From Sminthopsis crassicaudata (Eukaryota): 64,000 bases of DNA. The translations under genes were made by a program, and so were the position numbers. Numbering within the stretch: the stretch's first letter is position 1; every line of letters starts with the position of its first letter. Below are positions 1 through 64,000 of the stretch, piece by piece. The stretch lies in NCBI RefSeq assembly GCF_048593235.1, contig NC_133619.1:75034454-75098453 (forward strand), written 5' to 3'. The notes under the pieces are model-generated. The model was given only the letters and a program-made list of their open reading frames with translations. It did no database searches and was not told the origin of the DNA.

Positions 1-410
1 TGTAATAGAGCATATAAACTGGGGACAAACTCAGCCACAGAAAAGAAGGCTTGACCAGCCTTATGATGGCTCTCCTGACTTCATTACTTCTCCACTAAAA
101 CCAAGGACTTGGGCTGGTCCCGAGATCCTCCAGTGAGCTAGTCTGGACACTATATTTTAATCCACCCTGGTGTGGAGGCTCTAGAAAGCAATGGTAAGTT
201 TTGTCACCCCAACTTGGGGGCTCTAGAAAGCAGGACATTACATTTGGATGTGCAGACTACTGAACTAGCTGACTGAGTGAGACTGCTGATGCAGACTGGG
301 AGACTAAAGGAGACAATAAAGACTTTGGACTTTATCCCTCCTTATTCTCAGGGTGATTATTCTGCTGAAACCAAGGCTGTTCCTGAGATCTCCAGATAGC
401 TAATCAGAAC
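1..410 (+). mobile_element. Two adjacent LTR-like remnants (about 1-149 and 171-410)
   Basis: Both run TG...CA and share a related 3' block (aaaccaagg...ggtcccgagatcctccag vs aaaccaaggctgttcctgagatctccag). The second has AATAAA at about 315. Family not identified. Confidence 0.4.
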
Positions 411-2060
411 ATTAGATGGAGAGAATCTGAATTCTGGCTCTTGTTACTTACTAGCCATGTGACATTGGACAAGTGACAATTTTTCTACTCCTTGGTTGAT
501 TATTATGTAAAATAATTAAGCAAAGAGGTTAGACTTAAATGATCTCTGAGATCCTTTAGCGCTATAAAGCTATGATTCTATGATCTTATGAGAGATACAC
601 TTCTTTGAAAACTAGTCAGCGCCTTCCTACTGGAAATATTTAAATAGTTTTTGAAAAATCAGCTATGAAGAGTGTTGTAGAACAAATTTCTACAGTGGAT
701 GAAAAGGTGAACATTAGTTAATAATAACTTCCCCCATGGATTTTAAACTCTTTGAGGGGTTATTTTTTGCCTTTTCGATATCCCCGGATTTAGCACAGTA
801 CCTGACACAAAGTAGGTTCTTTTTTATTGATTGATTAACTAGAACCCGCCATCTCAGAAACTAGATAAGTTCTTTTTTATAGCAGTTATTCATTAGATTA
901 AACACTGACTAGGTATCATACCTTTTATAGAAAATGAAAAACTATTTGAAAATTTAAAAAAAATTCGTTTGACATTTCTTATTTATTTAAGATTAAAATG
1001 ACCATCACCTCTTATAGGATTTATTAGAGGTTTATTTTAATGCTTTTACATATAGAAATATTCTTATTTTTTAAAAAGACAATTCTACTGTGTTTTTGCT
1101 TAGATTTTATGTAATAAAATAGTGGGTATTTGTATAACTCTTTAAAGTTTATGAAGTATTTTACAAATATTATCTCATCCCATCTTCACAACAACCCTGT
1201 AATGTTGGTGCCATTTTTCATTTCCCATTTTATAGATGAGGAAATTGAGGCAGGTAGAAATGAAGTGATCTACCAACAGTCATAAAGCTAGTGTCTGAGG
1301 CTGGATTTGATTTCAGATCTTTTTGTGACTCTAGATCTAGCCTTTTATCATTAGCTACTTGTGTGAATAACTATGACTTTTTTTTTTTAAATAAAGAGTC
1401 ACCCAGCCAACTGCTAAAGGGCAATGACTGAAAATGAGATTTTAAATGTAGAAAGGAACTTAGAGCTCTTTTAGTCCATTCTGCTAACTTACAGATAATG
1501 AAATTGAGTGCCAGAGAAATTAAGCAAGTGTTTCATAGATAGTAAGTGGCAGAGTCAAAGTAACCTGAGTATGTATTTAGGAAACCCCTTTTTGCTTATC
1601 CTGTACCAGGTATGTACCAGGTAAGGCAGCTTGTGAAGAATGTGCTATAAATCTTGAAATGCTAGAGAATGTAAAGGATTAATTATTTTTTTAGAACAGT
1701 ATTTCCCAACCACTGAAATCCAGTGAAGATCAATGGGAAATTACCAGTATTCTCATTACTTAGATTTTTGGGAACTTAAAACATAATCTAGCAGAGGGCA
1801 GAGAGCTCCAACATAATTTGCATATTTTGTTGATTGGCATTATAATTTGGGGGGCAAAACATTGTACCCCATAGTACGCTACCCCTCACTGAACCTTAAT
1901 TATATTCTTCTAAATAATTCATAAGCAGTATTTGAACTACAATATAGCTAGCATTTGCATAGTAATTTAAGGTTTGCAAAGAACTTTATAAATATCATCT
2001 TATTTGATCAAGACTGGTAGAAGGTACAGGATAACCTTTATAGTCCCTATTATTAACCTT

Positions 2061-2079
2061 TACTGCCATCTAGTGTAAC
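2061..2079 (-). promoter_or_regulatory. CTCF-like motif
   Basis: Minus strand reads GTTACACTAGATGGCAGTA, matching the CTCF core CCASYAGRKGGCR except at the first C. Motif match only. Confidence 0.4.
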
Positions 2080-5000
2080 TATAGCATTAATACAATTCAG
2101 TCTCAGTAATGTACTGAGATTGAATTGGGTTTCTATCTCAATTTTTACTGGTTACTCATCTACAGAATTAAAAAAAAAAAGAGCAACTGAGATTCAAATA
2201 AATAATAAAAATAAATTCAATAAATATCTTTTAGGTTTATTTGAAAAAAGAAAGCGAAGGTAAAGCTAAACTGTTCATTCATTTTAAAATTTAAGAACTA
2301 TGAGAAATATATCCATATTTAAGCTACATGTCATTGTTATTTAAGGTAGAGAGAATAAAACTGATAGTTCAGGGGAATAAAATAGAAATGAAAAGGGAAG
2401 GAAGAAAAATAAAAAGATAACTAAAAGAGGGAGGTAAATGGAGAATACTAGGCAAAGAAGGGGAAAATAATTAGAATGAGTTAGAATGCCAAATTCTTCT
2501 TCTAGCAGACCTTTCTCTCTGCAGCCTTCACCCCTACCTTGATCCTATTTAAGATCCTTTCTGTTGTCCCACATTTGAAATCTTTGTATCAAATTAGAAG
2601 AAAAGGGAATCCCTATGTAACTAGAATAAAAATAAAAATGGGACAACAGCACTGAATGTTTCCACAGGACATCCAACATGATATGCTGTCAAGACCAGGA
2701 AAAAAATGAGAACTGAAAAAAAAGAAAAAGACATTGACTATATTACTATTTCTTAGAGAAGTTTCCTGAGGCAAAATAGTTCCAATTTGAGAGAGGTTGA
2801 CAGGTTAAACTATCTTAGTTGGCAAGTGTTAAAATGTGGCAGCAAAGGTAACATAGACTACACACATATGAACAAAACAATAGGGAAGAGAAAGAAGGAA
2901 GATTATGAGCAATGTCACTGCGTAAAAAAAAAAAGTAAAAAGCAATGGAAAGGAAAAAAAATTTGTAAGGGACATGACATCAGATCTAAATTTGTCAATT
3001 GATTCTAAGAACATATGAAGAGGAAACCAAAAGGAAGTAACAAAGATGAAATGGAACAGACCTGCCAATCTATTTACATCAGTGATGAGAATAGAACTGT
3101 CACATTTAGACTTTAAACTTTATTCATATATTCTGGGAGGATGTGTCAGTGACTCAATGTAAGAGGTAGCAAGATTTGACAAAATATGTACAGAAAAACT
3201 TAATATTGGAGACAACTTAATTTTTAAGATACCCAGAAATTTGTTGTCAAAAATTTTTAAAAGTAGGAATATATAAACTGTGATAGATGCTTTTGGGGTG
3301 GGGGCAGAAGGAGGTGAGCTAAACCTCTGATTTCATCAGCATTAGAATCTTCTAATGTATGAACTTTCTCCATTGATAAAGACCAGAAATTTATCAGTAG
3401 CTTAGACTGAAGGAATTGGATGGATCACTGAGATCATTTTCTGTCAAACAACAAGTATTTATTTAAGTTCACCCTGATTTTCTGAAAATTAGGCTTAATG
3501 GTTCAGAGGTTAATATCAAGCTAGTGGACTCAGTTTGCTCTCAGTACCACGGACAGCAAAAATCCAGTTTAGTTAATACAAAAGAACAGAAACAAAAAAG
3601 AAAGCCTCACCAATTTTTATCTTGCCTTACATTGCTTATTGTCAATAACAAAGTTTTATATTTATGAACATTTTGTATATCATTTAAGTTTCCTATAGGT
3701 AGAATGCAGATTTTTTTCTTTATATCCCACAAATAACCTAGCACAATGCTTTGCACATAGTAGATACTCAATAAACATTGAATTACAGTACATTTTAGTT
3801 TTAGGTAATAGCCAATCATTGCTTAAATTTGAATAACAAGATATGGGAAATTAAAATATGAAAAAGACTTTAGTCTTAAGTTTAGTTTTAAGACAAGCAT
3901 ATTTATTAAAGGACAGGCAGAAGCAATTGGAAACCACTTGCTTCATAATCTAGTCCCATTGAGTTCAAATATTTCACATTGTTGGCCTTGAGTCTCTGTT
4001 TTATGTACTCTGAGGAAGCCTGCAATTTCTACTGTCATGAAGCATAGAATAATTAACATAATTAATCATTATCTGCAATAATTGAGAATTTAATAATTAA
4101 CCATTAATTTCAATTAAAATTAAATCATGTAAGTAATTATGTATTAATGACTGTTAAAATACATAAAATAGAATTCTATATGAGTATACATATATACACA
4201 TATACGTACACATACATAGATATATACACATATGTGTTTGTGTGTATGTGTATATATATGTATAGGAAGGAAATGGAGAAAATTGGGGAGGAGGAGCAGA
4301 GGAAAATATAGTTCATGAAGTCAAAATCTAAGTTCAAATCCTAATTCTGCAACTCATTATCCTTATGACCTTGAACAAATTGACTACCAAGTCTCTCTGA
4401 GCATTAATTTTCTCATCTGCAAAATGGGGGGGAGGCAGGATATCGACTAGAAGACTTCCGAAATTACTTTAGCTCAAAATCTACAATCTTGTGATACGAA
4501 GCTGTGGAAACCATCATTTGTAATAAGATAAGATATGGAAGAAATAACAAAATGTCATCCATCATTCCAAATGAAAATTAATTGATCAATTCTAACCCAG
4601 GTATGGGGGCAAATAAATCTGCCTATGGATTAAAATTCATGACAACTTCTAATTATTCCCAAGAAAATCTCTGACCTTTAAGGCTTATTGTGTAGACTTC
4701 TGCACAAGGCATTCATTATAAGATGAATTACTATATATGTAGGAGGTAAAAGATTAGGTGTTTGCCTATGTTGCCAAGAACAGAGCTGAGAAAGCACTTG
4801 ATTAGGAATTGAATGTTTTTCTCCCTATTGTCCTTGGATAGTGCAGTAAAAAGAAATCTAGATTTGGAGTGAGAGGATACATGCTGTGCATATAGAGACT
4901 GAACATTGAGAAAGCAGAAAAATTGTCTGTCAAAGATATACTTAAACTTTTTCAGCCATTAATCATTTTCATTTTGGCAATTAACCTCCTTCTCACTGGT

Positions 5001-5986
5001 AGGATGAGGCAAGATCCTGCTAAAAACTATCATAGGCTAAAGTGGAATAAAGCTTATATAAAGAGTGATATAAATTATAAAGAAAAATTATAAGGCAATT
5101 AAAAATAATACAGCTTTCTACAAAAATTTTGTCTTTATGTTTGCTTGTGACAAAGATGCAGCCCTGAGTTTTCTAAGATTATGACAACAAAATTCAAGTG
5201 CTGGAAAAGTTTTCCAAACTGAAAAGGCTTTGAGTAAAGACTTTGACAGCCTGTGTATTTGACCTTTAGCCTACATTCTTCTAGAGGCTCAGCTCTTAAA
5301 GATTGGCTCCCAGATAATTAGTTTTGGTCCTAGCAACTTAGCAGAAGACAATCTTCAAATGAGGGGAAGACCAAACTCAGTGAAATCACAGACTTAGGAA
5401 ATATTTCAATTCAATCTGAAGACATTCAGTTCTTTGGTGCAGAGCACTCTAAATAAAATTCAATGTTTATATAAGATATTGTTACTCCCCGGATTGAAAT
5501 TACAGCCTAAAAGGGGATGCTGGCACATAAATAAATGTAATTCCAAATAATATGCAAGATTCTAAGAGAGGTGAATAGTTCCTAGAAAGATCTAATCACT
5601 TAGGGATCAGGGAAGATGCTCTTTGAGTTTGAGCTCTAAAATTGGACAGAAATTCCAACTTTAAGCGTGGAGAGAGAAGAGGTCTTTATAGTCGTAAAGA
5701 AAAAAAAACCATAAGCAAAAACACAGATGTGGAAAAAACACAAGCTGCATTGGGCAGGGGGGTAGAATAAATAGTTCAGTATCAGAATGTGGAGTCTCTT
5801 GAATACCCTGCTAAGGGAGCATGAACTATATTTGTTAGACAATGGGAAGTTATTGAAGGATTTTGAAAGTATTAGTCTTATGGATAAGGATAAATCTGTA
5901 ATTTGGGAAACTGACCTGGAGGTTGAAAGGTAACACCCAAAAGAACTGAAAATAAATGAATCACATCAACTTTAGAGGCAATAAAG

Positions 5987-6194
5987 CAAGTATGGAAGCC
6001 TTTTTTTTTTAATGCCAAGGGCCATTTGGATATTTATAACATTATTCTCAGGTCATACCAAACTGTCAACTTATAGAACCCAAACAGTGGGAAGCTGTTA
6101 TACCTAGCTTTCAACTCATCATTGCCTGTGGTTGCCTTGGCAGATGATTTCATGAGCTTTACATGCCCCATAGGCTGGATGTTCCCCACCCCTG
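5987..6194 (+). mobile_element. Non-autonomous hAT/Charlie DNA transposon (OC1/OposCharlie1-like MITE), about 208 bp
   Basis: The 3' TIR GTTCCCCACCCCTG (6181-6194) is intact and the 5' TIR is degenerate (caagtatggaagcc). It is followed by the OC1-like sequence ttttt..tgccaagggccatttggatatttataacat. Degenerate 8-bp TSD caataaag/taataagg. Confidence 0.7.
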
Positions 6195-6648
6195 TAATAA
6201 GGGAATGGTCTGGAAGTACCAATGGGTTGGAAAGAATATGGCAACTCTTCCTGAGGATGCAAGTCAGGAAGTTCCAGGAGAGAAAACCAATGGAGAAGGT
6301 GGTAAGGAATATGAAAAAACAAGCTTTTGTTAGGAAGGATTGAGCCATTCAAAGATGCAGGTAGGGAAGTCTGTTAAGCATAAAGAAGAGATTCTAGTGG
6401 CCTTAAAAACTGGGGGGGGGGGGGAGAGAAGAAGAGACAACCATATTAAAATAGACTTGAGGAGGAATAGGACTTAGCTGAATAGGAATGAAGTTTAAGT
6501 TGAAATATTAAATGTAGTATATAAAATGGAACATTAGTTATATCTAATAACTAAGAGAAATAACTTTTGAAATACAAGCAAAAATCATTTCATTCTTTGT
6601 GGTAGTATCCCTAGTGCCTAGCACAGTATCCAGCATATGGTGAAGTCT

Positions 6649-6790
6649 TTTTTTTTTTTTTCCCTGAGGCAATTGGGGTTAAGTGACTTGCCAGAGTTAC
6701 ACAGCTAGGAAGTGTCTGAGGCCAGATTTGAACTCAAGTCCTCATGGCTTCAGGGATGGCGCTCTATCCATTGTACCACCTAGCTGCCCC
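6649..6790 (-). mobile_element. tRNA/CORE SINE (WSINE1/Mar1-like) inserted in an L2/MIR tail
   Basis: Reverse complement starts ggggcagctaggtggtacaatggatagagc and ends in a polyA tail. Degenerate TSD catatggtgaagtctt / catatggtggactctt. Confidence 0.85.
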
Positions 6791-6913
6791 ATATGGTGGA
6801 CTCTTAATAAATACTAGTTTGTTGATTGATTAAATAAGTCAAAGCAAATGAGCAACTTCTCTTCAAGACACAAATGCATTTATCATTTTAAAGTTGAACT
6901 GTTTTTCTTCCAG

Positions 6914-7001
6914 GTTCCTAGAGCCCAAAATATTCATCTTTCAACACATCCTTTTGCCATGCTAACAGCTTCCAAGGCAGTAGAACACGCTCAGACACAA
7001 A
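6914..7001 (+). CDS. C2orf80: C2orf80 internal coding exon (88 nt; [29 protein letters not shown])
   Basis: Bounded by ttttcttccag| and |gtaagc. The translation matches human C2orf80 [29 protein letters not shown] (recalled). C2orf80 is the known upstream neighbour of CRYGA. Confidence 0.88.
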
Positions 7002-7739
7002 GTAAGCTTACTTATTTTCAACTCACTCTCAATTTAAAAATCAATTTTATTGTTTTTTAAAAATTTTATTTGATATTTATTTGATTTTATTGATATTCAT
7101 TAAACATTTATTAAGTACCTACAATGAGTCAGGCACTCTCCTAAGTGCTAGAAATACAATTAATAAAAAGATGGTCTCTGCTCTCAGGGAGCTTTCGATT
7201 TAATACAAGGATACACCACAAAAAAGGAGTTGGAAAAACAATGGAAAAATAGGAGGTATTTAGTCCAGGGGAGTTTTGTCTTTTGAAGTTGAAAACAGGG
7301 AGAACAGTAGATGTAGTGTACAGTGAGCTGAAAAGCCCAGTTTCTGCTCTGTTTAAAAATAGTGAGAAAAGTTTCACAGTTCACCCTCCAGTTCTTCAAA
7401 CAGAGGAGAGAGAAGCCAAAGGAGTTAATCAAGGCTTTAGTTGGTTATGGTGATAAGATTAGTAGCCATGAGTATAACCTATCAGAGGCATCTTCTGTGG
7501 AGTTGCAGCCAGGAAGGGATTTATTGACCACCTTTTGTTTTTATACCATCTACGTTTCATAATGTCTCTCCCTTTAAAAAATTCATTCGTTTGAACAAAG
7601 AATAAAAAAGAGTTAAAAGAAACTAACATTTTTAAAAAAACCCTGCTATTATATGCAGGAGTCTAAGCCTTATCCCTCATCTTTTCAAAGAAACAGAAAG
7701 AAATGTCTTCTCATATCTCTTGTCAATACTTGGGCGTTG

Positions 7740-8030
7740 ACATTTCATATCATCTAGTTTCATTTGTTTTGTTCTTTCCATCTACATTGTTGTACTATTT
7801 AGGCATATTTTCCTAGTTCTGTTTATTTCATTTTGCATTAGTTCATATGAGTTTTCTCATTTTTCTCTGAACCCATTATGTTTGTCACTACTTATACAGT
7901 AATTACACAGTGATATACCAATATATTGATGTATTCCAATAGGTTAGACAATGGACATCATTCTTTGCTACCACAAAAAGTGTTGCTATAAATATTTTGC
8001 TAAATATGGGGATATTCTTTTTATCATTTA
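7740..8030 (-). mobile_element. Old L1 3'-region fragment in a C2orf80 intron
   Basis: Contains ttctttgctaccacaaaaagtgttgctataaatatttt, the antisense of the L1 ORF2-end motif. Confidence 0.55.
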
Positions 8031-8620
8031 GCTCCTTCTTTTACTTTACTTAAAAAGAAAATAGGGTAATAATAGTTTTATGAATTAGAGTAAAAGTTTG
8101 TAGGCAATTAGGTTTTCATTAACTAACCCTAGTTGATTTATACAGTCAGATTCACAAAGATTAACCTGTCTCTCTCATTACCTGTACCAGAGAAAAATTA
8201 TTTATCAGAGCTACTGAAAATGGAAATAAGACAATCTTGATGAGTGAGATAGCCCCTTTCTGATAGTATTAGGTACTATATAGGCCCTGCAAAAGAGCTC
8301 TATATTCATGCCTACTCATGGCATGGAAATGAGCCTGGATTATTTAAGCCTACACCAGAAAAGATAACTGGCAGATGCTACTAAATTAGAAAGGTTTTGA
8401 GCCTAACATAGGACCAGCTTAGGTTTTAAGGACTGACAACCAAGTAATGAGTATTTGAGCTACCATCATTCATGAAACTGTTTCCTTAGATTTGGAAATA
8501 ATTCTGTGTCAATGGAGGCAGCACCCCCATCAATATAGTCACAAGTTTTTGATGTATTAATGTACGAAGTACAATGTAAAGATTTAGATGTATTAATTAC
8601 GTCATTATGTGTGTCCCTAG

Positions 8621-8733
8621 ATATCAAGTTACGAAGGAGAATAGCCCATAGAAATGCTATCAACAGCTCAATTACAACAAAGGCAATGGATCCAAAGTCA
8701 GCAAAGAACTCAGAAAAACAGCCAAAGATAAAA
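8621..8733 (+). CDS. C2orf80: C2orf80 internal coding exon (113 nt; NIKLRRRIAHRNAINSSITTKAMDPKSAKNSEKQPKIK)
   Basis: Bounded by gtccctag| and |gtaagt. Phase 1 is compatible with the previous exon. Aligns with human SVKSRKVTTNKNA...FSDTQPKHK (recalled). Confidence 0.8.
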
Positions 8734-11700
8734 GTAAGTCTAGAAACCCAAAATGGAAGCTATTAAACTGTTATTAAGCTGTTGCTAAATGGTTGAAGAA
8801 AAGCAGACTTATTCCCATTGTTTTTAAGTATTTTTGAGAGTCAGTGTGGAACAGTAGAGAGAGAAATTTATGAGCTTAAAATCAGAAAGATTTAGATTTA
8901 AGTTCTTTGACTCTCACTATCAGATGTATAACTGTGGACAGGTCTCAATATTGCAGTGTCTTGGGCATCTTTCTTTTTAAAAAAAATAGCCTTAATTTTC
9001 AAAATATATGCAAAATAGTTTTCAATATTCATTCTTTAAAAAGCTAGTGTTAGATTAAATTTCTCTTCTGGAAGAAAAAAACACAAAACAAAAGCTAGTG
9101 TTTCAAATTTTTCTTCCTCCTTTCCCTCCACTCCCCTAGATGGCAAGTAAAGGTGCAGATCTGCAATTGCAGAGAGAGGTTCTTATATCAGTGGTTTCAG
9201 TTTCTATCCTTTAAAATTTGCAAAGTGCTTTATATATTTATTATATCACTGGAAAGTCACAATAACCCTATGAAGTAGTTGCTATTATCCCTATTTTACA
9301 GATGAAAAAACTGAGGTCAAAAGAAGTTAAGTGACTTGTAAAGTGGTCCAGTCAGCCTATATCAAATGCATGATTTGAACTCTAATATATCTAACTCCAA
9401 GGCCTGTTTTCTATCCACTTCCCCACCTCTGCCAATTTGTTGAATTGAATTGAAAGGTAGTCATAAGAAATGGCACCCTCAATATCCCTTCTTGATGCCC
9501 TTCCATCTTCTGTTTGATGTCTTATGTTCATATAACCTAGAGGCAAATTTAAAACAATCATCTTGACCACTCAAATTGGTACTTTTACACTAGACAAGTT
9601 CCTTATGTTCTGCAGGTCTCTAAGGAAGTTGAAACTTGGAATCAATGCAACCCAAGACACAATCAAAAAGCACCATCTGAGAAGACAAAACCTTGTGCTC
9701 ACCTCTTCGCATAAATACCAGCTCCAAGTAACACTGGCCCTGCCTCTGTGCTGTACTCTTGTATTTTCTGCTGTTTTGTTGTTTTTTAGAAAACTGTTCT
9801 TCTTCTGACTCAGGTTATTCAAATAGGTGTGGATCTGGCCCTGCTGAGTGTTTTCCCAAGAACTATTGGCAAGGCATAGATCTAGTCTGCTCTATGCAGA
9901 TATTCTGGTGCTGTGAAGTACAATTGAATAGCTTTCCTTGTAATTACTTTCTGGCTGTACTTTTCCCCTTTGCTTGGTGTCTCAGTACATTTCAACTCCT
10001 TGGAATGTTCTTCAAATGCTAACCTCTGCATGTTAAGATAATTGATTTTCCTAAGTAAAAGTTACAATTTCAAAAGGAAAAGAACAAACCTTTATTGCTT
10101 TTAGTGTGTTTTAGTGTAGATATATTTACTTAATGATTGTTTATAATAAAGTACATATCCAACATATTTGAGTGTTTTTCAAGAACATTTTATAAAGAAA
10201 AAGTTCTAGTATTAAGAAAAGAACAGTTATAGCAAATGAGAACAGACATGTAACTGGTGTACCAAACTAGCCAAATGGCCAAAAAATCAACTTGCAAAGA
10301 ATCCATAAGTGAGATGTCCCTGGGATCTGTGCTTGTCTTTATGCTGATTATCAATTTTTTTTTTCTTAGTGACTTGCAATGAGACATGAATATCATGAAG
10401 CAAAACTGAGAAAGATGACTCATGAACTGATAATAGAATCAAGGATAAAAATGTCTTATTTTCAAAGGACATCTCATTTTGTCATTTTTGCTAAGCGATG
10501 GAGAGGTCAGTTACCGAAGTTCTATGCTTCTCAGTGAATTGCCTAGGACTCATATATCATGTCATATTTATAGAGTTAATTCTGGTTTAATTGATGAAGG
10601 GAGTATTTCCATCAAGTAGTTCCCCAGTATTAAAATAACTTTTTACCCCTACAAATTTAATTATATTCTTTAAAGAGGATTTTCTAAAAGATTTAAATTT
10701 TTTATTTTTAAATTTATTTTTGTTTACTTTTTTTGTTTTTAGTTTTTTTTTTTTTAAATTTAAATTCTATAAAAAATTTAAATCATTTATTTTTTATGGA
10801 TCTTTATTTTCTATTGATAAATTGCATTCTTTAATGCCCTCTACAAAGCCATGCCTTAAGAATTAAACTGGAGATGAGTCCAGGTCACCAGCTGTTAGTC
10901 TTGAATGACCACCAGTTTCTTGCTGCTTGAAAAACTTCAGTAGCACATTAAAAATATATCTATGGAGTTAGCACTTTGTTGAAAGTGACATTGTATAGTC
11001 ATGGATGAAAATATTATTAGAATCCATTTTGACCAGAGTGTGACTACCTCAGAACACAATGGAGCATTGCTTATTTTTCTGTGAACTACACTTAGAGGAC
11101 AAGAGAGGAAGAAGTAGGAATAAAGTACAAATTAACAGCTAAGAAATTCTGGCAAATGTGGGCTTAACAGAAATGTAATTAGTACATTTTCCAGCACTGC
11201 TCAGTACACACGAATGCATTTCCTTATAATTACTTCTGTTTGTACTTTTGTTCCTTTGCTTCTATGCTGCCCTAAGAAAAAACTATAGATCCAAAGGTGT
11301 ATAGGTGGTACTATTACCATCCTTATAATTTAAACCTATGGTTTAAAAACTGTTTAAATAAAATGTTGGTCTTATTACTTTAAGAGTATCTGGAATGACA
11401 TCTCCTTTTAAATCTAAAAGTTAGACTAGGGTCTTGCTTCTTTCTCAGGCTTTTACCAATTCTGTCTCTGATGCAGCAAGAGAACATTAAATACTAAATC
11501 TTCACCAGAGACAAGAGATTTGTGCAAATGGATTTTAAGTCATGGATTCCATAATAATTAAAGAACATGGACAAAAATGATTAACTTTTAAACTTTCAAG
11601 GGATTTTTGAGAGAAATACCCCTGAGATCTAAGCTTGGCCCTATTATAATTAACATTTTTGTCAGTGACACAAAGCTGAGAACAAATGATTAATGAACTA

Positions 11701-11907
11701 CAAAATAGAATCAAAACCAAAAATAGTCTGGAACATAGAAACAAATCTATTAAAATGAAATCTAATGGCAACGAATATAAAATCTTGCATTGCATTGAAA
11801 AAAAATCAACTTTACATGTACAAATTGTGGGAAATATGGCTATACGAGTCATTTAAAATAGATATTAGGATTTCAATGTATTGTTAACTCAATGTGACTC
11901 AATAGTA

Positions 11908-12057
11908 TTTTATTTTTCCAATTTCATGTAAAAACAATTTTCAACATTTATTTAGATTCAATTTTTGCTCCCTCTCTTCTTTGACTTCCCACTCCCTAAG
12001 ACAGCAAACAATATGATTTAGGTTATACCTTTACAATCATTTTAAACAGAAACCCAG
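11908..12057 (-). mobile_element. 5'-truncated L1 3' end inserted into an L3/CR1 fragment
   Basis: 15-bp TSD tgtgactcaatagta at 11893-11907 and 12058-12072. Confidence 0.75.
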
Positions 12058-12240
12058 TGTGACTCAATAGTATGGCAACTAAAAAAGCTAATATGATCTT
12101 GAGTTGCATTATAAGAGACAAGATTTCTGGAAATAAAGAAATGATGATTGCACTACATACTGGTGTGGTCAAGACTAAATCTACAGTGGCATGGTCAATT
12201 ATGAGTGCCACATATTAGAAAAAATATTAATAACAGATAA
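12058..12240 (+). mobile_element. L3/CR1 LINE fragment
   Basis: Sequence ..atggcaactaaaaaagctaatatgatcttgagttgcatta..ctggtgtggtcaagact..gccacatattagaaaa resembles the CR1 RT 3' region. Confidence 0.65.
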
Positions 12241-12629
12241 AACTTTCCTGATGGCAAAGACAAATACCTACAGCACGAGATAGCTCTTGGAATTTTCTAT
12301 CAGCCACAAGTCCTGTGTTTTATTTCACTAGATAGTTGGTGCTGGTGGTTCAAAAGCCTGGGATATGGTCTGTGAACAGCAGAAGGAACAATACATCAAG
12401 TTGAACCTGGGAGCTGGGTATTCTTAGGAGAGGCAAACGGCAAAATCATTTCTTTGTGATCTTGCTGCCTATGATGAATGCTTTTCCAGCACTCTCTAAT
12501 GTCATCCCTTTTCTCACAGATAGAGAGAAGGCTGCATTCCTGAACCAATGATGAGATCTGAAAGCAATTCAGACTTCCTATGCTCATAGTCCCCTTAGAT
12601 TTGCTGAGGGAAAATTCTTGGATTTGAAA

Positions 12630-12770
12630 CTTTTCTTTTTCTTTTTCTGAGGCTGGGGTTAAGTGATTTGCCCAGGGTCACACAGCTAGGAAGTGTTAAG
12701 TGTCTGAGACCATATTTGAACTTGGGTCCTCAGGGCTGGTGCTCTATCCACTGCACCACCTAGCTGCCCC
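12630..12770 (-). mobile_element. WSINE1/Mar1-like SINE
   Basis: Near-consensus SINE with an 11-bp TSD tggatttgaaa (12619-12629, 12771-12781). Confidence 0.88.
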
Positions 12771-13559
12771 TGGATTTGAAATTTGAAGATGGGTTCTAAT
12801 GGTGGAAGAAAGAGCTAATACTAATTTATAATTCATATAATCTCTGTGGACCCAATTTTCTCATCTATGAAATGAGGGGGTCGAATTAGATGACCCAAAT
12901 TCCATGACTTCTAACTTATACTTTCCAACTATACTAGACTAATTATCTTTCCTCTTCTCATCTCTCCTGTCTCTGTTCCTTTAACCCTAAATACTAGTTA
13001 TCAAAATCTTTCTTTACTTTAAGTACATACTCTTGTCTTCCAAGAATCCTTATCTGATCCTTCTTTCTAAAAATAATCATTCCATCCCATAATTTTCTTA
13101 TAGTATTTTGTCTGAGACTTTTCACTATTCTTATCCTATTCTGCTATAATTATTCATTCATAATTATTTATGAACATATGTGGTGGAAGCTATATTTAAC
13201 ATATAATCTAGGCTAGTTTTATATTTTTCCTAAAAGATTTTGAAACAACAGCTTTAAAGGACTTCTGAACTCTTATCTATCCAATAATCAACCATTATTT
13301 CCAAGAACCAATGGTGAATCAAGCTACCTACCTCCTTACAGAAATAATGGATGTAAAATTCAGAAGACATACATTTTTCCCCAAAATGATCAATGCATAA
13401 ATTTATTTTACTTGACCATACATATTGGCTATAAGAGTTTGTTTTTCTTTTTCTTCCCCAACAGGACAGAAATAATAGAAAATAAAATGTGTTTATTGGG
13501 GGGGGGAATAGATTAAAAAAAAGTACTGAAGCAATTATTAAGATTTATAGTATCTTATT

Positions 13560-14790
13560 TATCAAGATGGATACATGACCTAGCTATAAAGGGAAATATT
13601 ATAAGAAAATATGAAGAACATGGAACATGCTACTTTTTAGACTAATAAATAGGTGAATAATTTATGAATAAACAATATATAGAGAGCATTATGAAAGGTA
13701 AAGTGGATAATTTAAAAATTAAGTTGAAAAAGGTTTGTGCAATAAAACTAATGTGGCCAAGATGGGGAGGAAAGCAGAAAATTGGAGAAAAATTTTATAC
13801 ACAGTTTCTCAGATAAAGGTCTCATGTCCCAGATATATAAATAACTGTCAAATCTATAAGAATATGAGTCATTCCCTAATTTATAAATGGTCAAAGATTA
13901 TAAACAGGCAGTTTTCTGATGAGAAAATTAAAACGATTTATTTCAAAGCAATTGTAAAAAAAAGTTATAAATCATTATTGATTAGAGAAATGCAAATTAA
14001 AATCACCTCAAGATAATTTTATAACTATGTTTTTTATACCTATCTTGAGATATCATTTTATACCTATTGGATAAAATGATAGAAAGAAAAAGTGACAAAT
14101 ATTGGAGAGGATGTGGGAAACTTGGGAAATAATTCACTGTTAGTGAAACTGTGAACTGGTCCAACCACTTTGGAGAGTAATTTGGAATTATGCCCAGAGT
14201 TATAAAACTGCTTATACCTTTTGACCCAGCAATACTACTACTAGATCTGTTTTTCAAAATGATTAGGGAAAAAGGAAAACGTTCTAAAATATTTATAGCA
14301 GCTCTGTTTTTGGTGGCAAAGAACTGGAAATTGCAGGGATGTCCATTAATTAAGGAATGGCTAAACAAGTTGTTGTATATAATCATAATGCAATACTTCT
14401 GTGTTACAAGAAATAATGAACTCAGTGATCTTAGAAAAATATGAATAGATTTTCACAGAATCATGAAGAACAAAATAAGCATAACCAATAGAACATTGCA
14501 TATAGTAACAGCAATATTATTTTAAGAAGAACATTCAGTTCTTCTGAATCAAGTCGTTTTGACAATTATAAATATCCAAATTAACTATAAAGGACCTATG
14601 AAGGTACATACTATCTGCAGCCAGAAAAAGAACTGATAAATAGAGGTATGTTTCGTATGTGTGTGTGTGTGTGTGTGTCTAATGGTAGATCTAGGGTGGG
14701 GTAAGGATGGAATAAAAGAAAGTTACTTGATAACTTTATATTTAAAAAGAAAGAAAGATATACACAATAGGTTTGTAGTTTCATGTGCAA
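13560..14790 (+). mobile_element. Degenerate L1 ORF2 C-terminus plus 3'UTR
   Basis: ORFs 13735-14016 and 14190-14444 give L1 ORF2-like peptides (KTNVAKMGRKAENWRKI; IPFDPAILLL..IFIAALFLVAKNWK..CP..EWLNKL). Confidence 0.9.
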
Positions 14791-15038
14791 ATTTAAAAAA
14801 AAAACTTACAGTAATTAATTCAAAGGAGTAAAACTTAAACTATTCATGGAGCTTCTTATTAGTGTAATTGCAAAAGCCAATGCATGAAAAAGGAAGAATA
14901 ATCCTCATCCTCAAGCTTGAGTAACACTCCATTATGACCAAAACAGAGACAGAAAAGCTATATTAAAATGAATCAATGCTATATCCTTCCTGATTATCCT
15001 TTCCATACCATGGCTAAGTAATTTTTTTTTATTTCTAG

Positions 15039-15056
15039 GTGGCCCATAATCACTAG
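15039..15056 (+). CDS. C2orf80: Candidate C2orf80 terminal coding exon (VAHNH*)
   Basis: Strong acceptor (ttttttttttatttctag|GTG), phase 0. The short V-start tail resembles the human C-terminus (...KHK-VT), and it lies about 2.3 kb before the first CRYG gene. An alternative exon exists at 9616-9714. Confidence 0.4.
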   Translation: MAHNH

Positions 15057-17230
15057 ATGGTCTCTCCTTATTTCAAATCTAAACCACCAGATAAATCTGA
15101 GTCAGGCCCAACTTATAACAATGAAACATTTCAGATTAGAATTCTATTAGATTTTAAGATCCTTGAGGGCTGAACTTGGTCTTCACCTTTATAGCCCCAG
15201 TACTTTGCAGGGTTGAATTGCTGGATTGTTAAATTCATAACATGAATATAATTAACTGAGTGCTGTAACTGAAGGTTTAATCATTGTAAGAGGTTGCCTA
15301 TATAATACATTTTAATTAATATATTAATGAGAATTTTTTCCTCATTTTTATTTTATGAAACAAGAATGACTTTACATGAATAATGATGTCTTAAGGCAAT
15401 GTATATTTTACATTGGCAAGTAATGCCATCTAAAAGGAAGTGAGACTGACTGAGTTTGTCCAGTCAATAAGCATTTATTAAGTTCCTATGATGAGCCCGA
15501 TATATTAGAAAAAGAACATTTGAGAGCAGATCTACTTAGATAATTCAATTTTTAAAAACTTGCTTTTTGTAAAAAAAAATCTATTGCTTTATGTATGACA
15601 GGATAGCAGGAAGAGAATTGAATTATGAAGGATAACTGTCAAAATAGATCAAATATTAATAGTCATAACAAGTATCATTTATATATCATTTTAAGGTTTA
15701 CAAAACACTTTACAAATATTAACTCATTTGATGCTCACAACAATCCTAGGAAGTAGACATTATTAGCCCTTATTTTATAGATAAAGAAATTAAAGCATAC
15801 AGAAGTTGTACCAATAGCATTATTTAGATATATACAGCTAATACATATTTGAAGCCAAATTTGAACTCAGATTTTCCTCATACCTACCCAGAGTTCCATC
15901 CTCTGGGCCACACAGCTGCTTACCAAAGAGTTGTTATGCAAACTTTAAACTTACCCTTTCCCTCATGATATATAGCTATAGCTATAGAAACTGCTGAGGC
16001 TGAACTATGTCTGCATAGGTAATACTAATATATTATAGCTAATGCTATAGCTAATAATCTCCTTCCTCCTCCCTAACTCATTTTATATTTATTTTTTCAT
16101 TAGCTTAACTATGTACATGTTGTTTTTGATTAAAATGAGCCAGTGTCTTGAAGTCAGGGACTATTTATTTCATTTTGGGGTTTATATCTCTAATGCCCAA
16201 CATATTATGGGTGTTTAATAAATGCTTGTTAAATCAACAAATGAATAGATGAATTTCCATTACCTATATAGACAAATTCAAACTAGAACTTCAATTAGGA
16301 TATTGGATAAAATGATAAATTATTTTTTAAAGGTGATATTGAATAGATAGAATGGACTACTAGACATATATTCAGGAAGATATATCCTGCCTTAGATACT
16401 TATATTTAATGCTGATTATGTCATAATTTCTCAATGCCTCAGTTTCTTAATGTATATAGTAAGTGGGGTTAGACTTGATGCTCTCTCATCTTTGGAACCT
16501 CTAGATATTTGAAAGTATAAGTTTGTTTGGGGAATAAAAGATTCAAATTCATGATTTTGTTGTAGTGGGGGAGGGTGGCCACTCCTTCTATCAAAGCAGG
16601 TTATATTATAATTTATGATTTTAGAGAGTTGCCTGGCAGAATTTGAACCTAATTCCTCCTTTCTTCTATCTACTATATCAAGTTCCCTTCCTAAAGTCCA
16701 AAAAATCCTACTCAAAATTTAAACTACACAATTCATTCTCCTCCTTGCATTTTATCTCCCTTTGTGGTCTTACTAATTCATGTTACATATCTCCTATATG
16801 CTTAGGCGACACTTTCCGGGTTCTCCAGATCACACAACTTTAGCATAGGAATCACAATGGAGTTTTCCAAATTCAGGAGTTAACTCACTGGGATTCCCTA
16901 TCATCTGTCAACCCTCCAATTATTTAGGAATATGTCCATTCACGTGCTTTTGCTCCTGACTCAGCCTCAATGCAGACATAGCTCAGCCTCAGCAGTTTCT
17001 ATAGGGACAGAACTCAAAATGAAGTCAATTCACTCATGAAAACATGGGTTTCTATATGGCTGCATAGGATGAGAAGCTGGTCTATTGTGCCTAACACCAT
17101 AATGGCTCTGCTGACTTCAATAGCTTTCACGGGGAGAGCAAGGACAACTCGAAAGTACCAGAGAAAGCAAGAGGGAATTGTCCAATGAACCCCCTGCCCT
17201 GATACTAGAAGGAAAAAAAAAAGAAAACAT

Positions 17231-17308
17231 GAAAATCCCCTCCCTATCCACACTGGGCCTCTTTTGTGTTGTTCTTGCCGATGCAGCAACAGACCCGCTC
17301 TATATATA
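17231..17308 (+). promoter_or_regulatory. Gamma-crystallin proximal promoter, gene 1
   Basis: AAAATCCCC box, SOX site CTTTTGT (17261-17267), MARE-like TGCCGATGCAGCA (17276-17288), TATATATA (17301-17308). Confidence 0.88.
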
Positions 17309-17357
17309 CAAGCGGTCACCACTGTTACACAGAGCTCTGCATCCTAGCCAGCTAAAC

Positions 17358-20034
17358 ATGGGAAAGGTGAGAAAAGCGGGAGGATGTCATAAAGTTGTTC
17401 TTAAATGAAGACAACAATTCCCAAGAGAATGTTCAATAACCTCCTTGATGTTCATTTGTAGATCATCTTCTTTGAGGACCGGGGTTTCCAGGGCCGCTGC
17501 TATGAATGTAGCAGTGACCATGCTAACCTGCAGTCTTACTTCAGCCGCTGCAACTCCATCCGGGTGGACAGTGGCTGCTGGATGATTTATGAGCGCTCCA
17601 ATTATTCTGGGCACCAGTACTACCTGAGAAGAGGAGAGTATCCAGACTACCAGGAATGGATGGGCTTCAATGACTCTATTAGGTCCTGCCGAGCAATCCC
17701 TTATGTGAGTTTCATTTTATGTTGGGTTAATATCATTAGTCAAGGGTTCATATTTTGATATCTCTTTATTCAAATTTAGAGAAAAATAAGGAGTTATAGG
17801 GGATTATAACTGTAGTGAGAATATTTGGGATTATTGATTTAGTGCTGACAAGCTTTGGAGAGCATTGAACCTGTCCCCTCCTCATTTGAAAAAGAGGAAA
17901 ACTGAGTCTCGTAGAGATTAAATGAATTGCTTGAGGTCCTTGAGTATTTGAAAAAGAAAACTATGATAACTAAGTAAATACTGATATTTTTAAGCTAAAT
18001 ATATAAATATTCTATTATGATACTTCTTATTTCAAATGCTCAAAAGATTATGGTTTCAGTGGTGTGGGTGCTTCCTCCATAACTGCATTATATACTCCAT
18101 CATGTCTTAGTTTCATGTTACTACTATGATAAAAAAGGAAGTCATCTGGTATTCAACCTTCCTGACCTTGATGCTGATCTTGATAGCTTCTCGGGTCTCT
18201 GCTCAAAGTCTCTGTAGCTCAGAATGTCTGTGGAAGTTTGGGTGCTGCTAGCAGAGCCTTTTAGTACCCAATATGAGCTTCATATCAAGCTAGAGCTGGA
18301 CATCTCAGAGGCCTCCTCATTTTGCTGATGAAGAGACAGAGTTCAGAAAAGATAAGTGGCTAGAAAACATTAGAAGCTCACGCAATGACAAAATTTAGTG
18401 TTAAACTTAGAGGCCTCTAGAAGGCATCTGAGTGACAGGTGAAGTTCATTATGGTTTGGTGAAAAAGTTATGCTAGATTCATCTAATTTCCATTTGTGAT
18501 AGAGAAATAAAACCAGGGTTTCAGATGAAGTAGCAGAAATGCAAGAGGTCTGGACTTTAGTGGATTATTCTGTAAAGAGTTTATTTTAAAGATGTAGTTA
18601 TTAAGGATTGTGTCAGCCTGGAGAAAAATCTATTTTTATTTGGAGTTCCACAGAGTTTGAGCCTCACCCTAGTGTTACTTTAAAAACATTTTTTTTTTGA
18701 TGAGAATAAGCTTATGCTCATTATATTTGCTGATTATATGGAAGGTATCAACAGACTAGAGAAATAAATTAAAATTCAAGTCAGAAAATGGGCTAATATA
18801 AATAGGTGAAAGTTGACTAGAGAAAAATATAAATAATTCATTTGGATAGGAAAGATAAATACCATGAATTTTAATGTAAAAAAAATAGGATGTAAGAAGT
18901 CTAGCAGATCCCTTGTAAGAGATAGTGACAAGACTGGTGATTTTTGTGATGCAGGGAGTTTCCACGAGGAACGGCCTTTTTTAATATAGGTTGTCATTTC
19001 TGCAAGAGAGAGTTTCCCAGAACACTGAGAAATTAAATGACTAGCCCAAAATCACATGACCTTCCTGGCTTTGAGGCTTGCTTGCTATCTGTTACACTGC
19101 ATTGCCTGTTACATAGAAAAGACTTAATAAACATTAAATTGAATCAAGGGAACTGTGGGTTATAACCCTCAGCATATGTAGTTACAGCAGGCAATACTGC
19201 AAAAAGAGAAGCATTTAGCCCAGGCATTTCATGGGTTGTTTTTGTATTTTTGTGGGGTTTTTTTTTGGGGGGGGGGGGTGTTTTTGTTTTTGTTATATCA
19301 AGAAAAGCTTTTAAGACAGAGGTCTTCTGAGTGATCATGGTTCCTAATCAGACAGATTGCTATTGTTCAGTCATGTCTGACTCTTCATAACCCCATTTGG
19401 GGCAAATATACTGGAGAGGTTTGCCATTTCCTTCTCCAGGTCATTTTACAAATGAGGAAACTGAGGCAAACCAGAATTTAGTGATTTGCCCAGGATCACA
19501 CAGCTACTAATCTAAGGCCGGATTTGAAGTCAGGTTTTCCTGATTCCAGGCCCTGTATTCTCTCCACTGCCATCTTTAATGCTAGCTTCAGGCAAAACAA
19601 CATTATAATGTGAAGGGAAGCAAAATTTCAGAGAGCAAAAAAGATAATGTATTTAGATAATGTGCAGGCAGGCACAAGCTAATCATGTGCCTCCTTCCTG
19701 AATCAAGACTACACTTTTCAATTTATTTCTCATCTTCTCTTACTGTTTTCCCCTTCAACAGACTGGCTCCCACAGGATGAGGTTGTATGAGAGAGAAGAC
19801 TACAAAGGTCAAATGATGGAGCTCACTGATGACTGCTCTTGTGTCCATGATCGCTTCCATATGAATGAAATATACTCTCTTAATGTCTTGGATGGCTGCT
19901 GGGTCCTGTATGAGATGCCCAACTATAGAGGAAGGCAGTTCCTGTTGAGACCTGGCGAGTATAGGAGATACTTGGATTGGGGAGCCATGAACGCCAAAGT
20001 GGGCTCTCTGAGAAGAGTCATAGATATGTACTAA
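17358..20034 (+). CDS. CRYGA: Gamma-crystallin gene 1 (174 aa; CRYGA position, C-like exon 3). Exons 17358-17366, 17462-17704, 19762-20034
   Basis: MGK exon, 243-nt exon 2 ([16 protein letters not shown]...SCRAIPY) and exon 3 ([12 protein letters not shown]...RRVIDMY*). GT-AG sites, no stops. The family call is certain; the symbol is positional. Confidence 0.9.
19358..19588 (-). mobile_element. Mar1-type CORE SINE with RTE-like tail in gene 1 intron 2
   Basis: ttgttcagtcatgtctgactc..tactggagaggtttgccatttccttctcc..gaggaaactgaggca. Confidence 0.8.
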
Positions 20035-20068
20035 ATCAACTTGTCTCTTGTTAGCACTGATATAAAAA

Positions 20069-20074
20069 AATAAA
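20069..20074 (+). terminator. Polyadenylation signal, gene 1
   Basis: AATAAA about 35 nt after the stop codon. Confidence 0.8.
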
Positions 20075-21339
20075 TGTGTAGATTGTATTACTGGCACTAC
20101 TTGACTTTTGTCCTTTTGTTAATGGCATTATTTCATGGATCTCCAAGGGGGAAAATTATCACCCAGAAGGCAATTCCTTTGGTAATGAATTCAGGTAGTG
20201 TTATTCTTGATCTTCAGATACAAGCTCTGCAGGATCATACATGAAGCATCACCAGCTTCAAGAGTCTCCTAGAACTCTCAATTCATTAGCATAGACATCA
20301 AGACTTTATGGTCTTCTCAATATCACAACAAGCCATTAGAATAGAACTTTTGTGGACTGCATAAGTCCAGATAAATGGAAAATTCACTGGTCTGCAACCA
20401 TAAGATAACATAGCTGTGAAAGACATTTATTATAGATCTTATTTTATTGTATATTATACATGGTGGGCAACAGTGTTGATTGGGCACTCACAACATACAA
20501 ACTGTTGTACTAAGCCACAAGCAAAAGAAGGGACAGGGGAGGAAGGAGAAGATAAAGTCTGCATCTTTAGGAAAAAAATAGACTTTAATAGAAGAAGAGA
20601 AGATAAATATGATAATTTATGTTCCCATAGCACTTCAAGATTTGCAAAGTGCTACCTGGGAGGTAGGCAGTAGAAGTATTATTATCTTCATTTTATAGAA
20701 GAGGAGAGTGAGGCACTGAGAAGTTGTGACTTGCTCATGACCACAAAACTAGTGTTTTTATAAAGTATGACTCAAATGCTAATTTCCTATCTCCAAACCC
20801 AGGGTTCTAGACACTACACCAGCTGTACGTCATACAAATGAAAATATTAAGGAAACATATACTTTACTAAAACAATAAAAACAGCTATATAACTAATCAT
20901 AACTAAAATATACTAATGAGTGATCAGAATCCCATGAGATCCAAAGTTTCATGAAATATGGAAGCATTAAAAAACAACAATGACTTTTAACATCAAACCC
21001 AAGTTAGTAAAATGTCACAATACACTTTATTCAACATCATAATCAGTCAGCTTTAGATTACTCCAGGACCCCTCATGATAAAAGGTTAGATTCCATTTTG
21101 TTAAATTGTACACTACACTTTTCTGAAAAAAAAAAATTAGTAACATTTTCTTTTAACTTGGTGTTCCTTGTATCCTTAACACAAGTAATAGTAGTTGCTT
21201 AATAAATGTTTATTGGATTGGATGGATTGGATTTTTCATCCCTTCTCTTTGTACTTATGTAACATTCGCTTTCAATTTTTATGGATATTGTTCCTTCCAT
21301 TTAAGTTGTTTTAGATATTATATATTTTGTTTTCTTGGT

Positions 21340-21900
21340 TCTACTTACTTCATTCTGTTAATGTATTTCTTTTCATGCTTCTTTGTATTCATCATATTCA
21401 TTATTTCTTAGAGCATAATAACATCCCATTATACTCATGTAACACAATTTGTTTAGTTATCCAAATCAATAGGAATCTATTTTATTTCTAGTTCTTTGCT
21501 ACCACAAAAAGTATTACTATAAATATTTTGGTAAATTCTACCAGGTATGTATCCCAAAAGAGATTTTAAAAAACAAAAAGAAAAAAGACCAAATGTACCA
21601 AAACTACTTATAGTAGCTCTTTTTTGGAGGCAAAGAATTAGAAATTATAGGAATGCCTATCTACTGGGAATGGCTATATAAACTGTGATATGTGATTGTG
21701 ATGGAATACTATTGTGCTATAAGAAATCATGAGCAGGATGCTCTCAGAAAAATCAGGAAAGACTTCCATAAATTGTTATAAAGTGACATGTACTGTATAC
21801 AAAGGAATAGCAAGGTGATCAGTTGTGAATGAGATTATTGTTGTCAGCAATATAATGATCTAAGACAACTGTGAGGGATTCATGATGAAAAATACTACAC
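21340..21900. mobile_element. Two old L1 ORF2-end fragments in opposite orientation (antisense about 21340-21531, sense about 21535-21900)
   Basis: The same L1 motif (tttgtggtagcaaagaa..gaaat) occurs on both strands. Confidence 0.65.
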
Positions 21901-22779
21901 ATATCCAATACAAATTGAAGCATGCTTTTCCCCCTTTATTTAATAATAAATATTTATCTTATAAATATTTTCTTTAATAATAAATAAAGAATAAAATTCT
22001 TTGTTTTTCTTGAGGGGTTTTTTGGTATAAGTTTGTTTTTTTTTTTAACAGCATGAATAATGTAAATGTTTTGCACTACACATATATAACCTATATTCAG
22101 TTGCTTGCATCTTCCTTGTGGAGAGAGAGAGAAGAGGGAGTGAATCTGGAACTTAAAATTTTAGAAAGGAATATCAATGTTTTTTTGCATATAACTGTAG
22201 AAACTTTCTTCTATAAATGACTTTTTTTGTAGCATATACCTATTATGTAAGCTACTCTTAATGACTCTAGGTTTCTCCCTGAATCAAAAGCCTGAATTCT
22301 TGGTATGAATTTTTTTCCAGTAATGCTATTATTTTTGATAATACCATTTTACTCTCTTTGAGTCATGGAATACTACAGTCTATGAATAAAGTCGTGGGTC
22401 ACCCAAAAGACAATGGAAAAAAATATGGTGGGCTTGAGTAGGGTACACACTCCTCTCTTATTACTCTTTTCTTTATAGACAGGGGGAAAGAATTTAGTTG
22501 AAGGAAATGTACAAAATTAACAATAAATGCTATGTATGTCAATGAGATAAACTTAACCATGAAATAAAAGAAGACTGTAAAAATAAACTAGAAAGCAGAT
22601 CAACCATATGTTGAATAATCCTTGAGCACCCCACATATTTCAGTTGTATTCACATATTGTCAAAAAATCTATTAGAAGGTACAGCACACATTGGATGAGC
22701 TTCCTTTAGAAGATTTAAAAGAGGACAAGGAGAAGAATTATATTGTATAAGTTTCTTGATGTCTTGTGAAGTCAGTAAT

Positions 22780-23700
22780 TTTTATTTGTTCTGTTATTAT
22801 CTTCAGGGAATTTATTTCTTAGGTCATGTTTTGTTCCTCTTGTTCTAAGCTATTAATTCTCTACCCAATCATCTTCCATTGATGTTATTTCTCATTTTTT
22901 CCCTATAGTATTCTCATTTAATTCTAAAAATATTTTAAATTTGCTTACACTTTTGCTTTATCTCTTCCAAGAATTCTAGTTGAACTTGTGTCCAAGCCAC
23001 CATTTTTTTTCATTGAAGCTTGGTTGGTAGAAGTTTAAAAGTCATTCTCTTCAGGTTTGTGTCTTGAGTGTCCCCATCATCAGCTCTGTATGATCAAGTT
23101 CTTTTCTTGTTTGACCATACTTCCTATCTACTTCCTGACTTGGACTTTCAATAATGTTCTAGGTTTTCAGCCACACAGCTGCTGCTTACTCGTGAACTTT
23201 ATCCTCCTCAGTATAGATCTCCAAACCACTCCTCATCCTAAAACACCAGCCAAAGTATAAGTTTCCCCCTCAGTCCATGTTTCTGGAACTGGGTAATGAG
23301 TGATTGAACTACCAGTTGACATCTCTTCCTGTAGCTTGCACAAAGTTGAGCTGATTCATGTGGAACTTCTTCTTGCCCTGGCTCATAGCCTTGGTTCTTT
23401 TTTGGTTCCTACTTTGGAATATACTTTGTGATATGTGCCTTGCTAGACATGGTTATTGTCCCAGCCTACTGTATTCTGTCTCCCTATGCTTACCTGAACC
23501 AGAAAAATGACTGCTTCTGAGTTTTCTTGGATTTCTCAGTCAGTACTTTGTACATCTAGTGCATTTGCTAGCTCTTTATAGAAGAGTTGTAGTGGAGAAT
23601 GTGGTTCCACTTCTTCCCTGCTATTCTGCCATATTGACTCAGTCCTTAGACACATACATCTTTTGGGCAGGGCCAACATGGGAATTTGTTTTGCTTAGAT
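22780..23700 (-). mobile_element. Old antisense L1 5'/ORF1-region fragment
   Basis: T-rich antisense composition typical of L1 ORF1/5' region. Heavily decayed. Confidence 0.45.
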
Positions 23701-24385
23701 TTTACAAGTGTTTTAAAATTTTTTACTCTTATGAAGGAAAGGTGGGAAGGAGAGAGAATAAATTTTTTCCACTAAAAATAAAATAAATAATTTTAGTTAA
23801 TTTAACCTTTTTACATATATTTCTACACACTCTTAACAAATAATAAAATATTATTTAAAACTAAGAAGGGGGGAAGTTGTATTTTATTTTATCAAGCTGG
23901 ACATGACATAAGGTAAAGAAAAATTTTGTCCTTTTTTTTATCCTATCCAATTTTATCCTTTTAATTACATATAGTAATGTTTAAAGGTGTAACAAGAAAA
24001 CTGTATTAGAGATCAATGTACAAAGAATGCTGAATGTGTAGTCAAAGACCTGGATTTAAATCCCAGCTCTACTATTTACTACCTATATCAGTTCATCTCT
24101 CTGGATAATAGTTCCATCTGGAAAATGTCAAAGGTCATTTCCAGTTCTAAATCTAGATTCTGTAATAATTATCTTATGGAAAATGTTTCTGACTCAAGGC
24201 TAAATATTGGCTGTTAATATAACTAGTAAATACTGATGATTTTGCCTTGGAAAATCTATCATGAGTAGATGAATTAAGAACCAGAAATTACTTTAATTGT
24301 TAACCAAAACACTCAGTCTAACAACCACATGAATGAAACTATAGTTGTATACTAGCCTGCAATCAATCATCTAGTATTTATTGGA

Positions 24386-24598
24386 TGGCAGTTAGCTGGC
24401 ACAGTGGATAGATTGCTGGGCCTGGAGTGGGAAGACTTATTTTCCTGAGTGCAAATGTGGCCTAGGACACTTAACCCTATTTGTCTCAGTTTCCTCTTCT
24501 GTAAAATGAGTTGGAAAAGGAAATGGCAAACTACTCCAGCATCTTTGCCAAGAAAACCCTGAAGGAGGCAGAAAAGACTGAAATGATTGATCAAAAAA
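24386..24598 (+). mobile_element. Mar1-type SINE with RTE tail
   Basis: ggcagttagctggcacagtggatag..ggaaaaggaaatggcaaactactccagcatctttgccaagaaaaccc. Confidence 0.8.
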
Positions 24599-25319
24599 TT
24601 TAGTGAAGAGTTATTATGAATAAGGGCAGAAAATACAAAATAGAATAAGACAGAAGTGGTCTTCATTCTAGTTAGATAAGATCCACACATAAAACAAGGA
24701 GGCTCTGAGAACAAGTCAAAATGGTATAAGTAAAGCATGAATATAGATTGTAGGAGTTACCAGAGTTCAATCCTACACACTGCTCTCCAAACTATCATGG
24801 GTTCCTGCTGCTTCAGCAGGACTATTGTAAACGATTAACCAAAGATGCTGAAAATCACAAGACCAGCCCAACATTTGAGAGATTTGCTGACAATGAGGAC
24901 AATACTAGGACTTTGGAACAGTGTAGAGGAACAGTTTGTGGTAGTGTGTTTTAAGCATTCTTAAGTTAAAGAAATCTTCCTCTTAAACAAAACTTGACTG
25001 GAAATTCTGCAGTAGTATTCCTTTTTTCATTGATTCACCTGTGACGTGAGGGACCCAGTCACTCTTAACAGAATTTTTATTTAGTTTACTGCCCCCACCT
25101 AGGAAACCAGGAAAAGACAACTTTTTCATTGTATTCTCTTTATACGCAGGTAGATTTCTTATTTGTATTCACACCATTTACAATATTATAGAATAAAGTT
25201 TTATGAAAAACTGATGACAAAACAGAAATCATAAAATGTATACTTGCCTGTACCAAAAAAGCAGATATCCATAATAATTACTTAAGGGTCTAGATATGAA
25301 AATACCTCTAATTGAAGAC

Positions 25320-25326
<7 letters not shown>

Positions 25327-25375
<49 letters not shown>
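25327..25375. repeat. (AC)24 microsatellite
   Basis: Direct reading. Confidence 0.95.
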
Positions 25376-25377
<2 letters not shown>

Positions 25378-27427
25378 TTTAAATCCTATTGAGATGTTGG
25401 TGGAATTTCTAGGGAGTTGTTTGGTACATGGAGATTAAATTTCTTGCCCAGAGTCACATAACATTTATTTGTCAGAGATAGAATTGAGCCCACTTTCCTT
25501 GATTGTAGCTCCCTATACACTACTTTACTTAGCCTTTTTTTTTTTTTTAATTAATCTTCCAAAATAATCTCTAATGGGAATAATCCAATGACAAGAACAA
25601 CTGAATTTGCAATTTTAGTGGATGGAACTGGATCATGGTTCTATTACTTTTTACTTTATGAACTTGAGCAAGTCATTCCTCCCCACTGAATCCAGTTTCT
25701 CAACTGAAAAATCAGAATTAGATTAGATAAGATAGTTGTCTTTAAGATCAAATTTCACTCTTCTTTCACACCCTGGATTTCATTTTATTTTTCCATGCAC
25801 TCTTTCCCTCTTTTATCTCTTTGCTATTATCCAAGTTTCTATTTAATTAGCCAATAATTCTTATTGAGAAATTGTTATATATTCAGCTCTTTGTCAGGTA
25901 GAGTGGGAAAATATAAAGTAAGTCTGATGTAATCCATGCCTTCAAGTAGCTTAAAATTCATTTGATGACAGAAGAAAAACACATATGAAAGGATAACAAA
26001 CAATACAATACACTACAATTGATAATTAAGCACTAAATGATGCCATATAGACTATTAGCACCATAATCATTTTATGCAGAATTGGAATAACAGAAGAAAC
26101 CATGAAAGAGAAGGAACTTGGCTTGGGCCTTAAAAGCTGGGTAGGTTTAAGGAAGATTAAAGAGTGAATAAGAAGGTAGTTGTAGGCCAGGTCGTTGAGG
26201 TTGGAGACTGAAAGGAAAAAATGAGACAATTAAAGCCTTTAATAGTTAATAAAAAGAGACTTCTTTAAGGATAAAACATACTAGCATGATAAATGTGAAA
26301 ATATGTTTAGAAGAATTACATATGTTTAATCTACATTGGATTATTTGCTGTCTAGGAGAAGGGGGAGGGAAAGAGAAAATTTTGGAAGACTTGGTTTTCC
26401 AAGGGTGTATGTTGAAAACCAACTTTGCATGTATTTTGAAAAATAAAAAGCTTTTTTTTTTTTTAAAAGGATAAAGCAAACTAATCAATAAACAATAATC
26501 AATAATCAAATAAAATGCTCATTCAGGTAAATGCAACCTCCCTTTTCTCCATACAGATGCATCTAAGCATTAGAATATGATGAGACAGTAGGACCTCCAC
26601 TAAATTTAATGGGCCTTTCTTCTATCCTTAAGTAACTAAGAAGTCACACCAATAACTCAAGCCTTAGTCCCCTGGATTGAATCTTGGGTACATAATTTCC
26701 TTGTCTTTTAAGAGAAAAAAAATTAGTCTAGTCTCCATAGTAAGGTCCCAAGTAGATATGCTGCTACCACAGAGAGCATCCTGGGAAATAGATTCCTTCA
26801 GAAGAGGCAATTTGGTGATATAGCAATTAGAGAGATGGACCTGGACTAAGGAAGACCTGCATCCAAATCCTGCCTCCAACACTTACTAGTTGTAATATCC
26901 AGGGCAAGTCACTTATCCTCTGTCTGCCTTAATTTCCTCAACTATGAAATGAAAATAATAATAATAGCTTAGGATTGTGGTGAGGATCAAATGAGATAAT
27001 ATTTGTAAAGCACTAAGAACTATGCATGGTACATAGTAGGCCTCTTTCCTTCTTTTATTTCTCTTCTTCCATTGGTAGGACATCAAGCACTGACTACTTT
27101 GTAGGCTAAATAGGAGAAATTCCTCTTGATTGATAAACTCTCAAAAATTAACCATTAAAAATAATTTAGAAAAAAAATAATTTAGAGTTTTTAGAGTAAA
27201 AAATTTTGATTCCCACCATTTCTTTATTTAAGTAATACAATAAGAGCTACAATATTTCCCTTGTCCTATTCCCTTTTCTAAACCTGTCATTTCTATACCA
27301 CCTATCTCCAATGACCTCCAAAGCACTTATGTCTGCAATGATATAAGCCTCGAATGCACCAGAGAGAATGGCAGCAATGCATACAATGAATGGCACTGAT
27401 AATATAGAGTGAGGGGAAAAAAGGGAA

Positions 27428-27508
27428 GAAATCCCCTTACTGGCCACATTCAGCGGCTTTTGTGCTGCTATTGCAAACCTAGCAAAAGCCCTGTGGGGTA
27501 TATATATA
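27428..27508 (+). promoter_or_regulatory. Gamma-crystallin proximal promoter, gene 2
   Basis: AAATCCCCTTAC, SOX CTTTTGT (27457-27463), divergent MARE TGCAAACCTAGCA (27472-27484), TATA (27499-27508). Confidence 0.85.
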
Positions 27509-27565
27509 GGAGGACCCATCACAGCCAACTACTTCACTGATTTGTGCATCTCCAGGGCATCAAAC

Positions 27566-28393
27566 ATGGGAAAGGTGAGTGAAGAATATGGGTCGGTTAA
27601 CTTGCTTTATTGAAATGTGTTTTTTGATTGATTCTTTTTATTGAATGACATTTTCTTGGTGCAGATCATCTTCTATGAGGATCCAAATTTCCAGGGCCGT
27701 TACTATGAGTGCAGCAGTGACCACCCCAATCTTCAATCTTACTTCAGCCGCTGCAACTCTGTGAGGGTCGACAGTGGAAGTTGGATGATCTATGAATACC
27801 CCAATTACTCAGGCTGTCAGTACTACCTGAGGAGGGGCGAGTATCCTAACTATCGAGAGTGGATGGGCTTCAATGACTCCATCAGATCTTGTCGCAATAT
27901 CCCTCAAGTATGTACTACCTCATCTTGATTTGTAAAGAAAAAGATACAGTTGGTACAGATAAATATATGTAATAGGCTATTTGCTTGAGTAGTCAAAAGT
28001 GTAAAATAATCATTAGAAATTTGACAATTTAGACCAAATTCCAAGGTCAGCATGTTCTGATATATGAAAATATTTATCAATCATGTTTATGCCAGACTGG
28101 CTTCAAGGACCAAAATGATTCCATAGGGAACCCTAGAGGAAAAAAAAATACATTTTTGAAGGAATTCAATTCATAGAATCACAGAATTTCAGAATTAGAA
28201 GGGACCTATTGGCCAAATAATACAATTTATATATGAAAATAATTCCTACTATCTCATTCCTAATAAGTGGTTTTCTAGCCTTTACTAGAGGACTTCCAAA
28301 GGCTTAACTGACAAAAAAATTTCCATATTTGAATAATCCTATCGTAGTATATTTATATTGCAAAATCCAATAATCATGTGGAAGATATATATT

Positions 28394-28447
<54 letters not shown>

Positions 28448-29725
28448 TGTGTATATGTGTACATATTTTAAAATGTATACATATATAAAACCTGAGGGTC
28501 TTCCCCTCCTAGATTTATTTATCTATCTATCTATTTATATATTTATTTTCTTTTTTGGATTATGTGAAAGAGGAGATTTTTTTTTTACCTTAATTGCTAC
28601 CTAGCTTTAATCACTGAATTGGATGTGGCCTCAGCCACTGTTGTTGCAGTTCTAGCTTAAAAAGGCCAAGGTCTCCCATTGCATCCAAGCCATCTCCAGT
28701 CATCCTGATCTATATCTTGCCACTGGACTCAGATGGCTCTGGCGAGGAAAGTGAGGCAGATCACCTTGCACAGTCCATTCCCATTTAAAGTCATTTCACT
28801 TGCATGTCATAGCATCACCTCCTTGATATCATGTTCCTCTTCAAGAACAAAAGACAAACATCAACCTCTGAGTCAAGCCATATGAGAAAGAATCTAATTC
28901 AACTCCAAAAGCATTCATTTAGTATTGGCTATGTGCAAGGCAAAGATAATGCAAAGTAATGCAAAGACAAATGTGAAATAGTTATAGAGTCATAAATTTA
29001 AAGCTAAAAATATAACTTAGAGTCTACCAAGTCTAACCCTCTCATTTTGCAGATGAGGAAGTACAGAGAAGATTAGTGACTTACCATCTCTTAGAGAGCT
29101 TAAAAGATTATAGAAATAGAGAGGATAATTCTATATAATGTTGATATTTTTAAACTAGTCACCTAGCCTATAGGCCAATTAAGTTATGTCATGCTTTTAT
29201 TTTATATATATATATATTTTAATTTTCAGAGTTTTTTTTTATCATTGAACTTGAATACATGTAATACTGTTCTGTAGGATCACTGGATTCTATATAAGCA
29301 TATATAGAATATATAGTCCAAATATGGACTCTATTTTATTGTATATTAAGCCAGTGTCCATTTGGGAAGGCCAGGAAATGCATAAAATAGTTCTAACTGA
29401 AAGATGTTTAATAATTTATTTTTCCATTCTCTTGTGTGTATCAAACCAGCTGACCAGTTCTCACAGGATAAGGCTGTATGAAAGAGACAACTACAAAGGC
29501 CTAATAGCAGAGCTCACCGATGATTGCCATTGCATCCAGGATCGATTCCATCGCAGTGAAATCTACTCCCTTAACGTGCTAGAGGGCTGCTGGATTCTCT
29601 ATGAAATGTCCAACTACCGGGGAAAACAGTACCTGCTGAGACCAGGAGAGTACCGTACCTTCCAAGACTGGGGAAGCATGAATGCCAAAGTGGGCTCATT
29701 TAAAAGAGTTGTGGATTTTTGTTGA
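27566..29725 (+). CDS. Gamma-crystallin gene 2 (175 aa; extra paralog, D-like exon 2 and A-like exon 3). Exons 27566-27574, 27665-27907, 29450-29725
   Basis: MGK / [16 protein letters not shown]...SCRNIPQ / [13 protein letters not shown]...KRVVDFC*. Canonical splice sites and an intact frame. No one-to-one eutherian name. Confidence 0.92.
28396..28439. repeat. (TA)22 microsatellite in gene 2 intron 2
   Basis: Direct reading. Confidence 0.95.
28620..28865 (+). mobile_element. RTE-related SINE / RTE 3' end in gene 2 intron 2
   Basis: aaaaaggccaaggtctcccattgcatcc..ccatctccagtcatcctgatctatatcttgccactgga..catcacctccttgatatcatgttcctcttcaagaa. Confidence 0.7.
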
Positions 29726-29756
29726 GATGCAATGTCTCTAAATTTATTTCAGAGTG

Positions 29757-29762
29757 AATAAA
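29757..29762 (+). terminator. Polyadenylation signal, gene 2
   Basis: AATAAA 31 nt after the stop codon. Confidence 0.8.
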
Positions 29763-30859
29763 ATAATTACCTTGCATGTCTGGCACTTCGCTCACCTTTT
29801 TTTGCTTTGTTCATATGATTAAGGCTTTCTTAAAGTGTCTAAAGGAATTACGTGAATATTTATTTTTGTAACCCAGAAGTTTTGTTAGGCATCTAAATTA
29901 CTTAGATCCCCTTGTCCTTCAGTAAATCTGTGATTTCATTTGTGCAGTTACTCTCTCCACTGATGTAAACAGCAATCTCTCTATATCTTCTCATTCTAGG
30001 TAACTCTTAGGTAGAAATTTCCTATAAATCCTGCACAGATAATTTATCCAAAGCATTAGAATCCTTCCTGTTATTCAACATCTCACAGGGCTAGGTATTA
30101 ATATGCTACTTGAGATGTCTCTCTGTTGTAAGTCATTCTCACTACATAGCTTCCCCATTACCTTTTCTGATCATATAGGACTTGGGCAATGTCTTTTATA
30201 CTTCTAATCATGTGTAAACTGATAGGTTTAAGAGTAGCTAAACAGAAGAAGCAGGGTTTCATGGATTTTACTAGTGTAAGATGAGACCTCACTTAGGGGT
30301 AACTGATTTGTAAAATCAACTGCTTAGAGAAATGAAAGGAAGGGAAGAGTGAAGTCAGAGATACCCAGCCTAGTCCCTTGAATATAATAGGACCTCAGCA
30401 AATGTTCATTGTATTTGAATTTATTTAATTAGTATATATTGATCTTGAGTGAGTTGTGGACTCAAAGTTTAAACCTTCAAGTTTTAAGTATAAATATAAT
30501 TAACTGACAGAAAGAATGGCTTTCTTTTCTATGGTCATGTTTTATAAGATAGAATGCTAAATCAAGAGAACTTAAAGTCAGGAAGATGTAAGTTCAAAAT
30601 ATCCCTCAAATATTTCCTAGCTATATGAAACTGGAAAAGTCACTTACCCTCTGTCAGCCTCAGTTTCATTATTTGTAAAAATGAGATAACAATAACACTT
30701 ACCTCACAGAGTTGTCTCAGGACCAAATGAGATAACATGTACTTTGCTTTGCAAAACTTACAGCACTATGTAGATGCTATTATCATTGTTATTACTGTGC
30801 AATACTTAAAAACACAGGAAGATTTAGAACTAATGATGTTCCTAATTACTAATAATAAA

Positions 30860-31480
30860 AAATGTAACACACACACACACAATCTTGCAGTTTCACCTTA
30901 CACTCTGAAAATCAGCAAAAATGACCCCCAAAATGGCAACAATCAATTTTGGAGTAGAAAGATAGACACACTAATACATTGTTGGTGGAGCTATGAAACA
31001 GCACAACAATTTTGGAAAGAAATTTTGAATTATACAAATAAAATGATTCAAAGGTCCATACTCCTTGAACTCCATTATTGGGCTTATACCTCAAGGAAGA
31101 AATAAGAAAAAAGTCCCTTTATATTCCAAATTAGTTCTAGCATCACTTTTTGTGATAGTTAAGAATCAGAAATAAAGTAGATACCTATCAACTGAAGAAT
31201 AATTAAACAAATTGTAGTATATGAATATAATGGAATATTACTGTCCTGTAAGAAATCATGTATGGGGGCAGCAAGGTGGGCACAGTGGATAGAACACCAG
31301 CTTTGGATTCAAGAGATCCTGACTTCAAATGCGATTTCAGACATGACACTTAATAATGCTGGGCAACTCACTTAATCCCAATTGCCTTGCTGAAAGAAAG
31401 GAAGAAATGTGTGATTAATTCAGAGAAGCATGGGAAGATTGATATGATATAGAGCAAGCAGAAGCGAGAAAAGAATATAT
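30860..31480 (+). mobile_element. Old L1 ORF2-end fragment interrupted by a SINE (about 31264-31405)
   Basis: ORF 30737-31105 contains TLIHCWWSYE..QQFWK, the L1 cysteine-rich domain. The SINE starts gggggcagc. Confidence 0.75.
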
Positions 31481-33580
31481 AGAACTTTGTTGTTGTTTTG
31501 ACTCTTATGGAATCCCTTTTCAGGATTTCCTGCCAAAAAATATTGGAGTCGTTTGTCATTTTCTTCTCTAGCTCATTTTACAGATTTACAAACTAAGGTA
31601 AACAAGGCTAAGTGACTTGCCCTGGTCACACAACTAGTAAGTTTCTGAGGCAAGAATTGAATTCAGTTCTTTCTGATTACAGGTCCAGTGTGCTATCCAC
31701 TGTGCCACCTACTACAGCAATGTAAATGGAAAAAATAATCATATCAAAAAACAAAAATAAATACCACAAAAGTATAAAGATTAAACTAGATTCGAATGAG
31801 GAGATATGAGAAGATAACCTCAACCCACTCCTTTATAGAAGGTCCATAAATGTTACACATTGCACATTTTTCAGTTTTTTTTTTAATGTATCAATCAGTT
31901 CTGCTGATTTTTTTTCCTCTCTAAAAGTTATTATTTGTTGTATGGTATGGGGGGGGAAAGATATTTGAGATAACTATAGTGATAAAAAAAGAAAGAAAAT
32001 GTAATTAAAATTTTTTTTTAAAAAGAAATTAATGATAACCAGATAAACTATTTTTCATTAATTATTTTACTATTTTTAACTTTTCCCATTCTTTGTTCTT
32101 ATTCCCAAAGATCTTATTCATACTTTAATTAAAATGCTTCTTTAATAATACATACACCAAATTATTCATAGCAGCACTTTTTTGTGAGCATTGGAAACAT
32201 AGTAGATGCCTATCAATTGGGAAATGGCTGCACAGATGACAACATATGAAATGGTTAACCTCTCTGAGTCTTTTCTCCCATCTGTGAAATGATCACAGAA
32301 GTTCTTTCACCTTGCACCTCATGGAATTGGGGGGGGGGGAAATCACTTTATTAACTTGTAGAATTATATAAATGGTATATTACTACATTATAATGACAAA
32401 TATGAAGAATCAGAGAAACAAGAAGTTAGATGAACTAATGCAGCATGGAGAAAGTAGAATCAGAAATAGAATGTGTATAAGTGGTGCAACAATGTAAACA
32501 GAAAGAAAATAAAACAATGTAAAGAGAAAGAATAATAAAAGAAAGTGAATTCTGTGCAGTTATAATGATCTAGCTTGGCTTAATAAGAATTCCCTTTTTT
32601 GTAGAAGCAAAGAACCATGAGTCTGTGTTAGACACAGTTTATGCCTTATTTTGCTGAACTGCCTTTTTCATTTTGTTTTTAACTTTTGTTATAAAGAAAG
32701 GTTTCCTATAGGAAATGACAATACATTCAAAAATGAAAGCGAGGCAAAAACAGGAACTATCAATAAGAATAAGATAATGTATATAACCCAAAATACTTAT
32801 TTTTAATTTAGATTGTACTTCTTAACTAAGAGTAAAAATAATCCTTCCTGGAAATGGGCATAACTTTGAGCTTCAAGCATCTGACTATCAAGAATACTTG
32901 CAGTTCCTTACAACTCTGGCCACAGAACCACTTAATAGTACGATTCCTGTGATTGCTACCCTCTACTATTTGCCATATAGTATGGCTCTCTGGGAGGAGG
33001 GCAGGGGAAAGATATTTGAGATAACTATGATGTTATAAAAAATAGAAAATATCATTTAAATCTATTTTTAAAAAAAGAATAAATGATAATCTGATAAATT
33101 ATGTCTCACTAATTATTTTACTGTATTCAACTTCTCCCATGCTTTGCTTTTATTCACACTTCAATTAAAATGTTTTTTTAATTATACAATTCATTAAATT
33201 ATTCATGGCAGCATCTTTTTTGTGAACATTGGAAATATAGCAGATGCTTATCAGTTGGGAAACTAATTCCCCACCAATTTTAACTGCCATCTATTTCAGA
33301 GCTACTTTTTTCAGCTCTTGGTGCAGAAATTCAAAGAGAAAAACAGTTAGACAGCATGTATGTAAAACCATAGGACCCTATGACTATCTTTCTGATAAAA
33401 AGAACATCAGTATCCCCTAGCATCTGGTGGTGAAAGTCCTACTAGCACTAGCATTTATACAAGCACATTCTTAGGAAAAGGAAAAAGTTTAGAGAGTGTT
33501 TGTCCTTAAGGACACAGCATTTTCTGACTTCAGAGCTAGATGTTATAACTCCTCAATGGGATATTTAAATATTGGGTATT

Positions 33581-33830
33581 GAGAGGCAGCTAAATGGTTC
33601 CGTGGGTAGAGCACTGGGCTAGGAATCAGGAAGAGCTGTGTTTAAATCCAGCCTTAGACGTATATTACCTGTTTGATCCTGGGCAAGTCACTTAACCCCC
33701 TGTTGCCTTAATCCACTGGAGAAGGAAATGGCACCCACTCTAGTATCTTTGGCGGGAAAACCCTATGAACCCTATTGTCCATGGGAACATGAAAAGTTGG
33801 ATACAACTAAACAACAAAAAACAACAGAAC
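33581..33830 (+). mobile_element. Mar1-type SINE with RTE tail
   Basis: gaggcagctaaatggttccgtgggtagagcac..ctggagaaggaaatggcacccactctagtatcttt..gatacaactaaacaac. Confidence 0.8.
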
Positions 33831-34375
33831 AATTGGATGTTATGAACACATGCACAAGGAATATGCTGAGGAATCCTGATTATTATATACCTCACCTGTA
33901 TTGCTTAATCATGTGCCCAAGTCTCACTTGGCCATTCATATAACTCTACAAGTTAATAAAGTAATTTTTCCCACAATTCTATGAGGTACCAAGTGAAAGA
34001 AGACTCAGAGAGATTAAGTAACCCCCTGGTCTTCATATGGACCTTACATTTTTAAAAAAAAATTCACTAAGTTCTTTATATACCTTCATATGATGATCCC
34101 ATTCCTTGGCCTATATCCTAGGAAAGGAAGAAAAGAAACAAACATTTATCTATGCCTACTGTGAGGAATAGCGATAAGGTGAAGAACTTACAAGAATATG
34201 TGAATTCTTTTTCTGTATTTTATTTTCATTATTTCTGTGTTTCCTCTATGACCTGTACAATATGTGCAGGTTCATATTTACTTGAGCCTTGACCAGCTAT
34301 AATCATATTTACTTGACCTGAAATGATGACATTTATCATTATTCAATGTTATCAATATTTAGACTATTAGTTGAA

Positions 34376-34707
34376 TGTTGTTAGCTTAGTAATCTAAATT
34401 TTGAAGGTCTGTTGATACCCATGTCTAACATTCAATTAAGGGGAGAGGGCACCTATTTCTCAACTTAGCAACAACCAATTAGATGCCTCCCCCTCCCCTT
34501 CTCAATGCTCTCTTACTTGTGATGTAATTTCTTGTATAAAAATTATGTATCTTTACTACTTCTTTAGCCCTCCTACTGCGAGCCTTCTCTTTCTTATCTC
34601 TCAATGGGACGGCTCATCCTCCGGAGGTTTTCAATAAACAACTCTTCTGCCTTCTACTGAGTGATCTCTGAGTAGTCATTTTGGGTAAGGGTCTTCTATG
34701 TCCCTCA
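34376..34707 (+). mobile_element. Solo LTR-like element
   Basis: TG...CA ends, with CCAAT (about 34476), TATAAAA (about 34536) and AATAAA (34633-34638) in U3-R-U5 order. Confidence 0.6.
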
Positions 34708-34829
34708 CTCTACTATTGTATCAGACACTGTGCTTACAAATAAATATCTCATTTGATCCTCCCAATAACTCTAGGAAATGAATGGGACAGGGAGAAAACA
34801 TCATATATCAAATTTAACAAGGTCAAAAT

Positions 34830-35730
34830 AGAACTCAGAAAACTTTCTTTCTTCCACAAATCTAACCATCTTCAATTTCTGTCAAAGGAACCAACATCCT
34901 CCCACTCTCCCAGATTTTTAATTTCAGCATTATCCTTAATTCATCATTCTCTCTTACCATACATATCTAATCATCTATTAAATCTCACTATTTTTTTCCT
35001 CCAAAGATATGGATGCCCCAAAGATAACCCCTGGTCCTTAATTGTCAACTAATAATGTCTTCCAGATGCTTTGATCATAACCTTGAGAGGATATCCTTTC
35101 CTGTTGAATCAAAGGCTCCTATTATCGCCTCCAGGATTGGATGATTTTGTAAAAATCTAAGATAAACTGAGTTGCCTTTGAGATAAAATATGTCCATAAC
35201 ACTGAAAGTACCTTTTACTAATTCCTTTGGACTCCCTCTTTGGACCCTTGACAAATTTTTGGGCTTGAATCATACTTGACCAGGAAATGCTAGTTTTGAT
35301 TAGTGTTCTCTATTTTTACCTGCTTTAATTGTGGATTTCTAGCAATCTTCTCTGTGCTCACCCAGTTACCATATTAATTCAGGTCCTAATCCACTCTTGC
35401 TTGGAAAACTGTAACTTCCAAACTGGTCTCCCTTTCTTAAAGGTTTTCCCCCATGCAATCTATTTTCCACACTGCTGCCAAAGCAATTTTCAAAAGTACA
35501 GAACTCACCTTTTTTCAGTAAATTTCTTTCTGTTTTCTCTAAGACAAAATATAAATTCCCCTGTTTGCCTTTTAAAGCCTTTCACAATCTGGCCCCAATA
35601 TTTCTTTCCAAGATTATTACACATTATTTTTCTTCTAGATCTTTTTGATACATCCCAAATGGCTTTCCTTCATTCCTCACATGAAACTTCATTTCCTATC
35701 TCCATACCTTTGTATTAAATCTTCCCCATG
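34830..35730 (+). mobile_element. L2 LINE fragments split by an unrelated insert (about 35050-35310)
   Basis: L2-type text: atccttaattcatcattctctct, ctaatccactcttgcttggaaaactgtaac, ttccacactgctgccaaag. Confidence 0.65.
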
Positions 35731-37970
35731 TTGCATAGGGCCTTTGGGCAAAAAAAATCTCTGAAGTCAGAGAGAATCTCTGAGGATTTAACTGCATTAA
35801 CACCCTGGGAAATGTAGTTCAGTTTCTCAGATAGTACATTCTTACCAACTCAGGAAGAGATGGCCACTCACATGTACTTTGGACCAGAATGAATAGGATT
35901 ATACTTGCCTGGGCAACCAATGAATGAAGATCAATGTGGGAATGATTACAGAATACAGAAATGGAAGGTTTCTATAAATGGAAATCAACTTTAAAAGTTG
36001 AGTAGCAGAAGTGTTACTTGCTCCCTGTTTCACTAATCTTAAGAAATTGTCTGAAAATTTACTGACTGTCCTACTCCAAGACACTACTGGAGAGTTGACA
36101 AATTCACTTACTATCTTCCTCTGCTTTGTTACATATGGTCTTAAGTGTTCTCTATTCTCTTAAATAATTTACATGTAGTTTGGATAGAGTTTTAAATTTT
36201 TTTGCTTAGGAAAAAGTTAAGATCAAACCTTAATTACCTTCTTAATGTATGTCATGCATAGAAAGCATGGATGGAGGGTCAGGGGAGTCAGTGACTATTT
36301 GAATACACTGAATTTAATAGATGAGAGATTATATCTTTACTGGCATCTAAGGGTCACAGCTTTGAGGGTTCTGTGTTTCTACAATTTTTACTAATAATCT
36401 AATAAGCTTTAAAATAAAGAATCAATTTAGGTTGTGGGCCAAAATTTACTTCTGAGTTTAAATAGGGGGTTAATCTTTTTGTTTGCAGCAACCTGAATCA
36501 CATTAATTCTGGAATAGTATCACCACCTAGAGGTGGTCAGAGAAAGGGAAGGGATGAAATGAAAAAGAAGCAGTGGTCAAAGAGAAATCTCTGCCCAAAA
36601 CTTATGCTGAAGAAGGAGATAGACATAGAAATAGTCTGGCAATCTGTTCCTTCTTTTTCCATTAGGAATAAATTAAAGTCCTTAGACAAACTCTTCTGTC
36701 CACAGTGACACCTGCTGTTTACATCTGGAGCACATTCTACTTAATAGAATTCATTTCTTCCTCCAACGTGAAGCTGGTGAACCACTTTCTACCTGACTTC
36801 TTTTCTGATTTCCATAACTGCTGGTGCCTTCCCTCTTTTTCTTATATTTAATGATTTTGCATTTATTCTCTTTATACTTATTTTTCAATCACTCTCACTA
36901 TAGTGAGGGTTGTTAAAATATTTTAATTATCATCAGCATCTTCATCATCATTGTCATCATTATCCATTTATATAACTGGTTGTAATAACTCTGTAAAGAA
37001 GCTAATACAAATTTTATTTTATTCTTTTTTAAATGCAGAAACTGAACCTCATGTGTGACTTGCCAAGGGTCATACAGTTAAATCATAGAATTATTGATTT
37101 AATACAGAATATGACTTTAGGCATCACCTCATCCAGCAGAATCATATTATAGATGGAGAAACTGAGGCCCAGAGAGGACTGGTCCAAGTCATTTAAACAG
37201 TAAGGAACAGAGCTAGTTCTCAAAGCTAGGTCGTTTGACTATAAACCTTGTGGTCTTTCCGTTACACCACACTGCCTTTCAGTATCTTGTTTTAATATCT
37301 AGCTAAAAGCATCATTCAATTGGAAATTTTAATGTAGGGGGTGCAAGGATTCAGAAGGAAAGAGAAAGAGTTATGTAATGCAGATTTCTTTAGTTGAGAT
37401 AAGATATGAGCAGAATACCAAAGTGGTTTTGAATCATCAAAAGATAGTATGGAACTTGGTGGAAAGCAATGGGAAGGAAGTGAGAGATGGGGGCAAAAAA
37501 CATGGTAGAAAGAGAGTAAAGATAAATTTTTATCAACTTGGCAAATTTGTCTAAATGAGTTCTGATAGCAAACATAATTGTCATAGTAATTATAATAGCA
37601 ATTATACGAATTAAAGAATCTCATACTTTTCAAATCAGAGATCTTATTCAATCTCTCTCCTACAGGACATTATATTATGATCATTTTAAAATTATGATTA
37701 AAAACTCCATAGTCCAGGGTAAATAATCTGCTTAGCTCAGTCACAGTTAGAAATTTAGTTGTACAGAATATTCCATAGAGGGAAGTCATGGGACAGAACT
37801 ATCTCATTCTTTCTCTTCTCCTAAATATAATTATTCTGAGTGGAAACCCCTCTCACTTCAAAAGCAACAACAGTGTTAGTGAATTAGGACAATTCGAACT
37901 CGCCAGAAAGAGTGAAAGGGAAACATTCAATGATTCCCCCTGACCACGATCACAGAAAAGAAAAGAACAC

Positions 37971-38049
37971 GGAAAATCCCCTTACTCACCAAAATGGGCT
38001 CCGTCTGTGTTATTCCTGCGGAGGCAGCAGGAAGGGTTGCTATATATAC
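37971..38049 (+). promoter_or_regulatory. Gamma-crystallin proximal promoter, gene 3
   Basis: AAAATCCCCTTAC, MARE TGCGGAGGCAGCA (38017-38029), TATATATA (38041-38048). The SOX position reads CCGTCTGT. Confidence 0.85.
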
Positions 38050-38107
38050 AGTAGCTTCCACCACCGCGGCAAACAGCATTGTGTGAACGACTCAATCTCT
38101 CTCCAAA

Positions 38108-40358
38108 ATGGGAAAGGTAAGACCACAGGAAAGCAACGCTGAACCAGTGTATTTATACAAGAGAATGGTTTTCTCAACCCTCCCCAATATTTCATTTTAC
38201 AGATCATCTTCTATGAGGACCGCGGCTTTCAGGGCCGATCCTATGAATGCAGCACCGACTACCCCAACTTGCAGGCCTACTTCAACCGTTGCAACTCCAT
38301 CCGGGTAGAAAGCGGCTGCTGGATGGTTTATGAGCGCCCCAATTTTTTGGGCCATCAGTATTATCTACGAAGGGGCGAGTATCCAGACTACCAGCAGTGG
38401 ATGGGATTCAATGATTCCATCAGGTCCTGCCGAATCATCCCTCAAGTAAGCATCATCCCATTTGAAGCCTTGTTGGAAAGTCAAGTACCTTAATTCTTTT
38501 CTCAAATCAAACCTAGCTAGTCTGTGAATGGTTGCCTCAGAGAACAAAGTGTTTCTCTCAGGAGTCTGATGACTGGTAAAATCTCTCAATCTATTGATTT
38601 TTCTTTGGTTCTGTTGCCTTTTAGTTATAGGACTCCAGGGTCAATATTTTAAAAGCAATAAAGAAATTAGGGAGGTACAAAGATTCTTGAGTTAATAACT
38701 ACCATGGAATCAGAAGGATTATAAAATTAGCCTTAAAAAGTTTTATCAAAGAATAGCTGCTCTGGTCCATGTTAAAATTAAATCCAATACATTAAATTTT
38801 CATAAATTTAATTTAGAAATTCTGATTGTATTCAGGTATTTTGTGTTTTCCCACTATTCAATCAGTCATTCCAGAAGATTTAATACTTAATACCACTAAT
38901 ACTTAGTGGTGAGAGAATGAAGGAAAAAAATGGGGAGGAAGAGGAGGTAAGCTGGTACAGTAGCACATTGAGGAGATGGTCAGAAAGTCGTTTGATATAT
39001 TCTGTGATTCTGGGGAAAGTATCTGGGAGTCATTGAATATTTTGCTGGAAAGATAATGTATTATAATAAAAATAATGCTTAAAGAATATCTCTTGCTACT
39101 GAGGGTGGGATAAGAAGGAGATGATAAGCTTGTACAGAGAGAGCACATTTGGTGTAGTAGATGGATTTGGAATCAGAGGAGCTAAATTCAAATTGTAACT
39201 CTTTCATTTACTATCAATGTGACCTTGTACAAATTATTTTCTCTCTCTTGGCCTCAATTTCTCATCTGTAAATTGAACATATTGAATGAAAAGATCTCTA
39301 AGGCTTTTTCCAGTTGAAATCATAGAATTCTAGAAATGGAATCAATAGAACAGCCTGTGTTCAAGGTGGTTTGGGTCTGAACAAGGCTGGAGAGAAAAGA
39401 GAATATATGTGACTATAAAGGTTTAAGAATCCCAGGATTGGAAAAATTTATAAAAATTGGACTTAGGGAAAATAGTTTAAAGATGATTCATCTTAAAATG
39501 AAAATATATCATGCTTAGCTTTCCAGTTCACACTTTCCTCATCTAATATTTATGTAGCACTTTAAGATTTGCAAAGCACTTTACTTATGGTAATTCATTT
39601 ATAGCAATTTCCTCTAATACTAAGGATAAAAATGATGTGGTAAATCTTACTTTAAGAAAGCTATTTCATAAAAGACAAATTGATAAGGGATGCATGGGAC
39701 TACTGGACTCTATTCCTAGCCATGCTTAAGGATCATTATGCGACTAGAAGATTGTTGTTGTTCAGTCTTTTTTTCAGTCTTGTCTTACTCTTTGTGACAT
39801 CATTGTGGTTTTCTTGGCAAAGATACTGGAGTGATTTACCATTTCCTTCTCCAGGTCATTTTACAGATGAGGAAACTGAAATAATCAGGGTTAAATGACT
39901 TACCCAAAGTCACACAGCTAATGTCTGAGGCCAAATTTGAACTCAGGTCTTCCTGACTAGATTCAGCAAGTGGGGGAGACAATGTTTGTCTTGTTAATAA
40001 AATTGGAATCCAGAAGATTTTAAGTAGGAAATTTTTGATTACTTTCTGTTTCATTATTTATTTCTTGTTTCTATTATTACAGCACTCTGGCTCCTATAGG
40101 TTGAGATTCTATGATAGAGATGACTTCAAAGGACAAATGATAGAACTCATGGATGATTGTCAGTCTATTCAAGACCGCTTCCATATGAATGAAATACGCT
40201 CTCTCAATGTGTTAGATGGCTCCTGGATCATGTATGAGATGCCCAGCTACAGAGGAAGACAGTACCTTCTGAGACCTGGGGAGTACAGGAGATATTTGGA
40301 CTGGGGAGCCATGAATGCTAAAGTTGGTTCTTTTAGACGGGTCATGGATTTTTACTGA
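38108..40358 (+). CDS. CRYGB: Gamma-B-like crystallin (175 aa). Exons 38108-38116, 38203-38445, 40083-40358
   Basis: Long linker PQ-HSGSYR; YDRDDF; [39 protein letters not shown] as in bovine gammaB (recalled). Intact ORF. Confidence 0.9.
39752..39968 (-). mobile_element. Mar1-type SINE in gene 3 intron 2
   Basis: ttgttgttgttcagtc..ttggcaaagatactggagtgatttaccatttccttctcc..gaggaaactga. Confidence 0.8.
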
Positions 40359-40395
40359 GATATGGTTACTCTCAGTTTTTTTCATTTTAAAATCT

Positions 40396-40401
40396 AATAA
40401 A
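40396..40401 (+). terminator. Polyadenylation signal, gene 3
   Basis: AATAAA 37 nt after the stop codon. Confidence 0.8.
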
Positions 40402-40675
40402 ATATTTAGTTTGTGTTTCCAGCACTAAATGATTCCTGTCTTTTTTCCAATCTTATTAATTATTCATTTGTAAGAATAACATTTGGCTAAGCATTAAAAA
40501 TATGCACATATGATAGGAATAAGTGTTTGAGTAGAATGAATGGAATAGGAGATAATGCTCCCAGCACTGTCATAATAACAAAAACATATTTGATTAAAGA
40601 AATGTTTAGTGTAAGTTTAGTTACTAAAGCCATATTATTTTTCTGTTTTTAAAGTTCTTTATGTTCTAAAACAAT

Positions 40676-41500
40676 ATTGATTAGAGGAAAGCAAATTAAA
40701 ACAATCTGAAAATATCACTTAACATCTACCAGATTGGCTAAAATGATTGAAGGGGAAAGTGACAAATGTTGGAGGGGATGTGGAAGAAATTGTGACATTA
40801 ATTCACTTAATAGAACTATAAACTGTTCCAACCATTTTGGAGAGCAATCAGGAATTATGTTCAAAGAGTTAATAAACTGCCCATATCTTTTGACCCAGAA
40901 ATACCAATAGTAGGTCCATTTCCCAAGATGATCACAGAAAAGGAAAAGAACACATATGCTCTAAAATATTTAAAGCAGTTTTCTTTATTATGGCAAAGAA
41001 CTGGAAATTGCAAGGATGCCTATCAGGTGGGGAATACCTGAATGAGTTGTGGGATATGATTGTGTTGAAATACTATTGTGTTATAAGAAATGATGAATTT
41101 GATGATATTAGAAAAAACATGGATAGACTAGCATAAAATAATTAAGACTGAAAGGAGCAGAACCAAGAGAAGGTTGTATGCAATCACAACAATGGTTTTA
41201 AGAACAACTTTGAGTGACTAAATCATTTTGACCATTAGAAAAAAACAAATTAACTACAAAAACCTATGAAGGAAGATACTATCTCCATCCAGAGAAAAAT
41301 TGCTACGTAGAACTATGTATAGAATTGTTACATGATAACTTTATTATATATTTAAAAGGAATTATGTATAGAATTGTTACATGATAACTTTATTATATAT
41401 TTAAAAGGAATAGCAAATTGTACATAATCGAGTTGCAGCTTCATATACAATTATCATTTTTTCCCATTTTTTTAAGTTATAGAAAGGCATTTTTATTTCT
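40676..41500 (+). mobile_element. L1 ORF2 end plus 3'UTR (same subfamily as the 13.6-14.8 kb copy)
   Basis: gcaaattaaaacaa..agattggctaaaatga..ttttgacccag..ggcaaagaactggaaattg; 3'UTR similar to 14440-14790. Confidence 0.88.
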
Positions 41501-42934
41501 TAAATTCAGAACAAAATAAAATCATGTAGTTATGCTGACTGCCTCACTACAAATTAATTTTGTCTAATTGTAGTTGAACCCCCCACTGCTACATAATAAT
41601 CTGTTTATTCTTTCTTTCTTGATTGATTCTCTATTGTAATCTCCACAACAGCTAATCCAATCCCTTTTCCTCTAACTTCTACACCACATCATTTTCCTTT
41701 CTCATTCAAGGACATTAGCTGCTACTTTACTGGAAAAAATGGAGGTCATCTATCACAAATTCTCTCTTTTCTCTTACTTCACATTTCAAAATCCCTCAAC
41801 ATAAATCCCCATTTTCTTCATTGCTAAAAAACTGGTCTTATTTCTTGCTAAAACTAATGTCTCTTCTTGTCTTCTTAATGTCTCCTAGAGGAGCTCTTTT
41901 CTTCCATTAAAACCTCTCAAGGAGGGGGGGAGAACAAAACAGTGGAGGGAGGGTTAGCACTTTTGTCTATCTTTCTCAAATACTTCTTCCAGATAATGTA
42001 TCAGACCAAATTCTGATTAGGAAAGCCAAAAAAAAGTCATAGTAAGTCATTTTCCAATCTATTGCAGCTTGAGAAGACAGACAGAGAGGTCTACAGACAT
42101 TAAGATAGAGGCTGACTAGAGGAGCACAGTCCAATGGCAGCTTAGCAGGAGTTAGAACAAAAGCCTTCCAGTGCCCAGGGACAGAAAAGAAAAGGTATCA
42201 AAATAAAGCATCAGGACAGTAAGTACCAGGGCGGAAATAGATCTTAGAGGTCTCCTAGTTCAGCCTTAGTTCAATGCTGGGGGCAGAAATGTTTAAGTGC
42301 TATCTGGAAACTCCTTCACACAGTTCTGGGTCACCAGCTCAAGGCAGAGAAGAATAGATGTAATGTTTTAGTAATCTTTTTTTTTTCTAAACTTTTTTTG
42401 GGGAGAGTTGGGAATAGGATGGTGGCTAGTTGAATACAAAGCACAAAACAAATTCTAGAAACTTAGTTATGGGACTCTGAGCCCAAGGACAGAGCATGAC
42501 TCAGTTCTAATGTTTAGTCCAGTACATATACATATAATGGAAAAAACAGGAAGACCAAGACTAAAATCCAATAATTATATAATAGTGACTGAGTCCAATA
42601 GCATTCTACTGAAATCCATATATATATAAGCTAACAAACCCAAAACTGGATCAATAATTTGCAAAGTTCAGACAAAGAAATTTGTGAACAGACTTTGTTC
42701 TCCCATTTTGGAGGGAGGCTTCCAAACTGAGCTATGAAAGTGACTGAAGTTCAGTCCAGATATCTTCCTCAGAAATGGGCAGAGCCCAAAATTAACACAA
42801 AGTCTAAAGTCATTAAGTAGACCAGAAGAATTAGAAAACAAAAAAGAATCCAACCATGAAGAGTTGCTGTGGTGACAAGAAAGCTCAAGACACAAACACA
42901 GAAGAAGATAATGACCTCAGAAAATCTGTCAAAA

Positions 42935-43520
42935 GGAACTGGAAATTGAGTGCATGCCTGTCAATTGGGAAATGGCTGAATACATTATGGTATATGAATG
43001 TAATGGAATTTTATTGTTCTATAACAAATTATGAGCAGATTAATTTCAGAAAAGTCTAGAAGTCTTACATAAACTGATGCTCAGAGCAAGGAGAACATTA
43101 TACATAGTAACAAGATATAATAGACTTGGTTCTTCTCAGCTATGAAATATTCAAGTCAATTCAAATAGATTTAGAATGAAAAATGCCTTCTACATCCAGA
43201 GAGAGAACTACTGAGACTGAACATGTATCCAAGTACAATATTTTCATCTTTTTTGTTTTTGTTTTTTTCTTTTTCATGTTTTCCCCCCATTTGGTCTGAT
43301 TTTTATTGCACAACATGACAAATTTGGAAATATGTTTAAAAGGATTGTACATGTTTAATCAATATCAAATTGCTTGCTGTCTTGAGGAAGGGGGAGGTAA
43401 GGAAAGGAGGGAGAAAACTTTGGAACACAGTCTTACAACAATGAATGTTGAAAATTATCTATATGCATGTTTGGAAAAATGAAATACTACTGAGAAAAAT
43501 ACAAAAACAAAAAAATATAT
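42935..43520 (+). mobile_element. L1 3' end
   Basis: ggaactggaaattgagtgcatgcc..tggctgaatacattatggtatatgaatg..ttgaaaattatctatatgcatg. Confidence 0.85.
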
Positions 43521-43879
43521 ATAAAATAAAATAAACATTCCCATTTGCTTCAAAAAAATCTGCCAAGACAAAATATCCTAAGTTCTAAAGACTCTTGGAA
43601 TGTGAATAACAAACCTTGAAAAAGGTGGTACCCTGAAAAAAGTCAGAACTTTAGCAGGAAAGTGACACCATTGTCTTTCTTATTACCTACACTTGCAGCT
43701 CAAAATTGCTTTTCCTTTGCTTCAGAAAGCCAAAGAATTAGTTTCAGTTCCACTCCTGTTGTTCTGTAATGCTCTCATTTTTTTTCTTGAGTTTCCTAAT
43801 ATCTGGTTCATATTCAAGGGGAAAAGTTCCTTGTCTTCCTAACCTCCTTTCCTGTTGCTTCTCAAAACAATACACAACT

Positions 43880-44024
43880 AGGACAATTAGGTGGCATAGC
43901 AGGTAGAGCACCAGCCCTGAAGTCAGGAGGACACGAGTTCAAATCTAGCCTCAGACACTAAATACTTCCTAGCTGTGTGACCCTGGGCAAGTCACTTAAC
44001 CCCAATTGCCTCAGGGGAAAAAAT
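43880..44024 (+). mobile_element. WSINE1-like SINE
   Basis: Near-consensus body with a 9-bp TSD tacacaact (43871-43879, 44025-44033). Confidence 0.88.
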
Positions 44025-44744
44025 TACACAACTTTCCCAGGTACAAAAAAATTTACTATGGAGTAAACCGGGAAACATAAACAGGAGGACTGAGAGTAAT
44101 GAGAGGAAGGAGAAAGAAATAATTTACAATTTACAAAGCTCTTTAATTTGTATCCCTTAAATTTATTACAATAAATTATGTCTCACATTTTTTGTTGCTC
44201 CCTCTCTTTTCTTACCTGAAAGGTCCTTTGAAAGGTCTCGTCCTAGATGGAAAAAAATTAAAATGAGACCTTCAAAATCTGACTCTCCAACCTGCTGTTG
44301 TTCTCACTGTGTACTTATTACTGTCATATCTCCCTAACCATAGTCAACTTTTGCTGTCTTTGGCGTCTGGAGGGTGGGGCAGGAGAACCAGAGGAAGATT
44401 GCAGATTGAAGGGTAAAATCTGAATCACCAGCCAAACAAGCAAAGCCAAAGTTGGTCCAGTGAAGAGCTATAGTTTCTCTATCAAAGCAGGGTAGAATCC
44501 TGAGCATCTAATGCAAGCATCCAAACTGAAAGGGAAGAATGTAATCAAGAGGCAGAATACAAAGAACTTCAGCAAGGTTCCCCAAACTTTAGCTCTTCCT
44601 TTTTGTCACCTAGGCTTGTAGTCTATTATTAATGAGTTTAAGCTACAATATCTGCTTCTGATTCAGTCACTCTTCTGGATTTTCAGGAATTCACAGAAGA
44701 TGTTTTTCTCACCTTGGGATTCATATCTCTTTTTTTCCATTTAA

Positions 44745-45858
44745 AGGTGTTTTATTTTTCCAGTTACATGTAAAGATAATTTTCAACCTTCATTTTTATA
44801 AGATTTTTGAGTTCCATATTTTTTCTCCCTCTCTCTCTTACCTCCCTCCTCCCCAAGACAGCAAACAATAGGTTTTACACATACAATCATTTTAAACATA
44901 TTCCCATAGTAGTCATATTGTGAAAGACAAATCAAAACAAAAGGGAAAAACCATGAGAAAAAAGAAATAAAAATAGTGTGCTTCAATTCACATTCAATCT
45001 CCATTGTTCTCTTTCTGGATGCAGATGGCATTTTTCAATCCAAGTTTATTGGAATTGTTTTGGATCACTGTATTGCTGAGAAAAGCCAAGTTTATCATAG
45101 TGGATCATCACACAATCTTACTGTTACTGTGTACAATATTCTCCTGCTTCTGCTCATTTTCACTCAGCATCACATCATGTAAGTCTTTCCAGGCTTTTCT
45201 GAAATCAGTCTGCTCATCATTTCTTATAGAATACGGATATTCCATACAGAGAGGCCTGGAGAGACTTACATCAACTGATGCTGAGTGAAATGAGCAGAAC
45301 CAGAAGATCGCTGTACACTTCAACAACAATACTGTATGAGGATGTATGCTGATGGAAGTGGAAATCTTCAACATAAAGAAGATCCAACTCACTTCCAGTT
45401 GATCAATGATGGACAGAGGTAGCTACACCCAGAGAAGAAACACTGGGAAGTGAATGTAAATTGTTAGCACTAATATCTGTCTGCCCAGGTTGCATGTACC
45501 TTCGGATTCTAATGTTTATTGTGCAACAAGAAAATGATATTCACACACATGTATTGTACCTAGACTATATTGTAACACATGTAAAATGTATGGTATTGCC
45601 TGTCGTCGGGGGGAGGGAATAGAGGGAAGGGGGGTAATTTGGAAAAATGANNNNNNNNNNNNNNNNNNNNNNNNNNNNNNNNNNNNNNNNNNNNNNNNNN
45701 NNNNNNNNNNNNNNNNNNNNNNNNNNNNNNNNNNNNNNNNNNNNNNNNNNNNNNNNNNNNNNNNNNNNNNNNNNNNNNNNNNNNNNTCATATGCCCTAAC
45801 TTAATCAGCCATTTCCCAACTGATGGGCATTCATTTAATTTCCAATTCCTTGCTATTG
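44745..45858 (-). mobile_element. Antisense L1 3' end carrying a nested, younger sense L1 3'UTR (about 45248-45650, running into the gap)
   Basis: The antisense L1 text resumes after the gap (tcatatgccctaacttaatcagccatttcccaactgatggg). Confidence 0.8.
45651..45786. other. Assembly gap (N x136)
   Basis: N run. Confidence 1.
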
Positions 45859-46019
45859 AGTTCCATATCTAAGATGTGATATAATGAGTCATTCCTCAGA
45901 GAGGAGATATCTATAGTGATGACTACCAGAACTATATTTCCAGTCCTAGATTCTCTCGCAAGCTCCTGTCCCACATCACCAATTGCCTGCCTATTAGATG
46001 TCCTACAGTCATTCTAAAA

Positions 46020-46440
46020 AAAGAACATTGTAACCACAAGATTATGTGATGATCCACTATGATGGACTTGGTTCTTTTCAACAATGAGGTGATTCAAAGC
46101 AATTCTAATAGATTTGTGATGGAAAGTGCCATCCACATCCAGAAAGAGAACTGTGAAGATCGAACATAGATGAAAGGAAAGTGTATCTGCCTTTTGGTTA
46201 TTATTGTTTATTTATTTACTTGTTTTTTTCTTACTTGTGTTTTTTCCCTTTTGATCTGATTTTTCTTGTGCACATGATGAATATGAAAATATATTTAGAA
46301 GAATTGCACATGTTTAACTTATATTGGATTGCTTGCTGTCCTGGGAAGGGAGAAAAATTTGGAACACAAGGTTTTACAAAGGTGAATGTTGAAAACTACT
46401 TTGTATGTAATTGGAAAAATAAAATAAAAAACTATTTTAA
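46020..46440 (+). mobile_element. L1 3'UTR fragment
   Basis: gatggacttggttcttttcaacaatgaggtgattc..ggaacacaaggttttacaaaggtgaatgttgaaaac. Confidence 0.8.
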
Positions 46441-46526
46441 AATAGTACTCATCTTTCTCCCCAATCCCATCCCTTTCTTAATTTTCCTATTACTATTCCT
46501 ATATTTCTATATTGAGAATACATTTT

Positions 46527-46645
46527 GGAGCAGCTAAGTGGCTCAGTGGATAAAACACCAGCCCTGATATCAGGAGGACTTGAGTTCAAATATGATCTCA
46601 GACACTTAACTTGACCCTGGGCAAGTCACTTAACCCCAATTTCCT
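46527..46645 (+). mobile_element. WSINE1-like SINE
   Basis: gagcagctaagtggctcagtggata..gggcaagtcacttaaccccaatttcctcag. Confidence 0.8.
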
Positions 46646-47645
46646 CAGGGAAAACAAACAAACCAACTAGAATACTACCATTCCCCCCAGTCATCAAGAG
46701 TTAAAATCTTACTGTCAATATCAACTCCCCATTCTCATTCATCCCATAAATACATACATACATATATATATATAGATAATATTCAATTCCCAAATCTATC
46801 TCCCCAATTTTATTCTTACAAGTATCCTCCTCTCCACTCATGTAGTCACCACCCTAGTTTAAGATATAATCACTTCTGGCCTAGACTAAAATCATCCTAA
46901 GTGACCTCCTTGCCTCAAATTTTCAATCCATCTTCCACATAACTATCAAACTCATTTTCCTGAAGCACAGATATGTTCATGTCACCTCATTCACTCATTG
47001 TTCAGTAAAGTCCAGGAGCTCTGGATCAAATATAATCTCCCCTATTTGGTGTTTAATATTATTCACTGGTCCTATCTTATCTCTCCTTTTTTTTTTTTAA
47101 TTGTATTACTTTTCTCCTTCAATTTAGTCATCTTGCTTATTCACCTATTCCATATACATAAAGTTCCATCTTCTATCTACCAATGCCTTTTCATTGGTTA
47201 TTCCCATGCCCAATATACATTTCCCCTAACTTCTTCCTATCATAATCATATATATTGTATATTTACTTAGTAATTTTCTCCTCAATTAGAATGTAAGCTT
47301 CTTAAGGCAGAGACTTGTTTCATTTTTTTATCTTTATTTCCAGTACCTAGTATAATAAGCACAATAAGTATAAATGTGTGTTGATAGATTAGTTGATTTC
47401 AGGTTTCATAACAATCAAAAATGAAGTTAGGTCTCACAATACATGATAACACATTGCATATACATACTGTTATCAGAATAGTCCATAATATCACATGGGG
47501 TTGAGTACTTATTTCAGATCAAAAGAGTAAGAGAGGGGTAGCTAGGTTGTACAGTGGATAGAGTACCAGCCCTGAAGTCAGAAGGACCCTGAGCTCAAAT
47601 GTGATCTCAGACTTAATACTTCCTGGCTCTGTGACCCTGGGCAAA

Positions 47646-47804
47646 NNNNNNNNNNNNNNNNNNNNNNNNNNNNNNNNNNNNNNNNNNNNNNNNNNNNNNN
47701 NNNNNNNNNNNNNNNNNNNNNNNNNNNNNNNNNNNNNNNNNNNNNNNNNNNNNNNNNNNNNNNNNNNNNNNNNNNNNNNNNNNNNNNNNNNNNNNNNNNN
47801 NNNN
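47646..47804. other. Assembly gap (N x159), entered from a SINE starting at about 47536
   Basis: N run. Confidence 1.
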
Positions 47805-48835
47805 TAAGGAATACCTGAGTTTCAAATTCCATTTAGCAGTGTGACCTTAAACAAGTCACTTAATTTCTTTCAGTTTTAGCATTCTCATCTGTAAAATGGG
47901 GCTAATAACAGCACCTCAGTGATATTATAGGTTCATATGAGATAACAGGTATCTATTAATAATAGATAAAGGTAAAAAAATAATGAGGAAACTGAGGCAA
48001 AGGGAAGTTAAGTGACTTGTCAGTGAATTATATAGCTATTAACTATCCATAGTCAAATTTGAACTCAGATCTTGCTGACTTGAGGTTTATTGCTCAATAC
48101 TATGCCACCTAGAGGATGAGGTGTTTTGCCCAGTATCACAGAGATAGTAATAATTGGCAGACCCGGATTTAAACAAGTTTTCTGATTCCAAGCCCAACAC
48201 TCTGTCCACTAGAACTGGGAGTTGGTATTCAGAATAACTCTGAGAATAGGGCCCATTGCTCTGGAGTATATGGAGCTTCTCAGAGAAGCTCTTTAATGTT
48301 TTCACATAGGTTTAACACAAAGTTTGTTTTTCTTTTGATCTAATCTAATAATAATAATCATTGTTAGCACGTATATAGAACAAAATGCTTTACAAATATT
48401 ATCTCATTCGATTCTCACAGCAATCCTAGAAAATAAGTGCTCTTGATATCTACATTTTACAGATTGGGAAAATGAGGCAGAGACAGATTAAGTGACTTGC
48501 ACTGGGTTACACGGCTAGAAGTCAGGATTTTAATTCAGGTCTCCAACACTCAATCTATGTCTGCTTTCCTGAGAAATCTTCCAGAAGACATATTGCATAT
48601 ATTGATAAAGTATCAAGGAAAAATAAGAAATGAGAATTTGTTGTCTTATGGGGCAGACCTGCATGATTCAGAACAAAGAAGGACCCAAATAAAGTCAGTT
48701 AACAATGAATTGTCTTTATCCCAGTGATTATGTTCCTCCCCTAATAGCAAGTATAGAACAGAACTAGAATGCACCAGAAAGAAAGCTAAACATAGCACCC
48801 TTTCCACTAAAGGCAGAATAAAAAAGCAGACCACA

Positions 48836-48911
48836 AAATCCCCTTACACACCAAACTGGGCCCCTTTTTTGTTGTTCTTGCCAATGCAGCAGCAGAAATG
48901 CTCTATATATA
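48836..48911 (+). promoter_or_regulatory. Gamma-crystallin proximal promoter, gene 4
   Basis: AAAATCCCCTTAC, CCCCTTTTTTGT, MARE TGCCAATGCAGCA (48879-48891), TATATATA (48904-48911). Confidence 0.88.
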
Positions 48912-48963
48912 GGAGCGGCCGTTGTCGCTGTCATTAGGACACTGCATCATTCGCCAACCAAAC

Positions 48964-50719
48964 ATGGGAAAGGTGAGTAAAGTATTGTTGGGGGCAAGAG
49001 AAGGGTCCCAAAGAGAAAATTGCCACTGTTGAAGGGGCAAAGTGGGGGAAACAACACCCCTGAATTTGTCTTCCTTTGCAGATTACTTTCTTTGAGGACA
49101 GAGGCTTCCAGGGCCGCTGCTATGAATGTACCAGCGACTACCCCAACCTGCAGTCCTACTTCAGTCGCTGCAACTCCATCCGTGTGGAGAGTGGCTGCTG
49201 GATGATTTATGAGCATCCTAATTACTCAGGACATCAATATTATCTGAGAAGGGGAGAATATCCTGATTACCAGCAATGGATGGGCTTTAGTGATATGATT
49301 CGGTCCTGTTGTCTGATACCTCAAGTGAGTTCTGCCTCCAGTTGTATTTATGATATATTCTCCATGAGCTAAAAATTGTGGGGCTTGAAAGTTTTTTTTA
49401 AAGATGATAAATGTCTAGTGAGTTTTGAATTTTGGTCCCCTAATTGATAAATATAGCAAAAATGCCCAAGAAGATACTGAGAAGTTCATTCTAGGGAGGA
49501 GTTAATGACTATAGAAAATAATCAGTTGCTTTTGTTATATCTGCTAGCATTATTCTGTAGTCCAAAAATAATTTCAAAAGTTTTTTAGAAGTTTTTCAGA
49601 AATGAAAAGCAAAAAAAAAAAAATTATCTAATAACATATAGAATAAGTGTGAGAAATTAAGAAAATAAAGAAGTAAAAGAATTGAGAAAGTAAAAAGTAG
49701 ACAAATTACTCTATAGATCATTTTGGAAGTAAGGGGGAGGGAACAAATATCTATATAGTAGCCTATTAAGTACCAGATAGAAATGTTATCTCATTTGATC
49801 TTTGCAGCAATTCAAGATATAGGTGCTATTATTATTTCCATTTTACAGCTGAATAAACTGAGGCAAAGATGGGTTAAGTGATTTGTCCAGCATCTTACAG
49901 CTAGTGTCTGAGGTTAAATTTGAATTCAGGTCTTCCTAACTTCAGGCTCAGTGCTTTATCTACTGTGTCAATTGGCTGAAGTTAAAAATTATAACGTTCA
50001 ATCACAATTTCAAGAAGGTTATATTCTTATCTGCTTCTGTGTTATAATGTGATCCCTATCAAGCTTCTTTATCTCATACAACAAATAGAAGAAAATCATA
50101 AGAAGAAATATTTAATGATTTAGGAATATTAAAAGAGCAGCTAAATGTAGTGGATAGAGCATTCACTTTTGAATCAGGAGAATTTGAATTGAAATCTGAC
50201 CTCAGACACTTAACACTTGCTAGCTGTGAGAATGACACTGAGCAAGTCATTTATCCCCAATTGCCAGGCCAAAAAAAGAAAGAAGGATTATCAGAAAAAC
50301 ACAGACTGATTTTGGAATTTCTATTTTAACTTTTATCTGTTCATCCATTAATATATATTAATATGCTAAACTATCAATGAACTGAATTCTAAAAAGGACT
50401 CAATTTGTTGGGGTTTTGTTTCCTCCCTGCTTTGTTGTCCAAGCAGACTGGCTCCCATAGAATGAGGCTGTATGAGAGAGAAGAATACAAAGGTCTGATG
50501 TCAGAGCTCACCGATGACTGCTCTTGTATCCATGACCGTTTCCGATTGAATGAAATCCACTCCTTCAATGTGCTAGAAGGCTGCTGGGTCCTGTATGAGA
50601 TGCCCAACTACAGAGGAAGGCAGTTCCTGTTGAGACCTGGAGAGTACAGGAGATACCTGGACTGGGGAGCCATGAATGCCAAAGCAGGCTCTTTAAGGCG
50701 GGTTATAGATTTATACTAA
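48964..50719 (+). CDS. CRYGC: Gamma-C-like crystallin (174 aa). Exons 48964-48972, 49082-49324, 50447-50719
   Basis: RVESGCW, SCCLIPQ-T.SHR and [12 protein letters not shown] are gammaC-type features (recalled). It lies after the B-like gene. Intact ORF. Confidence 0.88.
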
Positions 50720-50756
50720 AATATGCCTATGTGACCATCTTCTCATTTTGGAACCT

Positions 50757-50762
50757 AATAAA
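50757..50762 (+). terminator. Polyadenylation signal, gene 4
   Basis: AATAAA 37 nt after the stop codon. Confidence 0.8.
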
Positions 50763-51542
50763 GTATTTAGTTTGTATTATTGGCATATAATGTCTCTGGT
50801 GTTTATTTTACATTATTTATGAAAAAAATAGAGTTGTAAATGTTTTAGCACTAAAAAGCTATAGGGTGAATGGAAGTAACTTGCCTTTTGGAGGGTTCAT
50901 CAAACTTGGGTAAAGTTTAGAAGGAGAAAGAGAAGGAGATCAAATCTCGTGCCAAAGCAGGGGGCTGTAATCAAGGAACTTTGACTATAAGATAAGAAAT
51001 ATACTAATGAATTAGATGCTGATAGATGAGAAGCAGATGGCTAACCTTGAAATGTGCTAGGACATTTAGTTTTGATGTTAAAAGTATTTGGGATAGATAT
51101 TAGGTGCCTACATTTTAATAAAATCCTACTAAATTTGATTACAGGATGCAGAACAAGAAAAGAAGTTCAATGTAGTGAGAATTTTTAGAGATTATTTTAT
51201 TTGAAATAATAACATGAATAATAATAAAAATAATGGCTAGCACTTTAGAATTTACAAATTGCTTTACAAACATTTTATCCTAACAGGAGTCCTTTGAGGT
51301 TGGTGCTATTTTTATTCCCATTTCACAGAAGATCAAACTGGGTCAAATAGAGATTAAGAGATTTGCATAGTCACATAGCTAGGAGGTGTCCAAGGAGAAT
51401 TTGAACTCAGGTCTTCTTGACTTCAAGTCTAGTGTTGTATTTGCAATTATTGAGAATAGGATTTGAATTTATGATTTCATATATGTGAGGAATACCCAAA
51501 GGGGAAATCAATCAATGTAGATCAGCTCTTTTCTACAATTTA

Positions 51543-51798
51543 TGTTGCTATTGTTGAGCCAATTCAAGTCATGTTGATTCTTCATGACCCCATTTGAAGT
51601 TTATCCTGGCAAAGATACTTTAGTAATTTTCCATTTCCTTCTCCAGATAATTTTACATATGAGCAAACAGGATTAAGTGACTACTCCAGGGTCACACAGC
51701 TATAGTGTGACATAGAATGTATGAAGCCAGATTTTTATTCAGAAAGATGAATCCTCCTGATTCAGACCAGCATTCTTTCCACTTTAGCACCTAGATGC
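51543..51798 (-). mobile_element. Mar1-type SINE
   Basis: ttcttcatgaccccattt..tggcaaagatact..ccatttccttctccag..ttaagtgac..cagggtcacacagct. Confidence 0.75.
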
Positions 51799-53877
51799 AA
51801 TTTCTTGTCTTGGATAATTGACAAGAAAACTGAGACTTTAAATAACTTGCCCAGAATCATGTAGAAAACATATATGTCAGAGACAGGACTTGAACTCAGC
51901 TTGTCCTGGCTTTGAGACTGGCTATCTACCCTCTCCACCATGGTACCTCTCACTTTGAAACATAGTATAATATAAACTATATCAAAAATCTGATATTTTC
52001 TAGATATGGAGACCTCCTTCTAACATTGCAGATTGTAACTCATCTCTAATTTAGTAAATTGCCAAAGATCTAACACAATTTAATAAGCATTTGTGGAATT
52101 TGAGACACTTGGCTAAGCATTTTTTAAAAAATGAAATAGAATCCTTGTAATTAAGGACTTCATAAAAGACACTTAGTAAACAGGTAAATATAAACATGAT
52201 AAATGGAGAAAGTGACAAGTAAGCTTTAACAACCAAAAAGATTCAGAAAAGCTTCTTATGGGGGATATATTTAAGACTTACTGGAAGTATAGAAAAGTTC
52301 AATTATTCTCTCATGCATGGGCAATTAGTAAATTAATGGAAATTTCAAAATTAATTATAAACTTCTTGAAGTCAAGGTTTGCTATTATTTTTGCCTTGTG
52401 CACCTACCCAGCACACAGTAGGCTTTTAATAAATGCTTGTTGAATTGAATTGTGAACACATCAGAGGCAGTTTTTGAAACCCAGTCTTTTTGACTCCAAG
52501 TTCAGGCCTCTATCTAATCTACCATAATGTCTCTCACTTGATGGCAACATAATGAGAAAAGTTAATAAAAAGCTAGAGTCCCCTTTATGATATACTGACA
52601 TATCACAAATATAGAAATACCTTAATATGGAAGGTTGAAAGGTAAGACCTAAAATTGAAGACATATGGAAGGAATCTTTCTCTATTCCTTAGTGCTTTGT
52701 TTGAAAAAGTAATTTTTCTTGTTCACAAGTAAGATTCTGGAAAGAAGAATAAATCAACTTGTGTTTATTATGATATAGTTACATACTGTGCTAAATACTA
52801 GAGATATAGGTATGAAAAATTAAGAAATCTCTATTTGTGAAAGAGCTTATATTCTAAGAAGAAAAAACTAATATGAATGTTTTATTTAAAAAGAATTCAT
52901 AGCATTTGTGAGGTATTTTGAGGTCAGAATTGGTGGAGATCAAAGGAAGGCTTTATTGAAACTTTAGGGATATGTCAGGGATAAAGGTGAATATTTTTCA
53001 TCAGGGGTCAGTTGACATTATTGAAAAAAACATTTCATCACAATTACTCAGAAATACAAGCTAAATAAATGCACAAAATATCGTTTTAGAACACTTGGGT
53101 GCCTTCTTCAAGAAGCAGTCTTTTCTAGGCAGTTATGTGGGATATTACAAAGGCAAGATATTGCATACAATGCCAGTGGTCACTTTACCAATTGGTTTTA
53201 CTTAATAATTTTTCTTTATTTTTTCAGGGAAAATTCAGTTTGGAGGAGGGAATGACATCCACAAATAGCTATGGTGCAAGACAAAAAATTGCTAAAAGTT
53301 ATTTCTATAAATTTTTAAAATGAGGGCGTTGGACTAAATAACTCTAAGTTACCTTTTAGCTTTAAGGCATGATTGAAAATATTGAAACATTACATTTATT
53401 AAGTACTGTGAAATTAAAATTCTTAGTTCTTCCTAACAAAAAGCTTGTAAAAAATAATATTGTTACCACAATATTTATTTTGCCAATTTCCTCTATTCTG
53501 TCTTTTTCTTCATTTCATATTTTGAGAATAAAAATGTTTTAATATATTTCCCTAAATAATCTTCAGATACCCTCTAGCCATCCTATTTCTCCCCTCCCCC
53601 ATTTAAAAATTATCCCATTATTAGGGAAAAGAAAATATATTTGTCTTTGCTAAAGCAGATCACAGGATTATAGATTTAGAGCTGGAAAAGACCTTAGGAG
53701 TCATTGAGTCCAACCCTTTCAATTCACTGATGAGGAAACTGAGACACATTATCTATCTATTAAATCACCCAGCTAACTAGCTGAAAGTACATAGCAGGCA
53801 TCAAGTTGGCTGGTGAGATGGCTCAAGAGTAGAGAGTACAGTAAAGTATTACTAGGGCTAGTTTGAAATAGTATCCA

Positions 53878-54490
53878 GACAAAGAACTGGAAACTGGGTG
53901 GATGCCCATCATTTGGGGAATGCCTGAATAAGTTATGGTATTTGAGTGTAATAGAATATTATTGTTCTATAAGAAATGATCAGCAGGATGATTTCAGAGA
54001 GGCCTGGAGAGACTTGCAGGAACTGATGCTAAGTGAAATGAGCAGAACCAGGAGATCATTGTATATAGCAACAAGATTTATGTAATTATCAACTGTGATG
54101 GATGTGGCTCTTTTCTATAATGAGGTGACTCAGGCCAATTCTAGCAGCCTTGTGATGGAGAGAGTCATCTGCATCCAGAGAGAGATTATGGGGAATGAAT
54201 ATGAATGACAACATTGTATTTTCACCTTTTTTGTTGTTGTTTGCTTGTTTTTCTTCCTAATTTTTTCTTTTTTGATCTGATTTTTGTTGTGTAGTATGAT
54301 AAATGTGGAAATATGTATAGAAGAATTGCATATGTTTTATATATATTGCTGTCTATGGGAGAGAGTAGAGGGAAGGGAGGGAGACAAATTTGGAAAATGA
54401 AGTTTTGCAAGGGTAAATGATGAAAACTATCTTTGTATATATTTTGGAAAATAAAAAGCTATAATTTAAATAAAAAAGAAAAATATATCT
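53878..54490 (+). mobile_element. L1 3' end
   Basis: aaagaactggaaactgggtggatgcccatc..gaggcctggagagacttgcaggaactgatgctaagtgaaatgagcagaacc..polyA. Confidence 0.88.
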
Positions 54491-54730
54491 ATCAAAAAAA
54501 AAAATAGTGAGCCAGATAAGCTCACCAATCAGGATAGCAAGACCCCAGGAGAGAATCTGGAGAGATGGTGGAGTTAAACCTCCAAAGATGTAGTTTATGG
54601 TGCAGGTAGCATTTATCTTCATTGTAAAGCTATTAATTCATTGAGGACAGGTACTGTTGTCTTTTCTTTGTGTCCCCAGAGCTTATAATAATACCTGGTA
54701 CATAGTAGGCCCTTAATAAATGCTGGTTGA

Positions 54731-54903
54731 TTTAACATATTTAACATGGATTGGTCAACCTGCTATCTGGGGAAGGGAATGGGGGAAAGGAGGGGAAAAA
54801 TTAGAAAAAAGGTTTTGCAATTGTCAATGCTGAAAAATTACCCATGCATATATCTTGTAAAAATAAATAAAAAAATAAAAAGCTAAATTAAAATAAATAA
54901 ATA
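54731..54903 (+). mobile_element. Very short 5'-truncated L1 inserted into an L2/MIR tail
   Basis: Perfect 16-bp TSD aataaatgctggttga (54715-54730, 54904-54919); A-rich tail. Confidence 0.85.
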
Positions 54904-56687
54904 AATAAATGCTGGTTGACTGACTGACTGCAATAGCATTTTACCATTACTGAGTTTTGTCATATAATCACCTTGAGTCTCTATGAAGAGAGCTAAGACT
55001 TTTTTCATGAAGGAGCAAGAGATTCTATGCTCATCTTATTCTCTATTTTTAGATCTTTCTTCTATTTGAAGAAATTAGCTACCCAAAGACCAAAAGCCCA
55101 AATCAATCAGACTTTCAGCAAAATGTTATAGACATAAACTTTGAAACTTTTATTGTTTTCAATGTAGTATGAGAGAAAACATCAATAGAAGAATCGTAAA
55201 AAAAATATTTAAAGATATAAAAATTATTAAAAGAGCTTAGCGGAAATGATACTATTTCACTCACAGGGCAAAAATTTCTGGTTGACTTAGCAACATTATT
55301 TTAATGTGTAAAGAATGTGGACAAAAGATGACAGCTGGCAATTACCCATTTTCCCTGAAGCCTACAGAACAGCAAGTATGCTTAAGTTGCAACCAAGAAT
55401 AATTTGGATTGTAAGTTAGGACATATTTCCTTATGTGTCACAACCAACTTGCTGTGAATTTTTATACAATGGAAAAGCATAGCAGGAAGGTTCATTCAAT
55501 TGTATTTGAAAGATCTTTAAAAACCAGACAGATTTTTATCTGTATAAACTGGTTAATATTCTTATATAAAGAAAGAGAAAAGAAATGATCAATGGCTATC
55601 AAGCTTGTCAGTCTCTTTCAAGAAAACAAGACCCTCCTAACTTATTTTACCTGCTCCATCTTGAAGCTGAAACAAATCTCACTAGAACAAATGGGAATTT
55701 GAGTGTTGATTTGTTGTTCAATACATTTTCAGTCCTGTCTGACTTTTTATGACCCCAAATGAGGTTTTCTTGGCAAAAATATTGGAGTGGTTAGCCAGTT
55801 TTTTCTCCAGAGCACTGATTTTACTAGCAATGAACATATGTGAAGACAAATTAATTCATCGGTATGGCTTAATCTCAAGTTGCCTCTTATGCTATCATTT
55901 CTCCTGTCCCTTTCTGTGCTGAATCCTTTTATCATTTACTTTCTAAGTATCCATTCAACAAAAGTGAGCATTTTTGCTGCTTGTAAATATTCTCCTTTCT
56001 CATCTCTCTCTCTTTCTTTCTTTCCCTTTCTTCCTTCAAGTCCCAGCAAAAATCACATCTTTTTTCAGGATACCTTTCATCCCTTTTAATTCCAGTCCCT
56101 TCCCTCAGTCAATTATTTTCTGTTTATCCCATATTTAACTAATTTGTACCTAGTTATCTAAATATTGTCTCTTCATAAGAGAGCTTTTTTTGTATTTTTT
56201 GTTTTTCTTTGTATCCCAATACAGTTTAGAGTAGGCACTTAATAAATATTTATTGACCAATACTCTGACTGAACGTGATAGAAATGACTGGGAAGTGCTA
56301 TGGAGGTCTAGTTCCAGGTGAGATAAGACAGAAGTTTACTTATCAGAGCCCAGCATCTCAGAGGCAAAGTCCAAGTTTTTTTGATAGGATTATGAAGATG
56401 AATGCTTTTTGACTGACTGCATGAGTGACAGCCCTTCTTTCTCAAGCTAGCCTAGAAGTGACTCGTAGAGGGATCTACATTTACTCTGGATTGATGGGAA
56501 ATCAAACTTCAGTCACTGCAGTCATGTGAGCAAAATGCTCTTTTAACGCAGATCTTTTTTTTTTTTTAACCTTTAGTTGAGGAGAGAGGAAAAGGAAGAT
56601 TTGGAGGTGGTAAATTAGTCCCAAAATAATGATGTGAGGATGTAGAGTTTTTCTTGGAGCTGGATCCATAAGAGATCTGATTAGATG

Positions 56688-56967
56688 NNNNNNNNNNNNN
56701 NNNNNNNNNNNNNNNNNNNNNNNNNNNNNNNNNNNNNNNNNNNNNNNNNNNNNNNNNNNNNNNNNNNNNNNNNNNNNNNNNNNNNNNNNNNNNNNNNNNN
56801 NNNNNNNNNNNNNNNNNNNNNNNNNNNNNNNNNNNNNNNNNNNNNNNNNNNNNNNNNNNNNNNNNNNNNNNNNNNNNNNNNNNNNNNNNNNNNNNNNNNN
56901 NNNNNNNNNNNNNNNNNNNNNNNNNNNNNNNNNNNNNNNNNNNNNNNNNNNNNNNNNNNNNNNNNNN
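56688..56967. other. Assembly gap (N x280)
   Basis: N run. Confidence 1.
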
Positions 56968-57210
56968 TATATGTGGTGTGTACATAGGTATTTTGTCTTT
57001 CCCCCATTAGAATGTAAACTTCTTGAGGGCAGATACTGGCTTTTCCTTTTCTTTGTATCCCCAGTGCTTAGACTAGATCTTGGCACACCATACGCATTTA
57101 ATAAATCCTTACTGTCTGATTATTGTTGACTCCAAAATACCACCTTGACTGTGACTCAGGTACCCAATGTATACACAAAGTCTAATTTTGTTCAACTTAA
57201 GAATGGCTTA

Positions 57211-58917
57211 AACTCTTTTGTGTAGGGTCAAGGAACTGGAAATTGGTGGATTCCCAACTGTTGGGAAATGGCTGAATAAGCCATGGTATATGACAGTGAT
57301 GGAATATTATTGTTCTATAAGAAATGATGAACAGACTGATTTCAGAAAAGCCTGGAAATACTTACATGAACTGATACTGAATAAAGTGAGCAGAATCAGG
57401 AACTTGGTACACAATAACAGAAAGATTGTGTGTGATGATCAACTATGATAGACTTAGCTCTTCTCAGAATACAACGATCCAAGCTAATTCCAATAGACTT
57501 GTGATGGAAAATGTCACCTGTAATCAGAGAGAAGACTGTGGAGACTGAATGTGGATCAAAGCAAAACAGTTTCACTTTTTTTGCTTGTTTGCTTCTTCTT
57601 TCTTGTGTTTTTTTCTCCTTTTGGATTTTTTTTCACAAACATGATAAATATGGGAACATGTTTAAAAGGATTGCACATACATAATCTATATCAGATTGTT
57701 TGTAGTCTTTGGGAGGGGGGAAGTAAGGGAAAGAGGGAGAAAACTTACAAAAATGAAGGTTGGAAAGCATTCTTTAATTAATAATTGGTCAAAGGAAATG
57801 AACAGACAATTAAAATAATTTTTAGTCATATGAAAAAATGTCCTAAATCACAATTGATTAAAGATATGTAAATTAAGGCAACTCTGAGGTACCACTACAC
57901 ATCTCTCAAATTGGCTAAGATGACAGGAAGACATAATGATAAATGTTGGAGGGGATGTGTGAAAACTAGGACATTAATGCATTGTTGGTGGAGTTGTGAA
58001 CTGATCTAACCATTCTGAAGAGCAATTTGGAACTATGCCCAAAGGGCTATCAAACTGTGCATACCCTTTGAGTCAGCAGTATCTCTATTTTGTCTTTATC
58101 CCTAAGAGATCATAAAAAGGGAAAAGGACCCACACACACAAAAATGTTTGTGGCAGCCCTTTTTGTAGTTCCAAAGAACTGGAAACTGAATGAATGCCCA
58201 TCAGTTGGAGAATGGCTGAATAAGTTATAATATATGAATGTTGTGGAATATTATTGTTCAGTAAGAAACGACCTGCAGGATAATTTCAGAGAGGCCTGGA
58301 GAGATCTACATGAACTGCTGCTAAGTGAAATGAGAAGAATCAAGAGATCATTATACATGGCAACAAGATTATATGATGATCAATTCTGATGGATGTGGCT
58401 CTCTTCAACAATGAGATGATTTAGACCAGTTCCAGCACCAGTAAAACATATGCAATCCTTCTTAACATATTTCCATATTTATCATACTGCACAAGAAAAA
58501 TCAAATTAAGAGAGTCATATACATCCAGAGAGAGGAGTGTAAGAACTGAAGTGGTTCACAACATAGCATTTTCACCCTTTTTGTTGTTGTTTGCTTGCTT
58601 TTTTTCTTTCTCATTTTTCCCTTTTTAATTTGATTTTTCTTGTGCAGCATGATAATGTGGAAATATGTTTAGAAGAATTGCACATGTTTAACCTATATTA
58701 GATCACTTGCTGTGTAGGGGATGGGAGAGGGAGGAAGGGAGGGATAAAAATTTGGAACACAAGGTTTTGTAAAGGTGAATGTTGAAAACTATCTTTGCAT
58801 GCATTTTGAAAATAAAAAGCTATCTCAAAAAATAAAATCTAAATTCCAGGAAGAAAAATGAATATTGAAAACTATCTTTACATGTATTAGGAAAATAATA
58901 TTGAGAAAAAAATTTAA
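57211..58917 (+). mobile_element. L1 3' end with a second L1 (ORF2 end + 3'UTR, about 57780-58850) nested in its tail
   Basis: Outer 12-bp TSD aagaatggctta (57199-57210, 58918-58929). The outer tail is interrupted and resumes at about 58855. Confidence 0.85.
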
Positions 58918-61614
58918 AAGAATGGCTTAGAGATTTCTCAGTATCAGATTCTTCTGTTCAGTTGCCTGGTTTTTCTGTTTCTATACTCACTGAGGAGCTT
59001 AATTTCACTTCCTAAATTCCACCAATAAAATAATAGTCTGAGCCCTGTCAACTAGCTTTTATGATCCTTAAGGAAGAAAAGTCTTATCTTTGCAACTCTA
59101 CAGAATTTATCCTCAGATTCAGGGTAAATTGATTCCTGTTAGTAGCTGACCATCTTAGCTCCATGAAACACTTTCCTCTTCCAATCCCTACTTAGAAATT
59201 CTTGGAACATTTCCACCACACATCCACTGAGAAATTCTGCCCACTCTGCCTCTGACTTAGACACACTTGTTTCTTACTCCTTTTTTCTAGCTAGTATTCA
59301 TTGTTCTCCTTTTCCCCCTCCCCTCCATACGTGACCTCAAACTTGTCTTTAATTCATTGTTGAATTTCATTCCAAGGAGTCTACTGATTCATTGATTCAG
59401 CCACTATAATATTTATACCATATACTTCCTTACCATATACAACCACTGATCTCCTATCTATGGAAAATCTAAGGGCATTATATACTGAAACATTTTTTTG
59501 TCATAGTTATTTGTCATAGACAGACACAAATAGTAGGTGTTTTATGAACACTCGTTGAATTGTTTCTTGTATATTAATATGATAAAAAAAAACTAGGTAC
59601 AAAAACACTGAAAAACTTCCATGGATTCCAATTTATCTATATTCTGAAAATGACTAAATGGCAGAGTAACTGGACCTGAAGTTAGGAAGTCCTGTATTCA
59701 AATCCATTTTCTAATAGGTATGTGATCCTGGCCAACTCACTTACTCTCTTTGACTCAGTTTCTTCAAATGTAAAATGAGAATAATAATAAGATCTACCTA
59801 CCAGAGTTGATATAAGGATCAAATGAAATATTTTTAAAGTCTTAGCACATGATAGGGGTCTAATAAATGTTCTATCCCTTTCTTCCTCCCCAGTCTCCAG
59901 TGTATTAAATGACCTCTCAAGTTGGGAAGGATGTTTTAGAACTAAAGTGTTTCTTAGGCTTTTGATCTCAGTTCTTCATTTTGTACGTGATGAGAGCACA
60001 AGCTACTTCATAGAGCTTATTAATAATACAGACAGTTCTAGAACACAAATCTACTGATTTCCAGGTTGGTTCTCTGTCCCTTAGTCTTCATTCCAGCCTA
60101 ATGAATCTGTGATATAATTGGATACTCAGCTTCTAATTATTGCTTCTTTCCCTTCTTGGTATTGGCCAACCCCAGTTTTGTTTCATGTTCATTTATAGTC
60201 CTTGAGGGTTACAGGCATAAGAACTGTAGTAGATATATAATCAACCAAGAATATTTTTCTTATTGGGCTCACTACATAAAAGTGTCTTGATTTTATAATT
60301 TGATCAACTTAGAAACTCCATGTGTCAGATTAAAATGCATCCCAAAGTGTTCATATGCTGTATTCACTATTCACACCATATGCCTCTCACGTAAGATAGA
60401 ATTAAAGATTTGTATTTTTATGACAAAATATTCACTGTAGCACTATTTCACAACAGCAAAGAAAGTAGAAACCAAATGGAGGTCTAATGGTTGAAGAATG
60501 GTTAACAAATTATAATGTCTGAGTATAACAGAATAGTTTTGCTCTATATAAAAAGAATGTAAGAAATTCAAAGAAACATAGATTGCTAATTGGCCCAGTA
60601 GATAAAGCACAGAATGTAGAGTCAAAGACTTTAATATTAAAGACTAAATCTGTCTTCAGACATTTACTAGTTGTGTGGCCCTGGACAAATCTTTTAACCT
60701 ATTTGCCTCAGTCTCCTAATCTACAAAATGATGATTATAATAGCACCTACATCTTAGGATAAAATGAGACAATATTGGTAAAGCAATTACTAAGACACTA
60801 TGTAAATCCTGGCTATTTATTATTACATAGGAAGACTTGTATGAAGTGATAGTGAAAAAAGCAAAACTAACAGACCCATATATACTGCTATTCTATATAT
60901 TTTATATATCTATTCTATAACAATACTAAAAAGCTCTGTGAAACTGAGATGATCAGGGAGTATATTCCATGCACAAGGAACGACATTGAAACTATATTCA
61001 ATCAATCAATAAGTTAACAAGTATTGATTAAGCATCCATTACATTTTAGGTATAATAGTAAGCATTGAAGATAACAAATATAAAGACTGAAACAATCCCT
61101 GCTCTTACTTATATTTTACCAGAGAGATAACTATATATATAAGCATATATAGAATAAATATAGAGAGAATAAATACAAGGTAGTTTAAGAGGGAAGATAT
61201 TAGTAATTAAAGGAATCAAGAAAGGTTTCATGTAGAAGATGGATGCTAAAGTTGAGTTTTGAAGTAAGAGGGTTTCTCTGAGGTTGACATAAATAGAAAA
61301 TACATTGCAGATATGCAGGGTGACCAGTATGAAGGCAAATATGGCAAAGCTAAGTGAATAAAATCAATATTGTTATTGATTTGGCCTGCTTAAATTATTG
61401 CTCACTCTGGGGAAATAGAAAACCCATCATTTCTGCATTGATTTAAAATCATCTTCCTTTTTAATCCTAGGATTGTTGAAATCTGAAAGAACATTGGAAA
61501 GTCCATCTCATTCTTAATAAGATTCTTATTAAAATGATCCAATAGCAAGCAGATACATAGGTGTTTGTTCTACTCTTTAGTCTTTTTTTTCTTTATCTTT
61601 CTTTTTCCTTCCTT

Positions 61615-61772
61615 CCTTCCTTTTTTTTTTTTTTTGGCTAGACAATTGGAGTTAAATGACTTTCCCAGAGTCACATAGCTAATAAGTGTCAAACACATGA
61701 GAATGGGTTTAAATGCAGATTCTCCTGTTCCCATAGGGTGATGCTCTGTCTTCTGGGACACCTAGTTGCCTC
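61615..61772 (-). mobile_element. WSINE1/Mar1-like SINE (old)
   Basis: PolyT, then gacaattggagttaaatgactttcccagagtcacatagct..acctagttgcctc. Confidence 0.7.
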
Positions 61773-62263
61773 TCTTACCTTTTTAAAGTAGGAAATTCTG
61801 AAGATTTCCTTGTACTTTACAATATTTTATATAATTTTGTATCAGGAATCTCTTTCTAATAGCTAACCTAAATCCCTCACAAAAGCTAACACTTTCTCTT
61901 ATTGGAATTCACTATTAAATATTAATACATAGAAGTAATTGAATAGTTTCCCCTAGTTAACACACATTTCCCATGTTATATAACTTTTTATATTCTTCTT
62001 CTAATTGCACATATTCCATTCGTTATATCCTATATAATGTGATTGACACAAGGCCATTTTCCAAAAGCAGAGACTATATGAAATAGCTGAAGCTCTACCT
62101 CTATTATTAAGTAGACAATGTCCCAAATTATAATTCTTTAAAGACCTCAATAGGAATCCCTGTATTGACCAAGGACAACAACTCGAATGTACGAGAGAGA
62201 ATGAGAACAGAACATACAATGAACCCCTACGGATGATGATACAGAACAGGAAAAAGAGAACGT

Positions 62264-62341
62264 GAAAATCCCCTTACTAGTCACGCTGGGCCTCTTTTGT
62301 ATTGTTCTTGCCGACGCAGCAGCAAACCTGCTATATATATA
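62264..62341 (+). promoter_or_regulatory. Gamma-crystallin proximal promoter, gene 5
   Basis: AAAATCCCCTTAC, SOX CTTTTGT (62294-62300) plus ATTGTT, MARE TGCCGACGCAGCA (62309-62321), TATA (62332-62341). Confidence 0.88.
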
Positions 62342-62398
62342 GGGGCTGTCGCTGCTGTTGCCCATAGCACGGGACTCAGCATCAGCCATCACACAGAC

Positions 62399-62749
62399 AT
62401 GGGAAAGGTGAGCAAAGCTTGAAGATTCCACAGAATGTCTTTGGGGAATTGGCCCACATGTAATTTGTGAGGAATCTGGCCCATGATCATTTTTCTTCTG
62501 TTTCAGATTACCTTCTACGAAGACCGTGGCTTCCAGGGCCGTTACTATGAGTGCAGCAGTGACCACTCCAACCTCCAGTCTTACTTCAGTCGCTGCAACT
62601 CTGTGCGGGTTGACAGTGGCAACTGGATGATCTATGAGCAGCCCAACTATTCAGGCTGCCAGTACTACCTGAGGAGAGGAGAGTATCCTGACTACCAGGA
62701 GTGGATGGGTTTCAATGACTCCATCAGGTCCTGCCGCATCATCCCTCAT
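62399..62749 (+). CDS. CRYGD: Gamma-D/E/F-like crystallin, partial. Exons 62399-62407 and 62507-62749; exon 3 lies beyond the window
   Basis: [23 protein letters not shown] and IPH are D/E/F-type features (recalled). It follows the C-like gene. The donor gtgagt is at 62750. Confidence 0.82.
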
Positions 62750-64000
62750 GTGAGTTTATAGATTTGGTTCAAATCATAGACTTGCCATTGATTGGCAAAA
62801 TTTAAATTTTGAGCAATTCATTTTACCTCTGCAGAACTCAGTGTTTTCATTTGTAAATGAGATTCAGTGGATTCAAACATCCCTTTCATTTCTAAACCTA
62901 GAACACTATAATACCAAGAAAAGGCCAGTGGACTTCAAATTGAAATTTTCGAACCATGTGAAAACTGTATGGGGATTTGACAAGCAAATATTCAGAATAT
63001 CTGGCAGAGTTCAGATGAAGTTTTAAAAGAAGTTATTTTATTAAAATTTAATAAAGGTTTGCCAATAAAGAGAGTGATGAACAGCTAATATATTAACAAG
63101 TATTGATCAAAAACATGGTATGTGCTCTATACACAATAGATGCCATAGTAGTTAGAGAATATATTACATGATACTTATTCTCAAGAATTTTAAAAGATGA
63201 AAAGAAAAAAAAAATGAAAGAAAAAAAGTACTAAACAAGGTAGTCACCAGAATAGAAAATTGGAAGGGATAAGTCAAATATAGGTAGTTTTTCCTTAAGC
63301 TAGTCCACCCTCTTTTCTTCAGGCAATATGTACACTAAAATATATTGCATTTTTAACCTTGGTGTTCTTGGAAATATATATATATAAACTCAAGAAGATC
63401 TATATTTTGAGTCTGAGATGTCCCAATAAGAAATGATAAAGTACTGAATGGGAATGACAGGGACTTAGATACACACTGTCAGAATACCATAGAATCCTAC
63501 TCTCTTGATAAATGCAAATATTCTAAATATTTTCTAAGATTTAAATTTCAAATCAATGTTGAATCATTCATTTTGGAGATGGCCTTAGTAGGTTAAACTT
63601 ACCTTTACTTGGTTTTACTACCAAACTAAGCCAAGGATCAAAAATATTAGTAAACCAATAAATTAAAACAGCAATAGTCTTTCAACCATGAGACTAACAG
63701 ATTGAAGACTACATAGTAATCAAGTAATCATGTCATCCTCAGAAGCTTTCTGACCCTTTTAGGCAATTGAGTACACTCTTGGTTCTTCTGATGGCAGATT
63801 GTATCATGTGGAGAATTACTATTTCTGTATTTCTTCAACTCTATCAATGGAATGATTATTTTACAAATTCTACTTTGTACAGAGAAATATAATAAATGGT
63901 CTTTTGAAAGGGTGAAATTAACAAACCTAATCTGTGATTGTTAATTAAATGTGGACAAACTCTCACTTTTTATTTTTCTACCTTTTCTTTCGATGGGCCC

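Follow-up and report, generated by a model that had tools for sequence, protein, structure and literature searches.

The window that we analysed, a 64-kb stretch of Sminthopsis crassicaudata DNA, contains five tandem three-exon gamma-crystallin genes (g1–g5), all on the + strand and with GT/AG at all splice sites. Two of them, g1 and g2, lie between C2orf80 and the gamma-B gene (g3); both are intact, as the initial annotation of this DNA had proposed, and equipped with promoters. The features of the locus are:

6911–7003, + strand: exon match to C2orf80 (DUF5563), the upstream neighbour of the cluster (tblastn, 64.5% identity, E 3e-8)
17233–17308, + strand: g1 proximal promoter, with the conserved AAATCCCC element and a TATA box (17301–17308), from an alignment of the five promoters
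17358–17366, + strand: g1 exon 1, Met-Gly-Lys, followed by a GT donor
17462–17704, + strand: g1 exon 2, N-terminal domain with two Greek-key motifs (Pfam PF00030), ending in SCRAIPY
19762–20034, + strand: g1 exon 3, C-terminal domain and stop
20069–20074, + strand: g1 polyadenylation signal AATAAA
27429–27506, + strand: g2 proximal promoter, with the AAATCCCC element and a TATA box (27499–27506), from the same alignment
27566–27574, + strand: g2 exon 1, Met-Gly-Lys
27665–27907, + strand: g2 exon 2, D-type N-terminal domain with the signature YYEC, SDH, NSV and SGC
29450–29725, + strand: g2 exon 3, C-terminal domain, opening with a gamma-A-like string of 18 residues and ending in VVDFC and stop
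29757–29762, + strand: g2 polyadenylation signal
38108–40358, + strand: g3, gamma-B orthologue, a comparator (exons 38108–38116, 38203–38445 and 40083–40358)
48964–50719, + strand: g4, gamma-C-like, a comparator with the signatures SCCLIPQ and AKAGSL (exons 48964–48972, 49082–49324 and 50447–50719)
62399–62749, + strand: g5, the D-type marsupial gene 'c4', exons 1 and 2 (62399–62407 and 62507–62749), with exon 3 beyond the window

Genes g1–g4, and g5 in its first two exons, follow the plan of the gamma A–F class, in which exon 1 is ATG plus two codons, exons 2 and 3 each encode one two-Greek-key domain and the introns are in phase 0. Two PF00030 domains were detected in both g1 (Pfam E 1e-67) and g2 (2.5e-62), and residues 1–174 of g2 match PDB gamma-B/C/D/E/F with an E of about 1e-85. 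A TATA box precedes the ATG by 57–67 nt in each of the five genes, and AATAAA follows the stop by 32–38 nt in g1–g4. The tblastn query for C2orf80 was residues 52–82 of P0076, a fused eutherian model of which they form the DUF5563 portion; a second, weaker exon match lies at 8623–8751. Gene order in Petaurus is likewise DUF5563, g1, g2.

This organization shares with the mammalian CRYGA–CRYGF cluster the three-codon exon 1, one two-Greek-key domain per exon, the head-to-tail array, the C2orf80 neighbour, a TATA-containing lens-type promoter and two PF00030 domains. In contrast to the eutherian cluster, marsupials have two genes at the CRYGA position, and only B has a clear one-to-one partner; the g3 C-domain groups with eutherian gamma-B (96/91 in one tree, 91/61 in another). 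The marsupial cluster comprises six genes, arranged in the order g1, g2, B, C-like, c4 and c5, each paralogue group being monophyletic across species, and the exon 2 product of g5 is identical to that of Monodelphis c4.

Separate trees for the two domains placed g2 differently. Its N-domain groups with c4 and c5 at a bootstrap support of 100/95 (97/98 with marsupials only), closest to c5 (99/83), and carries the D-type residue at four of four signature positions, which are common to g2, c4, c5 and eutherian D/E/F. Its C-domain falls inside the A/C-type clade (95/92) and outside the D-type clade (98/81), and the ML tree makes it sister to eutherian (A+C) (70/85). From these placements, g2 looks like a domain mosaic with a D-type N-domain and an A/C-type C-domain, its first domain having probably been taken long ago from a D-type neighbour. 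Bootstrap support for the exon-tree discordance is high both ways, but AU p is about 0.06 each way: forcing the g2 C-domain into the D-type gave p 0.064 with all taxa (0.41 with marsupials only), and forcing g1, g2 and g4 together in the N-domain gave p 0.063. The g2 N-domain does not group with eutherian gamma-A, lying in the D-type clade instead.

The initial annotation had interpreted g1 and g2 as reciprocal mosaics between which the A-type signatures are split. Both of the strings that it cited are present, SCRAIPY at the end of g1 exon 2 and the string at the start of g2 exon 3; Mus caroli gamma-A reads SCRSIPY and, for the second string, (Q) followed by 17 residues. The g2 part of that interpretation agrees with the domain trees, but the g1 part is not supported. 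Exon 2 of g1 groups with the marsupial D-type/g2 clade (98/85), and the terminal Tyr is its only A-like feature. Eutherian N-domains form one clade in which they cluster by species or order, not by gene, a mark of concerted evolution. Because the exon 2s of eutherian A, B and C have been homogenised in this single clade, no A-type exon 2 can be defined, and the term 'reciprocal', which needs an A-type g1 exon 2, lacks support. The C-domain of g1 is basal within the A/C-type clade, where the g4 C-domain is also placed, and its nearest paralogue is g4 in most marsupials (76–79/90 in five of seven species). However, the similarity of g1 to g4 is much the same in exon 2 (about 83%) as in exon 3 (about 86%), so mosaic status for g1 lacks support. 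A neat 'reciprocal domain swap' of CRYGA is not demonstrable. With the first set, it was possible to reject a clade uniting the g1 C-domain with eutherian gamma-A (p 0.023). By position, g1 corresponds to CRYGA, as the first gene of the cluster and adjoining C2orf80.

The amino acid counts given in the initial annotation were reproduced exactly, with 79/90 for g1/g4 in exon 3 and 71/81 for g2/g5 in exon 2; the latter is nearly equalled by g1/g5 (70/81). At silent sites, neither pair stands out: pS is 0.51 for g1/g4 exon 3 against 0.47 for g3/g4, and 0.60 for g2/g5 exon 2 against 0.58 for g1/g5. Over all paralogue pairs, pS ranges from 0.47 to 0.95. Silent sites are therefore saturated in every pair, which makes synonymous-site dating impossible and the separate synonymous-site trees of exons 2 and 3, suggested earlier as a check, unworkable. 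Candidate pairs showed no silent-site similarity above background, and a GENECONV-like permutation scan returned no conversion tracts (global p >0.4 for all pairs). GC3 is higher in exon 2 than in exon 3, as expected after GC-biased conversion. Wallaby g2 and c5 share 70/81 residues in the N-domain versus 61/90 in the C-domain (Fisher p 0.006), a value that fails correction for 15 comparisons and an asymmetry that g3/g4 also exhibits.

Among the aligned promoters, first introns, both ends of the second introns and 3′ flanks, signal was confined to the promoters, where it favours neither g2/g5 nor g1/g4. The promoter of g2 is the most diverged of the five. The flank past the g1 polyadenylation site had been described as more like that of g2 than that of g4; the motifs quoted in support are present, but overall identity (52% for g1/g2 versus 51% for g1/g4) is non-discriminating.

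We consider the most likely history of the two genes, with a probability of roughly 0.5, to be an old tandem duplication, after which gene conversion from a D-type neighbour altered g2 in exon 2 only. We infer the direction and mechanism of this exchange and the order of events as follows. A tandem duplication in the A/C-type lineage on the marsupial stem would have produced g1 and g2, near or later than the time of the eutherian split but before today's marsupial orders separated. Exon 2 of g2 would then have been overwritten by conversion from a D-type gene resembling c4 or c5, after which the g2 C-domain may have diverged fast and frozen. Gene g1 would have stayed conservative and for that reason still resembles g4 and the family consensus. 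Conversion would subsequently have ended, leaving the marsupial paralogues independent ever since. That the paralogue groups are monophyletic across species, together with the lack of detected tracts, means that any exchange was old. The polarity may also be the opposite, with the eutherian CRYGA exon 2 as the converted one and g2 in the ancestral state. A full-length tree unites all marsupial genes other than B (74/77), a topology that also fits independent duplications in each lineage.

A history with no exchange at all, in which g1 and g2 arose simply as whole-gene copies, either one of the other or of neighbouring genes, seems to us rather unlikely, although several results agree with it. 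The exon-wise differences would then stem from unequal rates (slow in g1 and the dasyurid g4, fast in the g2 C-domain), N-domain conservation and a few convergent residues. A sister pairing of g1 and g2 was not rejected by AU tests, whether for the N-domain (p 0.25), for the C-domain (p 0.31) or at full length (p 0.29); nucleotide identity between g1 and g4 differs little between exon 2 (80%) and exon 3 (85%), with no real heterogeneity; the wallaby g1/g4 C-domains share only 70/90 residues; the g1 C-domain has nearly equal scores against eutherian A, B, C and D (208–211 bits); and the tract scan was negative. Against this stand the strong bootstrap values that tie the g2 N-domain to c4 and c5 and its C-domain to the A/C-type clade, and the complete set of D-type signature residues in the g2 N-domain.

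The initial annotation had raised two further scenarios. According to one, a block running from exon 3 of the C-type gene to the promoter and exons 1 and 2 of the D-type gene was copied into intron 2 of an ancestral CRYGA, creating both genes at once. The nearest relatives of g1 exon 3 (g4) and of g2 exon 2 (the D-type genes) are those that such an insertion predicts, and g4 and g5 are neighbours in the order that it requires. However, dot-plot and BLAST comparison of 19.7–27.9 kb with 50.4–62.8 kb, which the initial annotation had put forward as a check, revealed no collinear homology, only interspersed repeats; in the self-comparison as a whole, nothing but exons, proximal promoters and interspersed repeats aligned, and no relic exons were found between the genes. 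Neither intron 1 nor the 3′ flanks carry any signal; the g2 promoter has no particular likeness to that of g5 (59% identity, compared with 57% to g1 and 67% between g1 and g5); the sister of g2 exon 2 is c5, which follows g5 in the cluster, although a pairing of g2 with c4 was not rejected (p 0.45); and the model needs the A-type g1 exon 2 that is not demonstrable. We regard this insertion as very improbable.

The other scenario, which we also hold to be improbable, starts from a therian ancestor with a g1-like and a g2-like gene, and derives eutherian CRYGA by a Lepore-type deletion that fused the 5′ half of g1 (promoter and exons 1 and 2) to g2 exon 3. More broadly, marsupials could have kept two ancestral therian genes at the head of the cluster, with eutherian CRYGA a secondary fusion or a heavily converted product in which a g1-type promoter and N-domain exon are joined to a g2-type C-domain exon, a reading for which the odds are similarly long. 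Lepore-type fusion by unequal crossing-over is known from haemoglobin delta-beta. If true, the fusion would provide a historical cause for the split of the A-like hallmark at the exon 2/3 boundary, with IPY in g1 and the 15-residue opening of exon 3 in g2. The position of g1 beside C2orf80, like that of eutherian CRYGA, is consistent with it, as are the upstream extensions, in translation, of the squirrel and vole CRYGA models, which best match the g1 upstream region (48 and 39 bits; none or 24 for g2). However, a gamma-B upstream extension is also best on g1, so this promoter signal is not A-specific. In the C-domain, gamma-A heads the eutherian matches of g2 exon 3 and a clade of g2 with eutherian A was not rejected (AU p 0.43), but the ML tree pairs eutherian A with eutherian C, and g2 exon 3 is on average as similar to eutherian C (66.8% identity) as to eutherian A (66.3%). 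No outgroup with two genes at this position was found; in echidna, checked for its gene count as the initial annotation had advised, the locus holds a single gene of uncertain location.

Gamma-crystallins are a classic example of genes with one domain per exon and of concerted evolution, and exon-limited concerted evolution has long been known in their clusters. Exon-2-biased gene conversion is said to have been described in rodent and human gamma-crystallin genes, by den Dunnen et al. in 1986 and Aarts et al. in 1988. As in those clusters, the phylogenies of exons 2 and 3 appear to conflict at the marsupial locus; by contrast, the marsupial exchange would be ancient and would have ceased, whereas eutherian exon 2s kept being homogenised. 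Crown marsupials are estimated to be more than 80 million years old, and a well-dated domain exchange that had been fixed for >80 million years would be a natural test of how far the two domains are interchangeable, and would aid the correct naming of marsupial lens proteins. Our literature search turned up no publication dealing with the marsupial gamma-crystallin cluster or with a CRYGA mosaic.

The result mainly corrects orthology labels. Both g1 and g2 are old paralogues already in public annotation: the g1 product equals residues 44–217 of P0005 and the g2 product equals P0145 (NCBI and Ensembl models). Orthologues with at least 90% identity were found in 11 marsupials for g2, didelphids included, and in 9 Australidelphians for g1, among them the kangaroo protein CRGD_MACFL (Q5EF39), known as a lens cDNA. 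Didelphid g1 proteins were missing from the matches, but other opossum proteins of the cluster are likewise missing from the collection, so that absence of the gene is not implied; in Monodelphis and Gracilinanus, the 10 kb upstream of g2 contain no called gene. Annotation names for g1 and g2 conflict (D, D-like, C and A), and neither gene falls in the D-type clade in C-domain trees. The kangaroo protein used as 'gamma-D' in the literature (PMC11118217) is a g1 orthologue and lies outside the D-type clade here. Four S. crassicaudata RNA runs of unspecified tissue contain 0.20–0.52 of the g2 sequence words and 0.26–0.48 of those of g1, in exon-sized shares.

Five gamma-crystallin genes lie in tandem in the window, all on the + strand, with exon matches to C2orf80 (DUF5563) upstream of the cluster: g1 and g2, g3 (the gamma-B orthologue), g4 (gamma-C-like) and g5 (D-type). 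Each has a coding exon 1 of 9 nt (ATGGGAAAG) and an exon 2 of 243 nt, which encodes the N-domain; exon 3, encoding the C-domain, measures 273–276 nt in g1–g4 and lies outside the window in g5. Splice sites are canonical, a TATA box is located 57–67 nt 5′ of the ATG in all five genes, the promoter element AAATCCCC is conserved across g1–g5, and AATAAA follows the stop codon by 32–38 nt in g1–g4. In a tblastn search of the window, the exon 2/3 matches numbered exactly nine, and the spacers of the cluster gave no relic exon. The features referred to below are as follows.

17229-17366, + strand: upstream part of the NCBI g1 model, running into the true MGK
27665-27907, + strand: g2 exon 2
29450-29725, + strand: g2 exon 3
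45651-45786: N run, spacer g3/g4
47646-47804: N run, spacer g3/g4
56688-56967: N run, spacer g4/g5
19360-19570, 24468-24563, 26282-26495, 39767-39956 and others, both orientations: interspersed repeat copies in introns and spacers

Both g1 and g2 are old and already present in public annotation. The g1 product equals residues 44–217 of an NCBI model of Sminthopsis crassicaudata (217 aa, P0005), and the g2 product is identical to another model of this species; the window thus agrees with sequence of the fat-tailed dunnart. P0005 opens with an ATG further upstream and runs via the TATA box and 5′ UTR into the true MGK start; P0174 (Sarcophilus g1) and P0144 (wallaby g2) are extended in a similar way, and these extensions are probably annotation artefacts. 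Cluster look-ups yielded g2 orthologues of at least 90% identity in 11 marsupials, Monodelphis and Gracilinanus (both didelphids) among them. For g1 they yielded orthologues in nine Australidelphians, the kangaroo being represented by the Swiss-Prot entry CRGD_MACFL (P0155). Gene order in Petaurus is DUF5563, g1, g2, and accession numbers are consecutive for g1, g2 and B in both Macrotis and Petaurus. The marsupial total is six genes: g1, g2, B, the C-like gene and two D-type genes, c4 (g5 of the window) and c5, beyond g5. The gene maps of Monodelphis and Gracilinanus show no gene call in the 10 kb upstream of g2; no opossum g1-like protein was among the matches, which is no proof of absence because further opossum cluster proteins are lacking from the collection as well. 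The opossum order is g2, a gap of more than 8 kb, B, a 175-aa gene and c4, with spacers shorter than those of the dunnart; Gracilinanus has a single 226-aa model at the place of Monodelphis B and another gene.

The same four Sminthopsis crassicaudata RNA runs contain 0.26–0.48 of the sampled g1 words and 0.20–0.52 of those of g2, exons making up about one quarter of each sampled gene stretch. Six runs from three other organisms (X5–X10) contain 0.20 of the g2-gene words but do not appear in the list for g1; their source may be close relatives whose g2 exons are near-identical.

The initial annotation had read g1 and g2 as reciprocal domain mosaics, g1 resembling g4 in exon 3 and g2 resembling g5 in exon 2. 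What it observed is confirmed, both counts (79/90 and 71/81 aa) being exact and its quoted protein strings occurring in the window as well as in gamma-A of Mus caroli; its interpretation is partly supported. Because g1/g5 exon 2 identity is 70/81 aa, the g2/g5 value is hardly distinctive. Synonymous sites, to which it had looked for a decision, are saturated for every paralogue pair, and the candidate pairs are no more alike than others (exon 3 pS, g1/g4 0.51 versus g3/g4 0.47; exon 2 pS, g2/g5 0.60 versus g1/g5 0.58). Across seven marsupials, g1/g4 identity is steady in the N-domain (66–69/81) and ranges from 70/90 (wallaby) to 79/90 in the C-domain; g1 is therefore about equally g4-like in both halves. 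Scores of the g1 C-domain are near-equal for the eutherian A, B, C and D classes (208–211 bits; g4 slightly higher, 214); its closest eutherian class by mean identity is D, and it behaves as a slowly evolving, consensus-like domain. For g2 exon 3, the best eutherian matches are gamma-A by a small margin (207–203 bits versus 199–197 for g1). In wallaby, g2 and c5 share 70/81 residues over the N-domain and 61/90 over the C-domain (Fisher p 0.006). The g3/g4 pair is asymmetric in a similar way, and correction for 15 comparisons leaves neither significant.

Domain trees were built from about 80 proteins: 43 from marsupials or monotremes, 27 from eutherians and 7 from amphibian or fish outgroups. 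All cross-species comparisons were at the protein level, and their 81 and 90 columns give limited power. The N-domain tree has the form (g1,(c4,(c5,g2))), with branch support of 100/95 for g2 + c4 + c5, 99/83 for g2 + c5 and 98/85 for the joining of g1. Among N-domain consensus sequences of both infraclasses, four positions split D-type from A/B/C-type; g2 is D-type at 4/4 of them and g1 at 1/4. The C-domain tree recovers eutherian clades A, B, C and D/E/F; g3 joins B, c4 + c5 group with D/E/F (98/81), and g1, g2 and g4 fall with eutherian A and C in an A/C-type clade (95/92) whose internal branching lacks resolution. Taken together, the placements thus give g2 a D-type N-domain and an A/C-type C-domain. 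The echidna protein in the trees has a long branch and comes from a locus (L001) with a single gamma-crystallin gene at 10001-11453 and no other crystallin exons within 10 kb on either side; this row may lie outside the cluster.

Support for the g2 mosaic suggested by these trees is only moderate. A less likely but possible alternative is that g1 and g2 diverged without any exchange, which is consistent with AU tests forcing them together (p 0.25 for the N-domain, 0.31 for the C-domain, 0.29 at full length). Forcing g1 + g2 + g4 together in the N-domain gave p 0.063, and forcing the g2 C-domain into D-type gave p 0.064 with all taxa and 0.41 with marsupials only. For the C-domain, neither g1 + g4 (p 0.37) nor g2 + eutherian A (p 0.43) was rejected. 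A permutation scan detected no conversion tracts. Patchwise conversion, one of three models in the initial annotation, is the nearest of them to the history we favour. Block insertion into intron 2 of an ancestral CRYGA has no positive evidence: apart from exons, window self-comparison aligned about 220 nt of proximal promoter and the interspersed repeats, which account for all non-genic self-matches, and no collinearity linked 19.7-27.9 kb to 50.4-62.8 kb. Some of the repeats, MIR-like ones, have matches in the echidna locus as well. Introns and 3′ flanks are similar at background level, including the g1 flank that had been thought more g2-like than g4-like (52% g1/g2, 51% g1/g4). Promoter identities are 67% (g1/g5), 64% (g4/g5), 59% (g2/g5) and 57% (g2/g1).

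The most interesting reading, and a possible one, is that eutherian CRYGA is a fusion of a g1-type N-half with a g2-type C-half, on the basis of the terminal Tyr of exon 2 (one residue), a short motif and synteny. Translated upstream parts of annotation models served as a proxy for eutherian promoters; for CRYGA of squirrel and vole, the best match is the region upstream of g1 (48 and 39 bits; g2, none or 24). The upstream part of a gamma-B model does likewise, so the signal is not A-specific. A reciprocal domain swap is not demonstrated.

The most economical history is tandem duplication, exon-2 conversion of g2 and then stasis. An old duplication in the A/C-type lineage would have occurred on the marsupial stem, a D-type gene would then have converted g2 in exon 2 only, and the g2 C-domain would have changed fast early, before stasis. 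Exon 2 of gamma-crystallin genes is reported to undergo conversion in work on rat and human from the 1980s. GC3 is 0.54–0.73 in exon 2 versus 0.49–0.58 in exon 3 across the window genes (intron GC, 0.31–0.36), which is in keeping with GC-biased conversion in the past. Each group of marsupial paralogues is monophyletic across species, in contrast to eutherian exon 2, and exchange therefore ended before the marsupial orders diverged. All eutherian N-domains fall in a single clade that mixes A, B and C by species or order, a mark of concerted evolution, and their exon 2s continued to be homogenised after marsupial exchange ended. Pairings in that clade include Pan B with Pan C, manatee B with elephant C, and Molossus A with Myotis C. 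Within a well-known family, g1 and g2 are a pair of lineage-specific paralogues, with exon-wise concerted evolution of a known kind.

These placements are useful for correcting orthology names, which conflict for g1 ("D" in NCBI and Swiss-Prot, "C" in Ensembl) and g2 ("D-like" in NCBI, "A" in Ensembl). CRGD_MACFL belongs to the g1 group and its C-domain lies outside the D-type clade; the kangaroo 'gamma-D crystallin' has been taken as a gamma-D representative in the literature (PMC11118217).

In g2, exon 3 encodes a C-terminal Cys (..VVDFC) in 13/13 orthologues; in nearly all other gamma-crystallins the last residue is Tyr or Phe. The g2 C-domain has a long stem branch (0.16–0.21), yet its conservation within marsupials is at least 90%, a combination that suggests a shift early on and strong constraint thereafter. 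In exon 2, the dasyurids (Sminthopsis, Antechinus, Sarcophilus) carry Pro in YEDPNFQG at a residue that is Arg in other marsupials, together with YEYPNY and YPNYREW variants.
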